From Alphaproteobacteria bacterium (lineage in GTDB: Bacteria; Pseudomonadota; Alphaproteobacteria; MPNO01; UBA830): 64,000 nucleotides of DNA. The notes under the pieces were generated by a model. That model had not been told where the DNA came from, did no database searches, and saw only the letters and a program-made list of their open reading frames with translations. Shown one piece after another: positions 1 through 64,000 of this stretch. The position numbers were made by a program, and so were the translations under genes. Positions within the stretch are counted from its first letter, which is position 1. The number at the start of each line of letters is the position of its first letter. The DNA lies in contig OZ251539.1 of NCBI GenBank assembly GCA_965243135.1, positions 4,032,001-4,096,000 of the forward strand, read 5' to 3'.

Positions 1-603
1 ATTCCCGACCGTTACCTCTTGGCGCGCTCCCGCAGTCCGGAACTGGTTACGGCCGAGGACATAATGGAATTCACACTCGACGGCGCGGTCGCCGGAAACG
101 ACGACCGCAAGCCCTACGCGGAACGCCACATTCACGGCGCGATACTGGAAGCCCGCCCCGACGTGAATTCGGTCGTTCACAACCATTCGCACGCGGTCCT
201 TCCCTTCGCCGTCACCGGCGTTCCGCTGCGCCCGCTGATGCACGTGGCGGGCGTGATCGGCGAGAGCGCGCCGGTGTGGGACATCGCGGACAAGTTCGGC
301 GAGACCAACCTGCTGGTCACCAACATGGCGCAGGGCAGAGATCTGGCGGCGACGCTGGGCGCCTCTTCGGTCGCGCTAATGCGCGGGCACGGTTGCGCGG
401 TCGCAGGCGGCGGCGTCAGGGAAGCCGTGCTGACGGCGATCTACACCCAGATCAACGCGACGATCCAGTTGCAGGCAATGGCGCTCGGGGAAGTCAGATT
501 TCTCAGTTCGGGGGAAGTCGCGCTCACGCCGGAAACGCTTATCGGACCGCTCGCGATGGAACGGGCCTGGGAATACTACGCACGGCGAGCCGGCGCGTTC
601 TGA
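1..603 (+). CDS. Class II aldolase/adducin family protein (5' truncated by window edge)
   Basis: Frame open from base 1; motifs ERHIHGAILEARPDVNSVVHNHS and LMRGHG typical of class II aldolases. Confidence 0.85.
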   Translation: MPDRYLLARSRSPELVTAEDIMEFTLDGAVAGNDDRKPYAERHIHGAILEARPDVNSVVHNHSHAVLPFAVTGVPLRPLMHVAGVIGESAPVWDIADKFGETNLLVTNMAQGRDLAATLGASSVALMRGHGCAVAGGGVREAVLTAIYTQINATIQLQAMALGEVRFLSSGEVALTPETLIGPLAMERAWEYYARRAGAF

Positions 604-646
604 CGCGCGCGGGGAGACATTCTTTCGGGCGCAACGGCGTTCCCGC

Positions 647-675
647 CTTGAAATCGCCAACCTCCGGCATCATAT
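647..675 (+). promoter_or_regulatory. Putative RpoH (sigma32) promoter of hsp20
   Basis: CTTGAAA (647-653) and CATCATAT (668-675) upstream of a small heat-shock gene, resembling the alphaproteobacterial RpoH consensus. Confidence 0.55.
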
Positions 676-682
676 CCGCATT

Positions 683-740
683 GCCGAACGCCGTTCGCGG
701 GTTCGGAGCGTGTTCTCGCTCGACGGAGGGGAATGGCATG
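683..740 (+). promoter_or_regulatory. Putative ROSE-type RNA thermometer
   Basis: Two hairpins; the 3' one (TGTTCTCGCTC-GACG-GAGGGGAATG) has the UYGCU motif with a bulged G pairing over the Shine-Dalgarno, directly before the hsp20 ATG. Confidence 0.65.
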
Positions 741-1139
741 ACGAGACTCCTCGAAAAACCGTTTTCGCCTGGCGCCCTCGACACAGTCTCGAAATCCGCC
801 GCCGGGTATCCGCCTTACGATATCGAACGCATCGGCGAGCAGAACACGCGCATCACGCTCGCCGTCGCCGGCTTCTCCCGGCGCGATCTCTCGGTCTCGA
901 TCGAGAACGGGCAGTTGGTGATCCGCGGACGTCAGGAAGATCGACCGCAACGCAAGTTCCTTCATCGAGGCATCGCATCCCGCCGTTTCCAGCGCTCCTT
1001 CGTCCTAGCGGACGGCATCGAAGTCGTCGACGCGAAGTTGGACAACGGCCTTCTCCGCATCGATCTGAGGAGACCCGAAAGGGAAGCCGCGTCGCGTTCG
1101 ATCAGGATCCAGGCCGCGCACGCGGAAAAAACCTCCTGA
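738..1139 (+). CDS. Hsp20/IbpA family small heat-shock protein
   Basis: GYPPYDIE, ITLAVAGF, FLHRGIA..FQRSFVLADG, LDNGLLRIDL; ATG at 738. Confidence 0.93.
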   Translation: MTRLLEKPFSPGALDTVSKSAAGYPPYDIERIGEQNTRITLAVAGFSRRDLSVSIENGQLVIRGRQEDRPQRKFLHRGIASRRFQRSFVLADGIEVVDAKLDNGLLRIDLRRPEREAASRSIRIQAAHAEKTS

Positions 1140-1182
1140 ACGGAAACCCCGAAGCGGCGAAACTGCAAACCGGAGACAGGAC

Positions 1183-1398
1183 ATGCAGGGCAGAGAACCA
1201 AGCATATCCAAGCGCGATCTGGCCGTGCTCGGCCTGCATCGGCTCGCCTATGTGAAACCGGTCCGCAGTGAAAACGACATGGTCCAGCTCGCCATTTACG
1301 CCGCCGACGGAACCCGGCTCGCGACCATGGACAACCAGCGTGACCTCGCGTTCGCGGCAATTCGGCAGCACGATCTCGAGCCGGTCAGCGTTCATTGA
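1183..1398 (+). CDS. DUF1150 family protein
   Basis: LAYVKPV..AIYAADGTRLA..AFAAIRQHDLEPVSVH; usual position downstream of hsp20 in Alphaproteobacteria. Confidence 0.85.
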   Translation: MQGREPSISKRDLAVLGLHRLAYVKPVRSENDMVQLAIYAADGTRLATMDNQRDLAFAAIRQHDLEPVSVH

Positions 1399-1600
1399 GC
1401 GGACGGGGCCGGGGAAGAAAACGGCGACGCGCCGACGGCGGGGAAAAGGCGAAGCGTCATCCGCCAAGCATCGGAATTCGACAGTCGAGCGTCGCGGCAG
1501 ACCCACGAAATCAATGCGCGCTCTTCCTCCGCTTCCGGTATGTTCGTGTCCGGGAAGCGGGCATTCCGAACCGAACTTCGGAGGAGGCCGCGGCGCAGGC

Positions 1601-2785
1601 ATGGAATGGCCGGATATATCGTCGCGCATAAGGGTCGGGGAGGATCTGCGAACCGAGTTCAGGCGCGATCTCGACCTCGCCGCTGTGGGCGAGGCGATCT
1701 GCGCCTTCGCGAATACGGACGGCGGAGCAGTTATTCTTGGGGCCGAAGATTCGGGAAAGATCGTTGGCGTAGACGACAACCCGGAAGCGGTGCAGGAACG
1801 GTTGACCGGATTCCTGCAATCGGGTTTCAGCGCTCCGGTCGCGGCGCGCTGCGGGCGGCATCGGCATTCGAACGGCTGGGTGCACTGGATCGCGGTGCCC
1901 CGCATTCGCGGCTTCGACCCTCTTCGTTTCCGTGGACGATTTTACGTCCGACGCGCGCGGAGCAGCGTGGAGCCTTCTCCCCATGAACTTCAGGAGTTGT
2001 TCAATGTCTTCGGTTTCGTGTTTACCGAGAGGCAAACGATTCCAGCGGCGAGCGTCGAAGACATCGACATTCATGCGTTCCGTTCATTCCTGAGCGGTCG
2101 AGGCACGGAAAAAGAACCGCAACCCTGCGACGATTTACGCAATGCGCACGTTCTCCGCGATGCCGACGGAGCGTTGCGCCCCACCCTATACGGGCTTATG
2201 GCCTTCGGCAGAGATCCCCAAGCGTACCCGCACACGGGAAACTTCTGGATTCAGTGCACCGCGTATGCGGGCCGCGACAGAGCGTCGGAGGTAATTCTGG
2301 CCGGGGAAGGCAAGGGGCGTCTCGACGAGCAGGTGCGCCGAGCCCTCGGCTGGACCAAGAGCCTGGGGCGGACTGAAACCTACGCTGGCGTTCTCCGTGA
2401 AGACCGCCCGCTGATTCCCGAATCGGCGCTTCGCGAAGCGCTGGTGAATGCGGTCGTCCATCGCGACTACGCGATCGTCGGATCGCCCGTGATGCTTGAA
2501 GCGTTCTGCGACCGGGCTACGGTGACGAGTCCCGGCACGCTTCCCAACCGTATGACGGTCGAGAGCGTGCAGTTCGGCGGCTTGCCCCGCTCTCGCAACG
2601 AATGGATGGCGAACGCGATGGTCGTGGCGCGCCTGACGGAGGGCCGAGGTCTCGGATGGCTGCGGATGCGTCGCACGATGGAGGAATTCAACGGCACCGA
2701 ACCCGAGCTCGTCAACGACGAGGGCGGCAAGTTCGTCCGGGTAACGTTCCGGTTGAAGCCGCGGTCCGCCGAGAGCGAGACGTGA
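1601..2785 (+). CDS. AlbA_2 (Schlafen-like) domain protein with C-terminal HATPase_c_4 domain
   Basis: GEDLRTEF, ICAFANTDGGAVILG, ALREALVNAVVHRDY, SPGTLP, RSRN; ATG at 1601. Confidence 0.85.
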   Translation: MEWPDISSRIRVGEDLRTEFRRDLDLAAVGEAICAFANTDGGAVILGAEDSGKIVGVDDNPEAVQERLTGFLQSGFSAPVAARCGRHRHSNGWVHWIAVPRIRGFDPLRFRGRFYVRRARSSVEPSPHELQELFNVFGFVFTERQTIPAASVEDIDIHAFRSFLSGRGTEKEPQPCDDLRNAHVLRDADGALRPTLYGLMAFGRDPQAYPHTGNFWIQCTAYAGRDRASEVILAGEGKGRLDEQVRRALGWTKSLGRTETYAGVLREDRPLIPESALREALVNAVVHRDYAIVGSPVMLEAFCDRATVTSPGTLPNRMTVESVQFGGLPRSRNEWMANAMVVARLTEGRGLGWLRMRRTMEEFNGTEPELVNDEGGKFVRVTFRLKPRSAESET

Positions 2786-3804
2786 CGCCCAGGCGGCGCG
2801 GGCCGTTGCCGATTGCAGCGTTCCCTTGCAAGAGCATCGACCGGTTCGCCATCGGCGCCAAAGGCGGCGCAGCGGCCGGAGCGAACCGGATTCTCCATGA
2901 AGGCAGAGAGAAACGCAGGGCGGCTCGGCGAGGCGCTTTGCGCCGCCGGGACGATAGGCCGCTCCATTCGCCGGGTGGTTCGTCTGCGGGCGGCGCCTGC
3001 CCGCTCGGTGGCGATCTTTCGGCCCGCAGCCTCGTCCTGATCGTCGAGGCAAGCGCGCCATTCAAGGCCGGAATCCGGAATCTCCACGTTACCGGATGAC
3101 CGGCGAACAGAACGTGAGGCAGTCAACTTGTCCAGGAAAACGCCGACAAACGAAACCCGAGCCGCACCGCCGCGGCGACCAAGCGGCTTCTTGCGATCAG
3201 GCTGTTTCTCGTTACGCCGAACCTCCGGGATCCGTCGCGCCAATTCGCCGCGCAACCCCGGACGAAACGGAGGCCGCCGCGAGGACGGAAGCGCAGCAGC
3301 TGCGGTCGCCGGGAATCAGGAGAGTCGAGGCATGCATAGCGCGCCCCGGGATAACGAACCGCTGGCGTTTCCTGCGTCGTTGGAAACGCTGCGAACCGGA
3401 ACATCCCGGAGGCCGAGATGGAGCGAATTTTCGGGGTGAACGCGAAAGCCCTCGCCTGCCGCCGGAAATCTTCGACGACGCATCGGCGATTCTTGGGTCG
3501 CAGACGGCGCGTACTCCGTACCCAAGCCGCAACGAGTCTGGACGCCCGCCGTCGGCTCCTTCCCGCCCAAGCGCGGTTCCGGAAGCCGGAGTTTCAGGGA
3601 GGCGGAGAGAGTTTCATGCGCGGAAGAGCCGTGCGGCGGGTCGCCAAGCGACGAACCCGCCACTGGCGGAAACCGACCTTCGCGTCAGTCTGCGTTCGTT
3701 CCGGCAGCCTCGCTCTGGCCGCGCCGGACGAACGGATTCTTGTCTGCATGACGCGGCGGCGTTCGAACGGGGGCAGCCGCCGCCCCGGAACCCCGTTCAC
3801 GCGG

Positions 3805-3841
3805 AAAAAAGAAAGGGGGGCGACTTTCGCCGCCCCCCTTC
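3805..3841 (-). terminator. Rho-independent terminator of left porin
   Basis: Minus strand GAAGGGGGGCGGC-GAAA-GTCGCCCCCCTTTC followed by T-run, just after the stop codon. Confidence 0.8.
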
Positions 3842-3863
3842 GGTGCGTTCCGTCCGGTTCGGA

Positions 3864-4946
3864 CTAGAAGGCGACCTTGATGCCCGTGGTGTAGGCAGTG
3901 CCGTCCTGGGACTCGCTGCCCGCCTCGTATTCCGCCCACAGGGCGTCGAGCGACCACGTCACGCCCGCCCCGAGGCTGCGCGAATACGACAGCCGGCCCG
4001 CCGAGGTTTCCCGCTCCATCTTCTCGAGGTGGATGTAGCCCAAGGAGACGGCGTGCGGCCCCCAGGAGTAGCGTCCGCCGATGTCCCAGCGGTCGAGTTC
4101 GTCGCCGCCAGCTTTCGTGACTTCGTTATGCCGCACGTAACCGACGCCGACCTTGACGCCCGAGAAATCGACCCACAGGCCGCCGCCCCAGTTCTGCGGA
4201 TCGTCATCCATCGTACTCTGAGCATCCGCCGTGACGTAGCCGAAAGCTGCGCCGACCTTGGTGTCGCCGTGTTTCTGGTTATAGTTCACCGCGGCCGCGA
4301 CGATGTCTTTCGCCCCCATCGCCGTACTGTGCAGTTGTTTGCTGTCCTCGGCACCGGATCGCGAATAGGAGACGCCCATCTGGAAGCCGTTGAAGCGCGG
4401 CGTGTAGTAGGCCACGGTATCGCTGTCGCTGCTGATGTTCACGCGACCGCTCGCGGCACCGAGCGCATCGTCCGCCTTGGTATCTGTCGCTGCTCCAAGG
4501 TTGTTCGGAATCCAGTCGCCGACGTCGAATTCCAGCGTCTGGTTGCCGGTGCCGGTGGAAACGCTGCCGTGATAGCCGAACGTCATCTCGTAGCCGGCCT
4601 CGTCAAGGGCGCCGATCTGGATCTGGCCGAAGTCGCCCGAGACGAAGAACTTGGTCTCGTCGGTGGGGTCGGAGCTACCATCGATGTTGCCTTCGAGCTC
4701 GACCACCGTCGAAATGGTGATGCCGTTGTCCAGCGGCGCCTTGCCCTTGAAGTGGACTTCGACGTCCTGCTGCACGCCGATGCCGTCCTGGCCGTCGACA
4801 TCGTTGTCGCCGACGCCGACATTGGCTTCCCAGTAAGCGCTCATGGACAGCGACGGCTTCATCTTGTCCTGCGCGACGGCCGCGCCCGACAAGGCCAGTG
4901 CGCCGACGGCCGCCAGCGCAGTGGATGCGAGGAGATGTTTCTTCAT
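3864..4946 (-). CDS. Gram-negative porin, copy L
   Basis: Signal peptide MKKHLLASTALAAVGALALSGAAVA; LDNGITIS..VELEG, GDFGQIQIG, YYTPRFNGFQMGVSY; C-terminal Phe. Confidence 0.92.
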   Translation of the reverse strand: MKKHLLASTALAAVGALALSGAAVAQDKMKPSLSMSAYWEANVGVGDNDVDGQDGIGVQQDVEVHFKGKAPLDNGITISTVVELEGNIDGSSDPTDETKFFVSGDFGQIQIGALDEAGYEMTFGYHGSVSTGTGNQTLEFDVGDWIPNNLGAATDTKADDALGAASGRVNISSDSDTVAYYTPRFNGFQMGVSYSRSGAEDSKQLHSTAMGAKDIVAAAVNYNQKHGDTKVGAAFGYVTADAQSTMDDDPQNWGGGLWVDFSGVKVGVGYVRHNEVTKAGGDELDRWDIGGRYSWGPHAVSLGYIHLEKMERETSAGRLSYSRSLGAGVTWSLDALWAEYEAGSESQDGTAYTTGIKVAF

Positions 4947-4986
4947 GGATCCCTCCGAAACATGGTCAAACACAAAGAGGGAAACG
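4880..4986 (-). repeat. Left arm of 107-bp inverted repeat (porin 5' UTR + signal peptide)
   Basis: Reverse complement matches 7868-7974 with one mismatch by eye. Confidence 0.9.
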
Positions 4987-5114
4987 CCGGATCATTTCGC
5001 AGCACCGCCCTCAACCTTGATCGCAGCAGGCACCCTTCCGAAGCAGACGCTTGCCGCGTTCACAAGGATGCTTTTACGCCGAAACGGTCGCCGTCTCAAG
5101 AGCCAGCGCATACC

Positions 5115-5155
5115 GTTGCAAAAAAAGGACACAGACTGTGGCATTTTTGCAACAT
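5115..5155 (-). promoter_or_regulatory. Dyad-symmetric motif upstream of porin L (candidate regulator site/promoter element)
   Basis: GTTGCAAAAA..CACAG-A-CTGTG..TTTTTGCAAC, AT-rich, about 170-210 bp upstream of the porin start; absent upstream of porin R. Confidence 0.45.
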
Positions 5156-5327
5156 CCGGAATCCTGAGGAGCGGGCATCCATCCTGCCGCGCCGTACGGC
5201 GAAGCGAACATGGGCCGGCGGAGCGGCGATGCGTGCGCACCCGGAGGCGTCCGTCGTCTCCCGAGAGATCCAGGCGTTCCAGCGGCAGCGCCCTGCTTGA
5301 CGGCAGGCGTCAACCGAACGCGGCCGG

Positions 5328-6524
5328 TCACCATGGGCGTTCCGGCGCGTCTTTCGAAATCGCCGGGCGGGAAGACGCAGGAGAACCCGTCGGCTGCTTC
5401 CCTTCCATGGCGGCGGAGATGGCGGCGCCTACCCGCTCGGCCGCCGCTTCGACCTCGCGGTCGGCGACATGCGCGTACCGCAGCGTCGTCCGGACTTGCC
5501 TGTGGCCGAGAAGCCTTGCGACGACCGGCAGCGAAACGCCTCGCAACACCGCCTGACTGGCGAAGGTGTGGCGCAAATCGTGCAGCCGCGCATCTTCGAT
5601 TCCGGCCTGTCGCCTTACCCTGTACCAGAGCGGGAGATTGTCCGAGCAGGGCCGCGCGGGATTCGAAGGAGAGGGGAAAACGTACGGGCTTTCCGTTCGC
5701 GGCTGGCGTTCGAGTATCCGGCGAGCCGCGGCGTTCAGGAGAACCTTGCGCGGTCCCGTCTTGCTGTCCCCGAGATTGAGCATGTCTCCGTCGAAGTCCC
5801 GCCAGCGCAGCCCGACGATCTCTCCCTTGCGGCAACCGGTCAACAGCAGAAGGCGGATCATGTCCGCCTGGCGGCTCGTTCTCTCGTTCGCGTAACCGTC
5901 CAGAACCCGATGCAGGCGGCGGATTTCCTCTCGCGAAAGGAACCGGGTGAGCTTGCGGCGCGGGTTCGGTTTCACGCACCGGGCCGGGTTTGACTCTATG
6001 AAGGCGCAGGCGATCGCGTAGTTCAAAATCTGGCGCAGCGTCTTGAGCGCCTTGTTGGCTCCGTCCGGAGCGGTCAGGCTGTAGGCGTCGAACCACGCTT
6101 CGATCCCGATCCGGACGATCCGATGGAGCGGCAGGCTTCCGAAAACCGGCAGCAACTGGGTTTCGAGAATGCAATCGACGCCTTTTTTCGTCGACGGCTT
6201 GTACCGGTCATAGCAGGCGGTCTTCCAAAGCCCCGCGACGAACTCCCGGAACGGCGGAGACGAATTCGGGGGAGCGGGCACCTCGGTACCTGCGAGGACG
6301 AGGCATTCGCGGCGCGCGGAGCCGACGCTTTTCAACGCCGCCGGACCGAGCGAAAACTTCCTCGCCCGGTCGCCGGACCTGCAGCAGCACACGTAGCTCC
6401 GGCTTCCAGCGGGCCGGACCCTGACGCCGAATCCCGCCGCCCGCGCATCCCAGACCGTGTACTCCCTGCTTTCCGGTTTGAGCCGGGCGACGCCGGCGTC
6501 CGTCAAACGCATTCTCCTCGCCAT
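5328..6524 (-). CDS. Tyrosine recombinase/integrase B with N-terminal arm-binding (DUF4102-like) domain
   Basis: LTGCRKGEI, SKTG, LHDLRHTFAS, LLGH, RYAH: full R-K-H-R-H-Y set. Confidence 0.93.
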   Translation of the reverse strand: MARRMRLTDAGVARLKPESREYTVWDARAAGFGVRVRPAGSRSYVCCCRSGDRARKFSLGPAALKSVGSARRECLVLAGTEVPAPPNSSPPFREFVAGLWKTACYDRYKPSTKKGVDCILETQLLPVFGSLPLHRIVRIGIEAWFDAYSLTAPDGANKALKTLRQILNYAIACAFIESNPARCVKPNPRRKLTRFLSREEIRRLHRVLDGYANERTSRQADMIRLLLLTGCRKGEIVGLRWRDFDGDMLNLGDSKTGPRKVLLNAAARRILERQPRTESPYVFPSPSNPARPCSDNLPLWYRVRRQAGIEDARLHDLRHTFASQAVLRGVSLPVVARLLGHRQVRTTLRYAHVADREVEAAAERVGAAISAAMEGKQPTGSPASSRPAISKDAPERPW

Positions 6525-6527
6525 CTT

Positions 6528-7625
6528 TCAGCCTTCCAGAATCTCGCCGACGGCCTCTACGGCCTGGCGGACCGCCGCATCGGCCAAATGAGCGTATTTG
6601 AGGGTGCTCGCCGGATCGCGATGTCCGAGCAATCGTCCGATGGTGAGCACCGTCTCGCCTTGCGCGAGGGCCATGCTGGCGTACGTGTGGCGCAAGTCGT
6701 GCAGTCGGATGTCGCCCAGACCCGCTTCCTCTCGAATTTTCCGCCAGAAGCGTCCGAGCGACTTCTTATCCACGGTCGCTCCGCGCAAGTGGAAGACCTG
6801 CTTCCCCTCTTGATCCAGCCCCGCCAGCAGTTCGCGGGCGGCGGCGGATAGCCAGACGGTTCGCGGTCCTGTCTTTCCATCCGCAAGAAACAGCTTGCCG
6901 TCGCGGTAGTCGGTCCATTTCAGGCTCATGATCTCGCTCTTGCGGCACCCCGTCAGAAGCAACAGCCTGATCGCCGCCACATGGAGCGGCTTCGCTCCGT
7001 CGTGGCGAGCCAGCGCCGCAGCCAGACGGCCGATTTCGTCCGTCGACATGAAACGTTCCCGGCCTGCGCCGCCGTATCGCTTGATCCCCCTGCACGGATT
7101 GCTGTCCTCCGGCCTGTAGCCGTAAAGCTCTGCCTGCCGCATGATGACGGAGAGAATCGGGATGGAACGATCCGCCGCCGCCGGCGTCTCGCGCAGCGAG
7201 GCGAACCATTGCCTGACGTCCTCCTTCGCGATCTCGGCAATGCGTTTCCCCTTGAACCACGGCAGGATCTTGCTCCGATAGTTGCTGCAATTCACTGCAA
7301 GGGTGCCGGCTTTCCAGCGGCGGCCGTAACGCCGAAACGCTTCCTCTGCGACGGCCTCGAAAAGAGTTTCCCCGGCCGGGGGTTCGTGCCTGATCGCGGA
7401 CAAGGCCGCGGCTGCGCTCGATCGGGCCTCGTCGGCGCTGACGGTCTCGGCTCCGCCCAGGGATTTCCAGATGCGCCTGCCGTCGCGCTGGCTGTGCAGG
7501 AAGTAGCTCTTCTTTCCCGAAGGGCCGACCCGTACGCCGAAACCCCTCAGGTCGGCGTCCCGGACTTCGTAGACGGTTTTGCGCGGCTTGAGAGCGTCGA
7601 CGCGGCGCTGGGTAAGATGACGCAT
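6528..7625 (-). CDS. Tyrosine recombinase/integrase A with N-terminal arm-binding (DUF4102-like) domain
   Basis: LTGCRKSEI, GKTG, LHDLRHTYAS, LLGH, KYAH; stop lies 3 bp before the start of integrase B. Confidence 0.93.
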   Translation of the reverse strand: MRHLTQRRVDALKPRKTVYEVRDADLRGFGVRVGPSGKKSYFLHSQRDGRRIWKSLGGAETVSADEARSSAAAALSAIRHEPPAGETLFEAVAEEAFRRYGRRWKAGTLAVNCSNYRSKILPWFKGKRIAEIAKEDVRQWFASLRETPAAADRSIPILSVIMRQAELYGYRPEDSNPCRGIKRYGGAGRERFMSTDEIGRLAAALARHDGAKPLHVAAIRLLLLTGCRKSEIMSLKWTDYRDGKLFLADGKTGPRTVWLSAAARELLAGLDQEGKQVFHLRGATVDKKSLGRFWRKIREEAGLGDIRLHDLRHTYASMALAQGETVLTIGRLLGHRDPASTLKYAHLADAAVRQAVEAVGEILEG

Positions 7626-7834
7626 GCGCTTTTCCCTATGCAATCGGTTGCAGTCGGGGCAAGCGCCGCTTGGGGTCGCAATCGCACCAAAAAGCGCTGC
7701 ACGGCCTAAGCTCCTCGGCGCGGACTCCCGTCGGCCGGGTTATGACCGCTTCCCGGAGATCCGTTGCAGATGGGGCGAAAAAGCGCCCTGTTTCGAGCTT
7801 TCGGCTTATTCGCGCCGAAAAAAAGAAACCCGCA

Positions 7835-7847
7835 TTTCAACGAGTTA
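7835..7847 (+). promoter_or_regulatory. Possible IHF binding site next to the inverted-repeat arm
   Basis: TTTCAACGAGTTA, one mismatch to WATCAANNNNTTR, preceded by an A-tract. Confidence 0.35.
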
Positions 7848-7867
7848 GACCGAGGCAGCGTTTCGGA

Positions 7868-7974
7868 CGTTTCCCTCTTTGTGTTTGACCATGTTTCGGA
7901 GGGATCCATGAAGAAACATCTCCTTGCATCCACTGCGCTGGCGGCCGTCGGCGCACTGGCCTTGTCGGGCGCGG
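7868..7974 (+). repeat. Right arm of 107-bp inverted repeat (porin 5' UTR + signal peptide)
   Basis: CGTTTCCCTCTTTGTGTTTGACCATGTTTCGGAGGGATCCATGAAGAAACATCTCC...GGGCGCGG, inverse of 4880-4986. Confidence 0.9.
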
Positions 7975-8969
7975 ATGCCGCGCAGGACAAGAAGACGACG
8001 GAGCCGTCGCTTACCGTTAGCGGCAACTGGGAAGCCAACGTCGGCGTCGCCGACAACGATGTCGACGGCGAGGACGGCATCGGCGTGCAGCAGGACGTCG
8101 AAGTCCACTTCAACGGCGGGGTGGTTCTGGACAACGGCATCACCGTTTCGACGGTGGTCGAGCTCGAAGGCAACACCACAGGCGACACCATCGACGAGAC
8201 CAGGTTCGTCGTCTCGGGCGACTTCGGACAGATCCAGATCGGCAGCATCGACGAGGCCAGCTACGAGATGACGTTCGGCTATCACGGCTCCACTGGAAAC
8301 AGAAACACCGGCAACCAGACGCTGGAATTCGACGTCGGCGGGTGGGTTCCGAACAGCATCGACGGTCTCGGAGCCTCGGCCGGTCGCGTGAACCTCACCA
8401 ACGACGCCGATACCGTCGCCTACTACACGCCGCGCTTCAACGGCTTCCAGATGGGCGTCTCCTATTCGCGGTCGGCTGCTGCGGGGGACAGCGCACACTT
8501 GCACACTACGGCGGGTATGATGAAGGACATCGTCGCGGCCGCCATCAACTACAACCAGAGGCACGGCGACACCGGGGTCGGCGCGGCTTTCGGCTACGTC
8601 ACGGCGAATGAGCCGAATCCGGCGATGGACGATCCCCAGAACTGGGGCGGCGGCCTCTGGGTCGATTTCTCGGGCGTCAGTGTCGGCGTCGGTTACGTGC
8701 GGCATAACGAAGTCACGAGAGCTGGCGGCGACGAACTCGACCGCTGGGATATCGGCGGACGCTACTCCTGGGGGCCGAACGCCGTCTCCTTGGGCTACAT
8801 CCACCTTGAAAGGATGGAAGAGGAAACGGCGGCGGGCAAACTGTCGTATTCGCGCGGCCTCGGGGCGGGCGCGACATGGTCGCTCGACGCCCTGTGGGCG
8901 GAATACGAGGTGGGCAGCGAGTCCCAGGACGGCACCGCCTACACCACAGGCATCAGGTGGCGCTTCTAG
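7908..8969 (+). CDS. Gram-negative porin, copy R (paralogue of copy L)
   Basis: Same signal peptide and conserved blocks as copy L, divergent inter-block segments, ends in Phe. Confidence 0.92.
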   Translation: MKKHLLASTALAAVGALALSGADAAQDKKTTEPSLTVSGNWEANVGVADNDVDGEDGIGVQQDVEVHFNGGVVLDNGITVSTVVELEGNTTGDTIDETRFVVSGDFGQIQIGSIDEASYEMTFGYHGSTGNRNTGNQTLEFDVGGWVPNSIDGLGASAGRVNLTNDADTVAYYTPRFNGFQMGVSYSRSAAAGDSAHLHTTAGMMKDIVAAAINYNQRHGDTGVGAAFGYVTANEPNPAMDDPQNWGGGLWVDFSGVSVGVGYVRHNEVTRAGGDELDRWDIGGRYSWGPNAVSLGYIHLERMEEETAAGKLSYSRGLGAGATWSLDALWAEYEVGSESQDGTAYTTGIRWRF

Positions 8970-8982
8970 TCCGGACCGGACG

Positions 8983-9015
8983 GAAGGAAGCGGCGAAAGC
9001 CGCTTCCTTCATTTT
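8983..9015 (+). terminator. Rho-independent terminator of right porin
   Basis: GAAGGAAGCGGC-GAAA-GCCGCTTCCTTC-ATTTT. Confidence 0.75.
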
Positions 9016-9088
9016 GGCTGAGTCGCTTCCGCGGTGCTTTTCAATCAAGCAGAAGGCTTCTTCTTTTTATGAATCCTGCGGCAGTTTA

Positions 9089-12000
9089 ATGAGCGCCAGA
9101 GCCGGTACAGGCGTCGTCTCTGGCAGGAAAACGCTCGTACGCCTCTCGCCACGTCGCGAGTTCAAAACGCCGGATGCCGCCATCGCAACACGAAAAACCG
9201 CCCGAGCAAAGAGGTATGTCCTGATCCAACTTTGTCGCAAAAAGCTGATCGCGGATTCTTGCCCCCCCCCCCCCCGAAATCTGAAGCTCGTCGCGCTGGG
9301 CGGGGCCGCGGCTTTTCTGCTGGCTTTTCCGGCCATGTCCTTTGCGCAGCAGGACTGCGGCAGCGCCGTTCGAGGCAGCTACAATAGCGAAACCGGAGTT
9401 TTCTCCGCGGGAACGTCCGCTACGGACGTCGACTACAGGGTGGCTTGCACGGAGGACGACGGAGACTCCGTGATCACGCTGCCGACGGGTCTTTCGCTGC
9501 CGAACGCCGTTTCCGACTCGTACGTGGTGATCGAGGTCGCCGGGTCGGGAAGCGTTCGCAATTTTCAGCCCGGCGCCTGGAAATACGTCGTGAAGACTCC
9601 CGACGACTTCCGGACGGAAAACACGAACGACGCCCTCGGGCACGGCCTGTACTTCCGTAGCGGGAGCGGCGACGTGCGCGTCGAGCTGCGCGGCGCGGCG
9701 ACCACCCGCGGAGCGGGCGCGACCGGCATGCGGGTGCGGGTCGACGGCGGCGGCAAGGCGACGGCGGTCAACATGGGAACGATCGCCACCCATGGCGACA
9801 CGCACACCTCCAGCGCGGTCGGCACGTTCATCCTGCCGGCCTACGGCGTCTACGCGCAAGCGGAGCAGGGCGACGCCGAAGCGGTGAACCGCGGCGAGAT
9901 CTCGACGGGCGGCGATGGAGCGAGAGGCATCTTCGCGCGGGCCCGCGGGTCGGCGGTGGCGACCAATCACGGGAGGATCACGGTTTCCGGTCCTCCGCAT
10001 GTCTCCGGCTCGGAATACCGGTCTCCGCACGGCATTTTCGCATGGGGCGGGACGGCGGAGGCCGCCAATTTCGGGACGGTCGAAACGCGGGGCGACCGGG
10101 GACGCGGCGTCTACGCGCGCGGGAGCGCCGCGACGGCGACCAATCGCGGCACGATCGTCACCCGCGGCAATCGCGCGGGCGTGGAAGGAAATTTCCTCTC
10201 GGCAATGGGAGTGGCCGCCCAATCGGGCGGCGACGCGACGGCCGTGAATGCCGAGGGCGCCGCGGTGGACACCTACGGCACGAATGCCGACGCCCTGTTC
10301 GTCCGGTCGGGTACCGGAGACGCGAACGCCGTGAACGCGGGCGCGCTTCGCACGCACAATACGGTATCGGATCCCGCCAACAGGCTCGCGCTCGCCGCCG
10401 AAGGCATCTACGCGCGTTCGGACAGCGGCAACGTCACGGTCGTGAACGAGGCGACGGGATCCGTGCGGACGGCGGGCCCGAGGACATGGGGCATCCATGC
10501 GAGAACGAACGGCGACGGCGCGGACGCTTCCGCAACGGTGACGGTCACGAACCGGGGCAGCGTGGAGACCCAAGGGTCGAACGCGGACGGCGTCGTGGCG
10601 GCAGCGTATCACGGCGGCAGCGAAGCCAACCCCAACGCCGTCACGACGACCAGTGCCGGACTCGTCAGGACGCAGGGCGACATGGCCAGCGGCATCATCG
10701 CCGCGGTGGACGTCCGCGACCGCGGAACCTCCTTCGGCTCCGCGCGGGCGGAGAACGCCGGCACGATCTCGACGTCCGGCGGACCCGGCGACGGAACGGA
10801 CCCGACGCAGACCGCGTCCGGAGTGGTCGCCGCCTTTTTCAGCACGTCGGACGACGCGATCTCCGACGCCGGAGACGCGACCGCGATCAACAGCGGAACG
10901 GTGACCGTCGCCGGCGCGGGCGCGGCCGGACTCGTCGCCCGGACCTACGGGTCCGGCGCGGCGACGGTGGAAATGAACGGCGGCGCCGTCGTCGCCTCTT
11001 CCGCGGACGACCCCGCGACGACGGCCGACGAGGGCGGCATCGGCATATGGGCCGCCACGGGCGCGTCCGGCAGGGCTTCGGTGACGGTCGGAAACGCGGC
11101 TGTCGTCCGGGCGCCGGTTGCGGCCCGGCTCGACGGCGGCTCCACGAGGCTCGACCTTTCTTCCGGCTGGCTCGTCGGCGACGTGCGCTTCGGGAGCGGC
11201 GACAACACCCTGAACGTCAGGCGATCAGGCGTCATCGTCGGCGACGTGACCTTCGGCGGCGACAGCGGGAACACAGTGATCCTCGACGCCTCCTCGACGG
11301 CAGGGGTCGTCGGCATTCAGGGTTCGATCACCGGGCTTGAAACCATGCTCAAGCGCGGCCCCGGCGTCGCACGCGTGCGCGACGTGACTTTCTCCGGCTC
11401 CCGGCTTGCGGTCGAGGACGGCATGTTGTCGGTTCGCGGCCATCTCGACCTGGGCGGCGACGGCGCCGTCACGATCGAAAACGCCGGCAGGCTGCAGGTG
11501 GAGGTCGGCGACCTTGCCGGCAATCCCCAAGACCACGGACGGATCACGGCTGGAAACGGGGTCCACTTCGAGGAGGGCGCCGAACGGACTGTCCGGGTGG
11601 CGCATGCTCCGGATCGCTCCGCCGCGCAGAGGACCGCTTCCGAACAAGTCCTCCAGACCGCCGGGATCGCAATCCTCGTCGACGGAACCCCTGCCGTCGA
11701 TGGACGGAATGAACAGTCGATTGGGGATCTGACCTTGACGACAGAAACGCCCGAAGGGACGGTGAACACGGTCGGCAACGTCTCTGTAGACGGTGTAGCC
11801 CAGATCAACCCGGGCGCGGAGTTGCCGACCGCCCGGAAGGAGGCCTCTCCACCCGGTGAACAGAAAGCGGACGCGCCTGAGGCTGCCGTGCCCGCCGTGA
11901 AGCGCAAAGACCGCAGGGATCGCCGTTTCCTGATCGGGGGAGGAGGGCTGTTCGCCCTGCTGATGTTCGCTTTCGACCCGTTCCACATGGTGGAGGCGGG

Positions 12001-12835
12001 CGGTTCGAGCGCCGCGGTCCAGCCGGCGGACGGCCGCGAGGGCGTCGAGGCGCGCGCGTTCACCGCGGACGCACGGGTGGCGGGGGGAACGATGCGCGGC
12101 GTGACGCTGGGCGTCGCTTCGCGGCTCGGCGGCGATCTCCATCTCGGAGTGTCGGCGACGCCCGCCCTTGCGGCGACGGCCGATTCCGGGGAGGCGCTGG
12201 AAGGGGGCCGGTTCGGGCTTCAGGGCCGCTGGCGGTCGGGCATCCTGGATATGGGGGCCAGCCTGTCTCACGGAACCTACGACGCCCGGTCGAAGTCCGC
12301 CAACCTCGAAGGGCTGGACAACCCGGAAGGCGTGTACGGACTGCGCCACGACCATGCGCAGATGCGCCTGGGCGCCCGCGTCGCCGCCGCCGGAATCGAC
12401 GTCGCCCCCTCGCTGTCGCTGTTCGGCGGCCGCCTGGAGCAGACGGCGCACACGGCGCGGTCCGCGGCTCTGCGCGCCGAAGTGCCGGCGCTGACCCGGC
12501 GCTACGGCGGCTGGAAGGCGCGGCTCGACCTCGGGCCGCAGGACTGGCTGCAGGCCGGCCCTGTCCGGTGGCGCCCGCGGCTGGGCCTCGCCGCGGCGCG
12601 GATCTCCACCGACGCTCCGGACGGGCTCCGGGTGCGCCAGTCCGACGCCGCCGGCGCGTTGAGCTTCACGACGCCGGCGCAGGCGGAAGCGCTGCCGCGG
12701 AGGATGCACGCGCTCGCCCTGTCGGCGTCCGTCCGCGGCGAAACCTGGAAACTGGACGGCGGCTACGTGGCGGCGATGGCGGCGGACGACAAGCCGGTCC
12801 ATGCCGTTGCGGCGCGGCTGAGCATCGACTTCTGA
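9089..12835 (+). CDS. Autotransporter-like outer-membrane adhesin (start codon uncertain)
   Basis: Signal-peptide-like LVALGGAAAFLLAFPAMSFA-QQ; Gly/Ala/Thr/Asn-rich beta-helix repeats (N.G.I.T.G..A.GI.A); C-terminal beta-domain ending RLSIDF. Confidence 0.8.
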   Translation: MSARAGTGVVSGRKTLVRLSPRREFKTPDAAIATRKTARAKRYVLIQLCRKKLIADSCPPPPRNLKLVALGGAAAFLLAFPAMSFAQQDCGSAVRGSYNSETGVFSAGTSATDVDYRVACTEDDGDSVITLPTGLSLPNAVSDSYVVIEVAGSGSVRNFQPGAWKYVVKTPDDFRTENTNDALGHGLYFRSGSGDVRVELRGAATTRGAGATGMRVRVDGGGKATAVNMGTIATHGDTHTSSAVGTFILPAYGVYAQAEQGDAEAVNRGEISTGGDGARGIFARARGSAVATNHGRITVSGPPHVSGSEYRSPHGIFAWGGTAEAANFGTVETRGDRGRGVYARGSAATATNRGTIVTRGNRAGVEGNFLSAMGVAAQSGGDATAVNAEGAAVDTYGTNADALFVRSGTGDANAVNAGALRTHNTVSDPANRLALAAEGIYARSDSGNVTVVNEATGSVRTAGPRTWGIHARTNGDGADASATVTVTNRGSVETQGSNADGVVAAAYHGGSEANPNAVTTTSAGLVRTQGDMASGIIAAVDVRDRGTSFGSARAENAGTISTSGGPGDGTDPTQTASGVVAAFFSTSDDAISDAGDATAINSGTVTVAGAGAAGLVARTYGSGAATVEMNGGAVVASSADDPATTADEGGIGIWAATGASGRASVTVGNAAVVRAPVAARLDGGSTRLDLSSGWLVGDVRFGSGDNTLNVRRSGVIVGDVTFGGDSGNTVILDASSTAGVVGIQGSITGLETMLKRGPGVARVRDVTFSGSRLAVEDGMLSVRGHLDLGGDGAVTIENAGRLQVEVGDLAGNPQDHGRITAGNGVHFEEGAERTVRVAHAPDRSAAQRTASEQVLQTAGIAILVDGTPAVDGRNEQSIGDLTLTTETPEGTVNTVGNVSVDGVAQINPGAELPTARKEASPPGEQKADAPEAAVPAVKRKDRRDRRFLIGGGGLFALLMFAFDPFHMVEAGGSSAAVQPADGREGVEARAFTADARVAGGTMRGVTLGVASRLGGDLHLGVSATPALAATADSGEALEGGRFGLQGRWRSGILDMGASLSHGTYDARSKSANLEGLDNPEGVYGLRHDHAQMRLGARVAAAGIDVAPSLSLFGGRLEQTAHTARSAALRAEVPALTRRYGGWKARLDLGPQDWLQAGPVRWRPRLGLAAARISTDAPDGLRVRQSDAAGALSFTTPAQAEALPRRMHALALSASVRGETWKLDGGYVAAMAADDKPVHAVAARLSIDF
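9262..9275 (+). repeat. C14 homopolymer in the 5' coding region of the autotransporter
   Basis: 14 consecutive C just upstream of the signal-peptide hydrophobic core. Confidence 0.9.
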
Positions 12836-13212
12836 CCGTCTCCGCCCGCCTCCTTTCCCCCGCAGGGAGGCGGGCGGCGCGCCGAAAGTGCAGGCGCTTG
12901 CGCTGAAAGCGACGGAGCTTGCGGCAGTTGGAGCGCGACGCAACCGGTCAGCCGGGATTGGGCGAACCCGTACCGACCTTTGGGATTTTCCGGTTGCGCG
13001 ACGCACGCAAGGCTCGCCGCGTCGCAGTTGAAAAAGAACCTGGAAAGCCGAACCTGCGGCCAGCCGCACGGCCTTCGGAAGCGCCCGGCCTATCCCATGC
13101 CGGAGGCGTTATGTTGCCATGGTGCCCCCAGCCGGTTCGTCGCGGCAATCGTCCCAAAGGCGCGTGGTTCCGCTGCGGCGCCGAAGCAGGGCGGGACGCC
13201 CGGCCTCGCCCG

Positions 13213-13509
13213 CTATTCCGCCGCCTCGGCCGGCGGCTCCTTCCGGTGCTCGGCGAAAGTCTCGAGCAGGTCGAACTTGCCCTCGACGCGTGCCACTCGC
13301 TCGCTCAGCTTCCGGAACTGCTCGCTCATCTCCCGGAACTGCTCGCTCATCTCCCGGAACTGCTCGTTCATCTCCCGGAACCGTTCGTTCATGTGCAGGG
13401 CAAGAGCGTCGATCCGGCGGTCGAGCCGACGGCCTTGCTGAAGAACCAGCCCGACAATCGCAATGCCGACGCCAAGCATGGTGATGATTTCGGGGGAAAA
13501 CTCTTCCAT
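13213..13509 (-). CDS. Small membrane-anchored coiled-coil protein, copy 1 (98 aa)
   Basis: GGAGG RBS; MEEFSPEIITMLGVGIAIVGLVL hydrophobic helix, MNE(R/Q)FRE heptads, conserved RVARVEGKFDLLE tail. Confidence 0.8.
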   Translation of the reverse strand: MEEFSPEIITMLGVGIAIVGLVLQQGRRLDRRIDALALHMNERFREMNEQFREMSEQFREMSEQFRKLSERVARVEGKFDLLETFAEHRKEPPAEAAE

Positions 13510-14371
13510 GAACTGCCTCCGTCGAGAAATTGAACGTATGCCAAACGTTCGCGCTGCGCAACCTTCTTGAGCCGTTTGCGCCATGCCATTTTTTATTGGC
13601 CCGCCGCCCGGCCGGTACCCCGCGGTCCGCTCCGCCCGCTTGCAAGGGTCGCGCAGGCGGGCGACTGCGAAACAAAATGGACTGTTGATCCGACGCCGTC
13701 GGCGCGCTGAGCTTCACGACGCTGGCGCAGGCGGAAGCGCTGCCGTGGACGATGCACGCGCTCGCCCTGTCGGCATCCACCCGTGGCGAAACCTGGAAGC
13801 TGGACGGCGGCTACGTGGCGGCGATGGTGGCGGACGACAAGCCGGTCCATGCCGTTGCGGCGCGGCTGCGCATCGACTTCTGACCGTCTCCGCCCGCCTC
13901 CATTCCCCCGGAGGGAGGCGGGCGGCGCACCAAAAAATGCAAGCGCCTGCGTTGAAAGCGACGGAGCTTGCGGCCGTTGAACCGCGGCGCAACCGGCTGG
14001 TCGGAACTGGACGAACCCGTACCGACCTTTGCGATTTCCGGTTGCGCGACGCGCACAGGGCTCGCCGCGCCGCAGCCGAAAGAAAACTCGGAAAGCCGAA
14101 CCTGCGGCGAAAACCGGCCGCGCTGCCTCCGGAAGCGCCCGGCCTTTCCCATGCCGGAGGCGCTATGTTGCCGTGGCGCCCCCAGCCGGTCCGTCGCGGC
14201 AACCGTCCCCAAGGCGCGTGGTTCCGCTGCGGCGACGAAGCTTGGGGGAAGTCCGGGCAGTTTCCCGAGACCGCGCCCCGGAACTCCGGAGCGCGGCGGG
14301 CGGCAGCCGCGAGAGAAGGCTGATCGGCGAACTCTGGCGCCGAAGCGGGGCGGGACGCCCGGCCTCGCCCG

Positions 14372-14809
14372 CTATTCCGCCGCCTCGGCCGGCGGCTCTT
14401 TCCGGTGCTCGACGAAAGCCTCGAGCAGATCGAACTTGCCCTCGACGCGCGCCACGCGCCCGCTCAAATCCCGGAATTGCTCGTTCATCTCCCGGAATTG
14501 CTCGTTCATCTCCCGGAACCGTTCGTTCATCTCCCGGAACCGTTCGTTCGTCTGTTCGTTGTGTTGCCGGAATTGCTCGCTAATCTGTTCGGTCAGATGC
14601 CGGAACCGTTCGTTCGTTTGGTCAGTCAGATGCCGATATTGCTCGTTGACCTGCTCGAACCGGTCGTCCGTCCGCCGGTCTCGTTCGTCCATTTGCAGGG
14701 CAAGAGCGTCGATCCGGCGGTCGAGCCGACGCCCCTGCTGAAGAACCAGCCCGATGATGGCAATGCCGACGCCAAGCATGGTGATGATTTCGGGGGAAAA
14801 CTCTTCCAT
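14372..14809 (-). CDS. Small membrane-anchored coiled-coil protein, copy 2 (145 aa)
   Basis: Same termini as copy 1, longer heptad/hendecad array. Confidence 0.8.
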   Translation of the reverse strand: MEEFSPEIITMLGVGIAIIGLVLQQGRRLDRRIDALALQMDERDRRTDDRFEQVNEQYRHLTDQTNERFRHLTEQISEQFRQHNEQTNERFREMNERFREMNEQFREMNEQFRDLSGRVARVEGKFDLLEAFVEHRKEPPAEAAE

Positions 14810-15309
14810 GAACTGCCTCCGTCGAGAAACTGAACGTATGCCAAACGTTCGCGCCGCGCAACCTTCTTGAGCCGTTTGCGCCGTGCCATTTTTTATTGGT
14901 CCGCCGCCCGGCCGGCGCCCCGCGGTCCGCTCCGCCCGCCTGCCCGCCCGCAAGGGTCGCGCAGGCGGAAGCGCCGCCGCGGAGGTTGCACGCACTCGCC
15001 CTGTCGGCGTCCGCCCGCGGCGAAACCTGGAAGCTGGACGGCGGCTACGTGGCGGCGATGGTGGCGGACGACAAGCCGGTCCATGCCGTTGCGGCGCGGC
15101 TGTGCATCGACTTCTGATTCTCGCAGCCCGTCCCCTTCCCCCGGAGGTAGGCGGATGGCGCGCCGAAGGCGCTTGCGCTGAAGCGGCGGAGCTTGCGGCC
15201 GTTGGACCGCAGCGCAACCGGTCAGCCGGAACCGGGCGAACCCGTACCGACCTTTGGGATTTCCGGTTGCGCAGCGCGCACAGGAGGGCTCGCCGCGTCG
15301 CAGCTGAAA

Positions 15310-17266
15310 GTAGAGTCGAGGACTGGCGCGTTAGTTTTAGGGTCCGGTGGATGTTCCGTCGCTTTCGCTCCGGGCCTCAGTCCGGCTCCCTTGACCACGT
15401 TTCCAGTCCCCGCTCGTCAAACCGGACGTGCGGATTTCCCGCGCTTCGGTCGAGATCATGCCTTCGCCCACGGGAAGCTCTTCGTTCGCGGTGTAAGACG
15501 CGTAAGACCTATTTCATTCCATAGGTATTCTTTTGGAAAGCGCGCATACTTTCCTTTACGCACCTTGTGCTTGCGACAGAGCCATTGGCGCAGCCGACGG
15601 GTTGCGTGTCGATCAACGGCGGCGTAGGCGGGGCTGACCTGTCCTGATACGAAATAGTTTCCCCATCCAGTTATTATCCTGTTGAGGCGTTTTACCATCT
15701 CGTCCGGTTCAAGTTGTCCGTTTCTTCTCGCCGTCATTTCACTGTTGGCTTATGCTTTGGACGCTCGCCGAGCTGGGACGCGTTCCAATGTAGGATCGTC
15801 CCGTGTCCCGACGATAGTTGCGTCCGATTCGGTACCCAAGGTATTCTAGTGGTTTCTCAGGCACCCGTAAACATTGGGTCTTCTCCGCGTTTATCGGCAG
15901 TTTCAGCCTTTCCATGAGTGCTTCGACTGCCGCCAGCATCTTGTTGGCCGGCGCTTTGCCGAGCACCACACTGTCCAGTTGACGATCTTCGCGCAGAAGC
16001 TTTGAGCGTAGCCCAATACCTTCCAGCCCAGTATGAACCGGCGCATGTAGATGTTGCTGAGTAGCGGGGAGATCGGCGCTCCTTGCGGAGTGCCTTTCCT
16101 TTCCCTGCGTGCCCGGTTCGTGCGGCGTTTGCCGCCTTTGCCGTCGTCCTCTTCCACTGCCATTTCCAGCCATGCTTTGACCCAGCCCAGCATTCGTCCA
16201 TCGCTTACGCGACGGGCGACGGACTTCATCAGGTCCGCATGCGGGATTTGACCGAAGTAGTCGGACAGGTCCGCGTCCACCACCTCATGGTGGCCTTGTC
16301 TCAGTAACTGGTGCACCCGTTTGACCGCATCGAGTGCGCTTCTTTCCGGTCTGTAGGCATATTGCTCCGGTTGCAGGTCGGCTTCGAAGATCGGCGACAA
16401 TATGAGCATCGCCGCCGTTTGTGCCACCCTGTCCCGTATGCAGGGAATGCCCAGGGGCCGGAATTTTCCGCGCTGTTTCTTCGGGATTAAAACCTGCCGT
16501 ACCGCGGCCGGCCGGTAGGTTCCTTCTTTTAGGTCCCGCGCCAGTTCCTCAAGCCATTGGCCCACTCCTTGCGCTTCAATATCCGCTATCGTCGTTCCGT
16601 CCGTTCCGGCAGTTCCTCCGTTTCGACGGACGTCCTGCCAGGCTGTGAACAGTACTTCGTAGCTCCATACCTTGTCGCATAGCGAGTAGAACCGGAAGCT
16701 CGGGGATTCCTTCGCTTTCGCATGTAACGCTATCTGGAGTCTCCGAACTTTCTCCGAGGCTGCTAGGCTTTTGCCAGTCCTCATGTCCTTTCCTCCTTCC
16801 AACGCTTCTCTCGACCCAAGGCCCCTTTCCTCCACCGGCATTACCCGGCTTCTCCGGTACTACGGGCCTCTCCGCCACCCTGCCGGCCCGGCCTGCCCCT
16901 CGCGGGGTTCCGGTTGACTCTTGCGCGTCACCGACAGGGCTTCCCGTGTTGCTGCTTCCTTCATCTTCCATGCGTGCCGACATCATTACCCCGGCGGAAA
17001 CGGTCGGTGCGCTTGTCGTTCTCTTCCCGACCGTCGGCGGCTTTCCCCTAGTTTCCGGAGGGTCAGCTTCCGCATTGCATGTTTCGAGGCCTGGTTCACT
17101 CGCGTTTCGGCCCGCATGTTCGCTGAGCGGCCTTCGCCGCCCTTTTTCCAGAGTGCTTCAGTCTACATCGTTACCTCCGTAAACCGCCCTGGCTGCTACC
17201 AACCGGAACGACAGTTGTTGGGTGGGATTCGCACCCACCAGAAGAAAGCGCCTTTCCACGGCGCAC
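15310..17266 (-). mobile_element. Group II intron (degenerate)
   Basis: 5' end GTGCGCC at 17266; domain V-like GCGGGAAATCCGCACGTCCGGTTT and 3' end ...CTCGACTCTAC at 15310; removal restores the repeat-unit sequence GCAGCTGAAA|GAAAACCCGGAAAG with no target duplication. Confidence 0.9.
15456..16784 (-). pseudogene. ltrA: Group II intron reverse transcriptase/maturase, frameshifted, YADD motif lost
   Basis: RPLGIPCIRDRVAQ, DADLSDYFGQIPH, GTPQGAPISPLLSNIY; sequence after KIVN lacks YADD (about 15968-15980); C-terminal parts continue in other frames (YLGYRIGR, LNRIITGWGNYF). Confidence 0.9.
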
Positions 17267-17557
17267 GAAAACCCGGAAAGCCGAACCTGCGGCGAAAACC
17301 GGCCGCGCTGCCTCCGGAAGCGCTCAGCCTTTCCCATGCCGGAGGCGCTATGTTGCCGTGGCGCCCCCAGCCGGTCCGTCGCGGCAACCGTCCCCAAGGC
17401 GCGTGGTTCCGCTGCGGCGACGAAGCTTGGGGGAAGTCCGGGCAGTTTCCCGAGACCGCGCCCCGGAACTCCGGAGCGTGGCGGGCGGCAGCCGCGAGAG
17501 AAGGCTGGGTCGGCGAACTCTGGCGCCGAAGAGGGGCGGGACGCCCGGCCTCGCCCG

Positions 17558-17965
17558 CTATTCCGCCGCCTCGGCCGGCGGCTCTTTCCGGTGCTCGACG
17601 AAAGCCTCGAGCAGATCGAACTTGCCCTCGACTCGCGCCACGCGCTCGCTCAACATCTGGAATTGCTCGTTCATCTGCCGGAATTGCTCGTTCATCTGAT
17701 CGGTCAATTGCCGGAACCGTTCGTTCGTCTGTTCGTTGTGTTGCCGGAATTGCTCGTTCATCTGATCGGTCAATTGCCGGAACCGTTCATTCGTCTGGTC
17801 GGTCAGATGCTCGAACCGGTCATCCGTCCGCCGATCCCGCTCGTCCATGCGCAGGACGAGGGCGTCGATCCGGTGGTCGAGCCGACGGCCCTGCTGAAGA
17901 ACCAGCCCGATGATGGCAATGCCGACGCCAAGCATGGTGATGATTTCGGGGGAAAACTCTTCCAT
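17558..17965 (-). CDS. Small membrane-anchored coiled-coil protein, copy 3 (135 aa)
   Basis: Same termini as copies 1 and 2, third repeat arrangement. Confidence 0.8.
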   Translation of the reverse strand: MEEFSPEIITMLGVGIAIIGLVLQQGRRLDHRIDALVLRMDERDRRTDDRFEHLTDQTNERFRQLTDQMNEQFRQHNEQTNERFRQLTDQMNEQFRQMNEQFQMLSERVARVEGKFDLLEAFVEHRKEPPAEAAE

Positions 17966-18051
17966 GAACTGCCTCCGTCGAAAAACTGAACATATGTCAA
18001 ACGTTCGCGCCGCGCAACCTTCTTGAGCCGTTTGCGCCGTGCCATTATTTA

Positions 18052-19322
18052 GGATTCTCGCCAAAATAAAGTGGTTGTTTGGTTGTGCGGGTATGTTATA
18101 TTCCATGTCATGGAACACGCTGTGACGCAAGTGGTGCAGGCCAAGTTCGTTGCACTCAAGCCTTTGCTCGACGAGCGAACGCGCCGCCGCTGGGCTGCGG
18201 TGGAGGCGCGCGCGATTGGACGCGGCGGCATCGCGAGGGTCGCGGAGGCGACAGGGATGTCGAGAACGACCATTCAGGCGGGGATCAAGGAACTCGATCG
18301 ATTGCCGGAGGACGAGCCGGTGCGCAGTCCGGGCGGAGGCAGGAAGCCGCTTACCGCGCATGATCCAGACCTTTTGGCCGCCCTTGAGAGGCAGGTCAAT
18401 CCGGTCACGCGCGGCGACCCGTCCGGTCCATTGCGCTGGACATGCAGCAGTGCCGCGCATCTGGCGCAAGAGCTTCGGACAGCCGGCCACCAGGTCAGCG
18501 AGCGCACGGTGAACCGGATGCTCCATGATGCTGGCTACAGTCTGCAAGCCAACCGCAAAACGCTCGAGGGCAATCAGCACCCGGACCGGGATGCGCAATT
18601 CAGGTATATCAACCGGCGTGTGAAGGCTTTTCAAAAATTGGGTCAGCCGGTCGTGTCGGTTGACGCGAAAAAGAAGGAACTTGTTGGAAAATATAAGAAT
18701 AATGGCAAGGAGTGGAAGCGCAAGGGACAGCCCGAAGCCGTCAACGTTCATGATTTTCCCGACAAGGTGCTCGGGAAAGCACTTCCTTACGGCGTTTACG
18801 ATTTGACGAACGACACGGGGTGGGTGAGCGTCGGCGTCGACCACGACACGGCGACATTCGCTGTCGAAACGTTGCGCCGGTGGTGGTGCAAGATGGGATG
18901 CCATGCCTATCCCGGAGCGCGGCGTTTGCTGATCACAGCCGATGGCGGCGGACGGCAGCCGCAACCGCTTGTGGAAATGGGAGTTGCAGAAGCTTGCCGA
19001 CGATATCGGTCTCCAAATCTCCGTTTGTCACTTTCCGCCCGGGACGAGCAAGTGGAACAAAATCGAACATCGCATGTTCTGTCACGCACAATTGGCGCGG
19101 ACGTCCGTTGACAAGCCACGAGGTGGTCGTGAACCTCATTGGCCATACGACAACGAAAAGCGGCTTGACCCTCCGGTCCGAGTTGGACGAAAACAGCTAT
19201 CCAACAGGGCAACCGGTGACGGACCGGCAGATGGCCAGCCTGTCTCTCAAACGAGACAACTTCCATGGAGAGTGGAATTATAGATTCTCGCCAAAATAAA
19301 CAGTTTATTTTGGCGAGCTTCC
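18052..19322 (+). mobile_element. ISAzo13-family insertion sequence
   Basis: Terminal IRs GGATTCTCGCCAAAATAAA / TTTATTTTGGCGAGCTTCC, flanked by a TTA duplication (18049-18051, 19323-19325). Confidence 0.85.
18110..19299 (+). pseudogene. ISAzo13-family DDE transposase with two frameshifts
   Basis: LDERTRRRWAA, TRGDP, YSLQANRKTLEG..HPDRDAQF, SVDAKKKELVG, PPGTSKWNKIEHRMF, FHGEWNY; frame breaks near 18950 and 19085. Confidence 0.88.
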
Positions 19323-19487
19323 TTAGTGCCCGCCGCCCGGCCGGCGCCCCGCGGTCCGCTCCGCCCGCCTGCAAGGGTCGCGCAGGCGGGCGACTGCGAA
19401 ACAAAAACGGGCTGTTGCTCCGGCGTCGCGCGGCAAACTCGGGCCGGGCCGTTACGCGGACATGCGGCGGTGGAGCGGCTTGGATCG

Positions 19488-19600
19488 GAATCTGCGAAAA
19501 CGGCTTTCTCGGCGTGGCGAATTCGCAGTTTTCCGTACCCGAGGAAAGAAAATTCCGCGTCCCTGAAATACAATTGTATTTCAGGGCGTTATGAACAACG
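19488..19600 (+). repeat. Dispersed repeat, copy 1, with perfect 26-bp palindrome CCCTGAAATACAATTGTATTTCAGGG (19561-19586)
   Basis: 28-bp core AATTCGCAGTTTTCCGTACCCGAGGAAA (19520-19547) is identical to the reverse complement of 27475-27502; flanks similar. Confidence 0.8.
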
Positions 19601-20275
19601 CAAGAGTCTCGGCGACGGCGGTCGCCGCTCCGCTCGCGAGGCCGCAACTCATTGATGACCACGCCCCCGCGCTCGGAAAACGGACGAAAGCCGATTCGCC
19701 GCCCGGACTGCCTCGCGCATCGAGGGGCGGCGATCGTCGCGACAGGTCCGACGCAACGGCGCTGGTTTGCTTCGCTCCTCGCGATTTCCTTGACGGCGAT
19801 GAGCAGATCGTCGTCGATGCTCGCAGTGGTTGCATGATGCAGTCGCCGACGCCCATGACGCAAAGACGTCGCGCCGTCGAATTCCGCCGCGCGTGCGTCG
19901 CCGGAAAAGCTGGCGAAGCCGCGAGAAGGAGGCGACCCGAAGCGCGCCGCGACGGATTCGACGATCGTTCCGAAACCCGCGCCGACATCCGGGCCCCGAA
20001 GTTGGCCTCGACGTGCAGGCCGACCACCCGCCCGGAGCGCGGGCGGCCGCTCGGTCCGGTCGAACCTGTTCGTCCGCTTCCGAAACCCGTGCGGACAAGG
20101 GCGGACGCCGCGGCGGTTCCGAAAGGGCGAGCCAGGTTCGCCTTCTGGAATCGGACCTTCCGTATTCTTTCCGCAAGCGCCGCGCCTCCGAATGCCTGAA
20201 GCCGCCCGGCCCCGGGGTTCCGGACGGGCGGACATGTTGTATCATTCCGCCCTAAGCAAGTCGGAGGATCATCTC

Positions 20276-21712
20276 ATGTCCTACGCAGGGCCGGCCATCG
20301 ATTTGGCCGACCGTATCGACGATCGTGCGGAAACCGAACGCGAATTCCGCGTTCATCGCTCGGTGTTCGAAGACCGCGCGCTGTTCGACGCGGAAATGGA
20401 ATTCTGCTTCGAGCGCATGTGGAACTTCCTGTGCCACGAAAGCCAGATCCCCGACCCCGGCGATTATTGGGCCACGCATATCGGCACGCAGCCGGTATTC
20501 GTCCATCGACAGGAGAACGGCGCGCTCAAGGCTTTCGTCAACGCCTGCTCGCACCGCGGCGCCGTCCTCACGCCGTTCCGCAGCGGCAACGCGAAGACCC
20601 TCACCTGCCGCTTCCACGGGTGGAGCTACCGGTGCAGCGGAGAATGCATCGGCATCAAGAACGAGGAAGGCGGTTACGGCGCCGGCTTCGACCGCGCGCG
20701 CTACGATCTCACCCCGATCGCGAAAGTCGAAGAATATCGGGGTTTCGTTTTCGGCGCGTTGACGGACGAGGTTCCGGACCTCCGGGATCACCTGGGCGAA
20801 GCCAGGTTCTTCATCGACCTCTTCGCCGACCAGTCGCCCGACGGCCTCGAGATCGTGCGCGGATCGCAAACCTACGTTTGCGACCACGACTGGAAGGTGC
20901 AGGCGGACAACGTGACCGACGGCTATCACGTCTCCACGGTCCATCGAAACTTCATGAACACCATCCTCGCCCGCGAGGCCCGCGAACGGCCCGAAGGCCT
21001 GCTTCGCACCGAAGTCGGACGGATCAAGGGCGGCGTTCGGAACGGGCAATACTATCTGGGCAACGGCCACATGTGCATCTGGGCGGATCGCGCGAGTCCC
21101 GAGGGCGCGCCGCTGGCCCCGGCGACCGAATGGATAGAACGGGAGTTCGGCGCGGTCAGGGCGCAGTGGATGCTGCGGCGCGGACGCAATGTCCTCGTGT
21201 TTCCGAACCTCGTGCTTAACGATCTCGCCTCGACCCACCTGCGCACGCATCGCCCTCTGGAGCCCGGTCGATGCGAAGTGACCATATGGTGCATCGCCCC
21301 GAAGGGAGAACCGGAAGAAGCGCGCTTCGCCCGGCTAAGGAAGTTCGAGGACTTCTTTCTCGTCTCGGGCCTCTCCACGTCGGACGACGTCGTGTCTCTC
21401 GACACCGCCCAGGAAGGATTTCGCGGCCCTGAAACCGGCTGGAACAGTTACGATCGGGGACTCGGAACCCTGAAATCGGGTCCTGACGACGAGGCTTCCC
21501 GGGCGGGAATCGATCCGGTCTCCCATTGCGGAAGCTGGGATTACGAAGGCTGCTTCGTCGGTTGGTACCGCCATTGGCGCGAGCTGCTGGAGGAAGGTTC
21601 GAGGCGGCAGGAAGCAACCCGCCTGCGGGGCGCGTCCAGAAAGCGACCGTCCGAGACGCTGCAGCGGTCGGCCGGCGGAAAGGAACCGGCGATTCCCGTT
21701 CGACCGGCCTGA
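20276..21712 (+). CDS. Rieske aromatic ring-hydroxylating oxygenase alpha subunit (BenA-like)
   Basis: NACSHRG..TCRFHGW Rieske motif; WK..ADNVTDGYHVSTVH mononuclear-iron motif; GGAGG RBS. Confidence 0.92.
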   Translation: MSYAGPAIDLADRIDDRAETEREFRVHRSVFEDRALFDAEMEFCFERMWNFLCHESQIPDPGDYWATHIGTQPVFVHRQENGALKAFVNACSHRGAVLTPFRSGNAKTLTCRFHGWSYRCSGECIGIKNEEGGYGAGFDRARYDLTPIAKVEEYRGFVFGALTDEVPDLRDHLGEARFFIDLFADQSPDGLEIVRGSQTYVCDHDWKVQADNVTDGYHVSTVHRNFMNTILAREARERPEGLLRTEVGRIKGGVRNGQYYLGNGHMCIWADRASPEGAPLAPATEWIEREFGAVRAQWMLRRGRNVLVFPNLVLNDLASTHLRTHRPLEPGRCEVTIWCIAPKGEPEEARFARLRKFEDFFLVSGLSTSDDVVSLDTAQEGFRGPETGWNSYDRGLGTLKSGPDDEASRAGIDPVSHCGSWDYEGCFVGWYRHWRELLEEGSRRQEATRLRGASRKRPSETLQRSAGGKEPAIPVRPA

Positions 21713-21924
21713 CCCTCGCTCCCCGTCAACGCGAAGATGCCCGTTCCTTGCGCGGCGCTGCGGGAGGTCGCCGAACGACCTGCGGTCCCGGCGCGCCGCG
21801 GCGGTCTTGCGCGCCGGAACCCGGAACGTCGACATGCCGGAATCCGGCGGAGCGACGGTGCGGCGGAAAGACAGAACGCGGATCTGCCGCCCGGCCCTCT
21901 CGGCGGTTCGCCCAAGAGCGAAAA

Positions 21925-22008
21925 ATAGGAGTATCCGTTTTCGTCGCGATGCTGGTTGTGTTGGCCGTCGCGCTCGTCTTCATGGGCGTGAAGACGGTGC
22001 CGCCCGGA
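21925..22008 (+). pseudogene. Possible N-terminal remnant of an SPFH/Band7 (QmcA-like) gene
   Basis: GVSVFVAMLVVLAVALVFMGVKTVPPG resembles the TM + VKTVPQG start of SPFH proteins; nothing follows. Confidence 0.4.
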
Positions 22009-22494
22009 AGTTCCCGGAGCCAGCTCCGCCGCCGGGACCGCGCGCGACCGCGCCGCAAGTCCCGGGGCAGCGAGGTGTAGTGCAGTGTAGTTCAGCGCCG
22101 TTCGGCGGGCCCCATGACGGCGATTCGTCGCCGCTCGCATGATCGCCGGTCTCGGCAAGACGGCCGGAGTCGTCGATAGCCGTCGGCAGCGCTTCGAGGC
22201 GTGCCGACGTATCCGCCTTCCGCACGCCTTGAGGCAACAACGTCGCCCGCTGTCGTTTCAGCTTCTGGTCCCGGCTGGACCGGCCATGCCCTCGGCACGG
22301 CTCTTGTCGACGTCCAGCCCCCAACAACGATCCCCCGACTCCTCGGTGTCCTTGCCTTCGGTTTCGTTACGCCTCGTCAGCCGCTCGTCCACCGCACCAT
22401 CTCCGCGGCAAGCGCGTTCATTCTTTGCGGTCAAGTCGGGGGCATGGCGCCAAGTTGCGATTCACGGCAAGCGGAATGGCGCGGCTTCCAGAGT

Positions 22495-22961
22495 CTGGCC
22501 TCCGAAGAGTTGACCGTCATCAGGACCACGCGAGCCGGCCGATCTTGCCCCCATATCCGCAATACGAGATCATCGACGCGGATCCTGGCGGCGAAACTCC
22601 AGACCCGCATGCCCGCATAGCCTGCAGGCGGTCAGCCAAAGCCCGCGACGCGGGGACCGAGCCGGCAAGCATTTCCGCCTCCCACGCAGGACAGGCGAGG
22701 TCGCTCATGCTCAGCGCCCGGTGTCGCGCTTCGTCCAGGCTATAGGTTCGACCTCGACCTCGTAGGCGCAAAGGGCAAGCGGTCCGTCGGCCCAGCGGCT
22801 TTGCCTCGCGTATGGCCGTCCGAGCGAGGTGGCCGGAACGCCACGCCGGTTGAAACGCCCGCCGTGACGGCGCGCCCTCGCCGGAAAGCGGCGTCCAGGA
22901 CCAGTGCGCGCCCGGTAAACCAGCCCTTGGAACCGCGTCAGGAGAGTGCGGGATCAGGCAT
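22495..22961 (-). pseudogene. RES-domain toxin, heavily degraded
   Basis: Fragments across frames: FQGLVYRA, WSWTPLSGEGA, HGGRFNRRGVPA, LCAYEV, DLACPAWEAEML..SRALADRL; directly downstream of the antitoxin. Confidence 0.75.
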
Positions 22962-23304
22962 AGCCGCCCGCCATGACCCGGTCGAGATAGGCATGGACCT
23001 GGTCGGCCTTGCCCTCGCGCAGCAACAGATCCGGCGTGGCGCCGCCGAAACCCGGCAGCGGCTCCGCCCGGAACCAGGCATAGGCGGCGAGCGGCGATCC
23101 AGTCTCCGCTTCGACGCGGTTCAGGATTTCCAGCATCTGACGTAGGAGAACCTGGGTCTTGCGCGCCCGGATGCGCGATGCGCGCGAGAACGCGTCACGG
23201 CCAAGACCCAGAGTGCCGGCGATTTCGGACTTGGTGGTGCGCAACGCCTCGGCGATGAGCGCGGGGGAGAGTACCTCATCCTCGACGAATTTCTGGAACC
23301 GCAT
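22954..23304 (-). CDS. Xre/MbcA/ParS (DUF2384) antitoxin
   Basis: HTH-like N-terminus; AYAWFRAEPLPGFGGATPDLLLREG..GGYA. Confidence 0.88.
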   Translation of the reverse strand: MRFQKFVEDEVLSPALIAEALRTTKSEIAGTLGLGRDAFSRASRIRARKTQVLLRQMLEILNRVEAETGSPLAAYAWFRAEPLPGFGGATPDLLLREGKADQVHAYLDRVMAGGYA

Positions 23305-23945
23305 GCTCGCTCCTCATGGTTATTGACGTAATATGGGGCAATGAAGGGTGTGATGCGACGCAACCCGTGACGCAAGAGTTCCCGAGTAGCGAATTCTACG
23401 GCCTCCATCGACGGGAAGCAGGCGGCGGCGGTCGAAGTTCGCGACCGGTGTCCTCGGCGCGCGGTCGCGCAGGGTTCCGGCAACCCGACTGACGGTCGTC
23501 GGCGAAACCGGTCAGCCGGCCGGCAGGATCCAGCCAACCTTGCGGGTGGACTGCGCCGAGGCGAAAAAGGTCCGCGACCTGGCGGCGCCGACAGAACGAT
23601 CTTTTCGGCACCATGCGCAAGGTGCGAATCCGAACTCTCGAAGACGGACGCGCCGCCTCCGGATTCTGCTCGCGGAACTCGGCGCCGTCGACGGAAACGC
23701 AGGCCGTGCGGCCGGAACGTCGTCGGGCGGGTCTTGAGACCAAACGCGATGCCGGACAGCGCCGCGCTCTGCTGAAAACCATCGGAGCCTGCGCGTAGAC
23801 GGACAGCGGCATCGTTTGTTGAAGCGAACTGAAATTGCGGCGGTCCTTTGCTTTTCAGCGCCAGGAAGCCGTAAGCGCCAGACCTGCCGGTCCCCCACAA
23901 AGGTTTTGCTGAACTCCGGCCGACCGATTCGCTACGGTGCCCAGC

Positions 23946-24380
23946 ATGGAGTTCCAGAATCAGGTTCGGCAAAGCCTCCGGGATGATTTTGCACGCTTGC
24001 AGGGGTTGCTGGCGAACGAGGTCTTCGCTCGCCGCGGCGAGGCCGCGTGTGCGAAGCATTTCGGAACGGGCTTGGCCGCCTGCAGCGAGCGGGCTGTTTG
24101 AAGGCGTTGGCGGAGTTCGAGGCGGCGGGACGGATTTCGCTGCCGTCGCCGACGCGGGGAGGCGTGCGGCGTCCGCGGCGCCTTGCGGAGCCGGTTCCTC
24201 CGCCGAAGAGCGTGCCGAAGGATGTCGGTCGAGGGTCTGGAGTTGGTGCCAGTGACGGGCATCGCCGGGTATGGAACACGATGCTGGAGGAGGAGCGCGG
24301 CGGCGGGCCGTTGGTCGGTTGTCAGTTGCGTTGTGGGGTCGGCTCATGGCTGGCTGGGGGCTGTCGGGTTCGCGGCGGCG
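23946..24380 (+). pseudogene. N-terminal remnant of DUF4338-containing IS4-type transposase
   Basis: Fragments CEAF..GRLQRAGCLKAL, VWNTMLEEE..GPLVGCQLR, GSAHGWLGAVGFAAA in shifting frames. Confidence 0.6.
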
Positions 24381-24693
24381 CAAGGGCGCACTGCCCGCTA
24401 TCAACTCCGACGCGCAGGGCGCGGGCCGCTGCAGCCCGGCGACAGCCTTGCCGGCTGCGCGGGCGAAGCCGAACCCCGGCGAGCAGCCTGCCGTTTGGCT
24501 AACGACGATCCCCCAACTCCCCCTCGAACGACTTCAGCTTCTTCAGCGCCTCGTCGGTCACTTCCCCCCAATGCCGTCGCGCAGGAAAGCAAGACGCGAC
24601 CATTGCGCAAAGACGAAACCAGGCGCCGCGTCGGGAGAACCTCCGAGGCTCTTGAACCGGCACGGGGACGTCCTCCCGGCGCTGGCTGGCGGT

Positions 24694-26241
24694 TCAGACG
24701 GTCTCGAACTCGAACCCGACGATGTTGCGTTCTTCCCGGCCGAACTCGATCCCGATCAGGTGGACCGGCACGCCCGGACGCCGGTACTTGTCCGCGTAGC
24801 CGCGCTCCCGAATCTGCGCCAGCGCCCGGCCTTGCGGCTTCCCGTCCGCGACCTTGAACTCGAACAGGTAGACGCCGCCGCCGTACAGGACCGCCAGGTC
24901 CGAGCGGCCGCGCGCCGTGCTCTCCTCCGCGCGGACCTCCATCCCCGCCGCCACGAAGTGCGAGTAGAACACGCTCGCGTAGTGCGCTTCGTAGCCCGCC
25001 ATGCCCGTGTTCGCGTACCACTCGTTCGGGATGCTCGCCAGGAACGCCCGGAACAGCCGCTCGAGGCCCGCGAAGTCGTTCGCCCGCATCAGGCGGCGCA
25101 ACTCCCGGCTCCCCGCCGCGACCGCGACGTCCGGCGCCATCGCCTCCAGCAGGAGCGCGTTCAGGCTGCGCTTCACCTCATGGTTCGGGTAGTCCAGCCG
25201 GTAAAGAAGCGCGTCGTCGTCCAGTTCCTCGTCGGCGATGGTCAGATAGCCGGTCTGGAACAGCAGCGCCTCGACGGGGATGCGGTCGATGTCGATGGCC
25301 GACAGCAACGCGTCGTCCGCGATCATGCCCTCCAGGGCCGGCGCCGCGACCCCGCGCCGCGACAGAAGGTCGGCGAGGAAGGTCGGCGTGCCGGTCCGGA
25401 ACCAGTGCGCCTCGAACTGGCGGCGCCGGAAAAGCAGCAGGACATCGTACGGGTTGTAGAGTTTCTCCGCGCCTCGCCAGTTGTAGCCGTTGTACCAGCG
25501 GCGGACCTTGTCCCGGTCAAGGCCCTCGAGTTCCGGGGCGAAGACCGCGTCCAGTTCCACGTCCGTGTAGCCGCAGATGGACGAGAACTCCGGCTCCAGC
25601 GTAATGTCGATCAGGTTGTTCAGGCCCGAGAACAGGCCCGCCTGCGAGAACTTGCTCACCCCCGTCAGGAAAACGAAACGGAGCTGCTCGTCGCAGGCCT
25701 TGATAACCCCGTACAGGCTGCGCAGGAAGTCGCGGTTGGCCAGCGCCAGTTCCCGGTCGCCGAGCGCGTCCAGGATCGGCTTGTCGTATTCGTCCACCAG
25801 AACGACCGCCCGCCGCCCGGTGCGCTCGTGCAGGGCCTCGATCAACTCGTGGAAACGAACCGCCGCCCCGGCGGGGCCCGGTTCGAGGCCGGCGCGCCTC
25901 TCCGTCGCCGCCAGTTGCCGCTCCACGGTGCCCCGAACTCCGTCCGGAGTGTCGAAACGGCCCACGCCGCTGAAATCCAGCCGCACGACCGGATGGCGGG
26001 CCGACCAGTCCCACTTGCCGTGCACGGCGAGGCCCCGGAACAACTCCTCGCTTCCCTCGAACAGCTTCTGCAGCGTGTCCACCAGCAGGCTCTTGCCGAA
26101 CCGGCGCGGACGCGACAGGAAATAGTACTTGCCCCTCTCGACGAGGCGGCGCAAAAGGTCCGTCTTGTCGACGTAGTAGCAGTCCATCCTCCGGATCTCC
26201 CGGAGGGAAGTCATCCCGGTCGGAAGCATGCGTTTTTCCAT
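24694..26241 (-). CDS. AAA-ATPase-like + PD-(D/E)XK nuclease (DUF1703/PDDEXK_9) protein
   Basis: YYVDKT, FLSRPRRFGKSLL, LVDEYDKP, FLTGVSKFS, WYNGY, GRSDL..YLFEFK..ALAQIRERGY. Confidence 0.92.
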   Translation of the reverse strand: MEKRMLPTGMTSLREIRRMDCYYVDKTDLLRRLVERGKYYFLSRPRRFGKSLLVDTLQKLFEGSEELFRGLAVHGKWDWSARHPVVRLDFSGVGRFDTPDGVRGTVERQLAATERRAGLEPGPAGAAVRFHELIEALHERTGRRAVVLVDEYDKPILDALGDRELALANRDFLRSLYGVIKACDEQLRFVFLTGVSKFSQAGLFSGLNNLIDITLEPEFSSICGYTDVELDAVFAPELEGLDRDKVRRWYNGYNWRGAEKLYNPYDVLLLFRRRQFEAHWFRTGTPTFLADLLSRRGVAAPALEGMIADDALLSAIDIDRIPVEALLFQTGYLTIADEELDDDALLYRLDYPNHEVKRSLNALLLEAMAPDVAVAAGSRELRRLMRANDFAGLERLFRAFLASIPNEWYANTGMAGYEAHYASVFYSHFVAAGMEVRAEESTARGRSDLAVLYGGGVYLFEFKVADGKPQGRALAQIRERGYADKYRRPGVPVHLIGIEFGREERNIVGFEFETV

Positions 26242-26643
26242 CCGGTCAGAATAGGCTGCCGCAACGGAAACGGTCAATTGGTTCGGTGTGGAGGGCCCGG
26301 CGGGCAGCGGGGTCGAATGCCCGAACGCGTTCCGCGAGCATCCATGACGCGCGTGAATTCCGTCGGCGGCCGGGTGTCGAGGAAAACGCGCAGAAGAATT
26401 GCCGGCGAAGCGGCGTCGCCCCGCCGGTCTTGCCGCCCCAGGGAAAAGCCGTTCGTTCCCGCGGAAATTCGAGGATGCGATCGTACGTTCGGAATGAACT
26501 CCGAAACAGTCGGGCCAACGGTCCGACGCGCAAGGCGTTCGGAACGGATTTCGCCCGGGCGGCCCGTGCGCTTTCCGCGAGCTATGTTGATGCGGTGCGG
26601 CGAAGATGCGAAACTCGCGGCCTTAACGGCAGGAGATCCCGTT

Positions 26644-27201
26644 ATGGCCAGCGACACGGTCACCATCAAGAAATACGCCAACCGCCGCCTTTACAACACT
26701 TCCACAAGCTCTTACGTCACGCTCGAAGATCTCGCCCAAATGGTGAAAGACGATATCGAATTCATCGTGCGCGACGCCAAAACCGGCGAAGACATCACCC
26801 GTTCGGTACTCACCCAGATCATCGTCGAACAGGAAGCCAAGGGACACCATCTGCTGCCGACCGGCTTCCTGCGCCAGCTCATCGGCTTCTACGGAGACAA
26901 TCTGCAGGGACTGCTGCCGCAATATCTCGATATGACCATGCAGTCCTTCGCCCGCAACCAAGAACAGATGCGCGGTTACATGGAGGACGCGCTCGGCGGT
27001 TCGTTCTCTTCGCTCGAGGAAATCGGCCGCAAGAACATGGCTATCTTCGAACAGGCGATGAGCATGATGACGCCTTTCGGCGCAAGATCCGCCCCGGCAT
27101 CTTCCGGAGATTCCTCGGCTGAAGCCCTCGAAGCGCTCAAATCGCAGATGGAATCGATGCAAAAGCAGCTGGATTCGCTTTTCGCGGCGCAAAAGCACTG
27201 A
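26644..27201 (+). CDS. phaR: Polyhydroxyalkanoate synthesis repressor
   Basis: IKKYANRRLYNTSTSSYVTLEDLAQMVK..DAKTGEDITRSVLTQIIVEQE. Confidence 0.95.
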   Translation: MASDTVTIKKYANRRLYNTSTSSYVTLEDLAQMVKDDIEFIVRDAKTGEDITRSVLTQIIVEQEAKGHHLLPTGFLRQLIGFYGDNLQGLLPQYLDMTMQSFARNQEQMRGYMEDALGGSFSSLEEIGRKNMAIFEQAMSMMTPFGARSAPASSGDSSAEALEALKSQMESMQKQLDSLFAAQKH

Positions 27202-27419
27202 AGTGCGATGCATCGATCTGGTTGAATCCTTTGGGTGGAGTTTGAGAAAAGTTTTTCGTAGACTTTTCCGGGTGATTCGGTGCGATTTGTCCTTGGATGA
27301 AGGAATTTCCTGATGTCGCCGTGACTTGTCCAGTGGTAACTTCGGCTTCTCGGCGCACCTTCCGGGAGTGTGGGCCGCCTTGGCGGGAATTTCTGCACCG
27401 TTGCCGACAGTGTGAGTCG

Positions 27420-27534
27420 CGTGCGCTGTCCGCAACGCCTTGAAATGCGGACAACTTTCAGGAGTACCGAATTTTTTCCTCGGGTACGGAAAACTGCGAA
27501 TTTTCCGCGCCGGGACCGCGATTTTCGCAGATTC
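27420..27534 (-). repeat. Dispersed repeat, copy 2 (inverted relative to 19488-19600)
   Basis: Reverse complement reads GAATCTGCGAAAA..AATTCGCAGTTTTCCGTACCCGAGGAAA..CCTGAAA..ATTTCAAGGCGTT. Confidence 0.8.
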
Positions 27535-28048
27535 GACCCCACGGCCGGCCGGGCGCCGCCCCTGGCCGCCTGCGTTCAGGCCACGGCCCGGCTTGCACCG
27601 GGTTCGCGGTGCGGCAACACTCGCCTTCGTTGTGTAACTACTCTGAGCCGTAGGCCATAGAAACCCGTTCCGCGAGATTTTTTCGCGGCGGCGCTTGCCG
27701 TTCGAGAGGAGCGTGACGCTGAGGGCTGTCCCGTCTGTCTTCGCGCCGTGACGCCCGAACGCGGAACGGTTATGTCGGCGAGCGGCGCGACGCCGGCAAA
27801 ACCACCAGTTGCACGGGGCGAGCAGGCCATGAGAGTTTATTCTGAAGACTGAGCACCCGCGAGGCCCTTGCGGCCCGTCGGCGGGGTGTTCCAGGGACCG
27901 GGCGGCGTCGGCCGGGCGGCGGGCCGACAAAAATGGCGCGGCGCAACCACCTCGTTTCCTCTTGAATATTTCATAAGTGGATTATAAGTTCGTCTTATAG
28001 ATTGACTGTCGGCATGCGCGCCCCGCCGACCGGAGAGGAGACGGAACG

Positions 28049-29057
28049 ATGAGCGACGACGCCAAGTACAAGTCCCTGTTCAGCCATCCTCGGGTGTGCC
28101 GCGACCTGCTGCGCAGCATCGTTTCGAAAGAACTGGCCGACCGGCTCGACTTCGACACCCTGCAGGCGATGCCGACGGAGTTCGTGGACGCCCGGCTGGG
28201 GCAGCAGCGCAGCGACATGGTCTGGCGCGTGAACTTCCGCGAGGGAGGAGGCGAACTCTACGTCGTCGTCCTGACGGAGTTCCAGTCGACGGTCGACCAG
28301 GACATGCCGCTGCGCATGGTCAAGTACACGTCGCAAATATACACGGAGCTGCGGAAGGAGAAGCGGTCGCCCGGCGAGAAGCTGCCGCCGGTGGTGCCGG
28401 TGGTGGTCTACAGCGGGGAGGCGCGGTGGTCGGCACCGCGGGAGGGAGATGGTCGGGCCGGTCGACGAGGAGCTTGAGCCGTACCAACTGCAACGCTACT
28501 TTCTGCTTGACCTTCGCCGGCTGGGCGTCGAGGATGCGATGCCGGACAACGTGCTGTACGCGCAGGCGTTGGTCGAACAAGGCCGGTGGGAGGATCTGCG
28601 GCCGGCGCTGTCGGCGTTGCAGGAGGCGACCGATCCGGAGGCGGACGTGCAGCTTCGCAGCCTGTTTGCGGCGTTGGTGCGTCAGGCGGCGGAAGGCAGC
28701 GGGCAGGTGAGCGGCGAGACGCTGAAGAAGCTGAAGTCGTTCGAGGAGACAGGGGAGTTGGGAGAGATGGGATCGTTGTTGGCCAAACGGATGGATCAGG
28801 CTGTCGACGAGAGTCGGGCCGAAGGCAGGGAGCTGGGGCTGACCGAGGGCAGGGAGCAAGGGCTGGAACGACAGCGGGCGATCTTGTTGCGTCTGGCGGC
28901 GCGGAAGTTCGATGCGGGCACGGCGACGCGCCTCGAGGCGCTGCTGGCCGCGATCGACGATCCCGACCGTCTTGCCGTGCTCGGCGATCACGTGATCGAC
29001 AGCGACGACGGCGAGGAGTTGCTGTCGCGCGTGACGGGCGCCCTCAGACTGCACTGA
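28049..29057 (+). pseudogene. Rpn/YhgA-like recombination-promoting nuclease, one frameshift near 28445
   Basis: DAKYKSLFSHP, RSDMVWRV, EFQSTVDQDMPLRM, LPPVVPVVVYSG; C-terminal EGRELG..RLAARKF in the next frame. Confidence 0.85.
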
Positions 29058-29272
29058 GCCGCGCCTCGCCCCCGGAGCTTGCGGCGCGGTCGCGCCCGGC
29101 GGCGGAGCGAAGCTGCCGGTCCCCGCCCCGGCGCTCTTCCGGCTGAACATGCCCGCGGCAGCCGGAGAACGGACCCGGAAGCAGGCGCGAAAAAGGGCGC
29201 AGCGCAAACGCCCCGGTGTGGACTTGGGTTCGTGTCGGGCTAAAATGTAGCCTGATCACGAAGGGGCCGGCC

Positions 29273-29521
29273 ATGAGCACTGTCGTTCGCGCACGCATCG
29301 ATGAAAACCAAGGAAGACGCCGCCGCCGTGCTGAGCGCGATCGGCCTCACGGTGTCCGATGCCTTCCGCCTGATGATGGTGCGGATCGCCGCCGAGAGAC
29401 GGCTACCATTCGAACCCTTGGCGCCCAACGACGAGACGATCGAAGCCATGAAACCGCCCGGCGCGGTGAATTGGTCGACGTGGGCGGCGTGGACGAGTTG
29501 ATGGCCGACGTGGACGATTAG
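29273..29521 (+). pseudogene. RelB/DinJ antitoxin, frameshifted
   Basis: MSTVVRARIDE / KEDAAAVLSAIGLTVSDAFRLMMVRIAAERRLPFEPLAPNDETIEAM / ARRGEL split over frames. Confidence 0.8.
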
Positions 29522-29760
29522 GCGGACTGCGGCCTTCAAGCGAGACAACAAACGCGAAATCAGGGGCCGACACGCCAAGACCCTCCCCGAGGAGGCCGTT
29601 GTGGCCGGGCCGACCGGGTTCTGTCGCAGCGTCATCACGACCATGCCCTGACCGTGGAAGGATCGCCGCGACTGCCACATTCGGCCCGATATGCTTCTGC
29701 CGTAAGCCGGATGCTGACCATCTGGTGCGCTTGGGCTCTCACAGCGAACTTGGTTTTTAA
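29510..29760 (+). pseudogene. YafQ-family toxin, degraded
   Basis: TIRRTAAFKRD.KRE, HHDHALT, WKDRRDCHIRPD, LGSHSELGF-stop in broken frames. Confidence 0.78.
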
Positions 29761-30344
29761 CCGGAGTGGAGAACACGCTGCGGCGACCCGGAGCGTGGCT
29801 GTGCAAGGATATGCACAGGTTTTCCGTGGATTTTAATCAAAATATTTGAGGATCCTCCTCGGCGAGCATGCCGGACAAGCTCCGAGGGGGATGTGTCTTC
29901 CGGTGCCGCCCAAATGGAAGACACGATCAGCGTCCCACGGTTTCCTGTCGCCCCCGCAACTTGGGCTTGTATGGATGTTCTGCAAGCGTTTTTCAGCATG
30001 CGACGCACGCGGACTCTTCCGGTCGAGGATGCTGAAGCCTCGCGGCGGGACCGGAAGCGGATCCTGAACAGGTAGGTCGCCACGCGACCGAACGCTTACC
30101 TATCGCCGCCTGCCTTTGTCCATTTGCCTTGCCGGCTCGCGAGGCGGCCTTCGCTCCTCGAGCTTCGAATTGGCAACGAACGTGACGACGCCTCTGAACG
30201 CGGGCGAACGCCGACCCGGCGTTTTTCCAAGGCGTCTCCGGCCAACTCCTCCGAAGCGCCCCAACCGCAGGCGAAAGCGCTGGAACGCAGGGAGCATGAT
30301 CGGTTAAACTGCGGCACGGGCACGGACACCATAGGGATCGATCC

Positions 30345-32510
30345 ATGACGGAACGCATCGCGAAGGGAACGCTGCGGATCGCGAAACCGCTCTTCGATTT
30401 CGTCAACGACGAAGCGCTTCCCGGCTCCGGGATCGACCCCGAGGGATTCTGGAAATCCTTCGAAGCGATCCTGACCGACCTCGCGCCGAAAAACCGCGCC
30501 CTTCTCGCCCGCCGGGACGAACTCCAGGCCAGGATCGACGCATGGCACGGGGAACGGCGCGAACCGGATCCCGAAGCGTACAAGGCGTTCCTCGCCGAAA
30601 TCGGATACCTGGTGCCGGAAGGCGGCGACTTCGCCATCGAAACCGTCGGCGTCGACCCGGAAATCCGCGCCGTTCCGGGCCCCCAACTCGTCGTGCCCCT
30701 CACCAACGCGCGCTACGCGCTCAACGCCGCCAACGCCCGCTGGGGCAGCCTCTACGACGCGCTGTACGGCACCGACGCCATCCCCGAGGACGGCGGCACC
30801 GAGCGCGGCGGCGCCTACAACCCGGTTCGCGGAGCGCGCGTCATCGCCTTCGCCCGCCGGTTCCTCGACGAAGCGGCGCCGCTCGCCGCCGGCTCCCACG
30901 CCGACGCGACGGCTTACGCGGTCCGCGAGGGCCGGCTCGAGGTCGCCCTGCGCGGCGGCGGCGCGACCAGGCCGGCGGACGCCGCGCGCTTCGCCGGCTT
31001 CGCGGGAGACCCGGCGCGCCCGTCGTCGGTGCTCTTCGTCAATCACGGCCTGCATTTCGAGATCCGGATCGACCGCGAGCATCCGGTCGGACGGGACGAC
31101 GATGCGGGCATCGCAGACATCGTCGTGGAAGCGGCCGTGACGACGATCATAGACTGCGAGGATTCCGTCGCTACGGTCGATGCGGAAGACAAGGTCGCCG
31201 CCTATCGCAACTGGCTCGGATTGATGCGCGGCGGCCTGACCGCAAGCTTCGAGAAAGGCGGTCGCGCCGTGCAGCGCCGCCTCGCCACGGACCGGGTTTT
31301 CGTCGCGCCCGGCGGCGGCGAACTCCGCCTGCCGGGCCGCAGCCTGATGCTCGTTCGCAACGTCGGCCACCTCATGACCATGGACGCGATCCTCGATGCC
31401 GACGGCAACGAGACGCCGGAAGGCATCCTCGACGGCGTCGTGACCTCGCTCGCCGCCCTGCACGACGGCAAGGGACCGTATCGGAACTCCCGCGCGGGGT
31501 CGGTGTACATCGTCAAGCCGAAGATGCACGGCCCGGAAGAGGTGGCGTTCGCCTGCGAGCTGTTCGAGCGGATCGAGGACGCGCTCGGCCTCGCCCGGAA
31601 CGCGGTCAAGATGGGCATCATGGACGAGGAACGGCGGACCACCGTCAATCTCAAGGAATGCATCCGGGCCGCCCGCGAGCGCGTGGTGTTCATCAATACC
31701 GGCTTCCTCGACCGCACGGGCGACGAAATGCGCACTTCGATGGAAGCGGGACCCATGATCCGCAAGGGCGACATGAAAACGGCGCCCTGGATCAAGTCCT
31801 ACGAGGACTGGAACGTCGATGTCGGACTGGCCTGCGGATTCGCCGGCCGCGCGCAGATCGGCAAGGGAATGTGGGCGATGCCGGATCTGATGGCCGACAT
31901 GCTGGAGCAGAAAATCGGACACCCCGCTGCCGGCGCCAACACGGCCTGGGTGCCGTCCCCGACGGCCGCCACGCTTCATGCCGTTCACTACCACAAGGTC
32001 GACGTGTTCGCGCGGCAGGAAGAATTGAAGTCGCGCGAACGGGCGAGCCTCGACGACATCCTGACCCTGCCGGTGGCCGACCGGCCCGACTGGTCGCCGG
32101 AAGACGTCCGGCGCGAACTCGACAACAACGCCCAGGGAATCCTCGGCTACGTCGTACGCTGGGTGGAGCAGGGAATCGGCTGCTCCAAGGTGCCCGACAT
32201 CAACGACGTCGGGCTGATGGAGGACCGGGCGACGCTGCGGATCTCCAGCCAGCACATCGCCAACTGGCTGCATCATGGCGTCTGCACCGAAGAACAGGTC
32301 CGCGAAACGCTGGAACGGATGGCGGCCGTGGTCGACCGGCAGAACGCGAACGACCCGGACTATCGCCCCATGTCGCCCGACTTCGCGAACAGCGTCGCGT
32401 TCCAGGCGGCCTGCGACCTTGTCTTCCGGGGGCGCGAGCAGCCGAACGGCTATACCGAGCCGGTGCTGCATCGGCGGCGCATCGAGGCCAAGGCGGCGCA
32501 TGCCCGCTGA
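30345..32510 (+). CDS. glcB: Malate synthase G
   Basis: [63 protein letters not shown]; 721 aa. Confidence 0.98.
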
Positions 32511-32523
32511 CGCCGGAGGACCT

Positions 32524-34059
32524 GTGAAGAACGGCGACATGACCATCCGGCGAATGCTGGAACGCGGCGTGGACGGCGATCCGGCGATCGGCGCTCCGGG
32601 CAGGCCGCCGCTCGATTTCGCCGGCCTGCGGGCGCTGGCCGACGCGACGGTCGCCCGGCTGAACGCGCTCGGCGTGGGGCGCGAGGACCGCGTGGCGATC
32701 GTTCTTCCCAACGGCCCCGAAATGGCCGCCGCCTTCGTGGCGACCGGCTGCGGCTGCGCCACCGCGCCGCTCAATCCCGCCTACCGCGAGGATGAATTCG
32801 ATTTCTATCTCGGCGACCTGAACGCCCGTGCGCTGATCGTCGAGCAAGGGACGGAATCCGCCGCCGCGGCCGTCGCGGCGCGGCGCGGCCTGCCCGTGCT
32901 TCGCCTCGTCTCGGCGGCCGGCGAACCGGCGGGACGGTTCGTCCTCGAAGGAGAAGGCGCCGGCGCTCCGACCGCCCGCGGCGGAACCGCCGCGGCGGAC
33001 GATATCGCCCTCGTGCTGCACACGTCGGGAACCACTTCGCGGCCGAAGATCGTCCCTCTGACGCAGCGCAACCTCTCCGCTTCGGCGCGGAACGTCGGCG
33101 AAACGCTCGCCCTCGTCCCCGGCGACAGATGCATGAACGTCATGCCGCTCTTCCACATCCACGGCCTCGTCGCCGCTGTTCTTTCGTCGCTGGCCGCCGG
33201 AGCCAGCGTTCACTGCGCGCCGGGGTTCAACGCGCTTCGGGTCTTCGGCTGGATGGACGAAATCGCGCCGACCTGGTACACGGCCGTGCCCACGATGCAT
33301 CAGGCGATTCTCGCGCGCAGCGCCCGCAATCCCGAAAGCGTCGCGCAGGCGCGGCGCAGCCTCCGCCTGATCAGGTCGTCCTCTGCGTCCCTGCCGCCGC
33401 AGGTCATGGCGGAACTGGAGGAAGCCTTCGACGCGCCGGTCGTCGAATCGTACGGCATGACGGAAGCGGCGCACCAGATGGCGTCGAATCCGCTGCCGCC
33501 CGCCCGGCGCAAGCCGGGTTCGGTCGGGCTGGCGGCGGGTCCCGAGATCGCGATCGCCCGCGAAACCGAAAACGCGCTTCTGGATCCCGCCGAAACCGGC
33601 GAAATCGTGATCCGCGGCGCCAACGTGACTCCGGGTTACGAGAACAACCCCGAAGCCAATGCCGCCGCCTTCTTCGACGGATGGTTCCGCACGGGGGATC
33701 AGGGCCGTATGGACGAAGACGGCTATCTGGCGATCACCGGACGCCTCAAGGAGATCATCAATCGCGGCGGCGAGAAAATTTCCCCCCGCGAGGTGGACGA
33801 GACGCTCATGGATCACCCGGCGGTCGCCCAGGCGGTAACCTTCGCCGTGCCGCACGACAGGCTCGGCGAAGAAGTCGCCGCGGCGATCGTCCTGCGCGAA
33901 GGATCGTCCGCGCAGGAAAGCGAACTGCGCGAATTCGCCGCCGGACGCCTTGCGGACTTCAAGGTGCCGCGCACGGTGGTGATCGTCAACGAGATCCCGA
34001 AAGGGCCGACCGGCAAGCTGCAGCGCATCGCGCTGGCGGACAAGCTCGGTCTCGCCTGA
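32524..34059 (+). CDS. Acyl-CoA synthetase, probable oxalate--CoA ligase type
   Basis: LHTSGTTSRPKIVPL, MPLFHIHGL, YTAVPTMHQ, SYGMTEAAHQMASNPLPP, INRGGEKISP, IPKGPTGKLQR; GTG start after GGAGG. Confidence 0.85.
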   Translation: MKNGDMTIRRMLERGVDGDPAIGAPGRPPLDFAGLRALADATVARLNALGVGREDRVAIVLPNGPEMAAAFVATGCGCATAPLNPAYREDEFDFYLGDLNARALIVEQGTESAAAAVAARRGLPVLRLVSAAGEPAGRFVLEGEGAGAPTARGGTAAADDIALVLHTSGTTSRPKIVPLTQRNLSASARNVGETLALVPGDRCMNVMPLFHIHGLVAAVLSSLAAGASVHCAPGFNALRVFGWMDEIAPTWYTAVPTMHQAILARSARNPESVAQARRSLRLIRSSSASLPPQVMAELEEAFDAPVVESYGMTEAAHQMASNPLPPARRKPGSVGLAAGPEIAIARETENALLDPAETGEIVIRGANVTPGYENNPEANAAAFFDGWFRTGDQGRMDEDGYLAITGRLKEIINRGGEKISPREVDETLMDHPAVAQAVTFAVPHDRLGEEVAAAIVLREGSSAQESELREFAAGRLADFKVPRTVVIVNEIPKGPTGKLQRIALADKLGLA

Positions 34060-34065
34060 GCCGGC

Positions 34066-35046
34066 ATGCGAATCTGCATCTACGGAGCCGGCGCCATCGG
34101 CGGCTGCCTCGGCGCCGAACTGGCGCTCGACGGAGCCGACGTCACCTTGATCGCCCGCGGTCCCCATCTCGCGGCGATGCGGGAGAAAGGCCTCGTGCTG
34201 ATCCGGGACGGCGCGCCGCGAACGGCGAAGGTGCGCGCCGTCGAGGACCCCGCGGCGGCGGGGCCGCAGGATTTCGTCGTCGTCACCCTGAAAGCGCACT
34301 CCGTGCCGCCCGTGGCCGACCGCTTCGCGGCGCTGTTCCACGACCGGACCGCGGTCGTGTGGGGCGTCAACGGCATCCCCTGGTGGTACTTCCACGGCAT
34401 GGACGGCGACCGCGAAGGTCGGAGGATCGACTGCCTCGACCCCGGCGGCGTCCTGTGGAACGGAATCGGCCCCGACCGGGCGATCGGCTGCGTCGTCTAC
34501 CCCGCGGCGGAAGTCGTCGAACCCGGCGTCGTCCGGCACGTCGAAGGCGATCGGTTCTCGCTCGGCGAACCGTCGGGCGAGCGCACCGAACGGGTGCAGA
34601 ATCTGTCGAGCGCTCTGATTTCGGCGGGTTTCAAGGCGCCGATACGCCCGCAGATCCGCAACGAGATTTGGGTGAAGCTGTGGGGCAACCTCTCCTTCAA
34701 CCCCGTCAGCGCGCTCACCTGCGCCACCCTCGAGACGATCGGTTCCGACCGCGGCACCCGCGAAGTCGTGCGCCGCATGATGCTCGAAGGCCAGGCCGTC
34801 GGCGAAGCGCTCGGAGTCCGCTTCCCGATCGACGTCGACCGGCGCATCGAAGGCGCGGTCCAGGTCGGAGCCCATCGGACGTCCATGCTTCAGGATCTCG
34901 AACGCGGACGTCCCATGGAAATCGACGCCCTCGTCGGAGCGGTCCAGGAACTGGGCCGCATGGCGAAGGTCGAAACCCCCTGCATCGACGCCGTTCTCGC
35001 CCTGGTCAAGCAGCGCGCGCGCGAAGCGGGCTGCTACGACGGTTAG
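34066..35046 (+). CDS. 2-dehydropantoate 2-reductase family protein (PanE2/oxalyl-CoA reductase-like)
   Basis: IYGAGAIGG, NGIPWWYF, IGCVVYPA, IWVKLWGNLSFNP, HRTSMLQDLERGRPMEIDAL. Confidence 0.88.
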   Translation: MRICIYGAGAIGGCLGAELALDGADVTLIARGPHLAAMREKGLVLIRDGAPRTAKVRAVEDPAAAGPQDFVVVTLKAHSVPPVADRFAALFHDRTAVVWGVNGIPWWYFHGMDGDREGRRIDCLDPGGVLWNGIGPDRAIGCVVYPAAEVVEPGVVRHVEGDRFSLGEPSGERTERVQNLSSALISAGFKAPIRPQIRNEIWVKLWGNLSFNPVSALTCATLETIGSDRGTREVVRRMMLEGQAVGEALGVRFPIDVDRRIEGAVQVGAHRTSMLQDLERGRPMEIDALVGAVQELGRMAKVETPCIDAVLALVKQRAREAGCYDG

Positions 35047-35061
35047 CGGCGCCGGCCGAAC

Positions 35062-35865
35062 GTGCCTGCCGACCTCGCTCCGGATCTGCCGGACGGCGCC
35101 GTTCGAATCGATGTCGGCGGCTGCCGTCTGTTCGGCGCGTGGAGCAGGCCGCCGCTTCCCGGCCGAACGACTCTGGTCTTTCTCCACGACGGCCTCGGCA
35201 GCGTGGAGACGCTGCGGCAACTGCCTTCGCGGCTGGCGGACGCGCTGAGCCTGCCCGCGTTCGCCTACGATCGCCCCGGTTACGGCCGTTCGGATCCGGT
35301 GGAGCGATTCTCGGCGGACTTCATGAGCGAGGCCGCCGACCAGCTCGAACTCGTGCTCGAAGCGGCCGGAATCGAGGACTGCTGTCTCGTCGGGCACTCC
35401 GACGGCGGCACCGTGGCGCTGCTGCACGGCGCGCGTTACCGGGGACGGGTTCGCGCCATCGTCTCCATCGCCGCCCATGTCCGGCGGGATCGGCTGACGC
35501 TCGGCCAGGTTCGTCGGCACCTCGAAATGGTCGACGACGTGCCCGACTGGATGACGCGCTTCCACGGCGCGCGGGCGGCGCATCTCCTGCGCATCTGGGC
35601 GGAGGCATGGCTGCAATGCGGAGACTGGAACATCTGCGACGAAATCGCCGCCGTCGAAGCGCCGCTGCTCGCCCTGCAGGGCGAGAATGACGCCTACGGG
35701 TTGCCGGACCAGCTCGAGGATATCGGGCGCTTCGTCCGTCACGCGGAAACCGAATTGCTGGAAGGCGCGGGACATTTCCCACACCTCGAGGACCCCGAGC
35801 GCATCGTGCGGCGCGTGCGCCGTTTTCTCGATCCCTACGCCGGCCGGCCCGCCGTCTCCCCGTAA
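35062..35865 (+). CDS. Alpha/beta hydrolase
   Basis: FLHDGLGS, YDRPGYGRS, GHSDGG nucleophile elbow, GHFPH. Confidence 0.9.
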   Translation: MPADLAPDLPDGAVRIDVGGCRLFGAWSRPPLPGRTTLVFLHDGLGSVETLRQLPSRLADALSLPAFAYDRPGYGRSDPVERFSADFMSEAADQLELVLEAAGIEDCCLVGHSDGGTVALLHGARYRGRVRAIVSIAAHVRRDRLTLGQVRRHLEMVDDVPDWMTRFHGARAAHLLRIWAEAWLQCGDWNICDEIAAVEAPLLALQGENDAYGLPDQLEDIGRFVRHAETELLEGAGHFPHLEDPERIVRRVRRFLDPYAGRPAVSP

Positions 35866-36308
35866 GGCCTCTGTCCCGGACGCGGCGACGGCCCGGTCGC
35901 CGCGAACCGGAGAGAGGGAACGTTTCGGAGAGCCGTCACCTTCGCCTGGCGGCCGCCCGCCGTCGCGGGACCGCGTTGCGGCCCGGAAATCTTCGAGCGG
36001 TCCGGCCGCGCTTGAACCGCCGCGGCTCGCTCGCGACGGCGGCGCGGTCGCCCCGGAAAAAGATCGGCGGCGGCCTTTTCTGGCCGAACGGACCGCGACG
36101 ACGATCCGTCGCCCTGGAGGGAATCGCCGCGGCGCCGACGCCTCGCCCGTAAATCGCGGCGTTGCCGGTCGGCGAAGCCCTCGAATTGAAATTGATCTAT
36201 CTTGATGACGTTCGCCCCGCGCCATTGCCCGGGTTTGGAGCGGTTGCGAACGACGCGAAGGCCCCGGAGACGCTTCCGGGCATATCCTCCGCCGACAGGG
36301 AGGCTGCG

Positions 36309-37166
36309 ATGTTCCGAAGGCTCGGTTCGCGTCAGGCGTTTCTGGTCGGCGCCGTGGTCTCCATGGCGCTCGCCGCCGGCGGCGCATGGCAGTTCGAGCG
36401 CTCGCCCCTGGCGCTGCTGAACGCGCTTCTGCCGGTCTGGATAGGAATCGCCGCCGTTTTCTGGGCGCTGTGGCGCATCGTTCTTCGACCGGCCGGAACG
36501 AACCTTCCGCCGCGGCCTCTCACCGCGGATTTCGAGCCTTTGCGGCTCGACATGCGCTATGCCGACCTGTCGGCTCTGCCCCTCGAAGCGCTGACATTCG
36601 TCGTGGCCGATACGGAGACCACGGGCCTGCGCCCGGACAGCGACCGGATCGTGCAGATCGGGGCCGTCCGCATCGAAAACGGCAAGCTTTTGCAAGGCGA
36701 TTCGTTCGAACGCCTCGTCAATCCCGGACGGCCGATTCCTGCCGCCTCGATCCGTTTCCACGGCATTACCGACGACATGGTCGCTCAAGCGCCCGCCATC
36801 GACGAAATCCTGCAGGAGTTCCTCGAGTATGCGGGAGACGCCGTGCTCGTCGGCCACAACATCGCCTTCGACATCGCTTTCATGAACCGGATCAGGCGGA
36901 TCGAGAACCCGATGCTGGACACCATGCTGCTTTCGATCGGCGCTTTCCGGAACAAGCAGGACCACACGCTCGACTCCCTGGCCAGGCAGTTCGACGAGGA
37001 AGTCCGGGATCGCCATACGGCTCTAGGCGACGCGGAACTGACCGCCCGCGTCTTTCTGCGGATGTGGCCGGACCTCCGGCGCAGCGGAGTGCGGCGGTTC
37101 GGCGACGCGCAGGATCTGTGCGCCGATTCCGCCCTGCGCGTCGGCGCCATGCGGCCTTACGCGTAG
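36309..37166 (+). CDS. DEDDh 3'-5' exonuclease (DnaQ-like) with two N-terminal hydrophobic helices
   Basis: VADTETTGL, LVGHNIAFD, RHTALGDA. Confidence 0.88.
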   Translation: MFRRLGSRQAFLVGAVVSMALAAGGAWQFERSPLALLNALLPVWIGIAAVFWALWRIVLRPAGTNLPPRPLTADFEPLRLDMRYADLSALPLEALTFVVADTETTGLRPDSDRIVQIGAVRIENGKLLQGDSFERLVNPGRPIPAASIRFHGITDDMVAQAPAIDEILQEFLEYAGDAVLVGHNIAFDIAFMNRIRRIENPMLDTMLLSIGAFRNKQDHTLDSLARQFDEEVRDRHTALGDAELTARVFLRMWPDLRRSGVRRFGDAQDLCADSALRVGAMRPYA

Positions 37167-37175
37167 GAAGGAACG

Positions 37176-38606
37176 TCAGAAGATGTCGCCGGTGAAGTCC
37201 GCGCGCACGCGGTCGCACAGGGTATCGATCGTCCGGAAAGCGACGCGAAGATCCCGCCTCTCGACGCGGCGCAGCTTCGCCGGCGCCACGTAGTTCGTCG
37301 CCGGCGTCCCGGCTTCGAAGCTCGCGATCTGCGACCGCAGAAGCAACCGGCAAACGGTGTCGAAAGCGTCGGCGATTTCCGCCCGTTCGTCCGCATCGAG
37401 CACGCCCGCTTCCCCGAGCGCCTGAATTCGCGCCAGAGTGGATACGGAGGGAATCCCCGCCTTGAGCGCCAGGAGCCTTATCGCCGCCACCACGGGTTGC
37501 GTGCCGCAGCGCTTGAGGTGGATCAGGCCGCGCTCGGCGCGGAACCGGCCGAACAGTCCGAGGGCCGAACGCATCCCTTCGCGCTGCGCGAGCATGTCTC
37601 TCAGAAACAGGTGATTCTCGGGCATCGCGGCGGTGACGAGGCTGCGAAGCGGCCGCGCCAGATCGGCATTCCCCGCCACCGGCGCGAAGTCGAAGAAGAT
37701 GTCGGACAGCAGCACCGCCGCGGCGCTCCGGCGCCGCATCCAGATGCCGATTTGTTCGCGCCACTGCGTCTGGGTCTTGCGCCATAACGGGTTGGTCGCC
37801 ATCACGTTGCCCTTGCAGAAGGGAAAGCCGACCGCGTTCATTCTCGCCGTCAGACGTTCGGCGAAATCGATGAACCATGCGTCCATTCGCGGATGGTCGG
37901 CGTCCGCATAGTCGGCGATGACGAGGCCGTTGTCCTGGTCGGGCGCGAGGAAGTTCTCCTCGCGGCCTCCCGACCCCATGACGATCAACGCGAATTCGGC
38001 GGGCGGCTCGCCCGTCGTTTCGCGCAGGATGCCGTCCGCGACGCGGCGGTAAACGTCGTTGTTGACGTGGGTGATCAAGGCGAGGACATCGGCGACGGGC
38101 GAACCGTCGGCGAGCAGGTCCGCGGCTATCTCCGCCTCCGCCGCCTTGACCGAGGCGAGCGCGGTTTCGCTTCCGCCTTCCGAAAGCCGGTCGATGCGTT
38201 CCATCAGGTCGTCGGACAGGACGGCTGTCGCCCGGTCGAGATGAAGCATGCCCGCGAGTCGGCCGGCGGCATCGACGACCGGAAGGTGGCGGAGGGCCAT
38301 CCGGCGCATCGTCGCGATGGCGCGGTAGAGATATTCCGTTTCCTCCACGGAGACGACGGGCGACGTCATCGCCGCCGAAACCGGTTCCGTGCCGTCGAGC
38401 CTGAAAGCGACGCGGCGCGCGACGTCCGCCTCGGTAAGGATGCCGGCTGGACGGCCGCCGTCGTCGACCAGCACGATGCCCGACTCGCGCGCTTTCGAGA
38501 GGCGGCGGACGGCGTCGGAAACCGCGACGTCGCAGGCCGCGGTCGGCGGCGGGCCGACCAGCGTGTCGCGCACGCGGCGGCGGAAAATTTCCGTCTGCGC
38601 GCCCAT
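37176..38606 (-). CDS. CBS-domain + DUF294 putative nucleotidyltransferase
   Basis: GILTEADV, RHLPVVD, MGSGGREENFLAPDQDNGL, CKGNVMATNP, IFFDF. Confidence 0.9.
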   Translation of the reverse strand: MGAQTEIFRRRVRDTLVGPPPTAACDVAVSDAVRRLSKARESGIVLVDDGGRPAGILTEADVARRVAFRLDGTEPVSAAMTSPVVSVEETEYLYRAIATMRRMALRHLPVVDAAGRLAGMLHLDRATAVLSDDLMERIDRLSEGGSETALASVKAAEAEIAADLLADGSPVADVLALITHVNNDVYRRVADGILRETTGEPPAEFALIVMGSGGREENFLAPDQDNGLVIADYADADHPRMDAWFIDFAERLTARMNAVGFPFCKGNVMATNPLWRKTQTQWREQIGIWMRRRSAAAVLLSDIFFDFAPVAGNADLARPLRSLVTAAMPENHLFLRDMLAQREGMRSALGLFGRFRAERGLIHLKRCGTQPVVAAIRLLALKAGIPSVSTLARIQALGEAGVLDADERAEIADAFDTVCRLLLRSQIASFEAGTPATNYVAPAKLRRVERRDLRVAFRTIDTLCDRVRADFTGDIF

Positions 38607-38952
38607 CGGCCAAGCCCCGTCCGTCTTCCGGGCGCCAAGAAAGACCTCTACGGCGAAAAAATCAACGGCCCGTTCCGGGTTCCTTTTTCCGGAAACTTTT
38701 GCGCCGCGCCTTTCATTTTTTCGGCCGCCCGTCCGGCGGCGGCGGCCCGGAGCAGCGCGCAGTTCCGCGACCCCCCGTTTCGCGGCGGCGAATTCATGGC
38801 AAGAACGGGCAACTTCCTCGCGCCTTGGGGAGGCGCGGCGTCCGGCAATCTTTGCCGCGAGGGACGGCCGGCGGGCGAACCGGAACGCGACGACGCGCAG
38901 GCATCGCCTCGACGTTGCGCCCCGCCGGGCCGCCGGGCTATATTCGATCGAC

Positions 38953-39029
38953 GGCCCCGTAGCTCAGCAGGATAGAGCGGCGGATTCCTAATCCGTAGGT
39001 CGGGGGTTCGAATCCCTCCGGGGTCGCCA
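38953..39029 (+). tRNA. tRNA-Arg (anticodon CCT)
   Basis: GGCCCCG acceptor stem, D arm AGCTCAGCAGGATAGAGC, anticodon arm GCGGA-TTCCTAA-TCCGT, GGTTCGAATCC, encoded CCA. Confidence 0.97.
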
Positions 39030-39113
39030 CGCGCCGCAGGCTCTCCGAGCGAACCGCAGCCGACAAAATGGCACACGCCTCTACGTCACTGCTTTCCGTC
39101 CGCAGAGGAAACG

Positions 39114-39455
39114 TCACGCAGCGCGACTTCCCGCTCGGCGGCGCACCGTACGCTCGGCGACGTCCAGATCGTAACGGGTCTGAAGGTTGATCCAGAACTC
39201 CGGCGTCGTTCCGAAATAGCGCCCCAGGCGCAGCGCGGTGTCGGTCGCGACGGCGCGGCGTCCGAGCGCGACGGCGTTCAATCGCGAACGCGAAAGCCCG
39301 ATCTCGCGGGCAAGCCGGTACACGCTGAGTTCCATCGGCTTCAGGAATTCGTCACGCAGGATCTCGCCGGGGTGCACCGGCGGCAGCCGCCGCCCCGAAG
39401 TCACGTCCGAGAAGTCGACCTTTCGGCGGTCCACGTCTTCGCGTTCGATGGTCAT
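39114..39455 (-). CDS. higA: HigA-family antitoxin
   Basis: PPVHPGEILRDEFL..LSVYRLA..DTALRLGRYFGTTPEFWINLQ. Confidence 0.9.
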   Translation of the reverse strand: MTIEREDVDRRKVDFSDVTSGRRLPPVHPGEILRDEFLKPMELSVYRLAREIGLSRSRLNAVALGRRAVATDTALRLGRYFGTTPEFWINLQTRYDLDVAERTVRRRAGSRAA

Positions 39456-39473
39456 GGCCGCTTCATCTCCTCG

Positions 39474-39660
39474 ATGGCAGTCGACGATCTCCGCCTCCCG
39501 CGCGTCGCCAGCGCGCCAGACGAAAACGCCGTTGCTCGTTGACGCGAACGCTACACCGCCCTCGGCGGCCGCGCCGGACCGAAGGCGGCAGCGCGGCCGC
39601 GGAACGATGGGCAATGCCGCTCGCGTCTTCCGCCGACGGCACGTTCTCTCGATGACGGAG
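39474..39660 (-). pseudogene. HigB toxin remnant
   Basis: GRCSVRVNEQRR / FVWRAGDAREAEIVDCH resembles the HigB C-terminus (SIRINDQWRICF.W..GDA..VEIVDYH); upstream of higA. Confidence 0.65.
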
Positions 39661-39782
39661 CATATATCACACTCATATTGAGCTACGAGACTGTCGTGAA
39701 GTTTTCCGTCAATCATGCCGCTCGAGGTCTTGGCGGCTTCCGGCAAGATGGCGTCTCGAGATCGCTTCCCCGCCTCCGGACC

Positions 39783-39882
39783 GCGGCCGTCGCCGACCCG
39801 GACGGCGGAGGCCTTGACGGTATCATGGGCGAGGCGAGCGTAGCGGACGGTGGTCTGAACCTGGGCGCGGCCGAGGCAGCTT
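39783..39882 (-). pseudogene. C-terminal fragment of a tyrosine integrase
   Basis: LGRAQVQTTVRYARLAHDTVKASAVRVGD, matching the LGH..T..YAHL end of integrases such as those at 5.3-7.6 kb. Confidence 0.65.
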
Positions 39883-40042
39883 CATCGGCAGCCCGTCATC
39901 CTTCCGCGCTTAACTCTGCATCTCCGACGGCGCGATGCGCAGCGGGTTTCAACTTGACGTTCAGAGTCGTTCGTTTCCATGGAGTGGCCGGCGTTTGGTG
40001 GGCCGGAAGCCGACAGGGACATCCGTTCCTGCCTGCGCCGCC

Positions 40043-41017
40043 TCAAGGCGAAAGGCGCGGCGCGAACTCGCGTTTCCAGTCTTCGGTCGCCCGCATCAAT
40101 GCGGCGCGGACGCCCGGATCCATCGCCGAATGCCCTCCGTCCGGCACGACGACCATCTCCGAAGCCGGCCATGCGCGGTGCAGTTCGTGCGCCGTCGTCA
40201 TCGGACAGATCATGTCGTAGCGGCCTTGAACGATCTTGCAGCGCAGATGAACTATCCTGTCCAGATTGTCCATAATCTGGTTGTCGCTCATGAAGTTTCC
40301 GTTGACGAAATAATGCGCCTCGATCCGGGCGAGCGCATAGGCCATCTCTTCCTCGCCGAACGCGGCCACCGTTTCCGGGCTCGGCAACAGGGTCGAGCAC
40401 GCGCCCTCGTAACGGCTCCATGCGCGAGCCGCCGGCATATGCGTCGCGGGATCCGGATCGAGCAACCGGCGATGATAGTTCCGCAGGATGTCGCATCGCT
40501 CGCCCTCGCCGAGGCCCGACGCGAAATCGTTCCACGCTTCGGGAAAAACCGTCCGCAAACCGTAGAGATACCAGTCGATCTCTTGCGGCCGTCCGAGAAA
40601 AACGCCGCGCAACACCATGCCGAGACAACGCTCCGGATGCGCTTCGGCGAAGGCGAGCGCCAGAGTGCTGCCCCAGGAGCCGCCGAAGAGAAGGAACCGT
40701 TCGATGCCGAGAAAGTCGCCGAGCGCGGCGATGTCGCCGACGAGGTCTTCGGTCGTGTTGCCCTCCAGCGCGCCGCGGGGCGTCGACCGGCCGGCGCCGC
40801 GCTGATCGAAGATCACGATCCGATAGGCGTCCGGATCGAAAAACCGGCGATGGGTGGCGGTCGCTCCCGCGCCCGGTCCGCCATGCAAAAACAGGACCGG
40901 CGCGCCGTCCGGGCGGCCCGATTGCTCCCAGTACATTTCGTGAGGCCGGTCGAGTTCCAGCATCCCGGACGCGTACGGCTCGATCGGCGGATACAGATGT
41001 TCGCGCCGCGGACTCAC
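40043..41017 (-). CDS. pip: Proline iminopeptidase
   Basis: LYPPIEPY, LHGGPGAG, FDQRGAGRSTP, FGGSWGSTLAL, VQGRYD, GHSA. Confidence 0.95.
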   Translation of the reverse strand: MSPRREHLYPPIEPYASGMLELDRPHEMYWEQSGRPDGAPVLFLHGGPGAGATATHRRFFDPDAYRIVIFDQRGAGRSTPRGALEGNTTEDLVGDIAALGDFLGIERFLLFGGSWGSTLALAFAEAHPERCLGMVLRGVFLGRPQEIDWYLYGLRTVFPEAWNDFASGLGEGERCDILRNYHRRLLDPDPATHMPAARAWSRYEGACSTLLPSPETVAAFGEEEMAYALARIEAHYFVNGNFMSDNQIMDNLDRIVHLRCKIVQGRYDMICPMTTAHELHRAWPASEMVVVPDGGHSAMDPGVRAALMRATEDWKREFAPRLSP

Positions 41018-41199
41018 GGCGACCCCTCGGACCGGCGCGGCGCCGCGCATTCGCGCTTTCGGTCGCGGCGACCGCCGCGCGGCGGACGGAGCGGCGCGCA
41101 GCGAGTCGGCGACTGGCGGAGAACGCCTGCGCCTTGCATACTTCCGGACGAACCTCCTGCCGCCGCGCCGGACGGCGGGAACGACGGAGCACTCGACGA

Positions 41200-42651
41200 A
41201 TGACGCGCGCCCTTCTCGCCGCAATCGTGTTTCTCCCGCTGCTCGGCGGATGCGCGACCGACCCCACCACGGGCGGCGCGATCTTCACGGGCGGGATGTC
41301 GCAACAGGAAGAAATCCGCGTCGGTCGCCTGCACCATCCTGCGATCCTGAAGAGGTACGGGGGCGAGTACGGCGCGCCCGAGCTCAATCGGTACGTCGAG
41401 AGCCTCGGCCAGTTTCTGGCCAGCACCGCCGAACGGCCCGATCTGAAGTTCAAGTTCACCGTGCTCAACTCGGAGGAGGTGAACGCCTTTGCGACTCCGG
41501 GCGGCTACGTCTACGTGACCCGCGGCCTCATGGCGCTGGCCGACGACGAGGCCCAACTCGCGGCCGTGCTGGCCCACGAAATCGGCCACATCGCCGCGCG
41601 GCATCATGCGCAGCGCCGCGGGCAAACGCTTGTCGCCAACATCGGCCTCGGCGCTCTGGGCGCTCTCGGAGGCGGGGCCGCGGCGGATCTGGGGCAATTC
41701 GCGGCGGTCGGCATCCTGCGAGGCTTTTCTCGAGAGCACGAGCGCGAAGCCGACAGCCTGAGCCTGCGCTACATGACGCGGGCGGGATTCGATCCGGGAG
41801 CGATGGCCGAGTTCCTGCGCAAGCTTCGGGCGAACGCGCGCTTGACCAAAACGCTCCGCGGCGAATCGCCGGATTCGGTCGACCGTTTCGATTACTTCGC
41901 CACACATCCGGCTCCGGCGGAACGCATGGAACGCGCGGCGGAGATGGCGCGCGCCGCCGCGGTGAGAGACCCGGTAACCGGGCGCGACGTGTATCTCTCG
42001 AAGATCTCCGGAATGCTCTACGGCGGAGATCCGGAACAGGGTTTCGTTCGAGGGCGCGATTTTCTGCACCCGAAATTGCGTTTCGCGTTCCGGGTGCCGC
42101 CGGGCTTCAGCGTGCTCAATTCCAGAACGGCCGTGGCCGCCTTCGGTCCGGACGGCGCGCGCCTCGTGTTCGATCGCGCGCCGAAACCGTCGGACGGCCC
42201 CATGACGTTCTATCTGCGCGAAGTGTGGGGCCGAAACCTGCGACTCGAAAACCTCGAAACGATCGAGGCGAACGGTCTGGAGGCGGCGACCGCGGCAGCG
42301 CGGCGGCGCGTCGAAGGAAAGGACTACGACCTGCGGCTCGTCGCCTATCGCGCCGCTCCCGGAACCATATACCGTTTTCTCTTCCTGATTCCGCCGGGCG
42401 CTCCGGGGTCGTTGTCCACGGAATTGCGCCGGACCACCTACAGCTTCCGCCTCCTGAGCGCCGCCGAGGCGGCGCGGCTCAGGCCGCACAGACTGCGCGT
42501 CGTCACGGTCGCGCCGGGCGAAACCGTCGAAAGCCTCGCGCGCAGCCTGCCCTATGCGGATCATCAGGTGGAACGGTTCGAGATACTGAACGGAGTCAGC
42601 CGCGCCGAACGCTTGCGGCCGGGCCGCAGGCTCAAGACGGTAAGCGAATAG
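41200..42651 (+). CDS. M48 family zinc metalloprotease lipoprotein with C-terminal LysM-like region
   Basis: Lipobox LLGGC; VNAFATPGG, AHEIGH, SREHEREAD, FATHP. Confidence 0.92.
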   Translation: MTRALLAAIVFLPLLGGCATDPTTGGAIFTGGMSQQEEIRVGRLHHPAILKRYGGEYGAPELNRYVESLGQFLASTAERPDLKFKFTVLNSEEVNAFATPGGYVYVTRGLMALADDEAQLAAVLAHEIGHIAARHHAQRRGQTLVANIGLGALGALGGGAAADLGQFAAVGILRGFSREHEREADSLSLRYMTRAGFDPGAMAEFLRKLRANARLTKTLRGESPDSVDRFDYFATHPAPAERMERAAEMARAAAVRDPVTGRDVYLSKISGMLYGGDPEQGFVRGRDFLHPKLRFAFRVPPGFSVLNSRTAVAAFGPDGARLVFDRAPKPSDGPMTFYLREVWGRNLRLENLETIEANGLEAATAAARRRVEGKDYDLRLVAYRAAPGTIYRFLFLIPPGAPGSLSTELRRTTYSFRLLSAAEAARLRPHRLRVVTVAPGETVESLARSLPYADHQVERFEILNGVSRAERLRPGRRLKTVSE

Positions 42652-42668
42652 AGGACGCCCTTCGCGCT

Positions 42669-43256
42669 TCAACTTGCGAGAACGAGCTCGATCTTCTCCG
42701 CCGCGGAAGGGTGATCCAGCTTTTCGACCAGCGCGAACTCGTTCACGAGGCGCTCCAGGGCGGCTTCGTACATCTGACGCTCGCTGTAGGATTGTTCGGG
42801 CTGGTCCGGCGCCCGGTAAAGATCGCGCACAACCTCGGCGACCTTGATCGGATCGCCGCTGTTGATCTTCGCGTCGTATTCCTGAGCCCGTCGGCTCCAC
42901 ATGGTTCGCTTGACGCGGGCGCGCCCCTTGAGCGTGGTCATCACCGATCGCATGGTCTCTCTGGAACTGATCTTGCGCAACCCGGAATCGACCACCTTTT
43001 CGACGGGCACCCGAAGGGTCATCTTTTCCGAGGCGAAGACGATCACGAACAGGTGGAGATCGAACCCGGCGACCTTCCGGCGCTCGATCCCCGTCACCTT
43101 TCCGACCCCGTGGGTGGGGTAGACGACATAGTCGCCCTTGGCGAACGGCAGCTTCTTCTTGCTGCGGACCAGCGTCTTTTCCGCGGTTCGCGCCTTCCTG
43201 GACCGCGCTTTCGCGCGAGCCGGCCGGGACGCCGGTCTGGTGGTGGGTGTAGCCAT
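42669..43256 (-). CDS. carD: CarD family transcription factor
   Basis: VVYPTHGVG, MWSRRAQEYDAKINSGD, QSYSERQMYE. Confidence 0.95.
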   Translation of the reverse strand: MATPTTRPASRPARAKARSRKARTAEKTLVRSKKKLPFAKGDYVVYPTHGVGKVTGIERRKVAGFDLHLFVIVFASEKMTLRVPVEKVVDSGLRKISSRETMRSVMTTLKGRARVKRTMWSRRAQEYDAKINSGDPIKVAEVVRDLYRAPDQPEQSYSERQMYEAALERLVNEFALVEKLDHPSAAEKIELVLAS

Positions 43257-43299
43257 CGCGTCCTCTTCCTTGCCGGAGCTCGCGCGGTCGCGCCGGCCG

Positions 43300-43638
43300 T
43301 CAGGCGCCCTGGCCCGGTTTCTCGCTGAAGTGTTCCGCGAACTTGTTGGGCACCTCGCGCCAATCGTCCGCGTCGGGCGGGGACTCGCCCTTGCGGGTGA
43401 TGTTGGGCCAGACTTCGGCGTACTTCCGGTTCAGTTCGACGAACTCCTCGGAGGTATCGTCCGTATCCGGATGAATCGCTTCGACCGGGCATTCCGGCTC
43501 GCAGACGCCGCAATCGATGCATTCGTCCGGATGGATCACAAGCATGTTTTCGCCCTCGTAGAAGCAATCCACCGGGCAGACCTCCACGCAGTCCATGAAT
43601 TTGCACTTGATGCACGACTCGTTGACGATGTACGTCAT
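43300..43638 (-). CDS. fdxA: FdxA-type ferredoxin
   Basis: [43 protein letters not shown]. Confidence 0.97.
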
Positions 43639-44016
43639 TCCACTCTCCGTCTCGCACTGTCAGGCGTTGTTCCCGAACGCCGGCCGCCGACGACAGGCCG
43701 ACCTGCTTTCCGGCAAACTAGTCTTTTTTGCGCAAGTGACCAACAGTTTTGTGCATCGAGGCGTTCGAGCCTCGCCGCCTTGCGCCGACCCGCTTCCGTC
43801 CGGCGCCCCGCGGTTCGCTCCGCCCGGCTCTCCGACGGCCCGAAGCGAGGCTCGCCGCCGCGCTCTCCGGCCGCGACCGGATCCCGTCGCCCTGCGCTGC
43901 CGTTCGCCGCGCCGGCGGCTTCCGGGCGGACGGCGGTTCCGGACCGGAAGATCCCGAGTCTTCCGCGCCGGGCGGGAAGAATATCCCGGGAAACCGTCCG
44001 CGCTTCGGAGCGCCGC

Positions 44017-44493
44017 TCAAGATCCCGCATTCTCGCGGTCGATGCGCGCCCGCACTCGCGACCTCGCGATTCCGCTGTCCCTGTCGTCGACGTAGATGAG
44101 GCCGGCGATCCGCCGCATGAGCTGCGCCTCGTGCGCCTCGACCACGCTGTCCGCGTAGACGACCTCCCACAGCATTTCCACGAGGTGCGTGCGCTCCTCG
44201 TAGGAAAAACCGTCCTTGATGGTTCGCGTGAAGCGCAGAAGCTGCACGGCCTCGCCGGCTTCGCGCTCGGCCGCCTCGATCAGCGCATGCGCTTCTTCGG
44301 CGGCGAGTTCGAAACGGTGCTCGCACAGCCACTCGATGCGGTCGCGCTCCGCGCGGTCGAATTCCCCGTCGACGGACGCGGCGTAGACCAGCAGCACGGC
44401 GGCGGCCAGGTGGAATTCGTCCGGCGTATGGCCTTCGTGACCCGCGGCGGCGGGCCGCTTATCCTCGAAGAATGACAGGAACCTGTCGAACAT
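44017..44493 (-). CDS. TerB family protein
   Basis: AAAVLLV..DGEFD..ER, LVEMLWEVVYAD..E..LMRRIAGL. Confidence 0.88.
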   Translation of the reverse strand: MFDRFLSFFEDKRPAAAGHEGHTPDEFHLAAAVLLVYAASVDGEFDRAERDRIEWLCEHRFELAAEEAHALIEAAEREAGEAVQLLRFTRTIKDGFSYEERTHLVEMLWEVVYADSVVEAHEAQLMRRIAGLIYVDDRDSGIARSRVRARIDRENAGS

Positions 44494-44539
44494 GGCGTGC
44501 TCCGCGCCTCCCGTCGGGGCGCCCGCGAGCGGAAGGCGT

Positions 44540-45187
44540 ATGAGCAAAATACCTGAAAACGCGCTTCATTTCCCGGCGACGCGCAGGAACCGGGATCCCA
44601 TCTCCGCGATTCTCGCCGACGTCCTGCCGGCGTCGGGCCTGGTGCTCGAGATCGCCAGCGGTTCCGGAGAGCACGCCGTTCATTTTTCTCGGCGGTTCCC
44701 GGCGCTGACCTGGCAACCCAGCGATCCGGACCCGGACAACCTCGCCAGCATCCGGGCGTGGGCGGAAGCGCAGCGGCCCGCGAACCTGTTGCCGCCGCTT
44801 CCGATAGACGCGTCGGACGAACGGCTGCCCCTGGACGGCGCGGACGCCGTGGTCTGCATCAACATGATCCATATCGCCCCGTGGGACGCCACCGCAGGCC
44901 TGATGCGAAACGCGGCCAGGCTGCTTCCGGCGCAGGGCCCGCTTTACCTGTACGGCCCCTTCATGCTCGACGGCGCGCACACCGCGCCGTCGAACGAAGC
45001 GTTCGACCGGCAACTTCGCCGGCAGGACAGCGCCTGGGGCGTCCGCGACCTCCGGGAGGTGACGGCCGAGGCGCAGCGTAACGGACTGCATCCGGCCGGC
45101 GTTTTCGAGATGCCCGCGAACAACCTCTCCGTGGTGTTCCGCAAGGCCGGCGGCCGGCTTCACGAGGCGCCGTCCACGCTTAAATAA
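44540..45187 (+). CDS. DUF938 SAM-dependent methyltransferase
   Basis: RNRDPI, VLEIASGSGEH, WQPSD, INMIHIAPW, YGPF, MPANNL. Confidence 0.92.
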   Translation: MSKIPENALHFPATRRNRDPISAILADVLPASGLVLEIASGSGEHAVHFSRRFPALTWQPSDPDPDNLASIRAWAEAQRPANLLPPLPIDASDERLPLDGADAVVCINMIHIAPWDATAGLMRNAARLLPAQGPLYLYGPFMLDGAHTAPSNEAFDRQLRRQDSAWGVRDLREVTAEAQRNGLHPAGVFEMPANNLSVVFRKAGGRLHEAPSTLK

Positions 45188-45444
45188 AGGGAGCGCGCCT
45201 CGACGGAGGGTCCGCGCCGCGTCCCGAGCGATTCCACTCGAACGACCTGCACGGTCCCGGCCGCAGGGATCGTCAGAACGTCGCCGACGCGCACCGGATA
45301 GTGGGCTTTCCGAACGATTCGTCCGCCGACCCTGATCTTGCCGGCGTCGCATGTCCTGCTCGCGAGGCTGCGGCTCTTGAAGAAGCGGGCGCGCCAGAGC
45401 CATTTGTCGAGTCGAAGGGTCGGGTTTTCGACGGGCGGGTTCAC
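45160..45444 (-). CDS. S4 RNA-binding protein (Hsp15/HslR-like)
   Basis: RLDKWLWRARFFKSRSLA, VGDVLT, RRGP..EARSLY; GTG overlaps helicase stop. Confidence 0.9.
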   Translation of the reverse strand: MNPPVENPTLRLDKWLWRARFFKSRSLASRTCDAGKIRVGGRIVRKAHYPVRVGDVLTIPAAGTVQVVRVESLGTRRGPSVEARSLYLSVDGAS

Positions 45445-47864
45445 GAAAGCCGGAGTTCCCGAAGCTTCGCGAAGGGCGAATCCGAAGAAGGCTGCCGGTC
45501 GCGCCGCCCGCCCGGCCGGCGAACGGCGGCCGGGCGGTCCGCCCGCTTCCACGCCATTCCGTTTTCCGTGTCGCGGGAAGCGTAGCCGAGCGCTTCGAAC
45601 ACGGGCCGCGCCGCGTCCATGGACAGTCCGAGGAGATTGAGTTGCGCCGCGCCGATATCGAGCTTGCCCTCGCGCGACTGCCGCTGCAGATCGACCGCGA
45701 CCCGATCGAGAACGTCGATCCGAACCGCCCGTTCGCCGATTACCCTGTAGCCGCAGGCTTCGAGGAAGCCGGCGGGCGGGTCCGCCGGCACGGTGACGAG
45801 GCCGGCGGCGGGCGGCTCCCGAGGCGTCAGCGCCGCATCGACGGACCAGAGCAGCGCGCGCCACGCGACCGCCGCGGGCTTGACCAGCGACGGGACGAAA
45901 ACGGTCTCCGCGCCGAACCGGACGCCGCAGGAACGCAGCGCGGCGCGATCCTCCCGGGAAAGTTCCCGGACTTCGCGCGCGACGGATCGCCTCGGGACCG
46001 ACCCCAGGCCCTCGACGATGCGGTAGGCGATCCCGCGCGCGAGGCCGCGGAGTTCGGCGGCGCGGAGCGCCTCGAGAGGCGCCAGCGCTTCGGAAACGCG
46101 CGCGCCTGTCCAATCGGACAGGCGGCGGCGCACCGTCTCCTGCAAGGCCGCGCTCAGGTATTCCCCCGGCAGGAGCCTTATCGTCGGCGACAGAATGTCC
46201 GCCCCTTTCGTCAGCCGCGCGACGGCCGCGCCCGACCAGGAAAGGACGCCGTTCGCGGAGACCGCGAAGTCCGAATCCGGAGCCGCCGCGAGAGCGGCCG
46301 CGCGGGCCTCGATCTCGCGGCGCAGCGCGCCCGTCGGCGCGCCCGTCCCCGAGTCGTCGGCGACGAACCGGAATCCTTCGACGCGTCCGACGCGCTCGCC
46401 GCCCACGGCGACCTCGCCGTCTCCGCCCACCGTCGCTTCTCGCCGCGCGGCGGCGCGGCGGTCGACGAAGCGGCGGGTCAGACTGTCGTGGAGCGCGTCG
46501 GACAGTTTGTCCTCGAGGTCCCGCGTCCTGGCCTGCCAGGTCTCGGCGTCCGCAATCCATTCGGAACGGTACGAGATGTAGGTCCATGTCCGGACGTGGG
46601 CGATCCGGGCCATCAGCGTGTCGATGTCGCCGTCCGTTCTGTCGAGCGGAGCGATCTGCGCCGCCACCCAGTCGGCGGGAAGGCGGCCGCCGTCGCCGAG
46701 GTGGCGGAATATGCGGCCGAGCAAGACTGCATGAACGTCAGGCGTCGTCTTTCGGAAATCCGGAATCCGGCACACGTCCCACAGCAGCCGCACCGTATCG
46801 GGCGAAGAGGCGCGTCGGGCGAGCTCGGGATCGCGCGCCAGATGCGCCAGCGCGATCTGGTCGTCCGCCTCGCGGCCGCGCTCCAGTCCGGGCGCGGACG
46901 GCGGACGTTCCAGCGACCTGCGGAGCGCCGCCACGGAGCCGAAATCGAGATCGGCGTTGCGCCAGGAAACGCCGGCGATCGGATCGAACCGGTGCTCCTC
47001 CACCGCCGCCACGAGTTCGTCCTCGAAGGAGCCGATCTCCGCGATCGGTCCGAACGTGCCGTCGGAGAGGTGCCGGCCGGCCCGGCCGGCGATTTGCGCG
47101 ATCTCCGCCATCGCGAGGCGGCGGTAGGCGCGGCCGTCGAACTTGCGGATCCCGGCGAAGGCGACGTGATCGATCCTCATGTTGAGGCCCATGCCGATCG
47201 CGTCGGTCGCGACCAGAAAATCCACGTCGCCGTTCTGGTACAATTCCACCTGCGCGTTGCGCGTCCGGGGGCTCAGCGCGCCCAGCACGACCGCGGCGCC
47301 GCCGCGCCGGCGCATCAGTTCGGCGATGGCGTAAATCTCGTTGACGGAGAACGCGACGACGGCGCTGCGCCGCGGCAGCCGCGTGATCTTGCGCGGGCCG
47401 GCGTAGCTCAGCCTGGAAAGCCGCGGACGGCTCACGTGTTCGACGCCGGGCGCCAGCGACCGGATCAGCGGCCCCATGCTCGCGGCGCCGAGGAACATGG
47501 TTTCGCGGCGTCCGCGGGCGCGCAGCAGGCGATCCGTGAATACGTGGCCGCGCTCGGGGTCGGCGCACATCTGGATCTCGTCGACCGCGAGGAAATCCAC
47601 CTCCCGGCCGACGGGCATGGCCTCGACGGTGCAAAGGAAATAGTTCGCGCGGGGCGGAACGATCTTCTCTTCGCCGGTGACGAGCGCGGTCCGCGCCCTT
47701 CCCCGGAGAGCGACGACCCGGTCGTAGTTCTCGCGCGCAAGCAGGCGCAGCGGAAAACCGATCATGCCGGAATCGTAATCGAGCATCCGGTCAATCGCGT
47801 GATGCGTCTTGCCGGTGTTCGTGGGGCCGAGAACAGCCGTCAGGCGGGGCAGCCGGGCGGACAT
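45441..47864 (-). CDS. SUV3/MgpS-like SF2 helicase
   Basis: LGPTNTGKT, VDEIQ, VATDAIGMGLN, QIAGRAGR. Confidence 0.93.
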   Translation of the reverse strand: MSARLPRLTAVLGPTNTGKTHHAIDRMLDYDSGMIGFPLRLLARENYDRVVALRGRARTALVTGEEKIVPPRANYFLCTVEAMPVGREVDFLAVDEIQMCADPERGHVFTDRLLRARGRRETMFLGAASMGPLIRSLAPGVEHVSRPRLSRLSYAGPRKITRLPRRSAVVAFSVNEIYAIAELMRRRGGAAVVLGALSPRTRNAQVELYQNGDVDFLVATDAIGMGLNMRIDHVAFAGIRKFDGRAYRRLAMAEIAQIAGRAGRHLSDGTFGPIAEIGSFEDELVAAVEEHRFDPIAGVSWRNADLDFGSVAALRRSLERPPSAPGLERGREADDQIALAHLARDPELARRASSPDTVRLLWDVCRIPDFRKTTPDVHAVLLGRIFRHLGDGGRLPADWVAAQIAPLDRTDGDIDTLMARIAHVRTWTYISYRSEWIADAETWQARTRDLEDKLSDALHDSLTRRFVDRRAAARREATVGGDGEVAVGGERVGRVEGFRFVADDSGTGAPTGALRREIEARAAALAAAPDSDFAVSANGVLSWSGAAVARLTKGADILSPTIRLLPGEYLSAALQETVRRRLSDWTGARVSEALAPLEALRAAELRGLARGIAYRIVEGLGSVPRRSVAREVRELSREDRAALRSCGVRFGAETVFVPSLVKPAAVAWRALLWSVDAALTPREPPAAGLVTVPADPPAGFLEACGYRVIGERAVRIDVLDRVAVDLQRQSREGKLDIGAAQLNLLGLSMDAARPVFEALGYASRDTENGMAWKRADRPAAVRRPGGRRDRQPSSDSPFAKLRELRLS

Positions 47865-48248
47865 GCCGATAGAATGGCCGCCGCGGCGGCGGCTGGCAAG
47901 CGACCTTTGCGCCGTTCGCGGCGCTTACGGAAAGTTTTTTTGAGCGTCCCGAATTCCCTCGTCCCGATTCGGGCGGGACAACTTTTCCGGTCCGGAAACG
48001 CCGTTCCCGCTCCGAGCCGCCTGTCCGACGCCTCCCCTGCGGCGAACGGGCGCGCGGAGCGAAACCTGCCGCCGACCGCGACGCAGGCGACCCTCTCTCG
48101 CGAGGGCGGTGCGGACTGGCCGGCGAGCCGCAGTCGGGACAGCTGGAGGCATTCGCTGCGGGAAGGGCGTTCTCGTTCGGCCAACCTTCGCGCCCGGAGC
48201 GCCGCCCAATCCCTCGTCGTTTCAGGAGAACCCGCCGATCGACAGCCT

Positions 48249-49424
48249 CTACGCCGCATCGAACGCCGAAAGCGATCCCAGCGCATTCAGGACCAGATTG
48301 GCCGCGGTTTCGATGTCTTCGTCCGTAGTGAAGCGGCCGAAGCTGAACCGAATGGAAGAATCGCATTGCAACGCCGCGAGGCCCAAGGCCCGGAGCACGT
48401 GCGACGGTTCGGGAATTCCGGTGGCGCAGGCCGCGCCGGTGGCCGCCGCGAGCCGAGGCTGAAGCGCGCCAAGAATGTCCCGGGCGTCGAAACCGTCGAA
48501 CCTGACGTTGGCGTTGCCTGGATGTCGGCTTTCGCCGCTCGCGCCGTTGAGGACGGCGGAGGGATGTCCGTTCCGCAGGCGCGCCACGAACGAATCCCTC
48601 CGCCGTTCCGTACGGGATCGTTCCTTCGACGCCTCCGGACTTCGCGCGAGGTCGGCCGCCGCCGCCATACCGACGCACAAAGGAACCGGAAGCGTTCCGG
48701 AGCGCAATCCCTCCTGTTGCCCGCCTCCGTAGATCAACGGCTCCACGCGATCATGCAAATCGCGCCGAATGCGCAAAGCGCCGATGCCCTGCGGGCCGTA
48801 CATTTTGTGTCCCGAGAGACTCACGAGGTCGGCGTGACCGGCGAGGCCGCTTACGTCCACCGCGGACGGCGCCTGCGCGGCATCGCAATGAAGAGGAATG
48901 CCGCGCTGCGCGAGCAGAGCGGATATCCTCGGCACGTCCTGTATCGTCCCTACTTCGTTGTTGACCGCCATTACGGAAACCACCAGCACGTCGTCATCGA
49001 GCATCCGCTCCAGGCAGCCGAGATCCAAAAACCCTTCGCGGTCCACCGGTATCGTTTCGAACGAAAATCCCTCGCGCTCCGAAAGCGAACGGGCGGCCGC
49101 AAGCACGCATTTGTGCTCGATCGCCGATGCCAGGATGCGCTTGCGTCCCGCGGGCGCCCGCCGCGCTAGGCCAAGCAGCGCCAGGTTGTTGGATTCCGTG
49201 GCCCCGGACGTGAAGACGATCTCGTCGGCGTCGGCGCCGATCAACGCCGCGACCGCTTCCGCCGCTTCCCGCACCGCCTTGTCCGCTTGCCAGCCGACCG
49301 CGTGATCGATCGAATGCGGGTTGCCGAACGATTCGCTCCAATACGGCACCATCCTGTCCGCGACGCGCGGGTCGAGAGGCGTGGTTGCCTGATAATCGGC
49401 GTATATCGTTACGTTTTCGGCCAC
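48249..49424 (-). CDS. Cysteine desulfurase (SspA/DndA/IscS-like)
   Basis: YADYQATTP, GNPHS, FTSGATESNN, VNNEVG, SGHKMYGP, GAAC..PSHVL; divergent from the DUF4007 gene; start approximate. Confidence 0.92.
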   Translation of the reverse strand: MAENVTIYADYQATTPLDPRVADRMVPYWSESFGNPHSIDHAVGWQADKAVREAAEAVAALIGADADEIVFTSGATESNNLALLGLARRAPAGRKRILASAIEHKCVLAAARSLSEREGFSFETIPVDREGFLDLGCLERMLDDDVLVVSVMAVNNEVGTIQDVPRISALLAQRGIPLHCDAAQAPSAVDVSGLAGHADLVSLSGHKMYGPQGIGALRIRRDLHDRVEPLIYGGGQQEGLRSGTLPVPLCVGMAAAADLARSPEASKERSRTERRRDSFVARLRNGHPSAVLNGASGESRHPGNANVRFDGFDARDILGALQPRLAAATGAACATGIPEPSHVLRALGLAALQCDSSIRFSFGRFTTDEDIETAANLVLNALGSLSAFDAA

Positions 49425-49520
49425 GGCAGGGGCGCATTCCGATTGCCGACGGGGTTTTTGACGATACCCTGCCCATGGGCTATTGTCGAACTGGAGGGAT
49501 CGTCCAGAGCGGGGATGTAG

Positions 49521-50444
49521 ATGCTGAGGGGGCCACTCCATGCCGACGGCTACCGTCCGCAACTTTCCGGCCACGAAACGTTCCCTCTGCGGTACGGATG
49601 GCTCAAGAAGGCGGTCGATGCGGCCTCGGCGGATTCGCGCGACAACCGCGACAAGTCGATTTTCCTTTCGGACGACGCGATCGCCCGCCTGGGCGTCGGC
49701 AAGAACATGGTCGCGTCAATGCGCCATTGGGCGACGGCGGCGGGCATGATCGAAGAAAGACGCGGCAAGATCGCGACCACGCCCCTCGGAAAGCGGATAT
49801 TCGGTCCCCGCGGGCTGGATCCGTACATGGAGAATCCCGCCACGTGCTGGCTCGTTCACTGGCGGCTTTGCAGCAACGACCGCAAAACGACCTGGTTCTG
49901 GGCGTTCAATCACTATCCTGCGGCATCGTTCGAGCGAGACGCTCTGGTCCAGGGAATAGAAAAACTCTCCAGAGACCGAGGCTGGCGCAGGACGGCGATT
50001 TCCACCATCAGAAGCGACGTCGCCTGCTTCGTGCGGACCTACGCGTCCTTGCCGTCTTCCAGGAAGGACAGCTACGAAGAGACTCTGGAGTCGCCGCTGG
50101 CCGAGCTCGGGCTCGTTCGGCCGATCGGAAAACGGGACGGATTTCGGTTCGTGCGCGGACGGAAACCGTCTCTTGGAAGCGGAGTCTTTTGCTTCGCACT
50201 CACCGAATCCTGGCCCTCGGAGTCGCAGACCCTTGCCTTCGAAACGCTGGCTCACGAGCCCGGCTTCCCCGGGCGGGTGTTCCAACTTGACGAGAACGAC
50301 CTGGCTGACCGGCTTTCCGATATCGAGGAAACGAGCGGCGGCCGCTACGCTTGGTCGGAAACGGCCGGCCTGAAGCAGGTGCTTCGCAAGCGTCCGGTGA
50401 GCGAAGCGGAAGCGCTTCTCTTCCTCGAAGCGGACTATACGTAA
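49521..50444 (+). CDS. sspB: DUF4007 family protein (SspB-like)
   Basis: SGHETFPLRYGWLKK, LGVGKNMVASMRHW, DPYME..T.WLVHW, SPLAELGL. Confidence 0.85.
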   Translation: MLRGPLHADGYRPQLSGHETFPLRYGWLKKAVDAASADSRDNRDKSIFLSDDAIARLGVGKNMVASMRHWATAAGMIEERRGKIATTPLGKRIFGPRGLDPYMENPATCWLVHWRLCSNDRKTTWFWAFNHYPAASFERDALVQGIEKLSRDRGWRRTAISTIRSDVACFVRTYASLPSSRKDSYEETLESPLAELGLVRPIGKRDGFRFVRGRKPSLGSGVFCFALTESWPSESQTLAFETLAHEPGFPGRVFQLDENDLADRLSDIEETSGGRYAWSETAGLKQVLRKRPVSEAEALLFLEADYT

Positions 50445-53400
50445 TGCCACTCGCGGATCGGGTTCAGGTTTCACGGCGCTTCCAGCGGGCGGTTCGGATC
50501 GATACCGATTTCGGGGACGCTCTCGAAGGATACGTCTGTCCCCGATCGTCAACCAACGTTCTTGAAAACATGGCGCACCAGGTTTCCGAAAGCGGACAAG
50601 GCGCCTTCACCTGGACCGGGCCTTACGGCAGCGGCAAATCGAGTCTCGCGGTCGCCTTCGGCGCCGTCCTCGGCGGCAAAATCCAGCCGGAGCCGATATT
50701 CGGCCGGGAAACGTCCGCGATCCTGAAGCATGCCTTTCCCCCCAGACCGGTTCTTCCGGTCGTAGGCCGGAGGGAGCGCCCGGCAACGGTGATCGGCGAG
50801 GCGCTCTCGAATCTGACGACCGGCCGGAAGCGGCGAAGCTGGACGGAAAAGCAGGCGCTCGACGCGATCGGAGACATTTCGACGCGCGGCCCCGGCCTTC
50901 TCGTGCTCATCGACGAAATGGGCAAATTCCTGGAAGCGGCGGCGCGCGACGGATCGGACATCCATATTTTTCAACAGTTGGCCGAAATCGCGTCGAGAAG
51001 CGGCGGACGTTTGATCCTCGTCGGCATTCTGCATCAGGCGTTCGAGGAATACGCGCATCGGCTGTCGAGAGAAATGCGAAGCGAATGGTCGAAAATCCAG
51101 GGCCGTTTCATGGACCTCGCCGTCAATGCCGGCGGCGAAGAGCAGATCGACCTGCTCGGGCGCGCGATCGAAAGCGACCGCACGGCGGAACCTGCCGGCG
51201 CGCTGGCCGAAGGCGTCGCTCGCCTCTCCCGAAACTCCACGTCTCCGCATCTGGCCAAGACGCTGGAAGACTGCTGGCCGTTGCACCCAATCGTCGCATG
51301 CCTGCTCGGCCCCATATCGCGGCGGCGTTTCGGCCAGAACCAGCGCAGCGTATTCGGCTTTCTGAATTCCGCGGAACCCGAGGGATTTCAGGACTTCATT
51401 CTCAACGCGGGCGACGACGACCTCTACGGTCCCGATCGTCTGTGGGACTACCTCCGGATCAATCTCGAATCCGCCATACTCGCCTCGCCGGACGGACATC
51501 GCTGGGCGTTGGGGGTGGACGCCCTGGGCCGCTGCGAGGCGTTGGGGGGAGAAGCGCTGCATCTTCGTTTGCTCAAAACGGTCGCGATCGCGGATCTGGT
51601 CAAGGATCGCTCCAGACTGCCCCCGAGCGAGGAACTGTTGAAATACGCCGCATACGATTGCGAACGGCGGAAAATCGACGGCGCCTTGGAGCAGTTGCAA
51701 CAATGGTCTCTGATCGTCTTCCGGAAGTTCGCGGACGCTTATTCGCTCTTCGAGGGCAGCGACTTCGATATAGAGCGCGCAGTGGAGCAGGCGTCCGAGA
51801 GCGAGGTCGACTTCGAAGCGCTCAATTCGATGGCCCGCCTTCAACCGATCGTGGCCAAGCGGCACTATCACGAGACAGGCGCGCTTCGTTGGTTCGACGT
51901 ACGCATCGTCTCTTTGGCGCGATCCGAGGAGGAAGCCGTTGGCTATCAGCCGCGCAACGGCGCCATCGGAGCCTTCTTTCTCGCGATCCCGACGCAAGGC
52001 GAAGCCGAAGACGAGGCAAATGCGATTTGCCGCCGGATCGCCAAACGCAGCCGGGATATGGCGATCGTCGTCGGACTGTCGCGGCACAGCTGGAGCGTCC
52101 CCGCCTCGGCGATCGAATTATTGGCGCTTGAACGGGTGCGCGACGAGTCCGTCGAACTTCAAGGCGACCGCGTAGGTCGGATCGAGGTTCAAGCGCGCAT
52201 AGCAGGGCTGCAGGCACAGCTCGAAACCGAGCTGGAACGCGCCTTCGACCGCGCCTCCTGGTTCCACGGAGACGCCGGAGCAAGAACGCTCAGGCAGGCG
52301 GATCTCAACAGCTTCGCGTCCGATCTCGCCGAAGATATGTTTCCCTGCGCACCGCATCTTCCTAACGAGCTTCTCAACCGGACGAAGCCATCGAGCAGCG
52401 CAAGCGCCGCTCGCAACTCTCTACTGAAGAGAATGGTTCAAAAGGAAGGAGAGGAACGTCTGGGCATCGACGGTTATCCTGCCGAGCTCGGGCTTTTTGC
52501 ATCCCTGCTGGAGGCGACGAAACTGTATCGTCCGGCTGGGGATGCATGGCAATTTACCCCCCCCCCCCCCCCCAGAAAATGACGATTCTCATAACCTAAG
52601 CCTCGCGTGGCACGCGGTTGAATCCTATTTGAAATTAGAAACTCGCCGCGCAGTATCCCTAAGCGAGATATATTCAGTTTGGCGGCGTCCGCCTTTCGGA
52701 ATCAAAGACGGGCTGTTGCCCGTCCTGGCGGTGGCGTTCATTCTGTCTCGGCGAAAAATATTGGCGCTCTATCGCGAAGGGATATTCCAACCCCGCCTAT
52801 CGGAGCTCGACGTAGACTATATCCTCGGGGATCCGGCCGACATTCAATTGCGCTGGATGACGCTGTCCGAAACGTCGCGTCGTCTTCTGTCCGACATGGC
52901 CGAGGTCGTGCGCGAACTCGACAGCGAAAATGCGCTCAACGATCTTGAGCCTATCGACGTCGCCAGAGGTCTGGTGACGATCTACGATCGGCTGCCGCCT
53001 TGGGTCGGACGTACCCAGCGCCTTTCGCCCAACGCGAAACACATCAGAACGTTGCTGAAGAAGGCGAACGATCCCAACCGGCTTATCTTCGACGACATTC
53101 CAAGCGTATTGAGCGACGGCAAGAACGGTTCCGTCGAACGCGTCGCCAGCCGGGTCGGAGAAGGCCTGACGGAACTGCAAAAAGCATTTCCGGCGATGCT
53201 GTCCAGGATGAGAGAAATTTTGCTGGCGGAATTGGAGGTTCCGTACGCTTCGCCGCCGATGCTGGCGGAACTTCGGGCGCGTGCGGAGAACGCGCTCGAC
53301 CTTGCGGGGGATCATCGATTGCGGGCCTTTATCGTCCGTCTTTCGCGTTTCGAGGGGAAAGACGAAGATATGGAGAGTCTCGCGAGCATGGCCATCAACA

Positions 53401-53762
53401 AGCCGCCGCGCGACTGGGTCGACCCCGATATCGACCGCGCCCTCATCGCGCTGGCCGAAATGGCCCAACGTTTCGTGCGCCTGGAAGCGTTCGCCCATGT
53501 CAATGGGCGCAAGGACAAGAGGCACGCGATGGCCATGGTCGTCGGTCTGGACGGGCGCCCGGCGACGCTGCATGCCGAATTCGACGTCACCGATCTCGAC
53601 CGGCCCGGCGTCGAGTCGCTGCTCGATCGCATGGCATCGACATTAAAGGACAGCGGCGAGGAACGGCGCAACGTGATCCTGGCGGCGCTGTCCGAATTAA
53701 GCGCTCAATACCTGCAAACTTCCGGAAACGCCCATCGGCCGATGGAGCGGACCCTCACATGA
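50444..53762 (+). pseudogene. sspC: SspC-like P-loop ATPase, split by a frameshift at a C17 tract (possibly phase-variable or a read error)
   Basis: RRFQRAVRIDTD, TGPYGSGKS, LIDEMGKFLE, WSKIQGRF, WPLHP, FGQNQRSVFGFL; second half has RPPFGIKDG; removing one C fuses 50444-52582 with 52497-53762. Confidence 0.82.
52557..52573 (+). repeat. C17 homopolymer inside sspC-like gene
   Basis: 17 consecutive C exactly at the frame switch. Confidence 0.92.
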
Positions 53763-54589
53763 CGGAATGGCATGTCCTGGGGCTGTCGGGCGGGCGCGAC
53801 AGCGCCGCTCTCGCCGTCCATATGCGCGAGACGCATCCGGAGATCGACATCGAGTACTTTTTCACGGACACCGGAAAGGAGTTGCCGGAGGTCTACGAGT
53901 TCCTGGTGAAGCTGGAAGGCTTTCTGGGCAAACCGATCGTCCGCCTCAATCCCGACCGCGACTTCGATTTCTGGCTGAAGCGCTACAAGAACTTCCTGCC
54001 GTCGCCCCAATCCCGATGGTGCACGCGGCAACTGAAGCTTCGGCCTTTCGAGAACTGGATCAGATCGGCTCTGGATAACGGGACGAAGGTTTTCAGTTAC
54101 GTCGCCATTCGGGCGGACGAAGAATACAGGGAAGGTTACGCCGCGACGCACGCGGGGCTAAGCGTCCGGCTCCCCCTGAAAGAGGCAGGCGTCGATAAGT
54201 CCGGGGTATTGGAAATACTGGAAGGGGCCGGTCTGGGCTTGCCGGAGTACTACCGCTGGCGCACTCGCAGCGGGTGCACGTTCTGCTTCTTTCAACAAAA
54301 AATCGAGTGGGTTCGACTAATGGAACAGCACCCCGAGTATTTCGAAGAAGCCAAGCGCTACGAGAAAACCGCCGTCGAAAACGGTTCTCCCTTCACCTGG
54401 AGTCAGGGGGAATCGCTCAATGACTTGTCTCAACCCCAGCGGATCGCGCAAATCAAAGAAAATCACCAACGCCGGGTCGAAAGAATGCGCGACCGAATTC
54501 AGCTGAATCCGCTTCGGCCGGATAGAGAGCCAGTAGATATGGATGAAATCTACGGCAAGGCGAAGGCTTGCTTGGCGTGCCACAAATGA
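53759..54589 (+). CDS. sspD: PAPS reductase family PP-loop protein (SspD-like)
   Basis: LSGGRDS, FTDTGKELPEVY, RWCTRQLK, RSGCTFCFFQQK, C-terminal CLACHK; ATGA overlap with upstream gene. Confidence 0.88.
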   Translation: MTEWHVLGLSGGRDSAALAVHMRETHPEIDIEYFFTDTGKELPEVYEFLVKLEGFLGKPIVRLNPDRDFDFWLKRYKNFLPSPQSRWCTRQLKLRPFENWIRSALDNGTKVFSYVAIRADEEYREGYAATHAGLSVRLPLKEAGVDKSGVLEILEGAGLGLPEYYRWRTRSGCTFCFFQQKIEWVRLMEQHPEYFEEAKRYEKTAVENGSPFTWSQGESLNDLSQPQRIAQIKENHQRRVERMRDRIQLNPLRPDREPVDMDEIYGKAKACLACHK

Positions 54590-56199
54590 TGTCCGCTAGT
54601 TCAACACAACCCGGGCTTTCGCCGGAACGGATTTTCGAAGCCCTCGACGATGATCAGGCAACGCGCATTCTGCCCGGTGGCGCGTTCAAACTGATCCGTG
54701 AACTCGCCCCGGACCGGATCTCGGGGCAGAGGCGCGCCGAAACGTTGGGGAACATGTTGTCTCTCGAATCGGCCGTGGACGATCCAGATCGAAGGAGCGT
54801 TCTTTTGGATGCCGTACCCAACTTCAAGATAGCCGAGCTCGAAGAGAGAACCGAAACAGATATCGTGACGCTGCGGCGAAAACTGGATTTGGAGAAGTCG
54901 GTTCGACGGGCGCTTCTGGGTTTCTTCGGCGCTCCCACGTTCGACGAAGTGCCTGCCGACTCCCGCGGCGATGCGATGGCGGTGGAACCGGCGCGGGGCT
55001 TGTTCCCCCACCAGAAGCGCGTCGCGAGCGCCGTGGAGAAACATCTGCATTCCGGAGAAGGACGCGCCATGCTGCACCTTCCCACGGGTGTCGGTAAAAC
55101 GCGGGTCGCCATGAGCATCGTCGCCTCGCACCTTCGGACTCGCCCGGGGCTGGTACTGTGGCTGGCTGCCACTCGGGAACTTCTGGAGCAGGCAGCGGAA
55201 GAGTTTCGGGCAATGTGGCAGGTCGTTGGAGACCGCCCGATCGATTGCCTTTGCTTCTGGTCGCACCACGATCCGCCCATCGAAGAAGCAGAGTCCGGTA
55301 TCGTCATCGCTGGCTTGGCTAAGCTCCACTCTTACGGAAGAGAGAGGAAGCGGCTGTGGAATCTCGGCAATCGAACCTCGATGATGGTGTTCGACGAAGC
55401 TCACCAAGCTGTCGCCGAGACCTATCAGGACCTGGTCGAAACGATCGTCACCCGAAATCCTAGAACGCCGCTTCTCGGACTCAGCGCAACGCCGGGTCGC
55501 ACATGGGACAACCCCGCGATCGACGCGGCTGTCGCAACATTGTTCCAGGAAAACAAGGTTACGATGGATTTCTTGGGGAAAAACCCGATCCGGCACCTCA
55601 CGGATGAAGGCTACCTCGCCGAAATCGATTTCTCGCTATTGAACGTCAAGCCAGGATTGCGACTTTCGCCCGACGATCTTGCGGAGGTATCAGCCTCGCT
55701 GGATATCCCGGCCGGCGTCGCCGTCAGGCTAGGCGAGGACGAGCAGCGAAATCTCCGCATTGTTCAGAGATTGCTGCAACTGTCGGATGCGCATCGGCGC
55801 ATTCTGGTTTTCGCCGCCTCGGTTGCCAACGCGACGCTTCTAGCAGGTATATGCAAAGGCATTGGGCTTGAAGCCGACGCCGTCACCGGCAAGACAGCCC
55901 CGGCATTGCGCGAGCATGTGATTCAGCGGTTCAAGCGGTCGAGCGGTCCTCACAGGGTGTTGATAAATTACGGCGTGCTGACGACAGGGTTCGACGCCCC
56001 TGCAGTAAGTGCTGTGCTCATCGCAAGGCCGACAAAGTCTTTAGTTCTATACAGCCAGATGGTGGGACGGGCAATCCGCGGACCATTGGCTGGAGGGACG
56101 GAGCGCTGCGAAATCGTAACGGTAATCGATACGAACCTGCCGGGCTTCGGTGACGTGGCCGAGGCATTCACGAATTGGGAAGATGTCTGGAGTTGCTGA
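54586..56199 (+). CDS. SF2 DEAD/DEAH helicase (ResIII-like)
   Basis: LPTGVGKT, FDEAH, LSATP, LTTGFDAP, QMVGRAIRG; ATGA overlap with sspD. Confidence 0.92.
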   Translation: MMSASSTQPGLSPERIFEALDDDQATRILPGGAFKLIRELAPDRISGQRRAETLGNMLSLESAVDDPDRRSVLLDAVPNFKIAELEERTETDIVTLRRKLDLEKSVRRALLGFFGAPTFDEVPADSRGDAMAVEPARGLFPHQKRVASAVEKHLHSGEGRAMLHLPTGVGKTRVAMSIVASHLRTRPGLVLWLAATRELLEQAAEEFRAMWQVVGDRPIDCLCFWSHHDPPIEEAESGIVIAGLAKLHSYGRERKRLWNLGNRTSMMVFDEAHQAVAETYQDLVETIVTRNPRTPLLGLSATPGRTWDNPAIDAAVATLFQENKVTMDFLGKNPIRHLTDEGYLAEIDFSLLNVKPGLRLSPDDLAEVSASLDIPAGVAVRLGEDEQRNLRIVQRLLQLSDAHRRILVFAASVANATLLAGICKGIGLEADAVTGKTAPALREHVIQRFKRSSGPHRVLINYGVLTTGFDAPAVSAVLIARPTKSLVLYSQMVGRAIRGPLAGGTERCEIVTVIDTNLPGFGDVAEAFTNWEDVWSC

Positions 56200-56200
56200 A

Positions 56201-58075
56201 ATGGACCAACAACAGGAATTTGATTTTTCGATCGTCTCGGCCAAGCTCACGATCGAGGCCATGCGCGATAGCGGATACAAGGATACGGATCATGCGATTA
56301 CGGAACTTATCGATAATTCCGTAGAAGCGAAAGCTGACACCATCGAGATCATCGCTGTCGAGACTCCTCCAGAGCACGGCCAATTCTTTGCACGCTCCAA
56401 AGTGACTGAAATCGCCGTGGCTGACAATGGTCATGGAATGGATGAAGTTACGCTTAGGCGAGCGTTGAAGTTCGGCGATGGGACGAAACTTGATCGCATG
56501 AATCGTGGAATAGGAAGATTCGGTATCGGCCTACCACAATCCTCGATTTCTCAGTGCAAGCGCGTTGACGTCTGGACATGGCAAAATGGGCATGACAATG
56601 CCATCCGTTGTTATCTCGATATCGATGAAATCAAAACTCAGAATCGCTCGATCGTGCCGGACGCATTCCCGGATGCAGTTCCTGAACGGTGGCGATCAAT
56701 CGCGGGGAGCACATCCGAATCTACAGGAACGTTGGTCGTATGGAGTAAACTGGATCGCGTCAAATGGAGTGGCGGACAAAAAACCCTTGAGCGGACCGCA
56801 GAGCATTGTGGCCGGGTTTACAGAAAATTTCTGGACGGTCAATCCAATAAAATCTCTATTGATCTTGTGCTTGCCTTCGACGCAGACGGTACATTGGAAC
56901 AGACTTCATCACAGCAGTGCTATCCTAACGATCCTCTTTATCTTATGAATAATACCTCTACACCTAAGCCTTTCGATAATATCCCCATGTTCGAAAAATT
57001 TAATGAACGCAGATGGGAGGTGCCGGCGGCTGGTGTGCAAGGCAATCTTCGTGGCGAAATTAAAGTTGTATGTTCGCTTGCTCGTCTTGACGCAATTAAT
57101 CAAACTAAATCTACAATCACATGGCCATCTACGCACTATAATCCCGGAAGTTCGCCGTGGGGCAAACACGCGAATCGCAACAAAGGAGTTTCTATCGTCC
57201 GTGCCGGTAGGGAGTTGGAAATGAGCCTCGCTTGGGTAAATAACTACGAACCAGAGGAGCGGTGGTGGTCAGTAGAAGTCGAATTCGATCCATTACTCGA
57301 CGAATTATTTGGGGTAGTAAACAACAAGCAGCACGCTCACGCTTTCGTCAATGGCGCTGGTTTCGATTATACAGCACATATTTTTGATGGTGAAACACAA
57401 GGTGCTTTTCTAGAGAGGCTGCAAGAAACTGAAGACGATAGTCGTTATTTAATTCCGGTTTGGCAATGGATAGATAATCAGATTAAAGCGATGCGAAATG
57501 AGTACGATAAGAGGAAGGAAGGTACACGAACACGTCACCCACATCCGCAGACGGGTGAAGAAGTCGAAGACGTCGCGACAAAGATCATCAAAGAACAAGC
57601 AGAAAAAGGAGAAAAAGGCGACAGCGACAACGCTCCCGAAACGAGCCTTGAAGAAAAGGTTAAAATGATAACCAACTCGGCAAAGCAGAAGCGGGTAGAC
57701 GAACCAACAGCGGAGGAATGGGCAAGAGAAGTTATCGAAAGCGGGCGACGGGTGTTAATGAAAGCTGTTACATTAGGGCACAAAAATGCATTCTTCACCG
57801 TCGAATCTGTGAACGACATTATCGAAGTCTGGCTCAATCACGAACACCCAGTTTATCATAATCTTATAGAAGGATTGTCTAAAGATTTTGAAGGTGCAAC
57901 GCAGGACGAGCTGGTAAAGCGGCTGAAAAATGCATCGTTTACCCTCAATATGATGTTGATAGCTTGGGCTCGGTACGAAGATAAAACTCCGAACAGACTC
58001 GAATGCACTCTTGAGGACATGAGAATGGATTGGGGTAGAGAAGCTCGAAAATTCCTAGAGTCCATCGAATCATGA
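56201..58075 (+). CDS. GHKL (HATPase_c_3/MORC-like) ATPase
   Basis: AMRDSGY..AITELIDNS, ADNGHGM, IGRFGIG, TGTLVVW; visibly lower GC than flanks; alternative start at 56183. Confidence 0.88.
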   Translation: MDQQQEFDFSIVSAKLTIEAMRDSGYKDTDHAITELIDNSVEAKADTIEIIAVETPPEHGQFFARSKVTEIAVADNGHGMDEVTLRRALKFGDGTKLDRMNRGIGRFGIGLPQSSISQCKRVDVWTWQNGHDNAIRCYLDIDEIKTQNRSIVPDAFPDAVPERWRSIAGSTSESTGTLVVWSKLDRVKWSGGQKTLERTAEHCGRVYRKFLDGQSNKISIDLVLAFDADGTLEQTSSQQCYPNDPLYLMNNTSTPKPFDNIPMFEKFNERRWEVPAAGVQGNLRGEIKVVCSLARLDAINQTKSTITWPSTHYNPGSSPWGKHANRNKGVSIVRAGRELEMSLAWVNNYEPEERWWSVEVEFDPLLDELFGVVNNKQHAHAFVNGAGFDYTAHIFDGETQGAFLERLQETEDDSRYLIPVWQWIDNQIKAMRNEYDKRKEGTRTRHPHPQTGEEVEDVATKIIKEQAEKGEKGDSDNAPETSLEEKVKMITNSAKQKRVDEPTAEEWAREVIESGRRVLMKAVTLGHKNAFFTVESVNDIIEVWLNHEHPVYHNLIEGLSKDFEGATQDELVKRLKNASFTLNMMLIAWARYEDKTPNRLECTLEDMRMDWGREARKFLESIES

Positions 58076-59028
58076 TCCTGCTTGGAGAGCAGGTTTCATC
58101 TCTTCTCGAATCTGCGAAGAAAAGCGCATTGATTGTTGCACCGTTCATGCGTTCGGAAGCGCTGTCTAGACTACTGAATCATGTTCCGAACGATGTTGAA
58201 ACCACGATTGTTACGCGGTGGAGATTGGCGGATTTGCTTTCGGGCGCGTCGGATCTTGGCGTCTACGATCTAGCCGACGCAATGAATGCCGATCTGTTAT
58301 TGCGGTCCAATTTGCATGCCAAGCTGTTCGCCGCGGATAACAAATGTTTGGCGGGATCGGCCAACGTTACTTTTTCGGCGCTCGGGTGGCTGAAACCAGC
58401 CAACCTCGAATTGCTGATTTCTGTGCGTCGAGACGACGCGCTTATAGTCGAGTTTGAACGAGAACTTAAAGCCGGAGCGGTTCGAGCGACCGTGGCGCAA
58501 AGGGACCAACTCCAGAATTCTCTCGATCAGCTCCAGAATTCGACCTATGTGATTTCACCGGCGGAGGACGGCACACGAGCAACAGGCTTGCTGAACTCGT
58601 ACTGGATCCCCCGAATCAAAAACCCGGAAGATCTCTACGCGGTCTACAGTGGCAATGCCGACGCGGGCCAACCGCTCTTGCGAATCATGCGAGATGAACT
58701 GGCCGGGATCGGGGCACCGTCGGGACTGGATGAAGAAGGATTCAGGGCGTGGGTGGCTGGAACGATTACCCAAACACCGTTCTTTGCTGCGCTCACGAAG
58801 CACTTCGAAGGACACGGCGAGGTGACCGAGGCCGAGGTCGCGAGCATCTTGCAGGAATTTGGTGAGGAGGCGCACAACGCCCGAGAAATGCTGGAAATTG
58901 TCGGGCGTTGGTTTACATATTTCTTGCGGGAGCCCCACGAGACAGCGAGAGATACCGTCAAGCTGATCAAGGCTAAACGTTTCGGGTCCGCTTGGGTGCA
59001 ACGAGGGAATTCGGCTGCATCCGACTGA
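58072..59028 (+). CDS. Phospholipase D (HKD) superfamily nuclease-like protein
   Basis: IVAPFM, LHAKLFAAD (HxKxxxxD), GSANVT, NLEL; ATGA overlap. Confidence 0.85.
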   Translation: MILLGEQVSSLLESAKKSALIVAPFMRSEALSRLLNHVPNDVETTIVTRWRLADLLSGASDLGVYDLADAMNADLLLRSNLHAKLFAADNKCLAGSANVTFSALGWLKPANLELLISVRRDDALIVEFERELKAGAVRATVAQRDQLQNSLDQLQNSTYVISPAEDGTRATGLLNSYWIPRIKNPEDLYAVYSGNADAGQPLLRIMRDELAGIGAPSGLDEEGFRAWVAGTITQTPFFAALTKHFEGHGEVTEAEVASILQEFGEEAHNAREMLEIVGRWFTYFLREPHETARDTVKLIKAKRFGSAWVQRGNSAASD

Positions 59029-59467
59029 ATGCACTTATCGATCGCTGCCGCACTCCGAGGAATTTGGTGCGCGGGTACCGGAAAAATGGCCGGCAACTGC
59101 GTCCGCCGCGTCCGGGACCCTACGGAGCGTTTCGGAAGGTCGCAGTCGCCGCGCGCCCATTCTCAAGGGCGCCATAGCTTGGTTCGACGGGCCGTTCCGC
59201 AGTTCGCGCGATCTCTTGGGCCTTGGCGATACGCAATCCGTCGTCGAGGATTTCATCGATATTCTCGGGAGGCTTCCGCGACCGCCAACCGCATTCTCTT
59301 CCGGATCGCAAGTTTCCCGACAAGCGCCTTGACACCTTCCAATCCGCTTTACGACAATGAACCGTCGCGGGAGGAGGAGCGGACAGGCATGCAGCCGTCG
59401 CGCCGTGCTGCCGCGCCTCCGACGCAAGCGGATTCGGACGAGCGATGATTCCAGGCTGGAGGTCCGA

Positions 59468-59767
59468 GTGAACGATACCGTCGTCGCGCCAACCGCCGAG
59501 ACGCGGACAAAACGCCCGCGTCTCTACAAGGTCGTCCTCGAGAACGACGACTACACGCCCCGGGAATTCGTCGTCCTCGTGCTCAAAAAGGTCTTTCGCA
59601 TGTCGGCGGAAGAAGCCTATCGCGTCATGATGACCGCCCACTCGAAGGGACTTTGCGTCGTCGCGGTCTATACGAAGGAAGTCGCGGAAGCCAAGGCGGC
59701 GGAAGCGACCGATCTCGGACGCCGTGCGGGCCATCCGCTCCTCCTGACGATCGAGCCCGAGGAGTAG
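59468..59767 (+). CDS. clpS: ATP-dependent Clp protease adaptor
   Basis: LYKVVLENDDYTPREFVV..VMMTAH..EVAEAKA..HPLLLTIEPEE. Confidence 0.93.
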   Translation: MNDTVVAPTAETRTKRPRLYKVVLENDDYTPREFVVLVLKKVFRMSAEEAYRVMMTAHSKGLCVVAVYTKEVAEAKAAEATDLGRRAGHPLLLTIEPEE

Positions 59768-59929
59768 AGCGACGCTCCGGCGTCGCGGTGCGCCCTGCCT
59801 GCCCTGTCTCGTCCCGGCGCAAGCCGGAGGCAGAGTCCGGCCGAAGAACGGCCCGGCTCGCCCTCGTTCCGATTTTCCTTGCCGCCGCGCCGCCGGCCGC
59901 ATACCATCCTGCGCGGGAGACACGCCGAA

Positions 59930-60400
59930 TTGTTCACCTTGAGCCATACGATGCCGGTCAACGCTTCCGGGGGTCCGGCGCTCGCCCGTCGGCACCTCTG
60001 GCAAGGCCTGGTGCTGAAGGCGGAGAACCCGGTGCCCTTCCTGGAGGACATGACCGCCTGCACCGTCGTGGAGCGGAGCGAGAACGGGCTGCTGCGCGAC
60101 TTCACCCTTCGCGGCGAGAACATGCAGGAACGCGTCGCTTTCGAACCCGAGACGCGCGTCGTCTTCGAACGGACGAAGAGCTCCGCCATGGGCACGATCG
60201 TCAACGAGATCGTCGAGACGGAGGAGGACGGGCTGGCGCTGCGTTTCAGGTTTTCGCTGCAGGTCGACGGCATACCGCACGGCAGCGACGAGGAACGGGC
60301 CTATGCGGAACGGATGTCGCGGAGCTACTTCAAGGGCGTCGCCTCGACATTGGCCGAGATTCGCCGCCGCTTGACGGCCGGAGAACTGGAAACCACCTGA
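59930..60400 (+). CDS. SRPBCC/DUF1857 (AtaL-like) protein
   Basis: LWQGLVLKAENPVPFL..C.VVER..L.R; start approximate. Confidence 0.75.
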   Translation: MFTLSHTMPVNASGGPALARRHLWQGLVLKAENPVPFLEDMTACTVVERSENGLLRDFTLRGENMQERVAFEPETRVVFERTKSSAMGTIVNEIVETEEDGLALRFRFSLQVDGIPHGSDEERAYAERMSRSYFKGVASTLAEIRRRLTAGELETT

Positions 60401-60422
60401 CCAACATGCGGAGGCTACGACC

Positions 60423-60974
60423 ATGACCGAACTGCGCCGGATAGGGGGACTGCATCACTACGCCTACCGCTGCCGCAACGCGGAGGAGACGAGAAGCTTC
60501 TACGAGGACCTGCTGGGGTTGCCGCTCGCGCACGTCATCAAGGCGGACACCGTGCCGAGCACGGGCGCGTCGGATCCCTACGTCCATCTGTTCTTCGAGT
60601 TCTCGGACGGAAGCTACATCGCGTTCTTCGATCTCGGAGACGAGACCGCATGCGCTCCGGATCCGAACACGCCGTCCTGGGTCAACCATTTCGCGATGCA
60701 CGTCGGCACCGTCGCGGAAGTGGAGCGATGGAAGGCGCGGCTGGAAGAAGCGGGCGTCGATGTCGTGGGAGTGACGGATCACGGCTTCGTCAAATCCATC
60801 TACTTCTTCGATCCGAACGGCATGCGGCTGGAAATCACCTGCGAGGTGACGGGCGAGGAAGCGCGGCGCGAGCATCGCGACCGCGCCCGCGCCGACCTCA
60901 AGGCCTGGACCGACGGAAGGCCGCCGCCGCCGACGAACTTCTACGGCTTCGCCCGGCGGGCGGCGAACGCCTGA
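60423..60974 (+). CDS. VOC/glyoxalase family protein
   Basis: LHHYAYRC..ETRSFYEDLLG, HFAM, DHGFVKSIYFFDPNGMRLE. Confidence 0.9.
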   Translation: MTELRRIGGLHHYAYRCRNAEETRSFYEDLLGLPLAHVIKADTVPSTGASDPYVHLFFEFSDGSYIAFFDLGDETACAPDPNTPSWVNHFAMHVGTVAEVERWKARLEEAGVDVVGVTDHGFVKSIYFFDPNGMRLEITCEVTGEEARREHRDRARADLKAWTDGRPPPPTNFYGFARRAANA

Positions 60975-61175
60975 ATTGCCCGCGGCTTCGCTCCGCGACG
61001 CCGCCGTTCCGGTTCGCATCCAGGAGGAAGGCGAACCAAATGAAAGAATGCGTCGCGGCTCCCGGAGCGCGACGCGACGCCGACGGCGCATGAACGGGAA
61101 CCTGTCCCCGCCTCCCGCCTCGGTCGCGCCTTCCATGCTGCCCCGCTGTCGCCGGTCGGCCGCGTTTCGCGACCG

Positions 61176-62174
61176 ATGAAGCCGCCGCCGCCCGTTCGAA
61201 GCGTCGCGGGATGGCTGTTCCTTTGCAGCGCCCTCGTATTCGCGATGGTGCTCTTGGGCGGCGCGACGCGCCTCACGGAATCCGGATTGTCGATGGTCAC
61301 CTGGAGGCCGGTGACGGGATGGCTTCCTCCTCTCGGAGACCGGGATTGGGCTGTCCTGTTCGACGCCTATCGCGAAACCCCGGAGTTCCGACGCCTTAAT
61401 TTCTGGATGACGGTGGAAGACTTCAAGCGCATATTCTGGCTGGAGTACCTTCACCGGCTGCTGGGCCGCGTCGTCGGCCTCGTCTACGCCTTGCCGCTCT
61501 TCTGGTTCGCCGCGCGCTACCGGCTGCCCGGCCGCCTCGCCGCCCGGCTCGTGTTTCTGCTCGCGTTGGGCGCGGCGCAAGGCGCGCTCGGCTGGTACAT
61601 GGTCAAATCCGGCCTCGTCGACCGGCCGTCCGTCAGCCAGTACCGGCTTGCGGCGCATCTGGGCCTCGCGGTGGCGATATACGGCATGCTGCTGCATACC
61701 GCGCTCGGATTGAGGTCCCGCCGCCCCTCCGGGAGCCGGGCCGCGCTGCCCGTCGCCGCCCTGACGTTCGTCACGATGATCTGGGGAGCGTTTCTGGCCG
61801 GCCTCGACGGCGGAAGCGTCTACAACACCTTCCCCCTGATGGAGGGCGAACTGATTCCGCCGGAAGCGGCCTCCATGTCGCCGCCCTGGCGCAATCTCTT
61901 CGAAAACGTCGCCGCAGTGCAGTTCCTGCACCGCGCATTGGCGGTCCTCGCCGTCCTCGCCGCGCTGGCGGCGTGGTGTAGGATTCGCACCGCCGTTTTC
62001 GCCGTTGCGGCGGCGTTCGCGGTCGCCCAGTTCGCGCTCGGCGCCGCGACGATTCTGACGGGCGCGCCGCCGGCGCTGGCATGGATGCATCAAGCGGGCG
62101 CCATGTTTCTCTTCTCGGCGGCCGTTTGGGCCTGGCCTCGCGGCCGGCTTGACGGCCTCCGCGCCTCCCGCTAG
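61176..62174 (+). CDS. ctaA: Heme A synthase (COX15/CtaA)
   Basis: GGATRLTESGLSM, FWLEYLHRLLGR, QGALGWYMVKSGL, VSQYRLAAHL, QFLHR, HQ. Confidence 0.93.
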   Translation: MKPPPPVRSVAGWLFLCSALVFAMVLLGGATRLTESGLSMVTWRPVTGWLPPLGDRDWAVLFDAYRETPEFRRLNFWMTVEDFKRIFWLEYLHRLLGRVVGLVYALPLFWFAARYRLPGRLAARLVFLLALGAAQGALGWYMVKSGLVDRPSVSQYRLAAHLGLAVAIYGMLLHTALGLRSRRPSGSRAALPVAALTFVTMIWGAFLAGLDGGSVYNTFPLMEGELIPPEAASMSPPWRNLFENVAAVQFLHRALAVLAVLAALAAWCRIRTAVFAVAAAFAVAQFALGAATILTGAPPALAWMHQAGAMFLFSAAVWAWPRGRLDGLRASR

Positions 62175-62180
62175 AAAGGT

Positions 62181-62243
62181 TTCGTGGCGATTTGCTCCGA
62201 CCGGCTTGCGGCCACGTTAAAGAAATCCGCTAAAAGGTCGGCG
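62181..62243 (+). promoter_or_regulatory. SAM-alpha (SAM-II class) riboswitch
   Basis: CGTGGCGATTTG..CCGGCTTGCGGCCACGTTAAAGAAATCCGCTAAAAGG upstream of metZ, matching the known pattern and gene context. Confidence 0.85.
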
Positions 62244-62306
62244 GTTTCCCAGAGATCCCGGCCGGCCGGGGCGCATCGCGGGCGCGCAGCCCGGGGGAAC
62301 GGCAGC

Positions 62307-63503
62307 ATGACGATCAACAAACCCGTTCAGAGCGGTTGGCGGCCTCAGACTCTCGCCGTGCGCGGCGGGACGAGGCGCAGCGGGTTCGGCGAAACGAGCG
62401 AGGCGATCTTCGCGACGTCCGGGTACGTCTACGAGTATGCGGAACAGGCCGAGGACGCCTTCAAGGACCGGATCGACCGGTTCGTCTATTCGCGCTTCTC
62501 CAATCCGACGGTCGATATGTTCCAGGAGCGCATGGCGCTGATCGAGGGAGCCGAAGCCGGCAAGGCCGCCGCCACGGGCATGGCGGCGGTCTTCGCCTCG
62601 ATGGCCTGCATGGTGGAAGCGGGAGACCATGTCGTCGGCAGCCGCGCGCTGTTCGGTTCCTGCCTCCACATCCTGACCCAAATCCTGCCGCGCTTCGGAG
62701 TCGAGACGACCATCGTCGACGGCACGGATCTCGACCAGTGGGCGGACGCCCTCAAGCGCCCGACCAGATGCGTGTTCATCGAAACGCCGTCCAACCCGGG
62801 ACTCGACATCGTCGACATCCGGGCGGTATCCGCCCTCGCCCACGAGGCCGGCGCCAAGGTGATCGTCGACAACGTGTTCGCTTCGCCCCTTCTGCAGAAG
62901 CCGCTGAAGCTCGGCGCCGACATCGTCGTCTATTCGGCGACCAAGCACATAGACGGGCAGGGACGGTGCCTCGGAGGCATCGTCCTCGGAGACGCGGACT
63001 ACTGCGAGAACGCCCTCAAGCCGTTCCTCCGCCATACCGGTCCGGCGCTCAGCCCCTTCAACGCCTGGGTGATGCTGAAGGGACTCGAGACCCTGGACAT
63101 CCGCATCGAACGGCACTGCCGGAACGCGCGCGGGATCGCGGATTACCTGGCCGGCCGCGGCGACCTCCTGAAAGTGCGCTATCCCGGGCGTCCCGACCAT
63201 CCGCAGCACGGCCTGGCGGCGGCGCAGATGTCGGAGTTCGGGAACATCGTCTCCTTCTCGCTGGAAGGCGGCAAGCGACGCGCCTTCCGCTTCATGAACG
63301 CGCTCGACATGATCGACATTTCCAACAACCTCGGGGACTCCAAGAGCCTGTTGACGCATCCGGCGACCACGACGCACCAGCGGCTGTCCCCGGAAGACCG
63401 CGAACGGCTCGGTATCGACGACGGCATGGTTCGGCTTTCCGTAGGCCTCGAGGATCCGGAGGACGTGAAGGACGATCTCGACCGCGCGCTCGCGGCGGCC
63501 TGA
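62307..63503 (+). CDS. metZ: O-succinylhomoserine sulfhydrylase
   Basis: ETSEAIF.TSGYVY, YSRFSNPTV, ETPSNP, YSATKHIDGQGR, ISNNLGDSKSL.THPATTTH. Confidence 0.95.
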   Translation: MTINKPVQSGWRPQTLAVRGGTRRSGFGETSEAIFATSGYVYEYAEQAEDAFKDRIDRFVYSRFSNPTVDMFQERMALIEGAEAGKAAATGMAAVFASMACMVEAGDHVVGSRALFGSCLHILTQILPRFGVETTIVDGTDLDQWADALKRPTRCVFIETPSNPGLDIVDIRAVSALAHEAGAKVIVDNVFASPLLQKPLKLGADIVVYSATKHIDGQGRCLGGIVLGDADYCENALKPFLRHTGPALSPFNAWVMLKGLETLDIRIERHCRNARGIADYLAGRGDLLKVRYPGRPDHPQHGLAAAQMSEFGNIVSFSLEGGKRRAFRFMNALDMIDISNNLGDSKSLLTHPATTTHQRLSPEDRERLGIDDGMVRLSVGLEDPEDVKDDLDRALAAA

Positions 63504-63575
63504 ACGGGCGGCGTGCTTCCCGTCGCCGGCGATTAAAGGCTACACTGCGCGTCCAGCAACAATCGGGTTACGACG

Positions 63576-63962
63576 ATGTACTCAGCCACCACCCGCGACA
63601 TCCTCGTCGAAGTGCAACCGGTCTTCATCGAAAGCCGGTCGGAACCCGGGCAGTACTTCTGGGCCTACAAAGTCCGCATCGCGAACGGCGGCTCCGAAAC
63701 GGTCCAGCTGATCTCCCGCTACTGGCACATCACCGACGGAATCGGCCGCGTGCAGGAAGTCCGCGGCGCGGGCGTGGTCGGCGAGCAACCGGTCATCGAT
63801 CCCGGCGAAGACTACGAGTATGCGAGCGGAACGCCGTTGCCGACGCCTTCGGGGATAATGCGCGGCAACTACCAGATGCGAACCTCGTCCGGCGAAAGCT
63901 TCGAAATCGAGATTCCGGCGTTTTCCCTGGACAGTCCGCACGAGGCGCGCAAGCTGAACTGA
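63576..63962 (+). CDS. apaG: ApaG protein
   Basis: [40 protein letters not shown]. Confidence 0.96.
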
Positions 63963-63963
63963 C

Positions 63964-64000
63964 GTGCTCGACTTCCGGCCGATTCTCTACGTCGCCGGCA
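63964..64000 (+). CDS. Start of a membrane protein, possibly TrkH potassium uptake protein (truncated by window edge)
   Basis: GTG-LDFRPILYVAG resembles alphaproteobacterial TrkH N-termini; only 12 codons visible. Confidence 0.4.
   Translation, partial: MLDFRPILYVAG

Follow-up and report, generated by a model that had tools for sequence, protein, structure and literature searches.

The locus analysed here belongs to an Alphaproteobacteria bacterium (assembly GCA_965243135.1, contig OZ251539.1, positions 4,032,001-4,096,000), and all coordinates below refer to this stretch of 64,000 nt, which we call the window. Its annotation gives the order porin L, core, P, intB, intA, LE, core, porin R, where P is an upstream region of a porin and LE the left end of a two-integrase module. 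The features are as follows.

3812..3841, minus strand: terminator-like hairpin of porin L (13-pair stem, then a T run)
3864..4946, minus strand: porin L, 360 aa, Porin_4, joined in the assembly to the putative native upstream region P (open reading frame and Pfam)
4880..4986, no strand: inner block of the left repeat arm, with the 5' UTR from -40, ribosome-binding site and 22 signal-peptide codons (107 nt, one mismatch to 7868-7974)
4987..5327, minus strand: P, putative porin upstream/regulatory region (motif and candidate promoter)
5328..6524, minus strand: intB, tyrosine recombinase, 398 aa (Pfam and alignment)
6528..7625, minus strand: intA, tyrosine recombinase, 365 aa, Arm-DNA-bind_3 N-terminus (Pfam and alignment)
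7817..7871, minus strand: putative degenerate LE of the two-integrase module (LE profile match, weak taken alone)
7868..7974, no strand: inner block of the right repeat arm (107 nt, one mismatch to 4880-4986)
7908..8969, plus strand: porin R, 353 aa, Porin_4, joined to LE in the assembly (open reading frame and Pfam)
8983..9010, plus strand: terminator-like hairpin of porin R (hairpin scan)
4987..7867, no strand: proposed invertible segment (P, intB, intA, LE), 2881 nt, bounded by the sharp inner edges of the repeat

Both flanking reading frames are porins, as a preliminary description of this DNA had read them: they match Pfam Porin_4 (E 6e-37 and 1e-35; 128.5 and 124.5 bits against a cut-off of 27), and each protein has a signal peptide and a C-terminal F. 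The separate terminator claimed for each gene is likewise in place, as hairpins at 3841-3812 (minus) and 8983-9010 (plus). An AlphaFold porin model has 16 strands, with Omp32, PorB and OmpF as its top fold matches, and judged by the Porin_4 family and this predicted fold L and R are general diffusion porins; they are the only Porin_4 matches above the cut-off in the whole genome. Of the 106 positions in predicted outer loops, 44 differ between the two, against 33 of 200 in strands and 0 of 21 in periplasmic turns (Fisher p 3e-6), the loops having been assigned from a model with a mean pLDDT of 65 together with general porin topology, which is textbook knowledge. The divergence between L and R is thus biased to the predicted surface loops.

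The inverted repeat of 107 nt with one mismatch that had been reported between the porins was recovered (4880-4986 against the reverse complement of 7868-7974, mismatch at 4929), and its block does cover 40 nt of 5' UTR, the ribosome-binding site and the first 22 codons of the porins starting at 4946 and 7908. To take these 107 bp as the whole repeat was an error, as the block is only the innermost part of an inverted repeat of about 1.15 kb that consists of two whole Porin_4 genes, which align over about 1152 columns from -40 to the terminator at 84% nucleotide identity (gaps counted as mismatches) and at 80% identity at the protein level. The 5' block is the best conserved part, if barely, with 106 of 108 aligned columns identical and 105 of 108 in the best other 108-column window; in 20,000 column shuffles no window reached 107 of 108, which shows that conservation along the porin gene is uneven and nothing more. 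The distinguishing mark of the 5' block is its sharp inner edge, where similarity stops as abruptly as had been claimed, and not its level of identity.

Two inverted genes of this length could also be exchanged by RecA, as the sap genes of Campylobacter fetus are, which would invert the segment and convert one porin by the other with the integrases as bystanders. The arms share exact runs of 57, 53, 49 and 43 nt, adequate substrates for such exchange, and a contig of low depth (2.4x) from a related organism connects 4746 with 8113 in opposite strand sense through 43 shared nt, which may represent either a crossover within the coding region or a k-mer chimera. The metagenome scan gave no contig of the same species (best match 62%), and k=31 contigs (four runs) end 30 nt inside each repeat arm and so bridge neither arm to show an orientation. 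Concerted evolution of the porin paralogues, described below, would fit as well. We nonetheless consider this account improbable, because it leaves unexplained both why homology between paralogues ends at the LE core here and in two congeners (G004 and G001) and why an LE junction stands at the start of the silent porin cassettes of a second integrase clade.

Inside the segment lie the two catalytically complete integrases that had been described; both match Phage_integrase, and the R-K-H-R-H-Y residues are conserved in alignments. The genes are in tandem on the same strand, the intA stop codon standing 3 nt before the intB start, and of the family-conserved positions IntA keeps 115 of 120 and IntB 80 of 86. 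There are four such pairs in this genome, two of them split across frames, and the pair at the porin locus has at most 68% protein identity to the other three; this pair has no near-identical copy at an unrelated site, and mobility is seen for other members of the family. The integrases of this genome (G000) and of G004 are 58% identical in protein sequence. Their IntA proteins have R-to-S and Y-to-N/H changes in common, both lie on long branches, and a tree that makes them sisters is not rejected (lnL +9, p-AU 0.64).

The intA-intB tandem recurs in 74 of 80 related loci, and copies within and between genomes are 90-97% identical from a point some 140 nt 5' of intA. When 61 upstream regions are aligned, all but one, a row taken on the wrong strand, show unrelated flanking sequence giving way to conserved sequence at ACAC(C/G/A), N7, CGCACCT, N3, GGTGC, TAAC, typically about 110-140 nt upstream of intA. 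A profile of this left end has exactly one match in 88 of 101 loci, 60 of which were used to build it. Comparison of the copies defined no right end and revealed no third or fourth conserved gene in the shared 2.4-kb unit. At one locus, L084, an unrelated porin has its 3' end against LE, seemingly by accident. Judged from these comparisons, the pair derives from a family of mobile two-integrase modules that is multi-copy and has a defined left end, and this family appears to be undescribed. The preliminary description had treated a multi-copy mobile unit with its own ends as evidence against a switch, and to the letter such a unit is what the four copies and the many tandem loci amount to; in our view, membership of a mobile family explains the origin of the switch rather than refuting it.

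At the porin locus only the TAAC...T-run part of LE is recognisable, about 220 nt upstream of intA, and the GCACC/GGTGC palindrome is gone; the match has an E of 0.69 when 215 kb are searched, and within 2.2 kb it reaches 7.0 bits with E 0.0026. The spacing of the profile, applied to this weak match, places the equivalent of the core at 7867-7871, right on the repeat's inner edge. The LE features are fully present in G004, L050 and L051, and in G004 the homology among three porin copies stops at ACACG, after which comes a good LE (E 1e-9) immediately 5' of intA. The repeat edge coincides with a putative recombinase recognition site, clearly in G004 and, by spacing and the weak match, probably at this locus. 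On the P side of the segment neither an LE-like sequence nor any other recognisable site was found.

P contains an AT-rich island (GC 0.505 at 5060-5150) and, at 5118-5134, the motif CTGTG-N3-T7-GC. A candidate promoter consists of TTGAGA (5099-5094), 17 nt and TAAAAG (5076-5071), hexamers that were picked by eye; no sigma-70 consensus promoter passed a strict scan on either the P side or the LE side. The motif, which was defined after the sequences were seen, occurs once in this 6.1-Mb genome, while G001 and G002 have one copy apiece and G003 has two, invariably 165-190 nt 5' of a porin ATG, and the reversed pattern, used as a control, has 0, 0, 2, 0 and 1 matches in five genomes. BLAST finds no similarity between P and the upstream regions of congeners, so that this short motif is their sole link. 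We infer from it that P is the native porin promoter region, conserved in the genus. The two upstream regions are unrelated, as had been proposed, but where two promoters had been supposed there seem to be one native promoter region and the end of a transposon. Since both porins keep a ribosome-binding site, start codon and signal peptide, porin R might still be expressed from the LE side.

The synteny that the preliminary description proposed to look for is present, in that the layout porin / LE-intA-intB-P / porin recurs in G004 and at locus L086. Four of the five genus genomes have a porin copy adjoining LE or an intA fragment, and three of these four have a further copy adjoining P; the remaining genome, G003, has a single porin and lacks the integrase pair. 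Porin paralogues are 80-99.7% identical within a genome and 37-45% between genomes, which indicates that exchange between them continues. At the upper extreme, the two porins of G002 are 99.7% identical, and switching there would change nothing. Decay is also seen: the LE-linked integrase is reduced to a fragment in G001 and G002, and the G002 pair is fused into one gene. Together with the split pairs of this genome, the degenerate LE at the porin locus and the mobile, multi-copy character of the family, such decay would suit a fossil rearrangement, in which the module once recombined at its LE core with the leader of the porin gene, and a partial duplicate in inverted orientation, porin R, stayed behind on LE; nothing would flip now, with L expressed from P and R silent or independently expressed. 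This history is a serious alternative, if on balance an unlikely one. Against it, both integrase frames at this locus are intact and retain nearly all family-conserved and catalytic positions, the porin linkage has outlasted the divergence of G000 and G004, the similarity of paralogues points to continuing exchange, and the silent cassettes of the second clade remain open.

That second clade of integrases with porin arrays comprises L050, L051, L077, L086 and L089. One porin copy with a signal peptide is present in each of L050, L051 and L086, and none in L077 and L089 within the sequence covered. The silent cassettes lack a start codon and signal peptide, and yet all nine complete ones (9/9) are open for 320-383 codons; every one starts at a conserved junction that includes GGTGT (ACACC when read from the opposite strand), and in L050 and L051 each cassette is preceded by LE or an LE-like sequence. 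L086 has the order silent cassette, LE, intA, intB, promoter and signal peptide, porin. Most pairs have neither a nearby porin nor a flanking inverted repeat, a porin lying near 8 of 106 pair loci, this one included. The 98 without one, and the seemingly accidental neighbour at L084, would be in keeping with chance adjacency, that is, a mobile pair that landed between pre-existing divergent porins with no mechanistic link. We strongly disfavour that view: the linkage occurs in four of the five genus genomes and separately in the second clade (all porin-linked pairs as a single clade, rejected, p-AU 0.0008), the boundary coincides with the LE core, and a simple insertion would leave the displaced half of a promoter at the other end of the module, and there is no inverted copy of P.

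Comparative anatomy supports the core of what had been proposed, an inversion that swaps the pairing of porins and upstream regions, while phase variation as such is something we infer. We give an even chance to the reading that a domesticated integrase pair flips the P-carrying segment and so swaps the expressed porin. The borders of the segment would be inverted copies of one short core, each followed by the identical porin leader, and IntA and IntB would recombine the two cores, presumably still today. With the cores inverted, the module could not excise but only flip. As assembled, P adjoins porin L and LE adjoins porin R; after a flip, P, as the putative only effective promoter, would drive porin R. 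The genome encodes no Porin_4 protein besides L and R, and these two diverge mainly in their predicted surface loops, so that flipping would alter what the general porin exposes at the cell surface, perhaps under selection by phage, predator or host recognition.

More broadly, and somewhat more tentatively, we suggest that on at least two independent occasions uncultured Alphaproteobacteria made a porin switch from a two-integrase transposon module that is itself undescribed. Crossover would take place at the module's left end, and the promoter-carrying module would flip or shuffle full-length porins in the genus and signal-peptide-less silent cassettes in the L050/L086 clade, varying the sole general porin. 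Most known cases of programmed inversion in surface-protein genes come from pathogens and mycoplasmas. If our suggestion holds, what is switched here is the only general porin that an environmental alphaproteobacterium has, and a pair of integrases captured from a mobile element does the switching. The route of domestication would be simple, as a module whose borders become inverted copies of its target is trapped and becomes a switch. The pressure that phages or hosts put on the porins of hard-to-culture bacteria would also become accessible to tests, and the LE core would be a defined DNA site for studying how two tyrosine recombinases cooperate.

Among known systems, the E. coli fim switch, in which FimB and FimE invert a promoter segment, likewise has two paralogous tyrosine recombinases encoded side by side, and the Rci recombinase of the R64 shufflon shuffles the 3' cassettes of a gene. 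FimB and FimE are encoded outside a 314-bp switch with 9-bp repeats, whereas the recombinase genes here ride inside a 2.9-kb segment whose repeat runs on into whole genes. The sap inversion of Campylobacter fetus depends on RecA and on 5' identity over about 600 bp, and is not known to have a dedicated recombinase; there too a single promoter lies on a segment that inverts between homologues facing in opposite directions, whose 5' region is conserved, but the boundary here lies at a recombinase site. In Dichelobacter nodosus, the Omp1 outer-membrane protein genes reportedly vary by site-specific inversion among several gene copies, and we know of no promoter-plus-recombinase module between them. 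That organism is a gammaproteobacterium, with another recombinase and no known mobile-element end as its site. The multiple site-specific inversion of Omp1 is attributed to Moses et al. (1995) in PMC5903667.

Transposons with several recombinases include SEs (IntA, Tfp, IntB, Srap), GInts (GinA-D), Tn554 (TnpA, TnpB, TnpC) and RITs (three), according to PMC10214605 and PMC3414803. As portrayed there, they resemble the present module in having at least two translationally coupled tyrosine recombinase genes at one end, by a defined terminus, in carrying cargo that varies and in being little or moderately selective of their targets; here there are only two integrases, similar in size and with N-terminal arm domains, in Alphaproteobacteria, and the module at the porin locus is flanked by inverted, not direct, target copies. 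By the same accounts, RIT elements require three adjacent recombinases between terminal inverted repeats (PMC3414803, PMC10214605), and only two are present here; BIM elements pair one recombinase with a conserved non-recombinase protein (PMC3414803), and both genes here are recombinases; SE and GInt elements have four core genes, including the motif-less Tfp/GinC and Srap/GinD (PMC10214605), and only intA and intB are conserved here. The Tn554 family is set apart by gene content, as the shared 2.4-kb unit holds no TnpC-like third conserved gene.

Also close are the inversion systems for surface lipoproteins in Mycoplasma (M. pulmonis vsa/HvsR, M. agalactiae vpma/Xer1 and M. bovis vsp). They have a tyrosine recombinase encoded at the locus, one expression site and silent genes that lack a promoter or 5' end, with crossover at a short conserved site in the 5' leader or signal peptide, so that inversion brings another gene to the promoter. 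Arrays of the L050/L086 type match them closely (the M. bovis vsp work is cited in PMC5903667). The systems described here differ in that two paired P4-like arm-domain recombinases from a mobile module would act at that module's own left end, and in that the targets are 16-strand porins of a Gram-negative alphaproteobacterium, both of which, at the present locus, keep their ribosome-binding site and signal peptide.

The genome under study is complete (6.1 Mb), the window being its positions 4032001-4096000, and the porin locus consists of two porin genes on opposite strands around a tandem pair of tyrosine recombinase (integrase) genes:

3864-4946, minus strand: porin L, Pfam Porin_4
5328-6524, minus strand: intB, with its start 3 nt past the intA stop
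6528-7625, minus strand: intA, with an Arm-DNA-bind_3 N-terminus in its product
7908-8969, plus strand: porin R, Pfam Porin_4

A preliminary description, made from sequence alone, had proposed an invertible porin switch here, and the 107-nt inverted repeat with one mismatch and an abrupt inner stop on which it rested was borne out: 4880-4986 and the reverse complement of 7868-7974 are identical at 106 of 107 nt, over a 40-nt leader, the ribosome-binding site and 22 codons, and inward of this block similarity ends at once. Alignments confirmed that both integrases are catalytically complete (R, K, H-x-x-R, H and Y positions conserved), and each porin gene has, as stated, a terminator-like hairpin of its own. 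The extent of the repeat had been understated, as the porin genes are inverted repeats over their full length (~1152 aligned columns, 84% identity; proteins 80% identical). The block as a statistically special site was rejected, since its 106 of 108 identical columns lead only marginally over the 105 of 108 in the best internal window; the feature that calls for explanation is the sharp inner edge.

Just left of the locus, an ORF at 1268-2782 (plus strand) carries Schlafen/AlbA_2 and HATPase_c_4 domains, a pair frequent in defence-island genes. Downstream of porin R lies a large repetitive ORF (8876-12835) with no Pfam match, whose 50-nt internal repeats point to a surface or autotransporter-like product rich in repeats; positions 9209-11000 have a 95-96% identical second copy ~3 Mb off (G000:C1:1027927-1030445). 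An RVT_1 reverse transcriptase ORF (15906-16841, minus strand) and a DDE_Tnp_ISAZ013 transposase (18071-19108, plus strand), both 7-10 kb right of the porin locus, make the neighbourhood rich in mobile genes. A weak 35-nt match (86%) to the signal-peptide part of the repeat, at 46217-46251, is probably the leader of another secreted protein.

The integrase pair occurs elsewhere as well. The genome holds four intA-intB tandems (protein identity 58-68%), two of them split across reading frames, and an IntA alignment scan of species-representative genomes returned 132 relatives, with intB directly after intA in 74 of the 80 kept. By megablast among the loci, many copies are 90-97% identical within and between genomes, over a stretch with a sharp start ~140 nt ahead of intA, fading out at the intB 3' end; a further 1.4-6.8 kb beyond intB is common to a few copies. 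The left end (LE) reads ACAC(C/G/A), 7 bases, CGCACCT, 3 bases, GGTGC, TAAC and a T-rich tract, and unrelated flank gives way to it in 60 of 61 rows of the upstream alignment, the odd row having been extracted on the wrong strand. Of 101 loci, 88 have exactly one match to a profile of the LE, lying upstream of intA; 60 of those 88 had gone into building the profile. Multiple tandem copies with so sharply bounded an end mark the pair as the integration module of a mobile family. A multi-copy mobile unit with its own ends had been named beforehand as a finding that would speak against the switch; a left end was found, and for the right end no motif was, the copies diverging at or within the intB 3' end. 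We take the mobile family as the source of the proposed switch and not as evidence against it. A tRNA as the module's target was rejected, with a tRNA gene beside intA in only 2 of 55 loci, and no NCBIfam family matched either integrase or the porin at cut-off.

The module (LE-intA-intB, ~2.4 kb shared; loci L019-L119, for example L022:7857-10245 and L041:7859-10207) is present in multiple copies in individual genomes of uncultured Alphaproteobacteria, with varying cargo on its right, and appears to be undescribed so far. Identity with BIM was rejected, as BIM has a single recombinase and another protein (PMC3414803). The module's two genes also set it apart from RIT, with three recombinases (PMC3414803, PMC10214605), and from SE and GInt, with four core genes (PMC10214605); Tn554 differs in gene content by a TnpC-like third gene that the module lacks. 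A paralogous pair in the same genome is directly followed by a 1591-aa Type ISP restriction-modification enzyme (L004:11559-16331, minus strand). At another locus a 53-nt, 89% inverted repeat (L006:5108-5160 / 13217-13268) encloses 8 kb with a decayed integrase pair and IS66/DDE transposase fragments.

This left end is found at the edge of porin homology. In one congener (G004) an intA-intB pair lies amid three porin copies, whose mutual homology starts ~46 nt upstream of the ATG; at the copy beside intA the edge has the sequence ACACG and, after it, a well-conserved LE (profile E 1e-9). In the window the profile finds a weak match on the strand of intA, 7849-7817, scoring 7.0 bits (E 0.69 over 215 kb, 0.0026 over 2.2 kb of candidate regions), with the LE palindrome lost, and the profile's spacing puts the core, the ACACC-type crossover sequence, at 7867-7871, exactly at the inner edge of the right arm. 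With the same profile the palindrome was undetectable in L086, L077 and L089. On the opposite side of the segment, 4987-5327, an LE-like sequence had been suspected by eye and was rejected, the profile giving no match there. The blocks can thus be read in the order porin L, core, P (4987-5327), intB, intA, LE, core, porin R. The LE region upstream of intA in G004 is tandemly duplicated (L017:9290-9506, 2 x 109 nt, 85% matches), giving two LE copies beside a porin; TRF found no tandem duplication of the LE region in the window.

We read P as a native porin regulatory region. Within it are an AT-rich island (GC 0.505 at 5060-5150 vs 0.65 in the window) and a motif, CTGTG-N3-T7-GC, at 5118-5134, which occurs once in the genome under study, once each in G001 and G002, twice in G003 and not at all in G004; the reversed pattern, as a control, gave 0, 0, 2, 0 and 1 matches. 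In the first three genomes, and for one of the two G003 matches, at that congener's single porin, the distance from the motif to a downstream porin start codon is 165-190 nt. This recurrence at porins is suggestive, the pattern having been defined after the four sequences were viewed and so not as a blind test; beyond the motif, BLAST among the upstream regions of the five genomes found no similarity of P to the others. A candidate promoter, TTGAGA-17-TAAAAG at 5099-5071, was picked by eye, and a strict sigma-70 scan returned no sites. The two upstream regions between the porins are dissimilar, as had been noted, and differ in nature as well, P not being LE-like and the other a degenerate LE.

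The genus was surveyed by a protein search of its five genomes, the one under study included, followed by mapping, the genomes being kin rather than independent samples. G001 has one porin on P, one on an LE (E 1e-5) with an intA fragment, and a third with different upstream sequence, an intact pair lying 3 kb off; G002 has one porin on P and one on an intA-fragment region, the two 99.7% identical, with a fused intA/intB gene nearby. In alignment with G001, this single gene (L134:6763-8634) covers the 5' portion of intA and the 3' portion of intB, and it appears to be a fusion through deletion between the two paralogous genes. Porin copies in G001 and G002 are homologous from 13 nt ahead of the ATG onward, the edge once more falling at the LE junction; block order and orientation differ between these two genomes. 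In G003 a 9-kb query was unmatched, and its single porin has no pair. Porin paralogues are 80-99.7% identical within a genome vs 37-45% between genomes, which implies ongoing exchange between copies. Inversion driven by RecA, with the integrases as bystanders, has the full-length inverted porin genes on its side and these boundaries at the LE core against it; we consider it quite unlikely.

The association recurs farther afield. Of 106 loci, 8 have porin genes close to the pair, the window locus included; at one (L084) the LE stands against a porin 3' end and the adjacency looks accidental. Five others hold porin arrays (L050:6898-17095, L051:6880-17095, L086:1658-11700, L077:1-6300 and L089:145-1272), the first four within one starred IntA clade of six rows, L089 not being in the tree. 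L050, L051 and L086 each have one copy with start codon and signal peptide; none was seen in the examined DNA of L077 and L089. The remaining copies are silent cassettes that lack a start codon, several of them intact in each of the five loci; stop codons precede the conserved junction at which they start. All nine that lie complete inside a locus stay open for 320-383 codons; unexpressed DNA would not be expected to keep such frames, and their survival implies periodic use. GGTGT, or ACACC read on the opposite strand, occurs in the junction; the cassette beside intA directly abuts the LE, and in L050 and L051 LE-like sequence lies upstream of distant silent cassettes (E 5e-4 to 1e-2). Porin-integrase synteny in relatives had been named beforehand as a check, and it was found: porins surround the pair in G004, and L086 has the layout of the window, namely silent cassette, LE, intA, intB, ~320 nt with a candidate promoter (TTGACG-17-TACCTA), RBS, signal peptide, junction and porin. 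Two genomes with integrases 93% identical in DNA have cassettes that differ by 24-55% in protein; permutation of slots between L050 and L051 was rejected, the cassettes being too diverged to pair (<=76% aa).

A single clade for all six porin-linked IntA rows was rejected (p-AU 0.0008), so the porin link arose at least twice; grouping IntA of G004 with that of the genome under study was not rejected and had the better likelihood (+9, p-AU 0.64). These two have long branches (0.42 and 0.49, respectively, vs a median of 0.086) and share two departures from family-invariant residues; the window's IntA keeps 115 of 120 family-conserved positions and its IntB 80 of 86. With such recurrence in view, chance adjacency of porins and integrases at the locus, for which the accidental-looking L084 might serve as a precedent, seems very improbable.

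Apart from porins L and R, nothing in the genome matches Porin_4 above cut-off. Modelled with AlphaFold from a 9-sequence alignment, porin L has 16 strands (mean pLDDT 65, pTM 0.63) and best matches Omp32, PorB and OmpF-type porins. With outer loops and periplasmic turns taken to follow the textbook alternation, the two proteins differ at 44 of 106 loop, 33 of 200 strand and 0 of 21 turn positions of the model (loops vs strands, Fisher p 3e-6), and every indel is in a loop or at the mature N-terminus. The bias toward predicted loops indicates that the two porins would present different outer faces.

We suggest that IntA and IntB would recombine the two inverted cores; inverted cores would allow the module to invert and not to excise. 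A flip of the segment would shift P between the two porins, porin L being the expressed copy in the assembled orientation. We give an even chance to an active switch of this kind, judging from the genomic evidence. Counted against it are the degenerate LE in the window, the lack of a recognisable site on the P side, the retention by porin R of everything translation needs, and the decay of the linked integrase in two congeners. The degenerate LE and the decayed integrases would suit a fossil of past recombination at the LE core, which, with both integrases intact in the window, we hold to be possible but somewhat unlikely.

Public reads are silent on orientation. Logan contigs (k=31) of four runs end 30 nt inside each arm, and one X9 contig covers 4957-7897. 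A contig of organism B at 2.4x depth links 4746 with 8113, on opposite strands, through 43 shared nt; it may reflect a hybrid porin or be chimeric in assembly, and was left out of account. The metagenome runs contain 0.07-0.28 of the sampled words, and a metagenome scan with IntA returned 21 loci, the best 62% identical and none from the same species.

The closest functional analogues of the proposed switch are the mycoplasma vsa, vpma and vsp systems and Omp1 of D. nodosus, C. fetus sap being a RecA-dependent analogue. A literature search, with subscription journals and supplements outside its scope, found no description of such a system. The present locus differs from these in its paired arm-type integrases, which descend from an apparently undescribed mobile module whose own end is the proposed crossover site, and in carrying the putative promoter along with both recombinase genes within the segment proposed to flip.
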